Positions 1 to 64,000 of a DNA stretch of 64,000 nt are shown here, one piece after another. The stretch is from assembly GCF_000143415.4 (NCBI RefSeq), contig NW_003314363.1:1-64000 (forward strand). Reading direction: 5' to 3'. The translations under genes and the position numbers were made by a program. The notes below the pieces were generated by a model. The model was not told the DNA's origin and did no database searches. It worked only from the letters and a program-made list of their open reading frames with translations. The first letter of the stretch is position 1, and every line of letters begins with the position of its first letter. This stretch comes from Selaginella moellendorffii (lineage: Eukaryota; Plantae; Lycopodiophyta).

Positions 1-795
1 AGTTTGGTAATTAGTTTTTTTATTCGAAATCTAATAAATTGATAAAGATATATTATTACTTGATGATTCATTCAACACTATCATTTTCAACTTACTAAAG
101 TAAATTTTAATTAAGTGCACTAAAATATAATGAAGTTAAAAAATATAGATTCAAAACTCACATAAAAGACATACATTTTATAGATTTAAAAATATGAAGA
201 TTGTTATGGACTTTAGTTTTACATCTTTTCAGACTGAAATTTCTTTAATTTCATAATACTAAGTTTAATGTATTAACTTTATGTTTTATTTTATTTAAAG
301 AACTTTAAAATTTGAAATATTTATCTTTAATATTCCCTTTTTGCCTAATATTTATGCTCATCCATTTTTTCACTTATTTTTAAATTTAGAACTATTCTAT
401 TATATATTATAAACTTTTATATTGTATATGTTTTATATACAGAGAATGTTAATCTGAATTAGATTATTTTCTCTGTATATTTATTAATTTATATTTAACA
501 ATTATTGTTTGATAACAATGTTATTAGAAATTTTATATTGATAAATGTATGGTAAGGTTTGACTCTATAGTGGGCTGGAGTAGGGTTTGATGATATATAA
601 TCCTTTTGTTTATGCTAGAACTATAATATATCACAAAATTCATGAATAGTATATAGATAGGTTCAATATAAGTAAATTTCAATTGATGAGGAATCAAATT
701 TCTTTGTATGGTCCAAGTACTAATGTTGTCTTATCATATTTATACATTATTATGTTTTTCTTGTATAAATGCAATGTAAGAAAAAGTGGTAGAGT
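1..795 (+). repeat. Left arm of long imperfect inverted repeat (pairs with 3970-4692)
   Basis: Colinear reverse-complement matches, e.g. GTTTGGTAA at 2 vs TTACCAAAC ~4684-4692; TGGAGTAGGGTTTGATGAT ~576-594 vs ~4171-4189; GTATAAATGCAATGTAAGAAAAAGTG ~763-788 vs ~3976-4001. Confidence 0.9.
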
Positions 796-1362
796 ACATA
801 GTATGTTTTCTTATTTTTATAATGTTTTTATATTTGTATTTGACATCCTCCCCATTCAAAATATGTTTATTTATACTTTTAACAGTACTAATAAAAAGTT
901 AAAGTATTTTATTATATATCATTGTCATTGTTTATGTATATAGTTTTATATGAAGGGAACGCTAATATGAATTAAGATATGAATTAAAATAGCTGCTTCG
1001 TGCATGCTCACCCCACCACACTTTTAAAATAGTTGGAGGTTTGATTGAGGCTGGAGGAATAGAATTATAATTTCAATTACAATTTTACCTATTTTTCTAT
1101 TGAATCGAATTTATTTGAATTTATTTTTTATCATATTTCTATATAGTCACTAGTTATTTTATATAGTCACTACTTTATTTAATTTTAAATTTATAGAATA
1201 TTTTATATTGTGTCTATTATATACCATCTTTGTACAACAAAATTATGTTTAATTTTAAGAATGTATTATAAAATCAATCAAGTACTCTTTGTTCTATAAA
1301 GGGATTTCAAATTAAAAAGAGTACGCGAAAAAGGTATGCATTGTTAAAAAGAGTATGCATAC

Positions 1363-1508
1363 GCAGATATTTCAGCATACTCTTCGTTATATAGAATGAA
1401 AACTATATAGAATTTCAAATATAAAAAATTAAAATTCTTTAATTTTTAAAGATTTAATTTTAAAGTACTCTTTGCTCTATATAACAAAGAGTATGCTGAA
1501 ATATCTGC
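1363..1508. repeat. Short inverted repeat / MITE-like hairpin (33-bp arms, 1 mismatch)
   Basis: GCAGATATTTCAGCATACTCTTCGTTATATAGA (1363-1395) vs TCTATATAACAAAGAGTATGCTGAAATATCTGC (1476-1508). Confidence 0.8.
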
Positions 1509-2847
1509 TAGGAGGTATAGCATACCCAAGATAAATAGATCTTTTTATCTAATTTTACAATGTCAGAAATTTTGATTGTATACCAGGTTAAATTTATCTT
1601 AATTTTGCTACTATTCATCTCTAGAGAAATGGACAATAATGCAGTGACATAATAATGCAAGTGTTGGAGATCATTTTTTATTCATTATTAAATTTTAATT
1701 TGTATTTTTTTTATTACTTTTATAAAAAGCTACACAACTTTAAACACATATAGGAGATTTCTGCCATACTTTAAAAGCAATTAAGTTTTCACAGAACAAA
1801 AGAATTATATACTACCAAAAAATAAAAAGGTTAGTTTCGAGAAATTATAATTTTGATTTCATATTGAGCTAAATTGTTTTTATCTGAACTGTAATTGTGC
1901 CTCTAAATTTCATAGTTTACTAAAGAATAATAGAATTTCTATAATGTGTCTTTTTTTACATTTAAACATATGCATAAGTAAATCTATCTACATATTCACA
2001 CTACATTAGAGGTGTTTGAAAAGAGGTACATCCAAATATAATAATTATATTAGAGATATTAGAGATGTTACATTTTTATTTTAAAATAAACATTGTAGTA
2101 TTAAGCTTATCATTTGTGAGTAAAGTTTTACTATTGCATTTTATTTTCAATACTTCCTCATTTTATTGTATTAAAAACTACATTGTTGATACTTAAATTT
2201 TAAAGAACATTAAAAGTTAAAATGATATAATTAGATATCATATTACTATGTAAACGAAAAATATATTGATAATAATCTAATTTTCAAATAATATAAAATA
2301 TATTATTGACTTTTAACACAATTATAACAGCTATTTATTAAAATATTTATAAAAATAATATTTACAGGTATGATTTATATTAATTTTAAGATGAATGTTG
2401 TTGAAAACTCTACTCTTGAAGGCTAAATATGATTTAAACAATTAATTGTACTTTTAAATATCCTCCAAAACTAATCATATTTTTTAAATTTCCTCAAATA
2501 TATGCATGTTTTGAATATTTATATCATCAACGGTTTTTCTGAATAGAAAAATAAATTAGTTTATAACATAATTTGTAATTTATATTTCAAAACAATAGCA
2601 CCTTTTTATTTTCTTTCTTGGTTCAAATACTCCACTCTCTGGTTTTTATCTAAAAAATCTATACTTTAAAATATTAATTTTTTTAATACTCAAATTTACT
2701 ATTCAGTAATGGTTTATATATTTGTCATCTTGTAAAACCCATCTATAACACTTAAGTTCTATTGCCACTATCTACATTCCTTGGAGTTGAGGTGGGAATA
2801 TGTTAATATTGTAAATGAACTTAGCATATATAACAAAAGCACCAATA

Positions 2848-3272
2848 TATCAAAGTGGCCAGTCGTGTATTCACATGCAGCATCTTTACGTGAGAGGTGG
2901 CCTTTACAAGGAGGTATCCGACACTCATCTTTAAATTCTATCGTATTCTTTGTTCTCAAATTGAGCTTTGATCTAACGTATCTGGTCCTGGTTGTGTAGG
3001 TGAAGGCTGCATTGATTGCTGCCTTTAAGAAAATCAAAGGTGGAGATCCTCGCCAAGACAACACGTCCGTCAAGCCCATGATATCCAAGTCGTTGGCAGC
3101 TATAGTAGAGAAGAGTGTGAACAAGGCAGTGAAGGCAGGTGCCAAACTTTTAGTTGATGGTAACTGAAAGGGAGCTTTCATGGAGCCAATGATCCTGGAA
3201 GACACTCCCTTTGACACAGACACAAGGAAGGAAGATATTTTCAGTCCTGTGATCCTTCTGTACTCATACAAG
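2848..3272 (+). pseudogene. ALDH21: Captured fragment of aldehyde dehydrogenase family 21 (ALDH21-type succinic semialdehyde dehydrogenase); two exons, internal stop
   Basis: Translates YQSGQSCIHMQHLYVRGGLYKE, GT-AG intron 2914-2999, then VKAALIAAFKKIKGGDP...GAKLLVDGN*KGAFMEP...KEDIFSPVILLYSYK. Includes the catalytic-Cys motif GQSC and an EEIFGPV-like motif; TGA at 3165. Confidence 0.85.
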
Positions 3273-3349
3273 TAGGCTCTCAAAGTTTCTTAGCTCACAA
3301 AGTTCTTATTTACTCTAAAAAAAGTGATTCACTTAAACTTTTATTATTA

Positions 3350-3680
3350 TTAAATCAATCTATGGACCATTCATAAATTTTCATACATATTATGGTTTTA
3401 GGAAATTTTGTTTATGTATCATCAATACCCTAATATCAGAGTAAAACCTTACCTTTCATTGAAATATTTTAGCCTCAATAACATTGTTACAATGCTGTAA
3501 ATTTAAATAAAAATAAGTATTACATAGAGATAATAATCTTAATTCATTTTCTCTATATAAAAACATATACAGAAAGAATGTTAATGATATAAAATATAAT
3601 ACATTAACTTTTAATTAGTACTCTTTAAAATTATAAATATAAATATTATAAAGGGAGAGGATTTCGAATAAAATATAGAA
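3350..3680 (-). repeat. Third, more degenerate partial copy of the inverted-repeat arm (same orientation as right arm)
   Basis: GTAAAACCTTACC...ATAACATTGTTA...AGAGATAATAATCTTA...CTCTATATAAAAA recur in the same order at ~3440-3565 and ~4200-4345. Confidence 0.7.
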
Positions 3681-3969
3681 AAGGTTATAAAATTATAAAT
3701 TAAAAAATATACTATGTATTTATAAATAATTTTAAAAAAATACTAAATAATAAAAAACATAAAATAATATTAAAGTAGAATATAAAGCAAATAGTGTCTG
3801 TATAAATATGATATATTCTAACTTAAAAAAGAGGGTTTAATAGTTCTAGCTATTTCTTGTGTCATATATAATTTTGTTTTTATCAGTAATCTTATGGTAC
3901 TTATTGATACATAAATGAAATTAAACACAGTGAGATGTCATGGCTAACATTTATGTAATATCATAAATT

Positions 3970-4692
3970 TTCTAACACTTTTTCTTACATTGCATTTATA
4001 CATGAAAAACATAATAAGGTATAAATAAGATCAAGAGAATATTAGTACATAGACCATATAAAGAAATTTGATTCATACTCAATTTAAATCTAATTAAATT
4101 AAACCTATTTATATATCATTTGTGAAATTTCTGTTATATTATAGTTTTAGCATAAAGAAAAATATTATACATCATCAAACCCTACTCCACCCCAGTATAC
4201 TGTAAAACCTTACCATTCATTTATAATTAAAAAATTTCAGCTTGTATAACATTGTTATAAAGCCTTAATTTTTTAAACATTAAAATAATTGAATATAGAG
4301 AGATAATAATCTTATTTCAGATTAGCATTCTCTCTATATAAAAATATATAAAAAAATATAATGTTAATCATATATAACTGAATACATATAATTTTAAATA
4401 TTATTCTCAAAATGCATGAATGTAAGTATAAGGCAGAAGGGAATATTGAAGATAAATATGTAAGATATTAAAAGTTCTTGAAATAAAATATAACACATAA
4501 AGGTTAACATCTTTCACTTAGTATCATACAATTCCAAAACTTTCTGTCTGAAAATTAAACTCCATAACAATGTTTAGATTTTTGAATTTTATAAGATGTA
4601 TGTAGTTTAAGTGAGTTTTAAATTATCAAGTTATAATATTTCTTTTATCAATTATATAGATTTCAAATAAAAGAAAAAATTAGTTACCAAAC
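3970..4692 (-). repeat. Right arm of long imperfect inverted repeat
   Basis: Reverse complement aligns colinearly with 1-795; the left arm has an extra ~80 bp at ~67-150. Confidence 0.9.
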
Positions 4693-5669
4693 CTCAATTT
4701 CTAAATGACTCATCTGGCCATGGGATCCCATAGTGAGTAATTTCATTTATAGAAGATCCATAACTTCAATTAATAATCAGAGTTTTAAATGTGATATAAT
4801 GATATGCGTTATATTTATTATGTTATGATGTGTGTTGGTGATAGAATCAATTGTAGAAGGGATTTTTAATATAAAGATATTATGTTTAGTTATGTATGTT
4901 ATCAATATGAATATGTTAAAAATTACAATTATGATTACAACTCTTTGAAAGTACTAAACCATCAGAAATAAACATGATGCTCCTAGCATAGCTGGGACTT
5001 TTGCTAGTAGCACTTCTAAATAAAAGCGATAAGATATTCCTCGTTTCTATGATGATGATGATGATATGAACTTTTCAAAATTACTAAACAACGGAAATGT
5101 ACACAACACTCCCAGTGAACACATATAGATTTCAGCAATTTCTTGAGAGAACATACTGGAGAAACCAGTAAGTTCTGTAAACTCAGTTCTACTAACTCAA
5201 ACAAAATGGTGTTTATTTCTTTCCCAGCTATTAATTTCCTTCCAAGTTATTAGAAGAGAATTTAGAAAACTTTATTGTGTCGGTTTTAGCTGTTAGCCAG
5301 CCACACGACTCAATCCATCTTCACAAACATCAAGCATCAGTAAGTGATCCACATCAATGAGAAAGAAAAGTGCCACAAAGATATCAGAGATAATAACAAA
5401 AAAAAATTTGTTCTATTGATTGTGAGCCATTAGCTTGCATGCCACAGCAGCTTGCAAAAATCATCACTGGATAGTTTACAGTGGTATAAAAGGGAAGATG
5501 CCTGTCTTACCTCACTTATTTGATTGAGAAAAACATGGCAAGATCAGATCACCCGAAAGAACACAAAACTTGAGGAGTTACCACGGCAAATTTCCAGAGC
5601 TTTCTCATGGAACCCAAGGAGAGCCTAGTTCACTTGTCTTGCAGTGGTCTTGTCTTGCAGTTCCATCCT

Positions 5670-7260
5670 ATCCAGTAAGTCAGACATGGAAATGTCCCAG
5701 GGATCAAATCCCGCACAGTAAACCATAGCTGCCATTTCCCGGTCACCCTGCTACCTTCTTCTCGGATAACAGCGACCTTATGCTTTTCATCAGAGCTTGC
5801 TTTGTGGGTAGTGAAGGCAGTTTTCAGCTGGTCTCCTCCCGAGTGTCCTGCAGAGACGTTGTCCACTCGTCAAGGTATAGTTTATCATTGATGGAGAGTT
5901 TTACTGTTTGCTCTAATTTCATACGTCCCAATACTTCACAGACTACTCCGAGACTTTAAAGAACTTCACCCAAGTTGCCGAAATAAACCTGCACAGGAGG
6001 AAGTGAGTTTATAGAATGTGAATGCTTTTGGCAAGGCCAACCTCATAAATAAGTCCAAGTTCCTTTGAGAAGAGTGCGCTGAAAGCCACTGTGTCCGGTT
6101 CTAAAGTGAGAATGTCTACTTCAATGTCACAATTGCCCGCAAAGACATTTCTAGCAATAAAACTATAACTCCACCATCACGATATCATGTCCTGCAGAAA
6201 TAAGTTTCTTGCCAATAGGTCCTGTCCGCAGCAAAATCCACATCGTTTCAAAAAGAAAACCGATGAACGACATGACGTTGCATTGAAGGCACATTTTAAA
6301 TATTTCAACGTCCAGGCAAGTATCACTAATCTGCATAGTGGAAGTTAGCAAGGAAATAAAACCACAGTTTGTCTGACCTGATCAAAAGCTTGGACCAGTG
6401 CAAAACATCCTAGACGACCTTTGCCAGTCCCAACATATTAATGTGCAAATGAACACCTTCATCTCCAAGCTGGAAGAAGCAAGTAATCAGATTTGAATGA
6501 AAGGATATGAATTTCAGTACCTTCAAATCAGGGTGACGATGAGTGTAATGTCTAGATAAGTCACATACGACTAAGGACGAGATTTCCATGTGCCTTGACA
6601 GTTTCACCACCTGCTTGCGCAGCCATTGACAAGCTGTCCTTTCCACTGTCTATTGCAACCTCAAGCTCGATCATAGTGTCGCGAAGAGCAACAGCAGCAT
6701 TGTACATATATGCTCCTTCAGAATCAAGTTCAGCCTGCAAAGTTAGACAGATCATATGGTGTGTAATCACAATTAAGATGAGAGTACCTTAGCTCAGACA
6801 AGATTCGTCAAAGCTTCTCCACGCGCCAGCCTAGCCATAGCTGCAGAATTCAGCAGTCCCTGCAAATTGTCTTCAGAAAAAAGTAAAGAATTTTCAATCT
6901 ACCTTGATCAGTTGTTCACCACTAGCACAAGCAGCACCAGTGAGACCAAGATGGGAGATGCCAACAAGATTATCACTAGACACCTGAGCAATGACTGCAA
7001 CGTCCACCAAAGGGAGCTGCAGGGGTCCAACAGTTTCCTGCTGAACTACCAGTCAGGTGCATCAATCAACCTGCACAAAGCAAATGTTTAGAAGACGATC
7101 AGCTGTTATCCAACGAATTTAAACCTTTGTCGTTAGAAAACACTCTGAGCACACTGACAGTAAACTGAGCACACATCTCGAGGCATCCCTCACCGAGACT
7201 CCTGGCGTAATCACAAGTCACTGGTTTTCTGGCTTGTGGAGTTTTGTGACAAACTCAGGT
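5670..7260 (-). pseudogene. PUR4: Truncated, intron-containing phosphoribosylformylglycinamidine synthase (FGAMS/PurL) pseudogene fragment
   Basis: Exons give ...VCSECFLTTK|VD*CT*LVVQQETVGPLQLPLVDVAVIAQ...GAACASGEQLIK|GLLNSAAMARLARGEALTNLV*AK, FAGNCDI...FSKELGLIYE and KVAVIREEGS/GDREMAAMVYCAGFDPWDISMSDLL. Stops at 7064, 7055 and 6796; frameshift ~5748. Confidence 0.9.
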
Positions 7261-7354
7261 AGAATATAGAATAACGAAATGGTGCAGCATGTGCAATATA
7301 TATGATAAACCATAGGGAAATAGCACCCCGTAAGAACAGGAAAAATGCGATCAC

Positions 7355-7360
7355 AGAGAC

Positions 7361-7400
<40 letters not shown>
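7355..7400. repeat. (GA)n microsatellite
   Basis: AGAGACAGAGACAGAG followed by an (AG)n run. Confidence 0.95.
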
Positions 7401-7401
<1 letters not shown>

Positions 7402-8699
7402 ATGCACCTGTCCAACTGATTACAGTGCAAGAATTTATCACAACCAAGCCACCACAATCGTTGCAAACGTGAAACCTCATAGCCACCTTGTAACAATCTT
7501 CACCATTGCTTTGGAGCATCATAAATTTAATCCATCAGATTGGGAGCATCCACCATAAGTAAAATTGAATATTCTTAAATTGGAATATGTGACACTGATT
7601 CAAACAACTGCCTAGATTAAAACATGTGGCAAAAGGGTTGAATGATTCCTGTGACGTTTAAATTTTTTAGGGCGAGCCTGTAGTCTCTCACCGAGTTTAT
7701 TCTTCTTTTCAGTGCCAAGAAACAACCAAGTTGGCCTCAGATGAGACTTTTGACCAATGCTTTTGGCTATTGCGACTTGTGCTGGAACTAATGGTATGTG
7801 GGCAAATCTGCAAATCCTTTCTTATTTTTTGTGGCATTCATGCATCCCTTTGGCCTTGATGTTGGTACTCCCCGTCCTATTCAAAAGTGGCATTGTGAGA
7901 TTTGCAAATCCTCTCTAACTCTTCCAAGAGAATTTGTATTCTTCTTTTGATTGCAGTAACTACAGTTTCATGTGCTGTAGTTTCAAGACCACACTTGCTT
8001 TGGATCATCACCATAAAATTGGAGGACTGCCTCGGCACTTTATGGCTGCTGGGAGTGACTGGTTTAGCAGCCAGCCTACTGCGTCCTTTCAAGTATGTTA
8101 ATGAAGCTATGAATTCTTGGATATCTATTTTTCTCTAGCAGTGGCTGTTTAAGCTCTTCCAGTTTTTTTAACAAGATTCCACCACAACCAAAAGCTCCAA
8201 AGATATCAAGAGCATTGTCTATGGAGGATTGGAAGTGAATCTCATGAGTCTAGCAACCCAGAGCTGGCTCGTAAGTATGTCTTTCATATCTTTTCTTTGT
8301 TTATCCTTCTCGATTGATTCTATAATTTTGTCCTTGTGTTTTTTAAGCCTGGCAAAGTTGACCATGGGATTGATCATGCACTATTGTAAGCTTGCTTAAA
8401 ACTCCAATTTGTAAACTTCAGTGACTTGGTTCTTCCAGATTAGATTGGGAGGTTTTACCAGAGCGCATAGATTAAGCTTTGAGCTTGAGAGGGGTGGTCA
8501 AGCTTTTTTGAAAGTCTAGAGAGCCCAGGCCAGAGTGACTTAGATTGTGTCGTTGCGGGTAAATTTAGGACGAAAGGACTTTGTGTCCTCCCTCATTCCC
8601 ACTCCAAGTTAGCGAGAGAAAATGCCAAATATTTCAAACCTTGCACTAGAACAAATACTAAATTTTCTTACTAGATACTCCCTTATCTATTTAAATAAT

Positions 8700-11539
8700 T
8701 AATGGCACCAAAGAAAACATCTGGCCTAAGGCTGTCGTCGGCACCGAGCTGTGTGTTCTTTTTCATTCGTTCTAAGATGTGGATCTTTTGGTTCTTAGAT
8801 CGTCGCTGGAGTAGTAGGGTTGACAACGATCCAGAAATGAATCATAGTTAACTGGCAGCACATCGGCAATCTTTCAAAGTTCTCCAAGGCTTAACTGCTT
8901 AATGCTGGAAGTGTGGGTGACGACAAAACATTGACTTCATTCTTTGAGATGCTTGAAGTCGCCGTGAGACCTCCAACTAAGGCCAATGCAGTAGCTGTTC
9001 GAGCGGATTACCAGCAGCTTTTATGAAGATTTGGTATAAGTAAAAATCCGTGATTCATATCAATACAGATTTCCTATTTTATGTCATGGAAACCACTGAA
9101 AGCTGTTCCTGGTAGCCCTTGCTGGATCTGAGAAAGTGGAGAAAAAAGGAAAGGAAAGCTCCTAACAGAGGCTAAGAAAAGTCCGGACTGGCAAAACTCA
9201 ACTTGCATACACATAGCCATGTGGAGCTAATGGTAAAGTGGCTTATGCTGATTGGTAGCAGCTAAAATGATTGAAGAACAGGTTGGGCTCACCTGTCCAG
9301 GCTTTCATCCTTGATCAACAATTTATTCTCAGATGTGCACTAACACCCTCGACTCTAGCTCTTGCACAAGAACTGGTGTGGGAGAATGTCCACCAAACTG
9401 AGCTCTTGCTTCTAGTGCTTCTTGGTAAGAAATAGCTATCTTCTATACAGTCTAACAAGGAACTCATTACCTTGTTTGGAGCAGACTTCTTTGGGTGTGG
9501 TGAATTCAATAGGGACAATGCTAGAGGCCTTTTCTTTGCATTGGTACAAACTTTTATTTAAACACGAATACAAAGGCGGAACCGGAGGAAACAGTTGAGT
9601 TCATCAAGTAAGGCCGACAAGATCCTGTAAGCATTAAGCAGCAGAAAAAAAAAAAGATTGTAGTATCATAACTAACACTGGATTATCTTTTTTGCTCACT
9701 GTCAGTTTCCAGCAACAAGTTGGGCTATATTACTAGGAATGAGGCTATTTACAAGCCAAAATCCATGGCAGGATGATTGAGAACAATGATTTAGTTCCAT
9801 ATGGGAAGAGGAAGCGGATGATCAAAGATCACTACCTCACTCCAATCGTATACATTGGTAGATAAACCATCTTTTAACAGTCCCAAAGTAGTGTGGTGAA
9901 GTATAATAGAGTTCATCCATGTCATCGTCCTTCATAAAGATGTCCAAGCTTATTTTGTGTGTCCTTGACAACTGGGAATGGGGTGCACCTCACTACAATG
10001 CACAATAAAATTATGGCAGCATACTAGGCTTGAGAAGCGGCAGAGGTGAATGATACCAACAGTGAGATTGTTGTACGAGAGAGTCAAGATCCCAGTCTCG
10101 CTCTTGCTACCATAGCCCTCTGGACGAGCTCATGGCTCCACCCTGAGAACCAGGAGATTGTCCCTTCAAGGCTGTAGCAAGCAGTGGTAATAATAGTGCC
10201 AAGCTCGCCACTCCAGTGGGACGTTGCTATCATTCCTGGCAATCTTCTTGTGTACTTCTGTCCACGGAGTCATCCATGGTGATGCTGCCCTTTGATGACA
10301 CTCCCGTAGCTCTGGAACCTCTCACCGGCAACGGACAGGCGGAGGGATATTTCCTGGGAAGATAGGTTCAGCAGTTACGAGTAGACATTTTGATCTTGAG
10401 TTTTCTGGCATTCCAGGCACAGGCCCCTGCTTGAGGAGTGCCTCCGTGATGCCCTTGTCGTTGTGGAAATCAACCAAGAGATCGTCTAAGATATGAAACA
10501 TGGTCATTTCTCCAAAACTGTCCCAGCCTGAAAAAACAAAGAAATCAAAATAAATCTCCGGACGAGCAAGTGCCAGGATTATTGCACTGTGCAGGAAGCG
10601 CATGATCTATACAGTACAAAAAAGTTGACGACAAGCCCCTCCAAAGAAAAAGAGAATTCCTTTCTCACCTGGAGAATTGCGACACTGGCAGTATTGCCAT
10701 GAATCTCATTTGCTACAGCAGCAGTCTCCGAATCAAGAACTACATTGCTACAACTTCAACAACAAAGGAAGAAGGATAAAAACGAAGGAACTTACCACAA
10801 TACGCATGAACGGGCCATGACAATTCAGTCCCTTAAGTCTGTCCACTTTCACATCGTAGTCAAAGTAGTACCCGCTCTACGACTTCCTGGTTGGTGCGAG
10901 TTCGCATTCAAGCACGTTTTGGAGTTCACATGCTTTCACAAGAAAGCAGCAAGAGGTTTTAACCCATGGATTTCTTTCTGCTGCCACTCTTCGAGGAGGT
11001 TGCTCTACAAAAAAAGAAAGGGAAGTCCGAAAGCATTGTTACATTGTCCTTCGCAAAATCTATACAAGAGGTCCGCAAAAGCTATACAAATTTTCTCTCA
11101 AAACGTGTCAGTCAAAGGAAAGAAGAGAGGAAAGAAAAGAAGAAGGTAAAAACGGAGCTGCTTTCCGATTCGCTTCCTTTCCCAGCTTGGATCATCCAAT
11201 TCCCATCATAAGAGATGCAAGTGAGCGAGAAGAGAAACCGTGAGCGCTTACCATTCACACTAAACTTCCCTTGGAATCGACCCAATCAGGCATTCTTGAG
11301 CACGTTGAACGAGCCGATCTTGTCAATGCCAGGGTTGAAGGACTCCATTTCGCAGTCGAAAGAGGCTCCAATCCACGATCCAGAGATTCCTTGGAAGATT
11401 TCATGGAATCCGCCAGTGACTTCACAGCATCCGTCATTGATCTTCCCAGGTAAATTGCAGCTGCTGCTGCTGCTACTAGTGCCGTGCCAACGATTGCTAT
11501 GGCGAAAACCCTCTCCTTCCTCCGCGACGAAGACCCCAT
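8700..11539 (-). pseudogene. Probable degenerate multi-exon gene of unknown family with N-terminal hydrophobic anchor
   Basis: TATA-like TATATAAA ~55 bp upstream of ATG 11539. Exon 1 reads MGSSSRRKERVFAIAIVGTALVAAAAAAIYLG and has a stop just before a GTAAG donor. Downstream GT/AG-bounded blocks (e.g. 10322-10530) carry stops. The 3' limit is uncertain. Confidence 0.35.
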
Positions 11540-11971
11540 CTCTTTAGCGCATAGCTGAAACTTTAAATCAAAGGTCCTCACTTTTATTTCCCTTTATATA
11601 AGTTTTCTAGAGCACAAGGTGGGTAGTCTCTCTTGCCAACTGACTCTTCAGTGGCCGAGCGAGACGATGATGAGCATCTCTGAGCAACTGGAGCGCGGAA
11701 GAAACTCGTCATGTGAAACATCTTCTAAGTGGAGGAATTCAAGGAGTTATGGGACAACGCCCACATTGCAATGATAACAATCTCATGTAGGACTTACAAG
11801 GTCCATCCTAGGGACTCTTTGTAAAATTTGGTCATGATAGAAAGCGTGTTTCAGTCAATGTCTTAGCTTTATAACTTGTTGATTGTCTATTCAGGAATAT
11901 ACCAAAACCTGATTGGGCGGGTTGGCAGCGAAGAAACGAGAGACCACGCGAAAGCGGCTAGACTTTGTCTT

Positions 11972-14900
11972 ATGGACTTGCTCCCAGATCTGGATCTATT
12001 TGATACTTCCACTGAACAGGTTTCCTTGGTTCAAGATAAAAAAACCGCCTATTGTTCTCTTTACAGCGGAGAGATGCTGGACTCACAAAAGAAGATGTTG
12101 AGAGATGTATTGTAGATGAAAATGTCGGTGAACTAGACCGTTTGAAGATGTTCCTTTCACCGACAGCTCATCAGGTTTACCCTCCCTAGAAGTGGTGAAA
12201 GGTTGTTGGAAATTTTGCTGCAGCTTCAACAAAGCTGCGCAGTAGCTAAGCTTCCGACAACGTTCCAAGAGTACGGACTACGTGCATATCACGCTCTGAT
12301 TCCCACGATCAACAGTTCCCTGGAGCGGTTCAATGCACAAATGCAAGTGAGTGCTCTAATGATATCTTTGATGCATTGATCGGGCTGAGACACTGTAGGT
12401 CGCAGTAGGAGAGGCGGTGAATAGGATTATTCAAAATGGCACGTTTACAAAAGATGTATGCTCTGCCAGTTCCTCAAACATTCGTCTAAAAACCCATCAC
12501 AGGTAGTGGGAAGACTCCTGCCTATAATAATGACTATGCTGACGTCAACTCGGCCAGATGCTGTTGTGTACGCTTGGCTTGAGGCTCTTTGCTCGTTAGT
12601 GCCTTTTCTACCTCGAAAGGTAGTGTGGAAAAGGTTTCACCATTTTAGACATTTCGTTTTGACAGGTCCTCACTGAAAGTTTGCTAAAATTGGCTCTATC
12701 TAAAGGACAGCCTGACGAGTCGTCGCAGACAAAAATTCTTTGTGCTCGAATATATGGCTCAACCGCACCTTCCTTAGAAGGAAAATATGTCGAACAAACT
12801 TTCCTACAAAAAGCCATGGCACTTTGTCAGGTTTGAAATAGCAGACCAAACGGTAGGGGTACCTCCAGAGCACACTGCCTACTGTGTGCAGGATACGGAT
12901 TCAGAGGTTCGGGTCTGCATGTGTCGACAGCTCTATCCATTGTCACGGACGGTTGGATTGGACACAGCCGAGGTATGTTCGTTGAGCCATTGTATTAAGG
13001 AAGCTACATTTATCTTCTCTGCAGAGGGTCGTGCTGCCAGAGCTTTGTGAACTCCTAAGAGATGAGGAAATTCCTGTCCAACATGCATCACTTAAATGTC
13101 TATTAGAAATGCTGAGCATGTTCCCGCCAGAGACCAAACAGTTGAAGATCTTTCCAATCATTCGTTCGTGCGCACAGCATTTTCATTTCTGGTGTTTGCA
13201 GTTTATTTGTAGCTAGATGCAGGTTTTGTGTGCAGCGGGAATCGGAAATGCTTCTGTCTTTGCTGCCGTTTCTTGGAGAAATCCTGGTGAAGGTGCGACA
13301 CCATCAACATAAAAATCTGCTAAAATAAGAGTTGCAGATGGGACCAGAATTGAAAGAGGAGGATGTGCAGGTTCTTGTGGACTCGTTCAGGTTATTTTGT
13401 AGTCACGAAGATGAGAACATAAGACGAGTAAGCTTAAGTTTCTAAAGCGCGTACGTCTGTATTGACGAAGTTGTCTCCTTTAAGCTCTGTGCATACAATT
13501 TCCCAGCCGTGATGAAGTGCATGGGCCCACGAAAGCATGTGTGGGGATTGCAAGCAATGTATTTGCACCTCTTTCAAGATCCAATGCCCAGAGTTCGCGC
13601 TTCAATCGCGGCATCCTTTCACGAGGTTGAGTTTGTCATGTCTGGTTTTGATTTTGTTTCGACTACCAATTTAGATTACGAAAATGCTGGGAAAGGACAA
13701 GACATCTTTGTATCTGAAGGAACCGTTGATTCTTTTGCTTAAAGATACGTCACGAGAGGTACAAGGGTCCCTGCTACCAATTCTCCAGCATGTTTTAGGT
13801 GAGTAGAAAGATAAAGAGTTTCGTAATTTTTTATGATGCAGGGATATATTGGTTCTTAACAGGGCAGTTCTCAAGTTCGGGTGAGCACCAAAGATTGGCA
13901 ACATATGGTGCAATTATTCCATACTTGTTGCAGATGGAAAAGGCTATTAGTAGCACCCACCAGTGGCGTTTACAACTTGATCTTCTTAATGCGTTTCCTC
14001 AGCTGCCTGTCGGACTTTCGCTGGAGAATTATTTCTAGCTACTGAATCTCATATTGCTTCTGCAGGACTATGTTTCCAGCGACCAAATCTTTGAGTACTT
14101 CGTACCTATTTGCTTTAGATATATGTCGGACGGGGCGTTGCCAGTTAGATCAGCGGCAACGCTATCTCTTGCAATATTTATACGGTGTGTTTTGTTGCAT
14201 GCACAAGAATCCTTGCTCACTAGTTCTTTCTGCAGCCATAATAAACGAACATCCCAGCGTTATGACTTATCACAAAGAGTGATAAAAGACTTCGCAAATG
14301 GGCAAAGCTACTGGTCGCGTTTGGTGTTTATAGAGTTTTGCGAAAGCATGTTGAAGTTCGTCTGCTGTGCTTAAGCCTTGTCATGCGTCATGAAGCTCGG
14401 GGTTTTGCAGGACATCAAGCTCACAAATGTTCAAAGAACACTTTCTTGAATCAGCAATAGTTGTCCTACAGGTCTGCTCTATGATAAACGTGGAACATGG
14501 ATTTATCTCTCGGTACAGGATGCCGTGGCCAGTGTTCGCATGCGAGCGTGCCTACTCATACCTCTGTTAAAAGCAGCCATCAAGCTTCCAGATGATGTCC
14601 AGGCACTAGAGCGAATAAACTTTTTTGCAACACAACGGCTTAATGACAACGATCGCCATGTTGCATCCGTCGCTCGTAGCATTGCGGACTGCCTGAAGCA
14701 CGCGAACATCAGGCTCCCCGGAAACGAGAAGTTCTCGCAGGTGCGGAACACCCTAATAACTCCGTGAATTCATGAACGTAGACGCGCAGGCCGAATTTGA
14801 AGCCATTGACAAGCAAAAGGAAGAAGAGGAGTGGAACATGCTGAGCAAGGAAGAACAAGTAAATTTTTGTTTTATATTTGTATCATTGTGTAGTTGTTTT

Positions 14901-15226
14901 GGCAGGATGAGAAGAGGAAGTTGGATGATGTACTTCATAGGATGAAGCTGGAACCTCACAAAAGGACCGGACATGCCACCGGTACGTCCACGGCGCGAAT
15001 GCCCTCCAAAGTCACTGGCAGTCCCAGTGTCAAAGTAAAAGCTGCTGCACCTGGAGTGTTGAGCTCGGGCGGCAAGCAGAAATCTCCTCCTGCTGCCACC
15101 GCTCCTGGCTCGGTCAAAGCGCCCAACTCAGCGAGACTAGAGTCGGAATCCGAGTCGAGTGACGTCTCCTCTCTACCACAAGCGCGGCCTCAAAGCAAGG
15201 CCAAAGCTGGGGTAAGGAGAAGCTGA
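11972..15226 (+). CDS. PPP4R4: Protein phosphatase 4 regulatory subunit 4-like HEAT-repeat protein (multi-exon)
   Basis: LTKEDVERCIVDENVGELDR, AMALCQDTDSEVRVCMCRQL, VVLPELCELLRDEE, LCAYNFPAV, RVRASIAASFHE and QWRLQLDLL resemble animal PPP4R4 motifs; many short GT-AG introns. Confidence 0.75.
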
Positions 15227-15325
15227 AAATCGAACGGTCATAATACTATCATGACCGTTGACTATTTAGTAGCTTACTAGCTAAGCCTAAACCGGTGCGC
15301 CTCTAGCTAGGGTTATGCGACTGCA

Positions 15326-15565
15326 ATGATTCAGTGGAAACGAACGCTTCGTAAAGTGCCTGGCATTAGAGGCCTAGCAAGTAGAGTGGGAGGAGACGCT
15401 ATAAATCATCCAAGTGCTTCTTCCAGCTCGGAGGACAGTGCCCTGCAAAGAGCTTGGGATGCTGTGGTTGACACCTGGAACTTCATTACCCGGAAGGCTA
15501 GGTATGCATTGCGGGGAGGGAGATTTCTTGTGAGCGGCGGGCGGCTTTTGAGAGGATTCTTCTAG
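15326..15565 (+). other. 79-aa upstream ORF ending ~60 nt before the F-box start (candidate uORF/small protein)
   Basis: ATG-initiated ORF just after a telo-box-like CTAGGGTT at ~15307. No homology recognised. Confidence 0.3.
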
Positions 15566-15624
15566 GAGCGACACAAATGGCCTGTGTGTTTCCTCCTTTC
15601 TTTCATCATCATTGATGAAGAGCT

Positions 15625-17568
15625 ATGGGAGACGCGTCGGATCCCTTTGACAAGCTTCCAGATGAGGTCTACCAGCTCATCTTCCACGCGATCTGTGACT
15701 GCAAAAGCCTGGTACGCTGCATGGCAGTTTCCAGAGCATTCAAAGAACAATCCGAGCGTGTCTCGACCCTCTGCATCGTTTGCCCGGGCCAATTCACATC
15801 TTATGTTGATAAGCTGCAGCGGATTTTCATGATGGTGAGACGATTCCACAGCTTGGAAGCTCTCGTTGTTAGAGTTGGGCAACCGAAAGACGAGCCTCCC
15901 TCGTGGGCGAGGTGCATGAGATATGCAGAAATTGGATCGTCCGTGGAGAAGTTTATCTTCATGGCGGCCAAAATTGGCGAGTTTTCGGAGTTTGATTCAG
16001 CCTTGCGGGGTCACCCTGTTCACAGAAAAGAGCGGGAGAGCTCGTCAGAAGGCGAAGGTGAGGCCGTTAGGATGGACAGAGACAGCGTGACGAGCGGCGG
16101 GAACAGCTCGACAACTCGCAGTCCTTTGGACGAGGAGGAAAAGGAAGATGAGGATTGCTCTTGGCCGTTGTCTGACGAGCAGATTTATCCGCAGTTGATC
16201 CTGAGGCAGGTTGTGGCTCCCAGCAACGACGTGCTGAAGAGGATGGTGCCCGTTATAGTATTTGCTATTGTGCAAGGACTGGATGAGTTTCGTGATTCAG
16301 TGCCAGCATTTATTCACAAGTTTAAGAAGCTCAAAATGTTTCTACTTGTGGACATGCTAGAAAGTGTGACGGTTCTCATGCGCGAACACCAGATTCAGCA
16401 AATTAGAATACGGCAGCAACAAATGGACGACAGTAAGGACGTAAAAGGCAAGAGTGTGAATGCGGGTGAGGAGTGTAGCAGCGACTTGATGCAGAAAGGA
16501 AAGGAGTGGCTTGAAAGCGACGAAAACAGAGGTTGCAGCTCACGCCGTAAACAAGATCAAGGGGAGAGCTCAGGAAGCCAAGGAAATTATGAGGACGAAG
16601 ACGATAACGAGGAGGAGCTGAGTCACAGTTCCGAGGGCTGTGCCACGACCCTGGAAGGAGGAGATAACCAGAGGACTCCCTTTGACGGCGCATCGGAGAC
16701 GTGGAGAAACTGCAAAGGGATTTGCATTCATGGACCGGGCGATAGCAGGGGCGAGCTCGCTTTCAAGTATCCATTTAAGCGAACTGGTAGAGGGACCAGA
16801 GGCAACAAGTCTGTTCGAACTGGGAGCTACCGTAGGCGAGAACGCAGTGCAGAATGGATGGATGAAAGCGTGAGGAGGCGGCAAGAAAACAGACACTACA
16901 AAGGGCTCAGTTTAAGGAGGAGAGAAGAAAGCAGAGCGTTCAAGACGTGGAAGCTTGGGAAAAGAGAGCGAGAAAATGGTGACGGCGACGGGAGTTACAG
17001 CGCTCAAAGTGTACTGGAGTCTTCCTGTGCATCGTCTTCTTCCCACGCTGACAGTGGAAGCTACGCTTCTGGAGAGACTTCGGACGGGGTTAGCGCTTCC
17101 TTGGATCATCCTTTAGCGTCTTCATGTCCTGCCGAAGGGGCGACGCCGGATTATCACATGGGAGAGAGGTTATCACACGGGAACATGGAGGCATGGAGTG
17201 AAACGTGGAAGGAGAGACTAGGACGCAGAGCTCGTGAGCTTCCGAGGGAGATGGGGGGCAATGAGAGTGCTACGGATGTCGGCAGGGAAGCCTTGAGACG
17301 TGAGAGGCTACGGGAGGGCGTTCGGAAGAGGCAAATGGAAATTGAAAGAGAAGCGCTGAGGTTTGATATCACGTTCTGGAGAGCTGATGAGGTTGTTGCT
17401 CGCAGCAACTACAGCCTCACGGACGTTTCAATGTGCATTGCAACACATGACGCTAGCCCACTGTCCATCTCCGAATTGAGGACTCTAGTGTGCTCAGCCC
17501 TTGCTGGCCCGCTCCTAGCCGCCACCATTGCTCATGTAAATGAACAAGCAAGTTTCCATAACTTGTAA
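15625..17568 (+). CDS. Intronless F-box protein (AUF1/At5g46170-like N-terminus) with long low-complexity insertion
   Basis: N-terminal DPFDKLPDEVYQLIFHAICDCKSLVRCMAVSRAF F-box; 647-aa ORF. Confidence 0.8.
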   Translation: MGDASDPFDKLPDEVYQLIFHAICDCKSLVRCMAVSRAFKEQSERVSTLCIVCPGQFTSYVDKLQRIFMMVRRFHSLEALVVRVGQPKDEPPSWARCMRYAEIGSSVEKFIFMAAKIGEFSEFDSALRGHPVHRKERESSSEGEGEAVRMDRDSVTSGGNSSTTRSPLDEEEKEDEDCSWPLSDEQIYPQLILRQVVAPSNDVLKRMVPVIVFAIVQGLDEFRDSVPAFIHKFKKLKMFLLVDMLESVTVLMREHQIQQIRIRQQQMDDSKDVKGKSVNAGEECSSDLMQKGKEWLESDENRGCSSRRKQDQGESSGSQGNYEDEDDNEEELSHSSEGCATTLEGGDNQRTPFDGASETWRNCKGICIHGPGDSRGELAFKYPFKRTGRGTRGNKSVRTGSYRRRERSAEWMDESVRRRQENRHYKGLSLRRREESRAFKTWKLGKRERENGDGDGSYSAQSVLESSCASSSSHADSGSYASGETSDGVSASLDHPLASSCPAEGATPDYHMGERLSHGNMEAWSETWKERLGRRARELPREMGGNESATDVGREALRRERLREGVRKRQMEIEREALRFDITFWRADEVVARSNYSLTDVSMCIATHDASPLSISELRTLVCSALAGPLLAATIAHVNEQASFHNL

Positions 17569-17622
17569 TACTTTAAAAATCTGTCCTCAAAAATGAAATG
17601 ATAAACACGTGAGGACCTACGT

Positions 17623-19144
17623 TCAGCTGCCATAGTAAACGTAGCCGCTGCTGTATTGTGATCCGTAAGCACTGGGACTGTAGCTCATTCCCGACGCGTA
17701 CAGGGTGTTTTGAGTTGTATAACTGTAGTCGGAGGTGGTGCAAGTGGTTGCTGCAGTTGTTCCTGCAGCTCCTGCCATGAAATTCTAGAGAAGAGAAAGC
17801 ACGAGAGGCGTGGAATCTCAGTGACAACCTCAACGAACCTGAAGCAACTGTTGTGCTGTTTGAACTTGAGTCGACTGCCCGTGCACTTCGATTGTCATCT
17901 CTCCTGGGGCATTGGGAGTCTCTTGTATGCTAATGGTTGCTCCACTTGTCCGCCGCATGTAGTTGATATTGGCCCCGGCAGTTCCAATGATTGCATCTGC
18001 GTACAAGAGGGGGACCTGGAGCTGCTGACTCACAGACTACGATTGAACAAAAGGCTTTGTGAGCAAGCGAAAGCTATAAGTTGTTTACCTCAGCAGGTGG
18101 TGCTGGCGTGGTGCTTGTTACATCCACCCGACCAGGATCACCACCATACATGGAGACAGCATAATGTTGGCTTTGCGCCTGATCCGCATAGTAGTCGGTT
18201 GACGAGTAAGGTGTGGTAGCAGCGACTGTGGGGGTAGCCCATGAAGTAGCAATAGCAGCAGCTTGCTGTCCTTGTACTTGGCTCGACATAGCGCGCTGTA
18301 ATTCACCGTTATGAACTTTGTATCCAATGGATCTGGATCCAGCAAAACTCACATTGAACTCAAACAGCTGGAGCACGGATCGGTCCACGAGAAACTTGCG
18401 CAAATGAGAGACCACAAGCTCCATGGCTTTCTGCACCTTCAAGATTTCGCCTTGGACTTCCACCATCCTGTCGTCCGCTAACGCACAAAGTGGGAGCTCC
18501 TCTGAGACAACAAGGGTTAACAGCACGTAGCACAAAAGGGCACGAACCAACTGGCATGATTCGGACTGTAGCACCCGAGGTCTCCTGTATGGACCTGATT
18601 GTCGCACCTTGTCTTCCAATCAGGCTACCAGCTTGTGTAGCGGTGACGAGAAGGCGAGACTGAACGAGGCCCGAGGGCAAAATGATGTGCTCAACAGGTT
18701 CACCATCGCCACTGGAGCCCTCTGTAACTCGCCGATGGACCCGGAGTAGGCCGTCCATTGCGGGTGAGATAGTTGCTTCGGGATCCTCCTTGGCAGAAAC
18801 GAGCACCTGCACAAGTTGCATTGCATGGCTGGATGCCAAAACTTGCAAAGGCTACGTACGATGCGCTCTAGCGTTCCTGGTACACCGTCGAGAATTTTGA
18901 TGCGCGACCTTGTTTCCTCGCACATTCTCTTGACGAACTCGCCCTTGCGCCCAATAATTGCACCAACCTTGTGAAGAGGGACAATGAGCCTAAAGACATT
19001 ATCCCCTGGCCAGCCGGGCCATTTTCTCTCTCCCGGGGGCGTTTCCTCCTGGGAGCCAGCGACGGTGCTTGGTAGAGTTACACTGGCAGGGTCCTCTAAG
19101 TGTAGGAGGTCGACCGGCTCTCCGATAATCACCGAGCACGCCAT
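17623..19144 (-). CDS. FLK: Triple-KH RNA-binding protein, FLK/PEPPER-like
   Basis: [38 protein letters not shown]; [11 protein letters not shown]; [23 protein letters not shown]. Confidence 0.85.
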
Positions 19145-19347
19145 TCAGGCGCTCTAGCGAACTCGACAAGAGGAAATGGGAAGAAGTGGCAAACCATGAA
19201 CAGTGCTATGCCGCCGGAGGCGCTCCATACTTTGCCCTCAAAACCTGGAGCACACACAACTAACTTGTGCCACGCGAATATTCCCAGATCTTCATGTGTT
19301 TTTTAAAAGAGACAATATCCACACCAGACAAGTCAGGACATGCCGGA

Positions 19348-21036
19348 TCAGATGCCCAACCGGCAGTTGAGGTACCACAGATGCCATGCCAGCCCCACCA
19401 GCATTGCAAGATTTGCAGCAGAGCTGCAGAAGTGCAGCGCCCGGACCCTTGTCATCACGTCCCCCAGCTGCGTCCTCCTGGCGTGATCGTCCACACCACT
19501 TCCTCCTCCTCGTTCTCCAGGGCCGGGATCCAAAGCTCTGCCTTCCTCCTTCTCTATCCGTACTTTGTCAAACACACACTGCAGAAACAAGGACAGGCTT
19601 AGCGCACAATTTGCAACAGTGGAGGCGCCCACCTTTGTCAGCCGTGGTTCCAGCAGGAAAGTGTTGAGCAGTGTCACAACCAGGCACCCCGCAAGGTTGT
19701 AGCACTGCAGCAGCTCCGACAGGTGGGCACCTGGCGGCGAGTGCAGCAGTATGTGCGTTGCAAGGAGAAGAGCAATCCCCGACCCAACAATCCTGAAGTA
19801 GACGGGGAAAATCTTACTCTGCACCAGGGCGAACTGGTGGCGGGATATGTTGTTGGAGAGCACGAATCCAGAGATGAAAGTCACCCACAGTGCACTGCCA
19901 AACGTGGACGAGAAGAGGAACAAGTGCATCAGGCGAACGAAGGTGGCCACCGACTTATGGACCCACTGCTTGCAAATCCGGAGTGCCATCTCTTCAGACT
20001 GGTTGAGCTTGGCCATCTTATCGTGAGCCCATGCACCGGCCTGATTCCACGTTCGATTCACCTTCTCCCGCGCGCTGTTGCCCCACCTTGCCGCTTCTTC
20101 TTCAGCCTCGTGCACTTTGAGACAGAGCTTGTTCTTCTCGTCCACAACGGCGTCCTTGCCGCTCTGTATTGTGCTCATGCCGTAGTTGAAGACTGCCTCC
20201 CGTCCAGCATTGAGCTTGAGCCTCACCACGTCGACAATGTGTCCCAACTTCTCCTTTTGGTTTTCCAAGCTTTCCAAGGACGCCTGCTTGGCCTTGTCAT
20301 AGTAGGCCTCAACTCGACGCTTGGAGGAATCGAGCGACCTTCCCAGCTGCTGCTCCTTGTTGCTGAGCGCGTCGAGCACAGCGGCCTTGGTCACGTCGTA
20401 GTAGTCGCGAACCTTTCCCCTTGCCATTTCCAGGCTGGGATGCTCTTCGTGCGGCTCTAGCTCTGGAAGTTGGTTCCGGAGAAGCCCAAGCCCTTCTGTT
20501 GCTTTGTCCATTGCATCTCTGGCCGAGCTCCTTGCACCTTCGAGGTAGTCCTCCAACTTCTTGAGGTCTTGGTCCTCCGGCGTACCGTGGGAGGCGTCGT
20601 AGAAGCCAATGCCTTGGCCCAAGTTGGGCTGGTAGTGCGCAGCCTCCTGAACCCTCTCCGTGACAGCTCTCGCCAGCTTACTGCCCAGAGATTGCTGCTC
20701 CTCAACGGCTTGATGTGCTACATCGCCGGCGGAGCTCAAGGACTCGCCGAGCCTGTCTCGTGCACTGGCCGCTGACTCTGCGCCTCTGCTTGCGCCCTCG
20801 CTCACATAATCCGACAGCCTGTCCCGAGCCTCTGAAGCTGCGTCTTGGCCGCGCTTGGCCGCAGACAAGAGCTTGCCACTGTAATCCTCCTCCGCGAGTT
20901 TGTTGGTGGCCGAGACGCTATGGGCCTCCACAACAATCACGTCCTTGTTCATCTTGCGCACCGTAGGCTCCGGGGACAGAAACATGACGGCACCCAGAGA
21001 CGAGAGTAACACACACAAGGCTCTAACATTCATCAT
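19348..21036 (-). CDS. LEA-like helical protein with C-terminal TMEM205/DUF4149 membrane domain
   Basis: Signal-like N-terminus, amphipathic A/E/K/R-rich repeats, then HLFLFSSTFGSALWVTFISGFVL...RHQFALVQSKIFPVYF. Contains a small in-frame intron at ~19580-19630. Confidence 0.8.
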   Translation of the reverse strand: MMNVRALCVLLSSLGAVMFLSPEPTVRKMNKDVIVVEAHSVSATNKLAEEDYSGKLLSAAKRGQDAASEARDRLSDYVSEGASRGAESAASARDRLGESLSSAGDVAHQAVEEQQSLGSKLARAVTERVQEAAHYQPNLGQGIGFYDASHGTPEDQDLKKLEDYLEGARSSARDAMDKATEGLGLLRNQLPELEPHEEHPSLEMARGKVRDYYDVTKAAVLDALSNKEQQLGRSLDSSKRRVEAYYDKAKQASLESLENQKEKLGHIVDVVRLKLNAGREAVFNYGMSTIQSGKDAVVDEKNKLCLKVHEAEEEAARWGNSAREKVNRTWNQAGAWAHDKMAKLNQSEEMALRICKQWVHKSVATFVRLMHLFLFSSTFGSALWVTFISGFVLSNNISRHQFALVQSKIFPVYFRIVGSGIALLLATHILLHSPPGAHLSELLQCYNLAGCLVVTLLNTFLLEPRLTKVGASTVANCALSLSLFLQCVFDKVRIEKEEGRALDPGPGERGGGSGVDDHARRTQLGDVMTRVRALHFCSSAANLAMLVGLAWHLWYLNCRLGI

Positions 21037-21189
21037 GGCTACACACTATACCTCTTATCTCTTTTGTTGGACGACGACAACGACGACGCCGATGCCTGCC
21101 TGGGTCTTGTTCTTCTTGTTCTTGTTCTTGCTCGACCTAGAACAAAGTAGTAGAACCCCGCGCTGCTTGTGCGTGACAAGTGGCATAGG

Positions 21190-21196
21190 ACGTGGC
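21190..21196. promoter_or_regulatory. ABRE-like element (ACGTGGC) upstream of the LEA-like gene
   Basis: ACGTGGC lies ~150 bp upstream of the LEA ATG, in the divergent LEA/MYB intergenic region. Confidence 0.35.
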
Positions 21197-21501
21197 AACA
21201 GGAGAAGTGGCTACAGCCTTTGTTTTCCTTTATTATAGAAACAAGGGGCAAAAAGGAAAAGGCAAGAAAGGTGGTATTCACAATTATAATATATTTTCCC
21301 CTTTCCAGCTCAACGAACACCTCCATGTATTTAGCCCCAAGTTAGCGGAATTGAGTCAAGCAGCAGATCTCGCTGTGCCGCGACCAAACGCCCTCCCTCG
21401 CTTCAATTGCCCATTGCCGCCGCCTCCTAATCCCCTCCTCCTCCGGTGCTCGATGCTGCGACAGGTCAATTGTGTTGCAGCCGCGGCAGATTGTGTCAAG
21501 G

Positions 21502-22871
21502 ATGGGCCGCCACTCGTGTTGCCAGAAGCAGAAGCTCAAGAAAGGATTGTGGTCGCCAGAGGAGGATGAGAAGCTGGTGAGGTACATTACCAAGTATGGC
21601 CACGGCTGCTGGAGTGCGGTGCCAAAGCAAGCAGGTGCTCTTGTGAAACTGGAGAGAGAGAGAGAAAGAGAGAGGCATTGACAAAATCTGGTTTCATGGT
21701 GGCTTGGCTTCCAGGGCTTCAGCGATGCGGGAAGAGCTGCCGGCTGAGATGGATCAACTACCTCAGGCCCGATCTGAAGCGAGGTGTCTTCTCCGCAACC
21801 GAGGAGAAGCTCATCATTGAGCTCCATGCTGTCCTCGGTAACAGGTGGTGCACCTTTCTCTTCCTAGTATGCATGCATATATGCCAATTCGTTGCTCATT
21901 ACGAGCGTTGCCACAGATGGTCTCAAATCGCCACACAGTTGCCCGGGAGAACAGACAACGAGATAAAAAACTACTGGAACACGTGCATCAAGAAGAAGCT
22001 CAAGCAAATTGGCATCGATCCCAACACGCACAGGCCGCTGGATGAAGCGGGGCTGGCGGTGGCATCTACAGGTTCCGCATCGCCAGCCGCAAGCATGGAC
22101 ATGAACGTGAGTGTCGAGTGTAATTTGCATCACAGAACGACGACCTTGTACCCTTGCGCGTTTGAGGACATTCTTTTCAACCCCACTTGCACTACTCGAT
22201 CCATTGGTGTTGGACGCCACCACCTGCTCAAGCTCCAAGCTCTCGAGGGAAGCAGCAGCAGCAGCAGCAGCAGTAGCAGCAGCAGCAGCAACATTCACTT
22301 GACGGATTCTCTGGTGGAGAAATTCCTGGCGAGTGGGCTTGATCACACCAGGCAGCCATCTGCATCTTCCTACAGCTGTTACGACTCTGCGCTCATTTCC
22401 TCGTCCTACGACAACGAGCTGCACATGTTGCAAGGGCATGGGCCGGGGGATCAACGCCAGCCAGACCCATGTCTCTTCTCCTTCCTTGCAGCGGCTGAGG
22501 AAGGATTTGGGATGGTCAGTAGCAGGGGGGGGCTGGCGTACTACGGCGACTCTTTCAACTCCGGGGAAGCAGTAGCTGCTGCAGCAGCAGGAGCTGGCAG
22601 CAACACGGCGAGCAGCAGTAGCGCTACAGCCACGGGGGGCGAGGAGGTGGAAGCGGATGAGCACAGTAATGTGGTCCAGTGGTGTGAGCTAATGCCGGTG
22701 TCGTTCGCGGTGCACGAGTTTGAAAAATGTCATGATCAGGAGGTGGCGTTGAAACAAGAGGATCCGGGGCAGAGCCTGTGCTGGTCACAGCAAGCTGCAA
22801 TGGGCATCGGCGTGGGCATGTGCATGTCTCCGGAACTGGAGCGGATTGCAGCGGTCATCGATGAGATGTAG
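21502..22871 (+). CDS. R2R3-MYB transcription factor (MYB61/MYB86-like), 3 exons
   Basis: [25 protein letters not shown]...[23 protein letters not shown]...[22 protein letters not shown]...[10 protein letters not shown]; poly-Ser (AGC)n ~22251-22290. Confidence 0.92.
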
Positions 22872-23246
22872 TCCCATCTCCTGTGGTGTGTGTCTGTGTG
22901 GGTGGTGTGTGCGTGTGTGTGTTTGTATTTTTGGTACCTAAAGTCTATAGAAAGTGTGACAATGATACGAGGAATGTTGACCTGGCCGCAGGAATAGGAT
23001 GTTGCCGTCCCTGACTGCAGCCCAACAAGCCAAATCCGCGAGAATGTTGGCATGATGGTGGCGCTAACAGAGGCGGGATCCTTGTTTGTTGCCGTGCAGT
23101 GGAATGGACGGATGGGGCAAGGACGTGACAAGCCCCTCTTTGTTGTTTCTTGTGTCGCGCCCAGCAAGCAAAACAATGCGAGGAGCGACTTCCTAAGCTC
23201 CCGACCTCGCTTGTTCCGTGCCTCACGCTTTGGGCAGGGCTGAATC

Positions 23247-26200
23247 ATGGCGACGCAACCTCGCAATGAGGCGCTGGAGCAGCGAATTGCGGCGGAGGTA
23301 ATCGCTCGCTTAGAAAATCCACGGCATGTAACAATCTCTCTTTCCGTGACGAATCCAATTCAGGGAAGCGAGCAAGCATATCATGCCATTGTCGTCCCAG
23401 CGTCAGATACGGGTGGTGCTGCTACCGGTAGAAGCCGTGTCCATCCACTTGCTTACATGGAAGGTAATGGCCGTTTCCTAGCCGCTGTGCGTCAAGGAGA
23501 CATGCGTGTCTATGTGGTGACAGAGGCACAGGCATCATATGGTTATGGTACCGTATCTTGGAAGAAGAGGTTGGAAGGCTGGAGGCTACGAAAAGAAAGA
23601 TATGAGATGATGACGGCTGAACCTTCTCATGCCAAAGCTGATGATGCCAGCGCCGAGAGCTTCTACTCACCAGACTTACCAGTGTATGCTTTACACTCCA
23701 ATTCTGTGGCTATCAGCAGCATTTGTTGCTACTTGCAGAATGGACCAGGCAAGGCAACCACTGTCGAGGAAGGTTCCTATTGCTTCGAGTTTGGTCAACC
23801 CTTACAGGATGGTCATTGTCATTCGGCTCGTAGCTCTGGCTTTCTACTTCCGCTTCCGCATTCTAAATCCAGTTGGCAATGCATATGGCTTGTGGCTGAC
23901 ATCAGTTGTGTGCGAGATTTGGTTCGCTCTCTCTTGGATAGCTCATCAACTTCCTAAATGGTTCCCAGTTGTAAGGGAGACATACCTTGACCGCCTTGCC
24001 CTCAGGTATGTGAGACGATATCAGAGGTTTTGCTACGACTGATTGATGATTAAAAGGTATGAGAAACAAGGGCAGGTGTGCGGCCTGCCCGCTATAGATG
24101 TCTTGGTTGCGACGGAGGACCCGTTTAAGGACCCTCTTCTGGCCACAGCCAACGCCGTCCTTTCCGTCCTCTCTGTTGATTACCCCGTCGAAAAGCTCTC
24201 GTGCTATGTCTCGGACGACAGCGCTGCCATGCTTACGTTTGAAGGCCTTTGCGAGACATCGGAATTTGCGAGAAAATGGGTGCCTTTCTGCAGGAGCTTT
24301 AACGTCGAGCCTCGTGCCCCCCAAGTCTATTTTGCCCAGAAGATTGACTATGCCGACACCAAGTTTCAATCGTCTTTCGTCAAGGAGAGGCGGGCAATGA
24401 AGGCATGCATGCTTTTTTTTTTTCATCTTTTGTTCTGGCTGAGTAATATTTCAGAGAGAGTACGAAGAGTTCAAAGTGAGAATCAATGCGTTGGTGGAGA
24501 AGGCTGCCAAAGTTCCTGAAGAAGGCTGGAGCATGCAAGATGGAACCCCATGGCCAGGAACCAACAGCCGAGACCATCCAGGCATGATACAGGTAATTAT
24601 TATTGGAAAGAGCAGTTGTCTAGTTAAACCTGTTCGCAAATGCACAGGTGTTTCTTGGTCACAGCGGGGGACACGACAGCGACGGCAATGAGCTACCACG
24701 TCTTGTGTACGTCTCCCGAGAGAGACGCCCCGGATTCAAGCATCACAACAAGGCGGGAGCAATGAATGCTTTGGTGAAACCAATGTTTAAACTGTTTAGA
24801 TCACTCACTGATCACGCCTTGCTCCGTAAACAGGTGCGTGTGTCCGCCGTCTTGACAAACGCCCCGTATGTTGTGGACGTCAACTGCGCTGATTATGTCA
24901 ACAACAGCCGCGCACTGCGTGAGGCAATGTGTCTTATGATGGACACAATGGTTGGGAAAAAGGCGTGCTTTGTGCAGTTTCCGCAGAGATTCGGCAGCCA
25001 TGACAATGAGCATGCTGTCTTCTTTGACGTGAGTTGGCGACCAGTTTCTCTTGTCTGGATTTCTGAGTTGCGCACGACTGTGTGGCAGATAAATCTCAAA
25101 GGCTTGGATGGTATCCAGGGTCCCATGTATGTCGGGAGGGGATGCGTTTTCCGGCGACAGGCACTGTACGGCGTGTGTGCACCTGTGAGCGGCAAAGCGC
25201 GGCAGCGCTTGCATTGCCGGGTGGGGGACGAAGAAGGTGCGTGCCATTTTGCAAGTTTTTAGCACCTTATACAAACATTTGGACGCAGGTGACGAAAAAA
25301 GGCTGGAGAAGCGTTACGGGCAGTCACCGGTGTTTGTGGCGTCAACGAGGCAAGAAGCAGTTCCTAGTAGCCCCAACGATGACGGTAGCCTGTCCAACGA
25401 TGACGGTAGCCTATCGACGTCGGCTCTTCTGAAAGAGGCAATTCACGTGATCAGCTGCGGCTACGAGGACAAGACCGAGTGGGGGAAAGAGGTAAAGAGA
25501 GATGAAAATTGCTGGGAAAAGGCCTGACGCTTGCTTGGTCACAGGTTGGTTGGATTTACGGGGGAGGCGATTGTGTGGCCGGCATGTTGATGCATGCCAG
25601 GGGCTGGCGCTCCACATACTGCATGCCTCAGCGACCAGCATTCAAGAGTTGTGGGCTGCTGGACGTGGCAGGGAAATTGGAACAATTGCTGGTGCAATCT
25701 ATGGCCAGCATGGAGCTTGTGTTGAGCAAGCACTGTCCACTGTGGTATGGCTATGGTGGTCGCCTCAAGCTGCTTCAGCGGCTGGCCTACCTCAGCAGCG
25801 CTTTCCATCCTCTCAACTCCATTCCACTCGTCGTCTATAGCACACTGCCTGCCGTGTGCCTCTTGACTGGCAAGTTCATCCTTCCCGAGGTACGTGTGTC
25901 ACGTTTGTGCCATTGTTTCATCCAACGCTCGCATGCAGTTGGGAAGGTCAGCCAGCCTGTTGCTCATGACAGTGCTCTTGTGCATTGGTGCAAGTGCCAT
26001 CCTAGAGATGCGGTGGAGTGGAGTGAGCGCGGAGGAATGGTGGCAAGATGAGCAGTTGTGGGTGATTGGAGGCGTCTCGTCGCACTTGGTTGCATTGTTC
26101 CAAGGCCTCGTCAAGGTTTTGGGTGGTGGTGACAGTTTCAGCTTTGAAGCCCCTCCCTGCGTTTGTATCTCAACCGGAACCGGATGGAGCAGCCTTCTCG

Positions 26201-26505
26201 TCCCTCCCTTGACAATTCTGGTGATCAATATGGTAGGGGTGGCAGCTGGGCTGTCAGATACACTCAATAACGGCTACGAGTCATGGGGGCCACTGCTTGG
26301 CAAACTTCTGTTTGCCTTTTGGGTGATCTCGCACCTCTACCCATTCCTTAAGGCTATCATGGCTAGGCACAACCGCACACCCACAATCGTCATCGTATGG
26401 TCCATTCTGTTAGCATCCATCTTCTCGCTTCTCTGGGTGCGAATTAACCCTTTCATTCCCAAGCTGGTTGGTCCCAGCTTGGAGGAGTGCGGCATTAACT
26501 GCTGA
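23247..26505 (+). CDS. CESA: Cellulose synthase (CesA)-like protein lacking the N-terminal RING/Zn finger and with degenerate catalytic motifs
   Basis: [89 protein letters not shown] and ...LWVRINPF...CGINC. Exon frames are open; one GC-AG intron at 24403-24454. Confidence 0.9.
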
Positions 26506-26866
26506 CGGCGCTGTTTGCATAAGGTTGGAGAAGCGTGGCTATGGTCTCTTCCTGTAGCTCCTCCTGTGAAGAAGAACAAACCAGAGGGCACCTCGAGCTG
26601 CCGGGGCGATGGATTGAACGGGCGCTCTAAGGTGCAATATTTGTGCATTTCGTACGGGTAGCAATAAGGACGATCTGTGTCCATCGTGGGGCCTCCTCAG
26701 CTTTGTCTCCCCGCCGCCGCCGCCGCCGCTTGTGTTACGGTATATCCAAGCGAGTGGTAACACCGGTAGCGTAGTAAGATTTTTGTGCGCAAGCCATGGC
26801 TTGAGACATTGGCGCAGCTTCAAGATGCCGCGGCATTGCAACCCTTTTACCCTAAAACTCCATGCA

Positions 26867-28815
26867 ATGGAGGGGGGCTCGGAGGAGTCATCAGAGTTGG
26901 CGCAGCCCCTGCAGCTCGGCTTGGATGGCGATGGAGGCGAGGTGGAGGACTGTTTTGGTCCTGCAACAGAGGTGGCGTGGCAACCGAATGCGGCGCTGTG
27001 CCGAAACTTTGACAAGGTACGTGGTGGTGCCCGAGGACTCTGCTTTGATATCCGGTGCAGTTGAAGCTCCTTTACATCCAGTCCACGCAGCTCAATTTAC
27101 GACTGCAAGTGACATGTGGAGTGCTGAGGAAAGAAAAGGTAAGGCGCTTTACCTCCTCTCATGCTCCCCGCTGTCTATAGGAAGAGATGCAGAAGAGATA
27201 CTTCGCTGCTGCGGGTTTTGGAAGCGAGAGCGACAGGTGTACAGTTGCTCATTCTGTTTAATTACCTCCATCTGTGTCGTGTGTCAAGGCGTCCAGAAGA
27301 TGCTGAAGTGCAAGCCAGTCCGTCGCCTTTGCGCACATGCACTCGCTGACGTTTATGTGTGTGCAGACGAGCGGAGGTTAACTCAACTTGAAGCATCCAA
27401 GAGAGCTCTCGAGGGGATGTAAGTCTCTTGCTCAATTGCTTCTCATCTCACTTTTTTGTGCTCCAGCAACGAGCCGGGAGGAATAGTAGGAGTCTGACCT
27501 GTATCCTATGCGCGCTGTGCTGTTAACACTAATGTCAATCATGGCAGTGTAAGCATTGCGACGGTAGAGTGTCCGTTATTTCCGGGCTGGAGCAAGCGGT
27601 GCAGCAGTTGAAGTAATATCGCCCCTCTTCTGGTGAAAGTCTCACTCGTTTTTCCAGGGACCGTTTACACACATTCGAAGTGAAACACGACAACGTCTCG
27701 CAAATGGGAAAGTAACTGTGACGCAATCACGGACCGGTTCTCACTTTGTGTGATACCAGGCAGGTGCAGGAAATGGAAGAGACCAGCGATGCGCTAGCCA
27801 GAGCTTGCCGTGAGGAGCAGAGGCAGAGGCAGATGTGTAAAGCCTTGGAAAGCGAAGTATGTGATCTTCGGGCTCTGCTTCGTGCCGTGGAGCAAACCAG
27901 TGCTGAAGCGGAACTCAGGCACCTGAACACAGTCAGTGCCCTCGTAAAGGTGGTGTACACACGTGGAGCCTGTCACCCTCTTTGACTGCCTGGAGGATGC
28001 AGGAGAAAGAGGGCCTACATGAGGAGGTTGAAAACTTCCAGCACAAATGTAATGTGCTAGATGCAAGCTTTGGCAAAGTGCAAGAGGAGCTTCTGGACGT
28101 GAGCACGAGGCTAGAGGAATCACGAGCCAAGCTGGGAGAAGCCGTCTGTAAGAATAACGACTCACAGGCCGAAGCAGCTAGCTACAGGTGGAGTTTTACT
28201 TGATTTGTTCCAATATTTCAACGTTTTAGAGCAGAGTTGAACGAGATGAACTCCAAAGAAAGCTAGATTCGGCGAGAGGAGACATGGCAGAGCTTGCGAA
28301 ATTCAGAGAACTGGATCATGTAAATACCGTGGAACAAGTGAAAGTACGTCTTGTGGCTCGGAGATGCCTTTTTAAAAAACTTACATGCAGAGAAGCTGCG
28401 AGTCGTCGTGGCGGACGCAAGAGAACTCTTCTCAACAGAGGATATCCTCTTTGCGCCGCAAGATACATCAGCTGCAAGCGGTAATCCTTGAGACAGAGTT
28501 GGTCTATTTTGCAACTCTGACATCAGGTGTTTGCAGAAAGTCAAGCAGTCACACAAGCAAATGGCGAGGCTAACTTTTGATAGGAACGAGCTCCTGATCC
28601 AGCAGCAGGAGTACGAAGCGCAACTAAGTGCATTGCGGCAGGTACCTTCTTGGCTACAAGTTCGCCTGCTGAAATGCTGCCATTGCAGCACTCCTTCCGC
28701 ATTCGAGCACCAGGCTTTCACCTCTCCTCACCCAAATCGAAACTTATCAGTGCGGAAATTAGTCAGGTTGCAGCACGTCAAGCTAGATACTTTGCCGATA
28801 CCGCGCTGTGAATAA
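26867..28815 (+). CDS. Multi-exon coiled-coil protein of unknown function
   Basis: Successive short GT-AG-bounded exons rich in E/Q/L/K heptads (e.g. QVQEMEETSDALARACREEQRQRQMCKALESEVCDLRALL). The 3' end is uncertain. Confidence 0.55.
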
Positions 28816-29019
28816 TGTCCAAGAGGGAGCAGGCCTTTTGTCTCTTACATGCAGATAGTGATTGCAGGTGGTAGCAGACAAGAATGTGTTTTCGATTGTT
28901 TCATAGAGTTGAGCTAGAGTCAAATTTTATCCATTGTTAGACTCGTGTATGCAAAGTTCCCGCCGCAAGCATTACAAAATACAGTTCTGAAAGAGAAAAG
29001 AGAAAAAGGCTGGCCTCCA

Positions 29020-31534
29020 CTATATGCTCCTATAATCAATCACTGTAACATCGTCTTCCGGCGCGTCAAGATCGTGATAGCTGCACGGCAGGGTTAGTTC
29101 AACAGAATTACGGAATGAGAAGAGAAACCTTCGCATGTGACGAGGGTCGTGCCTAACTGGAGGAACCATCTGCGGCGTCTCCAAAACACCCCGTCCCTTT
29201 CGTCCACGGTCACCACCATCAAATGAAGGATCAAATGGAGCGGGATGAAAAGGCTGCGGGCCGCCGCCGTGCTCTCTCCACATGCGCATGGTCACGTCAG
29301 GAGGAGCAGGGACAAATGGACCCAAGGGCCTGGCCACACAAGCTTGAGAAGGAGTGCACACGAAAACAAGGAAACACTCACCCCGCGCCAGGCACAGGCA
29401 TCAACACTGGAGGAGGTATTTCCGAACCAAATGCTCCCCCGTGAATGTTGGTCCCACCAAAAGGATCAAACATTGGCTGCTCCGATGACGCTGGTCCGGC
29501 CCCTTCATATGGATAATCTCCAGCCGGCGATTTATCCACGTCCTCGCCACGGCCTCGACTCCTATCCGAATTTCCCAACAGACCGGGCCTACGCCTGTGC
29601 AGCCTGCTGTCCCTCTGAAACAAATACCACCAGGTTACGGACGTCATCTAGGCGAGGCTTACCTGGTTCGCTTGCACGGAGGCCACGCCAGGAGCATTAG
29701 GATCACTGTTTGGACACGTTTGGACATTAAACTCGGCAACTCGAGCATGGACGACGTACCTCATGTAGTTTTGATAGTAGAGCTCTCTTCGGAGTTTGGC
29801 CATGGACTCGTTTACAATCTCAGGATGCTTCAGCTTGAGATGCTTGTGTACAAATTCTGGTCCATGGAAAAGCTTCGAGCACCCAGTAGCCAAGCACCCA
29901 TACTTCCATCCATACTTTTCGTCCCTTATTTTTCGTACGTAGGGTTCAAGCGCTTCTGACATAGACGCCTCCGACTTGTCCTTGCCAAGCATAGCTTCTA
30001 CGGGGTCCTGGCCCTGCAATCGTGCCTGCCATGTAGAGTCCAGCTTTTTTTCCCATTCAGCCCGTGCATTGTCATCGCCTGCCTTCTCCTCCCCTCTGAG
30101 GTGTCGAAACCCTTTCGGCAGCTCACGTAGCTCCATCATTCCGTAGTAATCCAAACCGTGGACTCTCCACAGGTACGTGAGCATTACGTCCAGCAGTTCG
30201 ATGCCTTCGAGACCCTTCACCTGGTTAGCCCCTCGAACTATAACAATAGGACCACCGGTTTCACTGCTCAAGTTCTGTTGCTCAGAAGAAAAGAGGATGT
30301 TTCCTTCTACACCCTTTTCAGTGTCCAGCTTTTTAACCAGCGCCTGCGCCTGTTCTATATCTATGGCCACCCTCTTTAAATCCGAGGAAGCGTGTTGTGC
30401 TCGTGGGATAGTATCCGCCTGACGGCCCCCCATTCTCTTGTCGTCGTCCGTTTCAACATCTGCGGTGGATCTGCTACCAGCAGCAGCAGCAGCAGCCGCC
30501 GTCCTACACCAAGCAATGTCAGATACGAACGGGAACACCTCACCCGACTCACATGTCCAAACTTCCAGCCTGCAGCTCCAAAATAAAGTCCCGTGCACTA
30601 GACTTCGCAGTTTCAATCCTCCTGCAACCACAAGCGCACACGTCAACAATAACTCTAGATTCCTGAGATCATACCGAACCTAGCCATAAGGGAGTCCAGC
30701 CGCGACGGATCGTACTTCTCCCGTAGCCTGGACCCGACGAAATTTGTGAAACGGATAACAATTGACAAGTCACGCGACTTCGTACCAGTCTTCCTCCTTG
30801 TGCTGCTCGAAATAGGCTCGCTTCTGAGTGGAGACGTATTCCGCTTTGTATTCCTCATACCTGCACAGCTAAAAGGTGAGAAGCTGCTACGGAAGCGAGG
30901 CAAAGACCTGCGCTCGGCTTCAGCGGGAAGAATGTCGTCCTCTAGCTCCACGATAAACTGCTTGTAAGACAAGAGTCCGTCCCTGCGCGCAGCGCACGAT
31001 TAGAAAAAAAGGAGCGGCAGAGTTGGGCGAGGGAGAAACCTGCGAGGGTAGGCATCACCATACATGCTTCGCCCGGACCACTCTGGAAAAACAAAAGGTG
31101 ACTGAGCATGTGGAAAGGAAAGGGGAGTATGAGAGCCCACCATTAGAACGATGGCGGCCGTAGTCACCACCATAGCCTCTACCAAGAATACCATCCCTGG
31201 AGAAATGAGGCAAGCTGAGTAGCGCAAGAGCGGAAAGAAAAGGTCAAGTGAGTTACCTTCCGCCCTCATAACCTCCCCGGTCGTCATCCCGTCGAGAGCG
31301 CTTGTGGGCGGCAGGAGACCTGCGGGAGGGCGAATGGCGTCGATCCCGGTGAGGCAAGGGAGGCGGGGACAGGCTCTTGCGGCGCTTGTTGTGCTTGTCG
31401 TGACGGCTTGCCTGCCTGCTCTCATCCTCACCTCGCCTCTTGCTGTCACCTGCGTCGTCGGCAGCTCCCCCTTTGCGCCGCTCCGCGGTGTCCCTGGGGA
31501 GTGGCTCCGGAGGCAGATCCATGACATCCGCCAT
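29020..31534 (-). CDS. SE: SERRATE / Ars2 homolog
   Basis: SYKQFIVELEDDILPAEAERR; GLEGIELLDVMLTYLWRVHGLDYYG; IRDEKYGWKYGC..GCSKLFHGPEFVHKHLKLKH; C-terminal DLDAPEDDVTVIDYRSI. Confidence 0.95.
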
Positions 31535-31999
31535 GGCCAGACTACTTTAGGGTAAGAGTGCGGGAGATTAGGGCTCAATATTAAGGCTCTAAGATTTTGG
31601 TCCAACGGGATTGATACATTTGAGTTGCCGCTCGGATATGGTGGGAGAATCTTATTTCGGGATCTTCCCGCATGGATGGATGGAAGGCTGTCCACGAGTT
31701 GAGCAAGACGCCTTTCAAGCCTGTTGCTGTCTGAGCGGCTGGAAACAAGAGTCGAAGAACTTGATCTCACAGAAAGTCCATTCCAAGCGTTGCACGCCAC
31801 CTTTCTCGTCATTCATGTGATACGCGAGTGGAAGAAGGCAAGTCATTTACAGTGGAAGGTCTTCCCGTTGGAAGAGGCCATGCAACTCTCGGAGTTGACG
31901 CCCTGATACAGCGCAGATATGGACCAGGACTTTGTTGCGTCGAGATATTGTGTATTTCAAAACGCTTTCTTCTCGACGCAGCTCCACTTGGCGAGATGA

Positions 32000-32950
32000 C
32001 TATGCCAAGAAGGTCCTCAACGTAAAAGACGCATGGAGGTCCTAAGAAGCGCATGAGAGAAAGGCAGAGAATGGGATGAGGCCCTACCTTTCCACCTTGC
32101 TCCTGCTGTAGCCGCTGAGAAACGAGAGTGAACTGCTGGAGAAGTCTCTCCATGGATGTGTAACTGGGAAGCTTGCCATGGTCTGAAAGAAGGGACAACA
32201 AGAGGGTGAGGGGCGATGGCAGGGAAAGCAGCCGCTTGCCTAGGAGCGCCCGATTCAGCATGTCTGCGATGTTCTGCCTGTAGTCCACACTGAGCAGCGA
32301 GAACAAGGGCGACGTCTCTGGTTCCGAGTATGCCAGTAATGCCATGCAGTCCTGTCACCCTGGGCTCAACCCCTAACAAGAACAAACGGTTCAAGCTACC
32401 TGGAGTTTATCGACGTAGTGCTTCTCCTTCCCAAAAGGCGTTAGCTCTCGCTGTGCAAACTCCAGAGCACCTATGCTGGAGGTAGATAAACAAAATAAGG
32501 ACGAGAGAAGCGAAAGAAGAAGCTTACGCGTTTCTAGACCGCACGAGCTCTATAAAGTGGAGAGTGAGGAGATCGAAGTGCAAGTCCTTGTTGTCTAGTA
32601 AGAGGCCTGGAGCGACTCCATTGGTGAGATCAATAGCCTTGAGTGGCTCCCCTCCCATAACATGGTTATAGATTGCTGCGCGGGCACCAGCGTGAGTACG
32701 AGAGGAGCATGTGGGGCTGGGGATGCCTTACGCTTTCTCCTGTCGATGTCCATGGAGAAGTCAGCAGAGCAATTCATTTCCGTGGACGCTATGAAAGCCT
32801 CGGCTGTTTCTTTGAAGCAATTGTGGACCAGGTAGCCGAGCAGGACTTTTTTGACATCGTTGTCATCAACCTTCTGCAGCAGCGAGGAGTTAATAGCGCA
32901 GCTCGAGCCCTAGGCTAATCGAGAGGGCTTACCACGTTCTCCACATCCAT
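32000..32950 (-). CDS. LisH/CTLH/CRA protein (GID8-like)
   Basis: LisH-like KKSCSATWSTIASKK region with CFKETAEAF; LLFDLLTLHFIELV; FAQRELTPFGK; DCMALLAYSEPETSPLFSLLS..RQNIADMLNRALL. Confidence 0.8.
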
Positions 32951-33058
32951 GACCGCGCCGCGCCGCGCCGCGCCTTTCCCCCCTTCCACACAACCTAAAA
33001 ATTGCTCTACTTAGGTAACAAAAATCTTTGGCATTTTTTACACACAAGGCGCTGATAT

Positions 33059-34003
33059 TCAAATCGATGGAACAACCTTTGGCCCCCTGTAGTTCCCCCT
33101 GTGAACCACAAACTCGCTCGAAGGTCTGAACTCCTGGAGGTGAACGAGATGCGCCTCGGCGCTGTCCGTGGCTTCTGCACGCAAGTAACTGCAGGGGTTG
33201 GTTGCAAGGCGTACGTGTTTTTATGGAGGAGACACCCACCTGGGGAGGTGGCGGCGGCCAGGCGGTAGTAGACGCAAGGGCGGCCGGCAGTGGTGTGGTA
33301 TGGCGGCGCAAGGACGTCCAGAACCGCGCAGGAGGTGACCGCCGTGAAGGAGTGGATGTTGCCCCCGGACGTCGGGTACAGGACGGCGGTGTCACAGGGC
33401 GCCACCAGTACATGGTCCTTGACGGGCATCGCTAATCTGGCTGGGGGGACATGACATGTAAGCTTGGAAATCGCAGATTGCCCTTACGTGTGGAGGAGGC
33501 CGTGTGGTCCGAGGGATCTACCCAGTCGTACGACTTGACGTGCATGGAGCCATAGATCAGCTTGCTCAGCACGGTCATACCCGGATGGTTGTGGAGAGGA
33601 AGGGCTGCCGACTGCGGCAGGCAAAAGATTCCCATCTGTGCTACCACCATCACGGCTTAGCTTGCTCAACCAACAGCGCGTCAACAGATCTCTCAACGAC
33701 TTACAGAGAACTTGTTGCACTCGTAGAGATGCAAGTAAGTGATTGCCGGGGCGGCCGATTCTGGTGGCTGGTCGGTGGAGCGTCCATTTCTCTGGCAATT
33801 GTCCTCTTGGAGGCCGAGATCGGAGCACTTGATGTCGTCTGGGAGCGGGGCAAGGCAGTAAAATCAAGGCGCAGCAGTGTGAGCAGCTTACCCAGAACAG
33901 CGCGTACCCGTGCAACAGCTTCGGGGGCTGGCACGCCTTGGACGCACGAGAAGGAGGCCTTGCACACCTCGTACAGCTTCTGGACGGCCGTCATGGCCGT
34001 CAT
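33059..34003 (-). CDS. PCO: Plant cysteine oxidase (PCO, DUF1637 thiol dioxygenase)
   Basis: [12 protein letters not shown]; [36 protein letters not shown]; [35 protein letters not shown]; YRGPKV. Confidence 0.93.
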
Positions 34004-34230
34004 GGCGGCGACCGCGCGAGGATGCGAGTGCCCTAAGCTGCTTACTTTTCCATGAATTCCACTGCTTTGCCTACATTCCGAGAGGTAAACTCTTTACGTT
34101 TTATGTTTTAGGGCGGATCTGACAACGTGGCGGTGGTGGCGGCTCCGCCCCCCCCACCCACGCAGCCGCCAATTCTCCCTCCCCTCGCTCTCTCGGTCGT
34201 GGCGAGTTCGATACCCATTGGCACCAGATT

Positions 34231-34270
34231 GTTCTAGAAGCATTTCATGGAATATTCCCAGGGTATAAAG
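34231..34270 (+). promoter_or_regulatory. Heat-shock-element-like dyads plus TATA box upstream of CDC48
   Basis: gTTCtaGAAg (34231-34240), GAAtaTTC (34250-34257) and TATAAAG (34264-34270); telo box TAGGGTTT at ~34293. Confidence 0.45.
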
Positions 34271-34323
34271 GAGACTGTGCTGTATGCGTGCTAGGGTTTG
34301 GGTCATTTCAAGGGTAGGTAGCC

Positions 34324-37203
<2,880 letters not shown>

Positions 37204-37513
37204 TGGATAAATTCTCGTGAACGAAGTGATGATTTGTGAGTGGAAAACAGTCTTGAACGGTTTCAGGTGAGGAGGAGCACGAGCGGGATGATGGCGACGA
37301 GGGAGAAGGTGGCGAGGAATGAAGAGAGCTTGAGAAGCGAGTGGAGGGCGGGCGGGAGCAGCGAGACGAGGACGAGGGCGAGCACGAGGAGCAGCGAGAG
37401 GCGCTGGAAGGGAGGCATGGTAGCATTTAGGGCTTGTCCACGTGGCAAAAAGAGGAGGCGTGGTAACCGACTGGCAACAAAGCGAGAGGTTTAAGCGTGT
37501 AGATCGAATTGTC

Positions 37514-39091
37514 ATGGAGCTTGCGAGCAACGTAATCAAGGAGCGATTGGCGTCGCTGGGCATCTCCTTGGCACCCGTGGCCGCGGACAAGACAGCACCG
37601 GACGTGCTGCTGGTTGCCAGGAGAGCTGCCCACAGCTCTTGCCGCGATGTGGTGCGAGTACTGGCGCACTCGAGCGTGCTCAAGAAGGAGTGTGACTACT
37701 TCCGGGAATGGTTCATCGACTACGACGTGCGCATGGCGGAGGAGCGGCGGCGCAAGGCGCTTGTAGCGGACATGGTGCAGAGTGTGATGAGGAATGTGGA
37801 GGAGGAGGCGAAAGTGAGGCAGGCAATCACCGGCATGCTGGAGGGCGTCATGACCAACGTGATTGAGCTCCACAAAGGCGACGAGGAGGAGGAAGCAGCG
37901 CACGGAGAGGAAGCGGCAGAGCGTAGGCCTGGCGTCGCGGCGGCGGCGCCAGAGGAGGAGGTGGAGGTGCAGCGGTATATAGTCATAGAGAAGCTCGAGT
38001 GGACAGCCCCTGTCCTGCACGCCATTCTGGAATGGCTGTATACGCGCTGCTGCCACATCGATGTGGAGCATCTGTGGGCAGTGTACGAGGCGGCGGACAA
38101 GATGGTGCTGAGCAGCTTGAGCGGAGCCATCCGCGACTACAGCAGTCCGCATTACCTCCGGTACGCGCTGGACAAGGAGGAGGATCGTAAGGCCCTCCTC
38201 AGGCTGTGCTCCAAGGCGCGGTGCGCGGAGCTTGGGAGCCTGCGAGTGCTGTGCGAGAGCCTGTCCCGCTCGCCCATCTCCTCCTCCTTCTGCATGCTCC
38301 TCCACACGGCAGCCATCTCGTACAGGCGGCCATCCTTTCTGCCCGAGGGCCTCTACACAATGTTGGGACATCCCGTGTGCTGTCTCAAGGAGGCCGAGCC
38401 GCTGGAGCCTCTCAAGCCGTACATCACCCTCGTCCGGGAGTCGGGCTGCCGCTTCCGCAGGAGAAAGGTGGCGGCAGCGAGCGGAGGAGTAGCGTCGGCC
38501 AAGATGAAGGACGTGGAGTGGCGGATCATGGACCTGGGCAGCAATGCTGCTCGATGCTGCCACACCTTGTTCCGCTACTCGGCGGAGGTAAGCTTCGAGG
38601 CGGCCACAAAGGCTGGCATGCTGGTGAAGCCGGTGCGCCAGGAGACGTTTAGCCTGAGGATGGTGACGGGCTCCATGGTGAGCAGCATCATCAAGTGCGC
38701 GCTGGGCAAGGCCATCCCAGCCGCGGAGCTCAAGGTCAAGGAGGAGAGGGGATCGGGCTACTATATCCGCGGCCCCAGCTACTGCTTCTCGCTGCTGCTC
38801 CAGGGCGAGCCCTCCATGATCCTGGTGGGTGCCAAGGCCATCCCCCATGACATGATCGGCCGTGCGGCACTGCGGATCAGGAATCCCTCGGAGCGCACCT
38901 TTGCCAGATTCCTTCCCGCCATGAGGTCCTTCGGCGTCGACTTTGAGGCCAACACGCTCTACATCATCAAGCCGCTACACAGCATCATCCGCATTCTCGA
39001 GTTTGTGGCGGGCGTCAGCCGCGAGGCCTTCACCCCGCTCGAGTTCGAGAGGCATGTGGTGGAAGTTGTCGAGGCCACGGATCCTTTTTAA
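37514..39091 (+). CDS. Intronless divergent BTB/POZ-domain protein
   Basis: PDVLLVA...LAHSSVLKKECDYFREWF and VLHAILEWLYT...VYEAADK are the two BTB halves, separated by an acidic insert. The first ATG of the ORF is at 37514; the ORF is open from ~37424. Confidence 0.65.
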   Translation: MELASNVIKERLASLGISLAPVAADKTAPDVLLVARRAAHSSCRDVVRVLAHSSVLKKECDYFREWFIDYDVRMAEERRRKALVADMVQSVMRNVEEEAKVRQAITGMLEGVMTNVIELHKGDEEEEAAHGEEAAERRPGVAAAAPEEEVEVQRYIVIEKLEWTAPVLHAILEWLYTRCCHIDVEHLWAVYEAADKMVLSSLSGAIRDYSSPHYLRYALDKEEDRKALLRLCSKARCAELGSLRVLCESLSRSPISSSFCMLLHTAAISYRRPSFLPEGLYTMLGHPVCCLKEAEPLEPLKPYITLVRESGCRFRRRKVAAASGGVASAKMKDVEWRIMDLGSNAARCCHTLFRYSAEVSFEAATKAGMLVKPVRQETFSLRMVTGSMVSSIIKCALGKAIPAAELKVKEERGSGYYIRGPSYCFSLLLQGEPSMILVGAKAIPHDMIGRAALRIRNPSERTFARFLPAMRSFGVDFEANTLYIIKPLHSIIRILEFVAGVSREAFTPLEFERHVVEVVEATDPF

Positions 39092-39129
39092 CCACAAAGC
39101 AATACAAATACACACCACCTTGCTTTTGC

Positions 39130-41019
39130 TTAGAGCAGCCCCCGGCGGCGCTTGTAGTCGTTGACTGTGAGCGTGAGGCTGTGGCGCCGGCCGTCGTCGT
39201 CGTCGACGCGCACACCGTAGTGAGCTTCCATCTTCCGCTTCCGCTCCATGAAGGCCATGGCTGCTCCCTGCCCGCCTTTGAAGCGCTCCAGTGCGGCCAA
39301 CGATATGGGCAAGTCGAAGTCGTGCAGGCTAAACATCTTGGAGAACTGGCGCCCCATCAGGCGGCCATTGCCAGCCTTGGTCAGCTCCTGCAAAAAGCCC
39401 GCCCCGTCTTTACCCGCCTTATCACCCCCGATGGCTTCGCTGTGCTCCTCCGCTGCGGTCTTTGGAGCGTCCGACTTGTAGTAGTTTTGTGACCTTGTCC
39501 ACCTCCGGGAGAAGGGATCGTAGCCCGCTTCGCCCATCTTGGCCGCTGGCTTGAGTTCCGACGCGTTTTTAAAGTTTTCAAACCTGTTCCTCCGGTTCAT
39601 CATCTCGATACGTTCCGCCTTTTCATTCTTGGTTTGCTGCTTGGACGCCAGAGACTCGAGCTCCTTGAGCTTCTCGTGCAGCCGCTCTATCTGCTCCTGG
39701 TCTCCCTTGCCTTCAGCGACGCTCAGCTCCTTCATCACTCTTTCCTTTTCCAGCGCCAAGTTGGACGGCCTCGCCGATGCCATCTTCTTCTCCTGCAGCA
39801 TCTGCTTCACTGCTGCAGCCGAGTAGACGAAGGAGGCGATCTTCTCCAGGGCCTCGGCCTTGTCCCTCACCGCCGACTTGCTGATGCCGGGAGAGTCCGA
39901 CTTGGCCACCTCCGCCTTCCATGCATCGATCTCGTCGTCTGTAGGGGCCTGGTCGGATGCTCGAACCATCTGCCAGCGAGCCGCCGAGGAGTCGTCCCCC
40001 CACGTACAGTTGAGATACTTGTGCGTGGTGCGGTTTTCAAACTTGTAGGGCTTGTCCGGCTCCGTAGCATCCACATTCTTCACGAGGCACAGGCGGTACA
40101 TGCTTGTGCCGCTGTTGGACATGCCGATGCCAATGCGCACGAAGCATCCCACGATCACCTCCTCGAAAAACGGCTCCATGAACCACTTTGACAGCTTGGA
40201 CCTCCGGATGGTGATCTTCCTGATGTCCTCGTTGTCGGGCAGGCTCACTCGCCCCCCTCGCTCGTCGTCGTCGTCCTCCGAAGGTACGTCGCTGCGGTTG
40301 GATTCTCCTCGGCTGCTCTCCTCGTCGTCGTCGTCTTCGGAATCAGCATCAGAGTTGGAGCTCGGGCTGGCGCTGCGGCGGGGCGGCGGAGCAGCCGCAC
40401 CACCTGCAACATGCTCCCGTCTCTTCCTCTGCTGGTGCTGGTGCTGGTGCTGGTGCTGATGCTGCTGCTGTAGCTGGCTCGCGTCCTGCGACCTCTGCCT
40501 CTTGGCCACCAGCTCGCTCAGAGCGTTGGTCTTGGAGGTTTTGGTGGTTTCCCTGCCCGAGGACCTCATCCGGGACGAGGGTGGCCCGTCCCTCTTCCGC
40601 TCCTCCTCTGCAATGCGCGCCTCGGTCGACTTCTTGAGGCTGTAGTTGTCTCGCTTCTCCGACCTCTCGTGCAGGATCATCTCCCTCTCCAGCTCCGTCA
40701 TCGCCTCCAGCTTCCGCTTGTCCTCGTCGTCCTTGTACAGATCACTCCCAAACGACAGGTCGCTCCCGGAGCCCTCGTCCCTGTCCCCGCCATCAAACCT
40801 CTTCTTGAGTGGCATCTTGGAGCCGCCCTTGCCCTTTTTGTCGTAGTCGTCTTCATCCTCCTCCTCGTCCTCGTCAGAGCTGGAGCTGGAGCCTCTCCTG
40901 GAGCTTCTCTTACCATCTCTCTTGCTGGCGGCGCCGCTGCTAGCGTTCGTGTTGCTGCCGCTCTTGCGACCAGCAGCGGCCAGGAGCATGTGCTCCAGAT
41001 CGAGGGCGTCGTCCGCCAT
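39130..41019 (-). CDS. VIP5: RTF1/VIP5 Paf1 complex subunit (Plus3 domain)
   Basis: DLYKDDEDKRKLEAMTELEREMIL; ITIRRSKLSKWFMEPFFEEVIVGCFVRIGIG; YDPFSRRWTRSQNYY; SLTLTVNDYKRRRGLL. Confidence 0.95.
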   Translation of the reverse strand: MADDALDLEHMLLAAAGRKSGSNTNASSGAASKRDGKRSSRRGSSSSSDEDEEEDEDDYDKKGKGGSKMPLKKRFDGGDRDEGSGSDLSFGSDLYKDDEDKRKLEAMTELEREMILHERSEKRDNYSLKKSTEARIAEEERKRDGPPSSRMRSSGRETTKTSKTNALSELVAKRQRSQDASQLQQQHQHQHQHQHQQRKRREHVAGGAAAPPPRRSASPSSNSDADSEDDDDEESSRGESNRSDVPSEDDDDERGGRVSLPDNEDIRKITIRRSKLSKWFMEPFFEEVIVGCFVRIGIGMSNSGTSMYRLCLVKNVDATEPDKPYKFENRTTHKYLNCTWGDDSSAARWQMVRASDQAPTDDEIDAWKAEVAKSDSPGISKSAVRDKAEALEKIASFVYSAAAVKQMLQEKKMASARPSNLALEKERVMKELSVAEGKGDQEQIERLHEKLKELESLASKQQTKNEKAERIEMMNRRNRFENFKNASELKPAAKMGEAGYDPFSRRWTRSQNYYKSDAPKTAAEEHSEAIGGDKAGKDGAGFLQELTKAGNGRLMGRQFSKMFSLHDFDLPISLAALERFKGGQGAAMAFMERKRKMEAHYGVRVDDDDGRRHSLTLTVNDYKRRRGLL

Positions 41020-41070
41020 GGCCACTCCTCTGACCTAATACTAAGATGAGCTCAAAAGAGCTCTACTCGT

Positions 41071-41078
41071 TAGGGTTT
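41071..41078. promoter_or_regulatory. Telo box in the 88-bp divergent promoter between VIP5 and the LRR kinase
   Basis: TAGGGTTT (reverse AAACCCTA). Confidence 0.5.
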
Positions 41079-41107
41079 TAGAGGAGTGTGCGAGTCCTAG
41101 GCGGCGT

Positions 41108-44100
41108 ATGGCGTCGGGGGAGGGCCATAGCGAGGGAGCGGAGGGGCACGGGGCGCCGGGCCAGGGCGCGGGCAGTGCCAGCAAGGCGGAGGAGGAGGAG
41201 GAGGGGGAGGAGGGTGACGATGTGATCGATGTCTCTCCCTCAGGCTGCTGCGCCTCGTCGCTGGCGTGCGTCCCAGCTGCAAAGTCCCAGCGGGCCAAGC
41301 AAATGTACGTGTTTGACAACGTTTTCACCCTTTTGCCACGCTCTCTTCTGCAATTCACGAGCCTCCGGGTCCTCAAGGTCTTCTCCAACGCCGCGCGCTA
41401 CTTCCCCGACCTTGACGACAACTGCTTCCCCCAGTTGGAGCAGCTCCAGGTGAGGGCATCTCCACTGGGACTGTCCAGCCTTTTGCCGCTTGGGAAAATG
41501 CCCGCTCTCAAGACGCTCGAGCTCCACCAGCTTCCGCTCCGCCCCTCTGCGTCCTTTCTACCAGCCGAAATTGCCAACCTCCAGGAGCTCCGACGGCTTT
41601 CGGTCTGTCACTTCTCAATCTCGTAAGTCACTCCTCCTTCTCTGTTTCACATCCAAACGCTCGCTTTTCAGGTATCTACCACCAGAAATTGGATCTCTTC
41701 ACAGCCTCCAGGAGCTGGACTTGTCGTTTAACAAGCTCAAGCTCTTACCCAAGGAAATATCCGGATTGACATCACTTAAATCGCTCAAGCTCTCAAACAA
41801 CAAGCTGGGGGAGCTTCCTTCGTCTATTAGTACAATGCTTTCACTGGCCACCCTTGATGTTGGCCATAATAGACTAACTTCGCTCCTCACACTGGATCTG
41901 CAAGCTATGACTTCCTTGCAAGAACTAAATGCTCAAGTAGGCTTTAGCGGTACTTCAAGCTTCCTACTTTGGTTCGTTTCTCATCTATCTCTTCTCCTCT
42001 TGTGCAGTTTAATAAGTTGCAAGCGACTGGAGAGATTCCAACATGGCTCAGGTGCAACTTTGAGGGTAACGAGTGGCTGCAATTTTATTCGGAGAGAAAA
42101 AAGGCTAAAGGTAATTTACTGTCTACTTTATTTTTGAAAGGAACGTAACTTGATGGATGGAACAGGATCTAGGAACTCCGGCAATCGGTCAAAGCTGGGA
42201 GTTGAAAGCAGGCGGTGCAAGACATTGGGGTCTGCGATACCTGAGGAGATGGTGCTCCTGGATTCTGGAAACTACCGGACTGTTGACAAGAGAGGAAGCG
42301 CAAACGAGCTTGGGGAAAGTACAGATTTGCCGCTACAAAGCAAGCAACTAACAGTGACAGAGAAGGCTGGCACTCATGCAGGTTCGACTCACAAGAGGCT
42401 TGGGCATTGTCCTGTTGAAGGTAATCCAAAGCCTAGCAAGCGTCGGAAGGCAGCTGAGAAGTTCTCTGAGGTGTCATACAAGTACAGCAAAGATTCTTTC
42501 TGTGGTTTCGATGACCATCTTGTGGATGGTTTTTACGACGCGGGCAGGGACCATCCTTTTCTTCCGCTGGAAGCCTTGGAAAATGAGCAGTTCAGTTTCA
42601 ACAGGCGCGAGGTTATACTGGTCGACAGGTAGGCACACGTTCTAAAGCTGCAAATTACAAGCTGGTACCTGCAGAACCAAAGACGAGGATTTGGACGCGA
42701 TGGCTTCATCCGCTAAACAACTGCTTGTTAGTCTTGGACCTGGCGGGGCAACATTTGAGCATGGTTCGAGTGACTTGTACAACGTTGCAATGCTGGCCTT
42801 GTTCGTGTCAGATTGTTTGGGTGGGAGCGACAAGACGTTGAATGTTAAAATCATGCGGCGCACTGCACTTGGTTCTACGTCAAGTATGCCCTTCGTATGT
42901 TCGTGCTGCGCAACAGGGCCAAGCGACAGTGGTGCCTCTTTTTCCGGTGCGCTTCCAAGCATGCGTACACTCAGTGACGAAGCAATAAGACATGTTAAGC
43001 TTAAGAGGAACTCCAACGTAGTACCTTTGGGATCATTGCCTTATGGCGTTTGTCGGCACCGGGCAATACTCATGAAGGTATGTTCTAAGCATTGTGTGCT
43101 TTATTCACGTCTTGTTTTGCAGTATCTTTGCGATCGATCGAGTCCCGTTATTCCTTGTGAGCTAGTGCGGGGATATTTGGATTATATGCCGCATGCTTGG
43201 AACGTTGTTCTTGTTTGTAGGGGTGGTGTTAACGTCAGGATGCTTGTCGACGCGTGTCGTCCTCTTGATATCAGGCTTGAAAGCGATCCAGAGTATTTCT
43301 GCCGGTTCGTTTCGAGGTTTTCCATTTTCGTTTTGTTTAAACAAAGTTTTTATTTCCTCTCTAGGTACATTCCAACCCGGCGGATACATGTGCAGCCTAG
43401 GGTGGTGGAGCTAGGCAGCGGGACGTTTTTGCCTCTGTTTTACGAGGAGATTGGTTTTGGTGCCTCCGGTGCAGAGGTTAGGAAATGCAGCGTTGGAGGT
43501 CATACGGCTGCTGCAAAGGTAAAACGTGCATGGAGATTTCGTTTTTTTTTTTTGTTTTCTTTTTTCTCACTACAAACCGTGTCCTTGTTCTATCAGATCC
43601 GGCAGCTGGATTCTACGGTTGTCAAAGAATCATCGGATGGTGGGTGGCTCAGTGAGTTGCGCATACACTGTAGCATCGGAGAGCATCCCAATGTTGTCGC
43701 GTTCTATGGTCATCAGCTATCTTTTGAATCCGCTGCGTCGAATGGCGCAAACAAAAAGCTGGACGCTCCTCAGCTGGTTATATTTATGGAGTATGTCAAG
43801 GGCGGGTCGCTAGACGTGAGTTGCTGGTTGCAAAATTTCCTGGTTTGCCGTACTAATTTGTTTTTGCAGAATGTTATCACTCGCTTCTCAAAAGATGGCT
43901 GCCTCTATACACCGCCCCGATTAGCAATAAATATTGCTGAAAGTGTAGCTCAAGGTCTGGTTTGGCTTCACTCAAGGGGGATCATCCACCGTGACATCAA
44001 AAGCAGTAACATACTGGTAGATTTGGATTCTCCTGACAATAGACCGGTAGTCAAGATTTGTGACTTTGATAGTGCCGTTCCTGTGGGTTCCTCGTCTATC

Positions 44101-44615
44101 CACACCTGTTACTTGGCACATCATGGTCTACCCCTTACTGATGTCTGCGTAGGCACTCCTCGATGGATTGCTCCAGAAGTGCTGGGTGCTATGTATACTC
44201 GTCAGCAGTACGGGCTGGTAAGCCTCCTCTTTCCAAACAATCATAACAGACATCATTCATGTCTGTGTGTCTACAGGAAGCAGATATGTGGTCTTTCGGC
44301 TGTTTCATCTCAGAATTGTTGACACTAAACGTTCCTTATGCGGGAATCGGGGACAATGAAATTCACAATCACATCAAAGTAAGTGTAGTAGTGACGATAT
44401 TGTCGTCTCTTTCTCATGCTTTTGTGGGGCAGGCTGGAGAGAGGCCCTCGTTAACGTGGAAGCTTGATGAGATTGTCCTTGAGCCAGCCGTTGGCGGCGA
44501 CAAAGATTGCCTAGATGCTTTGATACGTCTGTATGAGTCATGCACAGAGCTTGATCCTGGCAAACGGCCAACTGCACAAGAAGCTTTGTCGTCTTTACAG
44601 AAGCTGGTGGAATGA
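41108..44615 (+). CDS. LRR - EDR1-like - protein kinase (At1g04210-type)
   Basis: LRRs (LQELDLSFNKLKLLP); DHLVDGFYDAGRD; GVCRHRAILMKYLCDR; kinase HRDIKSSN, KICDFD, GTPRWIAPE. Confidence 0.9.
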
Positions 44616-44981
44616 GGAAGATTCATCATCCGACCCCAAAAGGTATGCTTTGAGCTGCACTGGTATTGATCATATTCATGTTTTTCAGCAGGCATTTCTT
44701 GTTGTCTTGCGAAAGGGAATATCGCACAGATTGTTATATACATTTGGAGGGTCAGTTTCTTTGCGTCTATATTTTATATTTTATACAACTTTCTCATTTT
44801 GTTTAATTACAACAGCTATCAACAATTGAAGTTGAAGCAAAGCAGGCATCAATGAAGATGGAAAGGCAATCAACCGATGCGTTTGATCCGCGAGCTGCCT
44901 TTGCTGCAAGGGATACCCCGTTGGATCCGATTTATGGGTCTATAAAAGTTAGCTCTTTCATAAGACGTGAGAAGACAAGCC

Positions 44982-46136
44982 ATGGAGGGAGGCGGCAGTA
45001 AGGTGGCCAAGTTTGCTCCCCGGGTGGATATGATGGGAATGAGCTTGCAATCGTCAACAGCCAACAGGGCGGTAGTAGATGTCCTCTTTGCGATCTTGAA
45101 TCCTCACCCGGTGGAACTTAAGCTGGTGGAAGTTGAGTTTGCGTTTGAGAAGGAAGACGACAGTGAAGTTGCGCTTGTGAAGCTGGTCCAGTATCCCAGT
45201 ACAATTCAAGCGTGCTCCTCGACGCTGATGATGGTGCCAGTGGAGTTGAAGCAGGCAGATGTCAGTCACGTTGCATCGCACACAATGAAGGCTCAACTCA
45301 ATTTTAGGCCGAACAGCATCAGCGATTTTTTCACGGTGAGTGTGGGTAAGGTGAAGGACTTTTTCAAGGTGCTGCAACCAGAAGGTGGACGGGCTTCCGG
45401 GTACGTCAACGGGGTGCACATTTCGTCCCTTTCTCCCGAGGAAGTCAAATTCAGCATCATTCTGCGAGTCTCCAACGGCAACACCATCCCAGTGGAGCTT
45501 GAAAGAGCGGAATTCGCTCTGGAGGAGGAGAGCAAGGTCAAGGTGGCTGATAAGGTGGTGCGCGCACTCCAGACCATCAATCCCAAGAGCCAGAAGCGAA
45601 TCGAGATCGGCCTGACGGTCGGGAAGGAGGAAATGAAAGGGGCTTCTCTTCCAGCTCCAGGCAACATGCTGAGCCTGAAGCTTAGGATGGACTTTTGGTT
45701 CAAGGATTCCTCTCACGGCGAGTACAAGATCTCTCAGGACAAATCCGTCTCTTTCCCAGTGCTGGCTCCCGCAGCAGCCCAGGTGAAGGAGGTGGTGTTT
45801 GAGCACGATGCTTCTGGCGTCCCCGTTGCCAGGATGCAGCTGCAACTCAAACTCGTCCCCATCAAGCTCAACGCCATACCTCACCTCGACTACACGATAC
45901 GCCACACCGCTTCTATGAAAGAGCCCGTGGCCAAACTCGCGAGCTGGTCGCTCCTTGGGCACGGTGACGCGACGACATTGGAAGAGGAGATGGCGGTGGA
46001 AGCTGTGTTGCAGCCCCTGGACGATTCAGCATTTGGCTCGGCACTGTGGGAGGTGTTTTGCGACAGAAGCACCAACTACACGTCCACCGTGACCATCGAG
46101 GGGAATTCCCTTGAGTATGGTACAGTTCGCATGTAG
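44982..46136 (+). CDS. Intronless protein with three tandem LEA_2/WHy-like domains
   Basis: Repeats VDVLFAILNPHPVELKLVEVEFAFE and FSIILRVSNGNTIPVELERAEFALE; C-terminal FGSALWEVF..TNYT resembles two-domain LEA_2 proteins; TATAAAA at 44941. Confidence 0.65.
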   Translation: MEGGGSKVAKFAPRVDMMGMSLQSSTANRAVVDVLFAILNPHPVELKLVEVEFAFEKEDDSEVALVKLVQYPSTIQACSSTLMMVPVELKQADVSHVASHTMKAQLNFRPNSISDFFTVSVGKVKDFFKVLQPEGGRASGYVNGVHISSLSPEEVKFSIILRVSNGNTIPVELERAEFALEEESKVKVADKVVRALQTINPKSQKRIEIGLTVGKEEMKGASLPAPGNMLSLKLRMDFWFKDSSHGEYKISQDKSVSFPVLAPAAAQVKEVVFEHDASGVPVARMQLQLKLVPIKLNAIPHLDYTIRHTASMKEPVAKLASWSLLGHGDATTLEEEMAVEAVLQPLDDSAFGSALWEVFCDRSTNYTSTVTIEGNSLEYGTVRM

Positions 46137-46180
46137 CTAGCACCTCTCCATTCTCGTTGAATAACAAGAAAATATTTCGT

Positions 46181-47558
46181 TCATGGTAACCTGGGAACCT
46201 TGGAAAAATTGGGCTGCCTGCCCTCCAGATAAGACTTCCTCCCTTCCTCGCCCTCTTCAGAGCCGTAGAACAGAAGCGTCGCGTTTCCAGCCAGCTCCTG
46301 CACATGCATCACGCATGCAGTCGAGTGATCCAGCAACCAAGAAAATCGCGGAAAATCACACCTGAAGGCCCGCATGCCCGTCTTCCACGGCGTTGAGCGC
46401 AGACTTGAGAACCCGGATGGCAGTGGGGCTATTCTTGAGCATTTGACGGCACCACTTGATTGTCTCCAGCTCCAGCTCCGCAACCTTTTAAAAAAGAAAA
46501 TGTATATAGCATGACCGCGGCGATTGCTCGACCGACTTACAGGCACCACCGCGTTGACAAGGCCCATCTCCAGGGCTTGCTGCGCATCGTAAAATCTCGC
46601 CAGGAACCACATCTCTCTCGCTCGCTTCTGCCCAACCTGCAAAGTAGCAATTGTAGCACCACTGGCATGCACGCACAGACTTACCAACCGGGCCATGATG
46701 CTACAGCCATAGCCAGCGTCAAAACTGCCCACCTTAGGCCCAGTCTGCCCAAACATGGCATTGTCCGCAGCGATAGTTATGTCGCACACCATGTGGAGGA
46801 CGTGACCTCCACCAACGGCGTAGCCAGCAACCTGCTCTAGAGATGATGAAGGGTGCTTCCATCCAAAGCAAAGCAACGAAATCGACTGCTCACCATTGCG
46901 ACGACGGGCTTAGGGAGCCTCCGAATTTGCATCTGTGACACAGGTCATGACTCTCAACTGGAGATGTAAGAGCTTGTTGCTTGCCTGCAAGTCCAAAACG
47001 TTGAGACGCGCATTGTTGTCTTGACCGACATAGCCATGCTTTCCACGCACTGATTGATCACCTCCACTGCAGAATGCATCGGTCCCCTGCAAGAGACATA
47101 CGTAGAGCTAAATATAAGGCGAAAGCTACTACCTGGCCTGTTAGTATCACCACTCCCACGTCCTTGTCGTCTCGAGCGGCAGACAATGCACGCTGCATCT
47201 CGGTAACTGTTCGAGGAGTGAAGGCATTCCTCTTGTGCGCTCTGTTGATGGTGATCTGAGCATACAGTTGAAGAAAGGATGAGCACAACTAGTACTCCCA
47301 AGCCACTCCCAAGCTTACTTTTGCTATTCCTTCTCCAAGAGCCTTGTGGTATAGCACCTCCTCTAGCTCTGGGCCGTCGCCTACCCAGGACTTGAGCCAC
47401 ACTACCCTCTCGCAAGAGATATCCCCGTGACGGCGTTCATAGCTACTTTGGCTTCGTCTGCAAACCACAGCTTCCAGCCTGCAACTTGAATCCTCGGTCA
47501 AGGGTGGTACCAGATGAGAAGAAAGGCGAGCGAGGCGACAGCGTGACTTGTCCGCCAT
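46181..47558 (-). CDS. MENB: Peroxisomal 1,4-dihydroxy-2-naphthoyl-CoA synthase (phylloquinone pathway)
   Basis: PTS2 RLARLSSHL; [12 protein letters not shown]; AFCSGGDQ; [40 protein letters not shown]. Confidence 0.95.
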
Positions 47559-47608
47559 AGCCAACTTACTGGGCGTTATCCACACCAATCACTAAAAGCT
47601 TGCATTAC

Positions 47609-49288
47609 CTATGTTTCGTGATCATCGTTATTGTCAATACCGCCTGGCACTATTCTATACCAGATGCGCAGAAATACCGCGAGCATGCCTTCAATCGCGT
47701 CACAGATCGTATCGGTGATCAACGTGACTATATATGTGATCACAGTGACGATGAAATTCCAAAACGAGCCCGGCCAGTAGTATGGATGGAGCAAGCGAAA
47801 GAGCAAACTGATGACAAGCCTCGGCTGCCTGCCCACCTGTATACCCTCCAGCCTATCAGAAACTCGCGTTGCTCGTGCAAAACCTCCAAGCCACTCACCG
47901 GGAACAGGCAGTCTAGTGTATCCCAGGCAGCGTGCCTCACGGGTCTTGTGGGATACATCGGCCCACCGGGTGAGGTAAAACTGAAGAGCGCTGTTTTCAG
48001 ACGTGTACTTGTTGTCACTCTAAGCTCCTTCCCTATCAGACGCGGCGACATTGTGAGGACAAGGAGAAAGCAGCACGGGTCCACACACCTTTGAGTGCCT
48101 TTGCGCTCCACAGGTAGTGAAGTAGCACCGGTTCAACCTTCACCTTCTGCAGCTGAGGAAAAACGAAAGCGTAGCATACAGCTCCAGTAAGCATGGAAAG
48201 ATGAGAATACCTGGTCGGTCAGCTCTATGACAAACACGTCGGCCGCCGCTCCATTGTACCCAGGCACAAGAGGAAACCTGCTTAAAAAATCATCCAGCCC
48301 ATCGGCTGCAACTTACACACACGTTACTAGGTGCATGGAGTGAGAGCGAAACAAATCCACCTGGCTCGTAGAAGAAGAAAAACCTTGCCAAAAGTAACGC
48401 GAGCTCCCTTCGACTCTAAGTGAATGCAGGCAAACTAATAAGCACTGAATTCACGCCAGCCATGCTTGCTTACTTGTAGGGGAAACTTATTGAGTTGGTC
48501 GGACGACAGAGCTGCCTCCATTGTGTACTGCAAAAGGCAGGAAGGAAAAAAAAAAAAAAACCAAGAGAGATCTGGCACTTATACAAAGAAATCTGGTTAC
48601 GTGATAGAGAGAATGAAATCGTGTCACGTTGCCCAATAGATCAATCCTGCCATGCAGGGCATGAGAGAGAACGTGTGCAAAACAACGCAAAACGTACCAG
48701 AAGATGTTGCTGGCACCCTCGATGAATGCGGTGGTGTAGCGGAGCAAACCATCCGAGGCATCCGTTGGAATCTCGAATAGCTTTGAGCAGGAGAGTCACA
48801 ATCATCAGCAATCTGTCGAGGCGCAAAATTCATACCCATTGATAGAAGACGAGCGCAAAGATTTGCGATGCGAACGACTGGGTCCACAGCTGTACAAACA
48901 AGGGAAGGAGGGGCTTGGCATCCTCGGGGATCTGCGCGTAGTGCTCCGCGAGGACTTCATAAAAGCACTTCCTGCCCACGAACAGGTGCTCAGCATCTTG
49001 TCCATACAAGAGTTCTGTCCAATCCAAAAGAATCCAAGAGCCTGGCTGCGTAAACTAGAAGCGCGAACTCACTACCTTTTGCACGATCGTCCACTTCGAG
49101 AGCTACATCAGTGAAGAGCTGCCTGAGACAATCTCCGCGCTGGGACGGCAAGCTGATCGCCTGGATAGAGAGTGAGGAGCTCCTGCTGGCAGTGAGACTT
49201 GAGTTACCTTGTGCAGCTTGCGGAGGAGCTGCTGCGTGAGAGCCGTCCGGTAGGCCGACTTGGGGAGGGGGCGGTGGCGGTCCGACAT
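47609..49288 (-). CDS. Conserved plant protein of unknown function with C-terminal hydrophobic segment
   Basis: Multi-exon; FYEVLAEHY...LWTQSFASQIFALVFYQW and RLKTALFSFTSPGGPMYPTRPVRHAAWDTLDCLFPVG..LFRLLHPYYWP. Confidence 0.75.
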
Positions 49289-49484
49289 GACATCTCTCTC
49301 CGCGGTCCTTGCCCTACACACCTATATGTGTTGTGTTTGAGTGATCCTCGCAAAGTCATTAAAAAAGCCATGCATGATATGTACAGAGAGTGAGTATCAT
49401 CATCTCTAGCCGATCAAAAACCAATATCAGTGTTTGATATTGAGAGGGGGGCACACAATCTTGAGAGCTGGATTGGATCGCTCC

Positions 49485-50680
49485 TCAATCGTCTTCGGAA
49501 TCTGTGGAACCCAATGTGTAAACGGACCTGAAAGAGGAGAGGAGAGAGGGGTTTGATTACCTACCTGATCTTACATCGTCCCCCACGGTGCCGTTGTTCT
49601 GGAGCTGCCTCAACACCATCCGGCAGATGAGCACCCACCAGTAGACGTGGAGCACCAGCAGCGACATGAGCATGGTGTTGAAGACATAGTAGATCTTGAC
49701 CGTCTTGACGTTCCGGAAGTCGAGGAACTCCATGCAGTGGTAGCTGCGAGAGTGCGAGTCAGGAATGGCAACCGCAGGGAGCGTGCGTACCTGGTGCTCC
49801 AGATTATCCAAAACGGGAAGTAGATGAGTCTGAGGAGGAGCCACGAGAGCGCAAACAAGGCAAACGCAATGCTGGCCCCGACATCGCTGCCCGAGTACTT
49901 GAGCAGCTTGGCGGACTCGAGCAGCACGTCGCTGGCATCGTGAAGGGCCAGCACCAGCGAGCCCGCCCGGAAGCAGCTGGAAGATGACACCATAGATTAC
50001 ATACATTGTGAGAGACCTATCATGCACGTACCCGGTGATGAAGGAGCCGGCGATCAAGACGATGGTAATGACATGGTGCGTCATCATAACGCTGAAGTCC
50101 TTCCTCCGCGTCTCCCACACGAGGAGCGCGGCAACGCTGTACACATAGAAGCCACCTTGGAACGTGTAGAGGAGCTTGAGCTCGTGCCTGCGGCAAAACG
50201 GGGACGATGGATGGATTTTCATCCAAAAGAAACGAAAAGAAGATTGGCTGGGCACTCACTTCATGGTGTGGCCGGGCCATCGCTCCCAGTAGCCGTGGCT
50301 GCTGGCAAACCACGGCTCCCTCGCCGTCGCATACAGCGCAAATGCCTCCGACGCCGTGTAGTATGTTAGCTTCCACATGGACTCGGTGGCCTTGAGCAGC
50401 TTTTTCTTCCGGTCCTTCACCTTCCTCGGGTAAATGAAGCACGCCGCCAGCCTCTGCGGTGGAGATCATGGATCAAGGCAGGCAGATATATGAGATCAGA
50501 TCTACACGCGCGCACGCACGCACGCACCTGGTAAACCAAGGCATCCAAAAGCCAGCGTCCCAGCGGGAAGGCCAGCGCAAAGTAGAGGGCCAGGTAGTAG
50601 TCACTCCACTCGGGATAGCTCTCTCCTGCGCCGCCTCCTACCATTACCATTGCGGCCCTGCTCCCCGCCTCGCCGGACAT
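49485..50680 (-). CDS. LOH: Ceramide synthase (LAG1 homolog, LOH/ASC family)
   Basis: [12 protein letters not shown]; [18 protein letters not shown]; [16 protein letters not shown]; DDVRSDSEDD C-terminus. Confidence 0.93.
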
Positions 50681-50893
50681 AGCGACATTACCTATCCATC
50701 CACGCGCGCACCCGATCTCGCCCTCGCCCCACGCCTAGACCCAATCTCCACCTCCGCATCGCGGCTAAGTGGCCGAGCCGACCCATGGACATGGGAAAAG
50801 GGAATATGCCCAGGCTTAAATTATAAACATGTGAAAAGTATATATAGAGCACACTTTGCTCACCAAGCCAAAACAACCCAAAACCTCCCTACC

Positions 50894-53448
50894 TCACGTC
50901 CTCAAGTCATCGGACATTCCCGATGGGATGCAATGCATGCTGAGTATCTCCGGTGTTGCACTCTTGGCAACCTGAGCATCCAGCACAATCATCTGCAACA
51001 CCAACACTGTGTCATGTCATGGCTTGAGCTCGCAACATCACCTGTTGGTACTCGAGGTCGAAGCGCATGAAGCCGTCGTTGCAGTTGTCCACCATATGAG
51101 CCAAGTGCTTCAAGTTCCGCACCGCCGTGCCATTGAACGCTATTATCTGCCGCGCAACAGTGTTAGGCGCCTCCTTCTACACGCTACCGGCACTGGCAGC
51201 TTCGGCGTACCTGCGTGTTGACAATGTCTTCGTACCCAATGTTCGCATCCGCTGCAAGGACCTGGAAACTCATCCCTGTCAACTCAATTCGGCTTCCCCG
51301 CTTCTCACCTGAGATATGACAACTAGCTGCTCGTCTTCAGTCTGTGCAAAGTTGTGCATGAGCTTATCCAGTAACTTCACCGGAGCATCGTAGTCATAGT
51401 CCTTGCCATACTGCCAACACAGCTGCTTCCACTCAGTGTCTTCAATGGGAAGAAAAAGGCTGTCTCGGAAATCAAGTACTACGCAGGTCCTTCTTACCTC
51501 TGACCGTAGATAGGGAACCGAGACAGCGGCAAAAACAATCCCCGCAACAATGTAGTAGGATGGGGGCCTTCCTTTGTTGTGTGCAGGGACCAGGCGTTTT
51601 GGAATCGTTACCTCGACAGCGTTTTCAATTATCTGTCCACTGCGAAGAACTCTCACCCGAGCACGTTGCCCAGTATACTTTTGCGAGACCAGGTATGTAA
51701 AACCAATCCGCTCTCCACTTCTGAAAGGAACTGTAAAAAACTGTCTTCAGTCGGAGAAAGAAGAAAAAACAGAAAAGTATAGAGGTACGTACCAGTTCCA
51801 TCGTTGGCAATGTCGACTCCATCAAAACTCAAGAGAATATCCGACGAGCGTAGGTGTCTGGCTGCCGGAGCCGTTGGTTCCACTCGGCGTATACGAACAC
51901 CCTTTTGGTTTGCCTTCATTCCGACCGCTCTCCGAAGATCCGGATTTTCCATCCTTTGCCATTCAATACCCAACACGGGAAAACCTTCAGAGGCAGAGCA
52001 GAAGTTATATGCTAGCAAAGCAGAAGCCTTGACGAGGAGAGATACCTGTGTAATGCCCGTGGCGTTCGTAGTCCATAATAAAATGACTAATGACAGGCGT
52101 CGGGATGACATATCCAATGTTCTCGCAGTCTTCGTGCTTGAGAGACTGGAACGCAATCCCAATGCACTGTCCCCTGTCGTTGAAGGACGGACCACCCGAG
52201 TTTCCAGCGTTGATGGCTGCATCTATCTGTACGTACCAAAGCATGAGAGCACGTACCAAATATTACAGGGATCGGGTCGCTCACTTGCACGCCCAGCAGT
52301 TCGCTAGCGCCATGGACGTAGGACGTGATCTCAATGCGCGATACAACACCACTGGTGACCGAGATTGTGTCGCCGCCGATGGGATAACCGACAACAGTGA
52401 TGGGGTCCTGCAACCTGGGCAAAGCGCCAAACTCCACTGGAGTCACTCCCCTCCAAAACGAGTCATCGTTGATGGTTAACATGGCTGCAAAGCAGAAAGC
52501 GTTTGTTTTGTTGTTCCTGGCGGAAAAACGACTCTTTTGCTGGCTTCCGTTATCCTCGGTGGTCGAAGAAGCAAGTAGCGCCTAGGACTGAACCTTTTGA
52601 GCTGACGAGTGCTCACCTATGTCGCATTCGGTTCCAATGGCAAGGACAGCCGCAACAAACTTGATATCCGAGCCCCGCCTCTTCACCTTCACCTGCGTGT
52701 GGTGCTCGACGGAGTGTGCATTGGTGAGAACTCGGTTGCCACCGATTATGAAGCCACTGCTGTTGGTGCTGAACTGCCGCTTTCGTTGCCAGGGAAGCGA
52801 AAAGTTTGGCTCCGTATGGATACAAAACACCTTGACGACCGCGTCCAAGAAAGGCAAGTCGTCCACCTCCTCGGCACCAAACTCGGCGTCGTCCAGCACC
52901 ACGGTAGGAATGGGCGCCTTGGAGGAGGTCTGCGAGCTGGCCTTGGCTCTGGTTGGCTTGGGAACGCCGGCACCGCTCTTGCTGGACGACGACACCTTGC
53001 CTTGCTTTCTCTCCGTCAACAGCTTGCCCGAGCTGCTAGCCTCGCCGCCAGCCTGCTTGGGTCTGATTCCATTACCGGCACAGTCTAGAGCCCGCTGCCA
53101 CTGCCTCTTGCTCCGCTCCGTCGTGGCCATGGGCAGCACCGTATGAAGCATGTCCGTGTCGTCACCCTCCTCGCCGTGCAAGGCGCACGTCTCGAGGTGG
53201 CCTGCCGTCACCCTGGAGCTGGAGCTGGAGCTGGAGCTGGGCACCTCTCTCCTCCTCCTCTTCCTTTGCGTGCCACTGGCAATAGCTTCTCCGCCAAATA
53301 CTGGGATGGCGGGCCTTGGCACGCGCCTCCCACAACCATTTACCTTGAACCTGGTTGCGTGCTGCCTTGGCGTCGCCCAGCCCCCGAGCTCCAACCACGC
53401 TTGGCTCCGCTTCCGCCGCCTGTTGCTACCCGCCATGGCCGAGCGCAC
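50894..53448 (-). CDS. DEG9: Deg/HtrA protease, DEG9-like
   Basis: [23 protein letters not shown]; LTNAHSV; ECDI; [13 protein letters not shown]; PDZ-like domains; basic NLS-like N-terminus. Confidence 0.88.
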
Positions 53449-53730
53449 GCATTTGCATCCTCAGCCCAGCCTCCACTCGTGCTGCGCGATCTACTACTGC
53501 GAACCAGGTCCATGCCCCCGCCGCGCGACGAAGAAACTCATGTGGCGCATCAGCCTCCCAGCTGCGCAGGCAGCGGCCACAGTGCCCACATCGGGCTTGC
53601 CCTAGAATTGGATGTGTCCGCTCGGCGTGAAGGGCCAAACGGCCATACGGCGCCCGCCACGTGTCCCGGGCGGAATATTCGCGGGGAAAAGGGGGCAGAT
53701 TAGGGCTCTAGTTCTCGGGAGCTGGCAGCG

Positions 53731-56129
53731 ATGTCGAAGAAGAAGGCGATGCCCCGCTCCACCATGTCCCTCAAGGTCTTCCACGGGGGCTCCATTCCAT
53801 CGGATCTGCAACTCCCGTCGGCGCCTGGCATGTAAGTCGATCTGGTCCGTGTCGTTAGAGGAGCTGCTGACTGGCCCCATGGATTTCCAGGACGGTGGAT
53901 CGGAGCGCGTACGAGCGGCCGAGCTCCGCGAATGTATGGTCGTCCGCCAGCAATCCAATGAGCAAGGGTTATGGCAACCATCGGCAGGCGCTCCTGCCCA
54001 ATGGGGAGACGAGGCCCTCCTCCGCCGCCGCCGCCCCTTCCTCCTCGTATTTCCCCAATACCGCCACAATGGGCAGGAACTACGACGAGGACGAGCGGAG
54101 GCCCGTCGACTTTCGGCCCCGCACCAGCCCCGGCGGCCACCACGACTACAGATCTCGGGAGTATGACAACGGTGGTGGAGTCTACTTCAAGGGCCGCTTG
54201 TCTCGCTCTCCGGACCATCTGCGCTACTCGGCCTATCCCCCCGGTGGTGGTGAACGCTTCGGCCCTCCTCTGCAGCCTTCTATGGCCGGCTCACCGGAGC
54301 GGCCACCCGTGAATGCCTGGGCCGCGCGCCGGGGTGAGCGCCTGGAGCCGGATGCGTCTGCCACCTCTCCCTGGCGCGTCCGAAACAGCATGGCCAGGAT
54401 CGCCGAGGCAAGTGCCATCGACAAGGTCTCCTCTGGAAGGTGGCAGCCAGCAGCTACGCCCAGGAAGGAGCCGCTTTACGAAGTCGATGCTCGCAAGGTG
54501 GACATCTCCCACGCGATAGAGCAGCAGGAAGTGGAGGATGGCAGAAGGGTGGATAGTTATCATCACGCCTCTTGGAAGCAGCAGCCAGCTGAGGCTACTC
54601 CCGAAGGAGGCTACCGCAGCCGTTTTAACGATGCCGGCGATGCGTCGGAAAGAGCAAGGTTTGAGTACGACCACTTTGAGCGAGGCGATTCTTTCCGGGG
54701 AGTGAATGAACAGAGCTACCACAGCTTTCAGGAGGACAGGGTCGCTGGTCACGGGAGTACTTCTGCTTATGATTGTTTAGAGGTTCATTATACTCAGGGT
54801 GATGATGGACGACACAGCACAGGTGCACAAGCAAGCCAAAAGCAACAGCATCTCTCTGACTCCAGACACGGTCCTGGAGCCCGTCAACATCCTGCCAACG
54901 TCTTTGAGCGTCAGTCCACTGATAGCAACGTTGTAAATCACGAAAGACCGCAAAGGCAACGATCGTTTGATTCGGAAAGGAACAGAACCTCGGCTACTGC
55001 AGTCAACCACGAGTTCAATCATCAATCCTCTGCCCATGTGTCTACCATGGTTGGCAGCACGTATTCTGATTCCACGAAGACTGGAGCTGCTTTGCTGCGG
55101 TCCACTTCTGGAGAACGGCCCAAGCTAAAGCTCCTTCCTAGATCCAAGCCAATGGAAGATCGTCATGATTTTTTTGAAGACGAGGATACCTTCTTGTCCG
55201 AGGTAAGAATCTATCCATGTTTGTGATTCTCAGCTGCGACACAGGCGGATCGCGCTGGGCGTCAGCAGCACGCAAGTGAGAGGGAGACCCATGATTCGAG
55301 ACCAGTCGTTACACCCAGTGCCCCAACAGAACACGAGACTTACCGAACTTCGGAGAGGCCTACGCTGAGCTTGAAGCCCCGAACTCAGGCTCCTGACAAA
55401 GCCGCTTCGGACAAGGAGAGGTACGTGGAGGATGCTGCTACACTACCGTAGAATTCATGTGTTTTCTGGATACAGGCAAAGCTTGTTCGGTGGTGCGCGC
55501 CCCAGAGAGATGGTAAACTCAATTCTACCCATGGTTCGAGCTTTGTATTTACTTTTATGTTCTTTGTAGGTGCTTCGACAGCGTGGAGCAGACGACATTC
55601 CAGTCGAAGCCGCTGCAAGGTATCCATATTCCTGTTTCCATGCCACAGAGCTGACATGAAGGCTTGCAGTGATGTTGCTGAGCTCATTCGGAAGGAAAGG
55701 TGGCAGCCGGAGGCACGAGAGTTCGAAATTCGGCAGCAGCAGGGTAGGACCAATAACGAAGGTGGCAAGGTAGTCAACCGGAGGGAAGAGGATCCAATAC
55801 GGAGTGAAGCAGACCGGTACGAGATTCGGCGTGATTTGAGTCGGCAGGATCGCAGGGATCACCAGGATGTCAAGAGAGATATTGACAAGCAGGAAAGTTG
55901 GAGGCGACGTGCGGAACCCACTCCCGCACTCTCTGCGCTTGCAGAGATGCCGTCGCGCGTTGCTGGGAAGTCGTCGCTTGGATCGTCAGCGCTGCAGCTC
56001 GCGCAAGCCTTTTCGCGGTCAACCATCTCCGCCGCTGGTTCTCGACTGACGGATACTCCATCTCCCAGATATGGCAGAGCTTCTTCGGGACAGCAGCAGC
56101 GCAAGCACAGTGCCGCGACTGCATGGTAG
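53731..56129 (+). CDS. Plant disordered protein with eIF4B-like motifs
   Basis: MSKKK..TMSLKVFHGGSIPSDLQLPSAPG; ERPKLKLLPRSKP; ERPTLSLKPRTQ; LFGGARPREMVLRQRG. Confidence 0.7.
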
Positions 56130-56314
56130 TAAGGCACGCCAAGTGAGACGGGACTAACGCATCAGGCGTGCTTGGCTGTAGCTATCTACAGAAACACAAG
56201 AAGAAACATATATCCTCTTTTGCTTCTCCTTGTATGTACAACGAGACGGCAGGTGTTGGTTGTTTTGTTAGTACCGCTCTTCTCTTTCTTGTTTGGCTTG
56301 TTTGGCTTGTTGGT

Positions 56315-57466
56315 TCATGTTTTGAGACGCTTGGCAGCTTGAAGGAAGCCCGTTATCACGTCCAGTTCATCCAGTTGCTGCAGCAAAGGGGAATTCGTGT
56401 GAGAAGAAGCGAGGAGAGAGCGTTTACTTACATATGCAACAAAGTGCTTCTCGATGGCGCGCAACAGCTGCTCCTTGGACGAATTACGGCCTACATCGCT
56501 CTGAGACCACCGAGAAGCAAGATGAGAAGAGATCTGAGCGAGTGCCACTTACAAGCTTGAAGTGCTTCCTGTACTTGCGGAGGGCCGCCGTCTCCAGCTT
56601 GCTCAGGTCCACAACCTGTATATCCACGGAGAGATGGGTCAATGAAATGAAAACCACCGCTCGCTCACCGGGATTTCGGCCGACGGCATCGCTTCTGCTA
56701 CCCTCTTGTCCACACAGAGCTGCGGCTGCGGCTGCGGCTGCGGCTGCTGCTGCTGCGTCGTCAAATCTAGCTGGTGAGGAGGCGATGGCGCTGCCGCTGG
56801 TGGCGGTGGTGGTGGCGGCGGAGGCGGCGGAGGCGATGGTGATGCAGTAATGCTAGGGGTCGTGGCGGTAGCACCAGTGTCTGCTTTGGCTGGCTTTTGC
56901 CTCACGCGGGGCTTAAATGTTCTAGGGAAATCGTCTGCGAGGGAGCAAAGTTAAGGGTGCGCAAGGAGATGAGGGCACCCACCTAGCACCGTGTCGCTGG
57001 TCACAGGGATCTCAATCTCATCGTCCTCCTCCTGCCCTGTGGGTGGCTCGATCACCGTCAACGCGTTCCTCTGGAGCTTCACCTCCACCCCGTTGGTCAG
57101 CACCTGGCACAAGCAAGCACTCAAAGGATTACTCTAACCTAAACCACTGTTATAAAGGAGAGCGTGAGCTCTCCCCCGGCCGGGCACACCGGATTCATTA
57201 CGTACCAGCCAATGCCAGCCTCCAAGTCCCACGGCCTTCTTGACAACGCCCTCCAGCCCCACAAGAACCGACTTTGTGCGATTGTTACCTCGCACCACAA
57301 CCTTGGTGTGCCTGGGAAGAACAGACAGCTCCTCGTCCTCGTCGCCGCCAGTCTCGCCGCCCGGCGGGGGAAAATACGTTGGGGGAGGCAGAAACCCCTG
57401 ATGCTCGTGATCATGGTGATGGCCGTGCTCCGCGGGGCTAGTCAGGCTGCGCTCGCCCTCCAGCAT
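56315..57466 (-). CDS. AFR: SAP30-function-related (AFR1/AFR2-like) histone deacetylase complex subunit
   Basis: EELSVLPRHTKVVVRGNNRTKSVLVGLEGVVKKAVGLGGWHWL; VDLSKLETAALRKY; SKEQLLRAIEKHF..LDELDVITGFLQAAKRLK. Confidence 0.88.
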
Positions 57467-57659
57467 AATCGACCGATCGAATTAGCGATCACTGCTACAG
57501 TTTGTAGATTGTGATCTTGATCCTGTGATCTTGATCCCTGCTTCCCTGACCAATTCCTTGAGGCCTCTATGATTCGGTCCAGCTCCCCACCTATCTATCC
57601 ATAGCTTCCCCTTCCCGTGGAATGGGAGGGACTCTATGCTCTATCTTTGATGCCAAACC

Positions 57660-57664
57660 AAGAA

Positions 57665-57696
<32 letters not shown>

Positions 57697-58341
57697 ATTC
57701 GCCGCCCTCGATAGCCTCCAATCCTAGCCAATTCCAGCCAATGCGCGATGATCCATGGATACCAATTCGGATCCGGCAATGCGAAATATCGCGTCGACGC
57801 GACCGATGCGATTTGGCGACAAGAGAGAAGAGGATGATCACCAACGACGAAGGGCGCACAATGCCACCCCCTCACTGCCTACTACAAAAACAATGCTCTC
57901 GCGTGCTTCCAACCGGCCTTAACCTTCCAAAAAAGCCCCCCCATGACAACTCATGCGGGATTCGGAATTTGTTGTGTCCACCCCGCTCCCTCGACTGCCT
58001 TTACCTCGGCGCCCTTGCCATCGCACCATCCACCCAATCCAATCCAATCCATCGTCGTTGGCGTGCGGAATGATGGCTGCGAATGTTGCGAGAACCTGGT
58101 GAGGGTGATGGTGACGGTGACGGTGAGAGTGAGGGTGAGGGTGGACGTGACCGTGACGGTGAGGGCGGAGGGGTAGCGCGCCAAAAATGCACACCCTCGC
58201 CGCGTGGCGCCTTGCTCGCTTTCGTGCCGGGCAAGGTACGGACGGATGAGTTGCGGGCTCGATTCCTGGCGTTAGCCGGGTAATTAATAATGGGCGTGGA
58301 GCCCGCCCTTGGGGAATCATGATGTGAGTGCGGGGAGTGGA

Positions 58342-58377
<36 letters not shown>
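57660..58377. repeat. Cluster of simple repeats upstream of AFR: (GAA)n 57660-57697, (GGTGAS)n 58098-58166, (CAG)n 58345-58377
   Basis: Directly visible tandem repeats. Confidence 0.9.
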
Positions 58378-58378
<1 letters not shown>

Positions 58379-59066
58379 TGATGGACCACAAAACTGAAAA
58401 CAAAAATGGATTTCGATTTCCTCCGCTCTTCCTATTCCTGAGACTGCCTGACTGACTCATCTTCCTAACCGAGTACATTCATTGCGAGCTGACGAAGGAT
58501 TGCAAGCTGACCCTCGAGCAACAAGTCTCTCCACTCCAGATTCTAGACCAGATGCTCTCTAGATTGCAAACCAGAGCCGCCGTGCCGTGCCGCCCCGTGC
58601 CAGACGCGATCCATTTCATCATTCCAAATTCCAATGTCTCTTTCGATTCATATTCATAGCAGCCTTTGACGTCCAAAGCTTCTTAATCCCACGTAACAAA
58701 AAATATAAGACCGAGGGGGGGAGAGATGAGATCTCTTATTGTTGATCCTCCAACACAACTTGTTGTGCCAGCCCCTATTCAATATGTATTATCTTCTTGT
58801 CTTGAGGATCATCCCTTCTTTTACGCGCTGAAAGAGACATCCATAAAGACTGCGACAGTAACCACAACCCTGTGCAAAACGCTCTCCCGTCTCGTCTGTC
58901 AAGGAGCAAGGACAAATGTCTTCCTTCGACCGATTAATCAGCTTACTTGGCCCTTGCTCGTTCGCGGACACTGGAAACGCCAAACTTGACGCGCGGCTCG
59001 ACATCTCAAAGGACGACTCGGAATTGAATTACGCATAGTGTTCTAAGCATTCCCATCCATGTTATA

Positions 59067-60053
59067 TCAACTTTCTTTTCGCAGCTTTGAGCTCCGAAAG
59101 CCATCTCGGAGTTCCAAGTAACGCTTCAAGCACTGGCTCTTGCTTCGGCCTCGCACCGTGGCCTGTATCCTGTCCCACCTCGACGGTGTGCCCTTCGGAA
59201 ATGCTTTGAGACCAGACAGCAACGCCTTGTCTTCACCATCTGACCAGGCGACGCTCCCTGCATCGCCAGGGGCAGGAGAAGGATCATCCTCCTCGTCCAC
59301 AAGCTGCCATCCCTCCTCAAACTCCTCCTCTCTCAGGCTGAGATCCAATGATATCTGCCGGCTCGACACTTTCCTCTGTGCCAAGAACTTGGCATACGCA
59401 TCGTCGTCGCCAGGCTTCTTGTCTGCCAGAGCCTTTGCCATTTGGATTACATTGTCCACCGTGCGAGAACCGCCGAAACTTTGGGCGATCACTTGCCACC
59501 TTCTCGCTGTTCCTCTCGGGTGCTTGGCAAGCTGCTTTCTCAGGAATGCAACCTCCTCCTCACTCCACTCCCCTTCCACGACTGCGCCGTCACTCTCCCC
59601 CGTCCCATTCCAGCTAGCATTTCCTTCCTGCGCCTCTAGGATCCCTCCCGTTCCATCGACTTGTGGCGACGAATCCACAGCCCTGGCAGCCCTGGCATGC
59701 TTCCTGGATCTAGAAATCTTCTTGTCCGCGGCGGCATCCACAGCAAGAGGAGCTGGAGATGGGTCGAGAGGAGCAACGATCGCACCCTGGCCGACGCTGC
59801 AATCGCCAGCCGTGAGAGAAATGGGAGCAAGCGGGCCCAGAATGAGCGACACTGCTATCCAGGCTGCAACGAGCTGCGCAATCGCCGACCACGCCGCCAC
59901 CCACACGCAGCAAAGCAGCACAGACATACCTAGGATCACACAGATGGCGGCGTGCCTCCTGTCCACGGTGGGATCTCCTTGCTGGGGTGGAACACCCGCA
60001 TTGGATTGCAAGCGGAAGTTGGGGCGGCACTCGTCCACGAAATCGAAGTCCAT
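59067..60053 (-). CDS. MAMYB: Membrane-anchored MYB/SANT protein (maMYB-like), intronless
   Basis: MDFDFVDE..PNFRLQS, two TM segments, GPLAPISLTAGDCSVGQG, and two SANT repeats (WSEEEVAFLRKQLAKHP; WSDGEDKALLSGLKAFPK). Confidence 0.88.
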   Translation of the reverse strand: MDFDFVDECRPNFRLQSNAGVPPQQGDPTVDRRHAAICVILGMSVLLCCVWVAAWSAIAQLVAAWIAVSLILGPLAPISLTAGDCSVGQGAIVAPLDPSPAPLAVDAAADKKISRSRKHARAARAVDSSPQVDGTGGILEAQEGNASWNGTGESDGAVVEGEWSEEEVAFLRKQLAKHPRGTARRWQVIAQSFGGSRTVDNVIQMAKALADKKPGDDDAYAKFLAQRKVSSRQISLDLSLREEEFEEGWQLVDEEDDPSPAPGDAGSVAWSDGEDKALLSGLKAFPKGTPSRWDRIQATVRGRSKSQCLKRYLELRDGFRSSKLRKES

Positions 60054-60172
60054 GCCTTCGCCCAAGAGCCCTAGCTAGGGTTTGTGTTTCTTCTTAAAAC
60101 GGCAAAAAGCTCGTTCGCTTATACATTGTATCTCGAGGAACAAAATTTGGTAGGAAAGGAGAATACGCGGGG

Positions 60173-61687
60173 TCATAGATACTGCAGCCATGCGTCACCT
60201 TCGATGAACCTCTCGTCCAAGAAAGGCTGGGCCTCCGCCTCCGTTAGCACATACGACCATGGAACACGACGCATGCCGTTTGCTCCTGGACCCGTGCAGT
60301 TGAACTCGCCGTAGAAAACAGTCCTGGAGCTCCACCGCAAAATCCAGATATCTCCATGAGAAGAACGATCATCCAGCTTAAAATTGAGATGTGATGACTT
60401 ACATGTCTCTGGATGAATCCCCCCAGTCGTCCCAGCCGCCGGGGTTGATAACGGAGTCCATATAGCAGTAGAGGAAGACGACGCGAGAGAAGGGGCCCCA
60501 AGCACGGCCCAGGTACACCAAGCCATTCCCCAGGATCCGGCAGTTTACGAACGAGAAACCCGTGTTGTCACTCGCGTTTTGCCTCTTTTGAGCAGTCAGC
60601 GCTCCGCTGCCAATGGCGTTGAGCTCGCAATCCTAACAGACACATAAAACCGCTCTTGAGCAAAGTCATTCGGCCACAGGCCCATGCAAACCTTGTACAG
60701 GGAGCGGCCGTTGCCGAATATAAAGTCCACCGATCCCTGGATGAAGCAGCTCTTGAAGTAGTGACGGCCCGAGTGATCGTACAGAGTGTCTTGAGCACCA
60801 ATGAAGTTGCACTCGTAGAATGCAGCCATGTCTCCGGTGATTTGGAACGCCACGGCTTGCGAGCCGGCGGGTTGCACCGGAGCCGAGTTCTATGGAAATG
60901 AAACACCATAGAAGTCAGAGAAGTTGACGGGAGAATTGAATTCACCTTGAACGTGATACCCCTGGCACTGAAGTAGGGAGCACTGACGTGAACCGTGGCT
61001 GTGTGGAACGTCCCAAGGTGAGAGCCATCCACGCCCAGCTTTCCTGCGTAGTCATCCCATACAATCGTTGTTAAGTCGGCCCCTGATCCTTGAAGCGTAA
61101 TGTATGGCTTGCTTTCCACGATCTTCACTTTCTCCCTGGGACAACGGCACGATCATATCAAATGGCAGGCAAATCTACACGTTCTGAAAGAAAGAGAGAT
61201 CAGAAACTCACTGGTAGACCCCCGGCGAGACAAAGATGGTGATTGGGACGGTGTTGTTCACTGGGACAGCATCGATGGCCTCTTGAACGGATGCATGGTC
61301 GCCATTTCCGTCCTGATCCACCACCACGAAGCTGGTCGTGAGGTTGGAATCGAAGAACTTGTGCTGTAGCCACCCAACCTTGGGCGATGTCTGCCGATGC
61401 CTTAGCTTGCATTGTGTCTCAATCTCCCTCAGCCAATCCACATAGCGCTTCCGGTTCTCCGGGCAAGATCGACAGGAAGGAGAAGAAGACGACATGGCAC
61501 TCTGATTGACGCGCATGGCGCTAGCAGCACGGGGAGCGCCGGCGGTGCCATCGCTCGCATCCAAACTCACGGAGCCGGGATCCAACGCGAGGCTGCCCAA
61601 TGCCGGACACAGGAAAGAATGCGAGCTGGCGACGAGCGCGAACATGGACATGATTGCCCATCGCGATGTTTGGCGAGCGCGAGCCAT
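60173..61687 (-). CDS. PME: Pectin methylesterase (no PMEI pro-domain)
   Basis: [18 protein letters not shown]; QAVAF; GAQDTLYD; GSVDFIFG; YLGRAWG; [12 protein letters not shown]. Confidence 0.95.
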
Positions 61688-61823
61688 GGGCTCCGGTGCT
61701 CCACGGCCGGGGCGCCCAACGCGAAAGGTGAAAGCTTTAGGGCCCAAAGTGCGTGAGCTATCTAAAATGTGCCACCACTCCACATTTCAAACCCCACGCG
61801 AATATGCGCCACCCCTCCGGCAC

Positions 61824-63431
61824 TTAGCTGTGAACTTGAAAGCATTCGAGGCGGGGAAAGCGTTGCAGCAGTTCTTCCCTGGATCGTCTCTGCCAGAGAA
61901 ACAGTGATAGCATCGCGTTCGTCGTGCTTCGGGGCTCACACACCTTAATGTTGATGCATCCGTTCACGTCGAGCGTATGCAGTGTCTTGGAGCAGTAGCA
62001 TGCCAAGGCGTCCAATCCTTCGTCCGTCACACCCAGAATACCGTGTAGGCTGCGAAAGAACAATCACTTGACTCACAGAACAACAGACAACGAAGAGAGA
62101 ATGGCCTCGTTTACCTCAAAAGCTTGAGCGGACAAGTCAGTGCTTTCAGTCCAGCGTCCGTGATCCTCACACACCTGAGGACAGCGAGTGACACCAATGG
62201 ATGCAAGCGTATGAAGCTTACCAGCTCAGACACAGGGACTCGAGTTTATGGCACTTTGAAATCGAAACTAAGCAGTTGGATGAAAGTTCCTGCACAAGCA
62301 TCACCGCCGGATAAAAGTGCCCGGATGACGTTTCTTGCATACCTGTGCACCAGTTAGCTCCAGGACTTTGAGTTCCTCAAGGTTTCCAATCAGAGCCAAA
62401 GATTTGGGAGTGAATCTGTGACGCGAGGCAAGAGAAACACATTCAGGTCCTTGAAAGAAACGAGGCCTTACCCAGAGAGAGCGTATAAATAGAGCTCCTC
62501 CAGCTGCAAGCACACGTTCAAAATCTCGCAAAGCCCCTCGTCCGTTAGTTTCACGCACCTTTCACAAGAAGTAGACGTTTAGAAAGGCAATCGAGGCAAT
62601 AAACGCATATAGATGCAAACCGCGTGAGGTTCAAGCTTCGTATGGATGGACTGTGCTCCGCAAGGTGGCGCATGCTTTGATCCGTGATACTCTGCTCAAA
62701 GAATCACTAGTGAACGTTGCGAACTATGAAAAGGCTCCGAACCTTGCAACCACTGAGGTTTAAAAGCTCCAGCTCCTTTAGATTGGTGACGATGCTTTTC
62801 ACGGCAGCATCCGTGACCCTGCATTCATGCCATTATTATATTTACACCAGGCTCAAGAGAATGACAAACCACGACTTACTTGAGGTTCCAGTAGATCTCT
62901 AGTTTCGTGATGCTTCTACACTCGGAGACTACTGCCTCGACTCCAGCATCAGTTATCTTCTGGCATGCATTAAGGTTGAGACGCTGCAGCTTCTAAACAA
63001 AGAGTCTAGTAGGGACGAGCAAGAACACAAGAGAATTTCCACACCTTGCACTTTACAGCAGCCAGGTGCTCGTCTTGCACATCCTGTCCGAATTCCAGGT
63101 TGATCTCCTCCACATCCTGGTACCGCGCCTAAGCAAGCTCGCGGTTTGTCAGCCCATGCGCCAAAACGTAGCAACTTTTACCAGCGAGAGAGCAGCCAGC
63201 AGGCGCCTCCCGGCCTGACTCTTGCCTTGCAAATTGATCGCCTTCAAACGAAGAAACAAGGAGCGTCAGTGCAAAGATCGATCGAGGATAGAATCACACC
63301 TTCCAGAGAGACGCGTGAGACAAGAGCACGCCACGGCAGGCGGTGTTGACGCAGAGCAGCGCGCACAGATCGCGCTGCGGGAGATGCGAGCTGACGAGCA
63401 GCATTACCTGCGACACGCGCTCCTTGTCCAT
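61824..63431 (-). CDS. F-box/LRR protein (At3g58530-like)
   Basis: MDKERVSQVMLLVSSHLPQRDLCALL F-box; Cys-containing LRRs; SLHGILGVTDEGLDAL..LDVNGCINIK..FPRLECFQVHS. Confidence 0.85.
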
Positions 63432-63480
63432 GAGCAAACAAACGGGCTGGACCTAGGTAGGGCAAAGTCTTGTTATATCC

Positions 63481-64000
63481 ATGGTGCCAGCCTCGACCGG
63501 GAGCGCCATGCGGGTCGCCGTGGCTCAAATGACTTCCACCTCCAGCATCGATCTCAACTTCGCCACTTGCCAGCGCCTGGCCAGAGTAAGAAGAAGAGTC
63601 TCAAGCTCTCCATCGGCTTGCATTGCGTTGGATTGTGAGTGGGCAGGAGGCTGCTGACGCCGGAGTGAAACTGCTGAGCTTGCCCGAATGCTTCTCCTTC
63701 ATTGGTCGCCGAGGCGACGAGGCACTGGCGATTGCGGAGCCTCTCGACGGGCCGATTTTCCGGAGGTATCAAGCCCTGGCGAGGTAGGAAAGGATGGCCT
63801 TCTTCTCCTCGTCGCCTCTAAGCTAGCTGCGTCTCTTGGTAGAGATTTGGGCTTGTGGCTCTCTCTGGGCGGATTCCAAGAGAAGGGGCCGGACGAGGAC
63901 CACGCGTATAACACTCACGTCCTGCTCGACGACCTTGGCTCAGTGCGCTCGTGCTACAGGAAGATCCACCTGTAAGTAGAAAACGTAGAAGTTCTCGTCA
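63481..64000 (+). CDS. NLP2: Nitrilase-like protein 2 / deaminated glutathione amidase (5' part, runs off window)
   Basis: MRVAVAQMTSTSSIDLNF; LSLPECFSFIG; WLSLGGFQEKGPD..YNTHVLLDD.G.VRSCYRKIHL. Confidence 0.9.

Follow-up and report, generated by a model that had tools for sequence, protein, structure and literature searches.

Can a plant keep, under selection, a cellulose synthase whose catalytic residues have been replaced? This is the question raised by one locus of the lycophyte Selaginella moellendorffii. To our knowledge, all CESAs are taken to be catalytic in models of the cellulose synthase complex, and four CESAs are the number usually given for Selaginella. The window analysed here (64 kb, positions 1-64000 of scaffold GL377667.1 in assembly GCA_000143415.2) carries at 23247-26505, on the plus strand, a CesA-family gene of 12 exons with a predicted 881-aa product, as modelled from RNA contigs and reads. 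We read this gene, with a probability of about 0.72, as an expressed, selectively maintained and non-catalytic CesA paralogue, which is very likely SmCESA5. Such a fifth copy, disabled yet constrained and expressed, would offer a natural test of a dead subunit within the complex or regulating it, and the small number of CESAs in Selaginella brings the question within reach of knock-outs, tagging and co-purification. A real role of this kind would have a bearing on the tuning of complex trafficking and of the number of chains per microfibril.

An earlier note, made from the sequence alone, had placed a CesA gene with replaced GT2 motifs at this locus. Its coordinates and residues hold up against solved CesA structures and Pfam PF03552, with which the substitutions were compared residue by residue (Table 1). 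The sequence-only model with a single first exon at 23247-23683 was ruled out, as the introns 23298-23363 and 23464-23523 are spliced out in contigs from X9, a run of presumed RNA type that provided the contigs for the first introns; counting these two extra introns, the total comes to 12 exons and 881 aa. Upstream, a MYB gene ends at 22871, read depth is zero at 22894-23040 and an in-frame TGA lies two codons ahead of the ATG. A GC-AG intron, predicted at 24403-24454 (intron 5), keeps its GC donor in both alleles. The intron before exon 11 was placed from the reading frame and its GT..AG ends only, and splicing of the one that follows exon 11 fits a loose X4 contig end at 25937. Exon 10 contains a tandem 21-nt repeat (NDDGSLS twice, 25375-25416), of which the other allele has one copy fewer.

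Table 1. Features of the CesA-family gene and its altered motifs (positions in the window).
Feature	Positions	Strand	Evidence
5′ UTR, minimum extent	23099-23246	+	X9 contig continuous over 23099-23295
Exon 1, ATG at 23247	23247-23297	+	Joint 23295>23362 (GT..AG, cut +2) in X9 contig
Exon 2	23364-23463	+	Flanking joints 23295>23362 and 23461>23522 in X9 contigs
Exon 3, conserved N-terminal CesA segment	23524-23683	+	X9 contig 23522-23683, joint 23683>23739
Exon 4, TM1-TM2 region	23739-24005	+	Joint 24003>24055 in three raw X22 reads and X4 contig
Exon 5, ATEDP, DDS and start of P-CR	24057-24402	+	PDB alignment; Pfam positions 1-103
Exon 6, P-CR	24455-24592	+	X4 contig 24453-24588 joined to 24644
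Exon 7, with HHNKAG	24648-24773	+	Joints 24588>24644 and 24772>24833
Exon 8, NCAD and shortened DRYANRN stretch	24834-25028	+	PDB alignment; joints 24772>24833 and 25028>25089
Exon 9, YVGRGC, ALYG, start of class-specific region	25089-25236	+	Joint 25234>25287 in X22 and X9
Exon 10, remainder of 28-aa class-specific region	25289-25491	+	Allele comparison, region-length comparison
Exon 11, GGGD and QLLVQ	25545-25889	+	PDB alignment
Exon 12, TM helices, FSFEAP, CGINC, stop	25939-26505	+	PDB alignment; Pfam positions 535-718
ATEDP for STVDP	24109-24123	+	PDB alignment
DDS for DDG	24214-24222	+	PDB alignment
HHNKAG	24741-24758	+	Exon 7
NCAD for DCDH	24882-24893	+	PDB alignment
Six-residue deletion in DRYANRN stretch	24993-25013	+	PDB alignment
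GGGD for SVTED, two-residue deletion	25560-25571	+	PDB alignment
QLLVQ for QVLRW	25683-25697	+	PDB alignment
FSFEAP for FTVTSK, loop behind shortened	26137-26154	+	PDB alignment
CGINC, C-terminus	26488-26502	+	Stop codon through 26505

The family to which the gene belongs is clear. Every exon from 24058 onward matches PF03552 (Cellulose_synt), and exons 5-12 together cover positions 1-718 of the 722 in the profile, with E-values from 1e-13 to 4e-65. A phylogeny, which had been suggested as a check, separated the CesA clade, including the Selaginella protein, from three CslD representatives with a support of 100; in this tree, built without the canonical SmCESA1-4, the protein is placed no more narrowly than within CesA. 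With the canonical land-plant CESAs (poplar CesA8, 6WLB; cotton CesA7, 7D5K; the soybean CesAs 8VHT, 8VI0 and 8VHZ; SmCESA1-4) the protein has in common the PF03552 architecture throughout, the P-CR, seven membrane helices and the C-terminal CGINC. Moreover, at least one intron position is common to the gene and a canonical paralogue, and the identity with a Citrus CesA reaches 59% over 863 aligned residues. It differs from the canonical CESAs in that the RING finger is gone, the DxD, TED loop, QxxRW and FxVTxK are replaced, and the protein sits on a branch several times the canonical length (a stem of 1.12 substitutions per site, versus 0.02-0.44 in canonical CesAs); the lineage is strongly accelerated overall.

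Replacement has affected both aspartates of DxD, Arg and Trp in QxxRW, Val, Thr and Lys in the gating loop, and Ser and Val in the uracil groove; the residues for binding UDP-glucose and Mg2+ and for holding the acceptor glucan have been lost. Neither the D, DxD, D (TED), QxxRW signature of active processive GT2 beta-glucan synthases nor their FxVTxK gating loop is found in the protein. The claim that the active-site motifs had been replaced thus stands for DxD, the TED loop, QxxRW and FxVTxK, and has to be softened for the first Asp motifs, which are altered in part only, with the D of ATEDP and the DD of DDS kept; the shortening seen in the DRYANRN stretch is real. In poplar CesA8, one substitution, whether of R717 or within the gating loop, suffices for inactivation (R717A is dead), the DxD binds Mg2+, the gating-loop Lys is essential, and several of the changes listed here abolish activity each on its own in CesA8 or BcsA (PMC9934533). 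With the active-site positions named above replaced, the gene looks catalytically disabled, as had been proposed.

Would the protein nonetheless be an enzyme, or something close to a transporter, with an altered chemistry, using another donor or metal, or acting as a glucan-binding or glucan-translocating channel beside an active CesA? The remaining D of GGGD is aligned under the D of TED, the catalytic base, the other aspartates mentioned above are retained, the protein has the membrane helices of the channel, and selection clearly preserves something. However, such a chemistry would have to be achieved with a shortened TED loop and in spite of replacements several of which are each fatal on their own in CesA8 or BcsA, and the same modules have been lost independently in the OsCESA11 clade of grasses, which looks like relaxed catalysis and not like a new active site. 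We therefore regard this explanation as unlikely, and the Selaginella protein would probably carry out no glucan synthesis by itself.

The earlier note described the scaffold as well conserved. The P-CR is its best-conserved part, with 73 of 84 invariant sites kept (87%). As a whole, the description was too generous: about a quarter of the canonical-invariant sites are replaced overall, 45% in the motif windows versus 20% outside them (OR 3.2, P=1e-5), so that conservation of the scaffold is only relative. The P-CR forms trimer contacts in CesA trimer structures. Because the P-CR and the membrane helices are the best-kept parts, the predicted protein most likely adopts a CesA-like fold and would act by contacting the proteins of the four canonical SmCESAs. 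Present in sub-stoichiometric amounts, it could have a structural or regulatory part in how cellulose synthase complexes are assembled, trafficked or kept active. With one in five invariant non-motif positions replaced, its competence for folding and assembly is an assumption.

Two further losses, both pointed out from the sequence at the outset, also have to be considered. A RING finger was not found in the 103-aa N-terminus, which has no Cys-rich motif and no Pfam match, nor was any RING-like coding potential or homology detected anywhere in the 64-kb window; and the class-specific region amounts to 28 aa, versus 75-94 aa in canonical CesAs. The RING finger and the class-specific region are thought to help oligomerisation, and their loss counts against the reading as a complex partner.

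The suggestion that the gene may already appear in glycosyltransferase catalogues very likely holds. SmCESA5 is listed as JGI 235890, XP_002989886 (Harholt et al. 2012, PMC3342304), and a gene neighbouring ours is XP_002989961, 75 accession numbers away (PMC3342304, Table S1). Current annotation gives products of 871 and 844 aa, against 881 aa in our model, and the analysis turned up no divergent CesA copy other than the gene at 23247-26505. From the catalogue and the proximity of the accession numbers, the gene is very likely SmCESA5, a catalogue entry on which no study has followed.

Spliced expression, another of the checks envisaged, was indeed found. Spliced sense transcripts occur in Logan contigs and in raw reads, the contig runs being mostly of presumed RNA type, and some contigs retain introns. 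The RNA is very scarce: 11-14 near-identical sense reads per 9.2 million read, or about 0.5 RPKM, which is roughly 1% of the level of canonical paralogues as judged from cross-mapping read piles. The heavy piles at 24453-24489, 25456-25491 and 26053-26088 were rejected as expression of the Selaginella gene and attributed to paralogues, because their loose ends encode canonical motifs (IGWIYGSVTE). Paralogue cross-mapping aside, the variants in reads and contigs (again from runs mostly of presumed RNA type) all match the second haplotype.

This second haplotype carries an allelic copy of the gene on GL377576.1, which was reached by a homology search with a single-ORF neighbour that led to SELMODRAFT_428422 and from there to its allele. 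Both alleles have an intact frame (874-881 codons) with its start codon, and none of the 22 splice dinucleotides is lost in either, in agreement with what had been claimed for one. Between them there are 13 synonymous and 9 nonsynonymous differences (pS 0.0215, pN 0.0045, pN/pS 0.21, binomial P=3e-4), a test that comprises 22 substitutions from one heterozygous plant, and the sole coding indel is in frame, one 21-nt repeat unit long. Exons are less diverged (0.83%) than introns (1.5%) and flanks (about 2.9%). Synonymous sites would be saturated in a comparison with seed-plant CesAs.

Searches beyond the two alleles were made exon by exon. No match above 66% identity was returned by a word search with exon 12 among proteins of 103-329 aa, and the best match of exon 11 among all 50% representatives, to which the gene's own product does not belong, had 59%. 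Since the gene's own product also lies outside the length window of such exon-sized queries, these results do not speak against the existence of orthologues. The nearest fragment matched by exon 12 belongs to a RING-bearing CesA of the canonical kind, encoded on a metagenome contig from a plant other than Selaginella, and was discarded. In a related DNA run, X15, 12% of the words of the gene were present.

The allelic data bear directly on whether we are looking at a transcribed, unprocessed pseudogene that has suffered no frame-breaking mutation yet, its RNA being noise or degraded and giving no functional protein. The scarcity of the RNA, the retained introns and the accelerated stem branch would all suit such a relic. 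Likewise, Harholt et al. omitted SmCESA5 from their tree and mentioned two pseudogenes among earlier CESA/CSL counts (PMC3342304), and later work counted four Selaginella CESAs only (PMC13016765). However, both alleles keep a whole frame with its start and splice sites, nonsynonymous differences are depleted between them, exons have diverged less than their surroundings and the only coding indel spares the frame. In neutral simulations, the probability that the frame survives falls below 5% at 0.03 substitutions per site, while a 46% loss at motif residues requires about 0.3; the neutral divergence required for the catalytic decay is thus about tenfold what an open frame of this length withstands. 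These observations, together with the concentration of replacements in the motif windows, make a pseudogene very unlikely and uphold the original view of maintenance over random decay: the gene is maintained, with purifying selection between its alleles.

A maintained, non-catalytic CesA has a parallel in the grasses, in the unexplained CESA10/11 clade. Its members (OsCESA11, Q69XK5; BdCESA10; Sb10g023430) were already known as RING-less, motif-less and uncharacterised CESAs, OsCESA11 being annotated as 'putative cellulose synthase A catalytic subunit 11', and the clade has been retained across a whole lineage (PMC3847494). Like the Selaginella protein, they have about 860 aa, without RING finger, TED (through a loop deletion) or QxxRW, and their gating loop is altered too (FSTETT, versus FSFEAP in Selaginella). 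Low expression is another common trait, OsCESA11 being the exception among the highly expressed OsCESAs (PMC3022907). Unlike in the Selaginella protein, DCDH is retained in the grasses and the class-specific region has its full length (73 aa), and identity between the two is only 51%.

A descent of both from one ancient non-catalytic vascular-plant CesA lineage is barely tenable and was rejected, for although one tree joined them (SH-aLRT 86) and they have in common the RING loss, the TED-loop deletion, an FS.E gating loop and the replacement of many of the same invariant sites (OR 5.7), their grouping was flagged as a case of long-branch attraction, monocot CesA1 includes the grass clade (support 95, both without Selaginella and, in another taxon set, with it), three-way site counts (68 versus 70) reveal no special affinity, and no grass-clade member outside Poaceae appeared among the best 120 matches of a full-length OsCESA11 search. 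In a search limited to one region of OsCESA11, a local test indicated that canonical CesAs would outrank the Selaginella protein. Judged from these comparisons, the two non-catalytic CesAs are of independent origin, and the Selaginella gene resembles the grass clade in kind without being a member. It is conceivable, although we regard it as doubtful, that RING-less, non-catalytic CesAs have two or more separate origins, one of them in a lycophyte and one in grasses, with loss of the same modules and later retention by selection, so that complexes recurrently recruit a dead subunit. If this were true, a dead subunit regulating assembly, trafficking or chain number would be a general and unrecognised class of complex component.

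The other known system with which the Selaginella paralogue can be compared is an engineered one. Arabidopsis CESA6 with substitutions in DDG, DxD, TED or QxxRW can still enter the secretory pathway and affect the trafficking, motility or assembly of the complex (PMC10291031), so a dead CESA can influence complexes. On the other hand, folding or rosette formation suffers from point mutations in the QxxRW of CESA6 (PMC10291031), and this speaks against an easy incorporation of the Selaginella protein into complexes. Each of these mutants has one substitution, made in the laboratory, in a subunit of full length with its RING finger, and most of the changes do harm, whereas the paralogue in Selaginella has been naturally maintained.

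Dead CesA, as we call this Selaginella gene, is a member of the CesA clade that has lost its catalytic residues. Every motif replacement described in the earlier note was confirmed by alignment to solved CesA structures (see the table), and exons 5-12 match the Pfam family PF03552 in order. In poplar CesA8, the Ser and Val of STVDP form a groove for uracil, the DxD aspartates hold Mg2+, and the diphosphate is bound by the Arg of QxxRW, the R717A mutant being inactive; among the gating-loop substitutions tested in this enzyme only V853L and T854S retained ~30% activity, and the gating-loop Lys of BcsA tolerates neither Ala nor Arg in its place (PMC9934533). All of these functional residues are replaced in dead CesA, which strongly suggests that glucan synthesis has been lost. 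The missing N-terminal RING and the short class-specific region, both noticed before, proved real: a search of the whole window for RING-like coding potential found no RING exon, an in-frame TGA lies two codons 5′ of the ATG, and the class-specific region has 28 aa versus 75-94 in canonical CesAs.

Features of dead CesA and its surroundings (window coordinates; motif changes as aligned to solved CesA structures)
Feature	Position	Observation
Dead CesA	23247-26505 (+)	CesA-family protein
5′ UTR	to at least 23099	
Extra introns in first exon	23298-23363, 23464-23523	From reads/contigs
Supported joints	23683>23739, 24005>24057, 24592>24648, 24773>24834, 25028>25089, 25236>25289	From reads/contigs
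Intron 5	24403-24454	GC donor
Tandem 21-nt repeat	25375-25416	NDDGSLS x2, class-specific region
Coding variants	24093, 25332, 25338, 25814, 25840, 26004, 26155	Seen in reads/contigs
Annotated product	23457-26505	871 aa
STVDP		ATEDP
DDG		DDS
HHKKAG		HHNKAG
DCDH		NCAD
DRYANRN stretch		6-aa deletion
SVTED		GGGD, 2-aa deletion; one Asp still aligned with the TED Asp
QVLRW		QLLVQ
FTVTSK		FSFEAP, then shortened loop
CGINC		Retained at C-terminus
R2R3-MYB gene	21502-22871 (+)	Ends only ~230 nt 5′ of the mapped start of the dead CesA transcript
CDC48-type AAA ATPase	~34.9-37.2 kb	
AT-rich stretch	1-8000	GC 0.24-0.37 vs ~0.53 for the rest

The first model, drawn from the sequence alone, had 10 exons separated by introns of 49-60 nt. 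Mapping of reads and contigs from four runs, some of them only guessed to be RNA, onto 22600-27000 provided the check for spliced expression that had been proposed: six joints were backed and two more introns appeared in the first exon, so that the supported model comprises 12 exons totalling 2646 nt and encodes 881 aa, with the intron preceding exon 11 placed by frame and GT..AG only. The intact frames and splice sites previously seen hold in both alleles, which are open (881 and 874 aa) and retain all splice dinucleotides, GC donor included. The annotated product of the window haplotype differs from this model, as does that of the other allele (844 aa, positions 4474-7501 of the second-haplotype locus L004 on GL377576.1), and the two differ from each other; exons 1-2 were missed and intron 2 was read through by the annotation, which the GC-AG intron may have misled.

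Dead CesA is expressed, at a level of 11-14 near-identical reads per 9.2 million read (~0.5 RPKM). Paralogue cross-mapping aside, the coding variants in reads and contigs all match the second haplotype, and therefore both alleles are represented in the runs, the RNA nature of some being a guess. Reads matching only in part formed piles that were rejected as signal, their loose ends carrying the canonical motifs of paralogues whose expression is roughly a hundred times stronger. Contigs of run X9, labelled with another organism code (organism B), match the locus without one difference, so this run either comes from this species, filed under a different label, or includes it.

The second haplotype, reached on GL377576.1 via the neighbour's allele XP_002968913, is 97.6% identical over 22872-26900. 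Between the two, introns carry 9 substitutions in 613 nt, flanks diverge by ~2.9%, and exons differ by 22 substitutions (13 synonymous, 9 nonsynonymous) plus a sole coding indel, an in-frame loss of 21 nt that leaves the GL377576.1 allele with a single NDDGSLS unit. From this single haplotype pair, pS is 0.0215 and pN 0.0045 (binomial P = 3e-4 for so few nonsynonymous changes under neutrality), and none of the nine allelic replacements restores a motif. A silent gene with dN/dS near 1, the outcome that the earlier note had set against its own reading, is not what was seen: allelic pN/pS is 0.21, transcripts are spliced, and dead CesA is under constraint. In a neutral point-substitution simulation (2000 trials), frame survival fell below 5% at 0.03 substitutions per site and to 0/2000 at 0.1, while a residue change of 46%, as at the motif positions, requires ~0.3; no phase of full neutrality could thus be nearly as old as the catalytic decay.

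How selective this decay has been was judged against 19 canonical CesAs, three CslDs and seven grass 'dead' CesAs. The Selaginella protein replaces 114 of 463 core columns invariant in canonical CesAs (25%), with 45% lost within three residues of eight motifs defined from literature versus 20% elsewhere (OR 3.2, P=1e-5, a generous value because the motifs were picked after the finding was seen). The phylogeny proposed earlier places the gene inside CesA (100* against CslD), its basal placement lacking resolution, on a stem of 1.12 substitutions per site versus 0.02-0.44 in canonical sequences. The active site thus takes the brunt of the loss, yet acceleration affects the whole protein. The scaffold is kept less faithfully than the earlier note claimed: invariant sites are retained at 87% in the P-CR, 85% in TM1-2 and 61% in the GT domain's C-terminal portion together with the interface helices.

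The retained P-CR and membrane helices suggest that the protein would fold like a CesA and might act via contacts with the catalytic SmCESA1-4. Easy entry into complexes is opposed by the loss of the RING finger and class-specific region, by the low RNA level, and by Arabidopsis CESA6, where QxxRW point mutants disturb folding or rosette formation (PMC10291031). So scarce a transcript speaks for a role that is sub-stoichiometric or restricted to certain cell types rather than that of a bulk subunit.

Dead CesA is very likely the catalogued SmCESA5 (XP_002989886), judging from the catalogue and from an accession 75 numbers away from its neighbour XP_002989961 (Harholt et al., PMC3342304). The neighbouring ORF matches that protein (SELMODRAFT_428422) at 97% identity, and its locus, GL377667.1 9348-31036 (GCA_000143415.2), is identical to window 9348-31036; the window thus spans the scaffold's first 64 kb. 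Both haplotypes conserve the neighbourhood at 11600-31036: HEAT/PIK3R4-like, KH-domain, TMEM205/DUF4149, MYB, dead CesA, a 425-aa protein (no Pfam hit) and SERRATE/ARS2. Myb domains are on record for the MYB product of the other haplotype (429 aa) and not for the window's (405 aa), which suggests an error in the latter model. The AT-rich stretch holds only short low-copy tandem repeats and may be a repeat- or transposon-derived scaffold end.

None of the papers searched tied cellulose synthase to pseudoenzymes in this sense. A Magnolia CesA2-like isoform X4 (P0133, XP_058076290.1), with DCNH, TSD and QVLRS for DCDH, TED and QVLRW, a long repetitive N-terminal insert and one stretch missing, may be a further degenerate CesA or a mis-prediction. 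A known parallel, found in a search of representative proteins, is OsCESA11 (P0176 cluster), of ~860 aa, without RING or QxxRW, with the TED loop deleted and a gating loop reading FSTETT. It belongs to an uncharacterised grass-specific clade present in all grass genomes (with BdCESA10 and Sb10g023430), whose members have neither the zinc finger nor the complete D,D,D,QxxRW (PMC3847494), and it is the sole OsCESA not highly expressed (PMC3022907). Among the best 120 matches to OsCESA11, clade members occurred in Poaceae only (65-92% identity), the next matches being canonical CesA1 at 54%; in three matches from Eragrostis and Eleusine (P0316, P0318, P0322) the gene is annotated as a fusion with an HY5-like bZIP, probably a merged model of neighbouring genes.

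Common descent of dead CesA and the grass clade was rejected: one tree joined them, flagged for long-branch attraction, but the clade nested within monocot CesA1 when Selaginella was left out (95*) and again in another taxon set that included it, and three-way site counts showed no affinity. On these trees and counts the two are independent. Even so, the invariant sites that they have lost overlap strongly (OR 5.7, P=1e-13), which fits a relaxation of constraint on one shared set of catalytic modules in each lineage.
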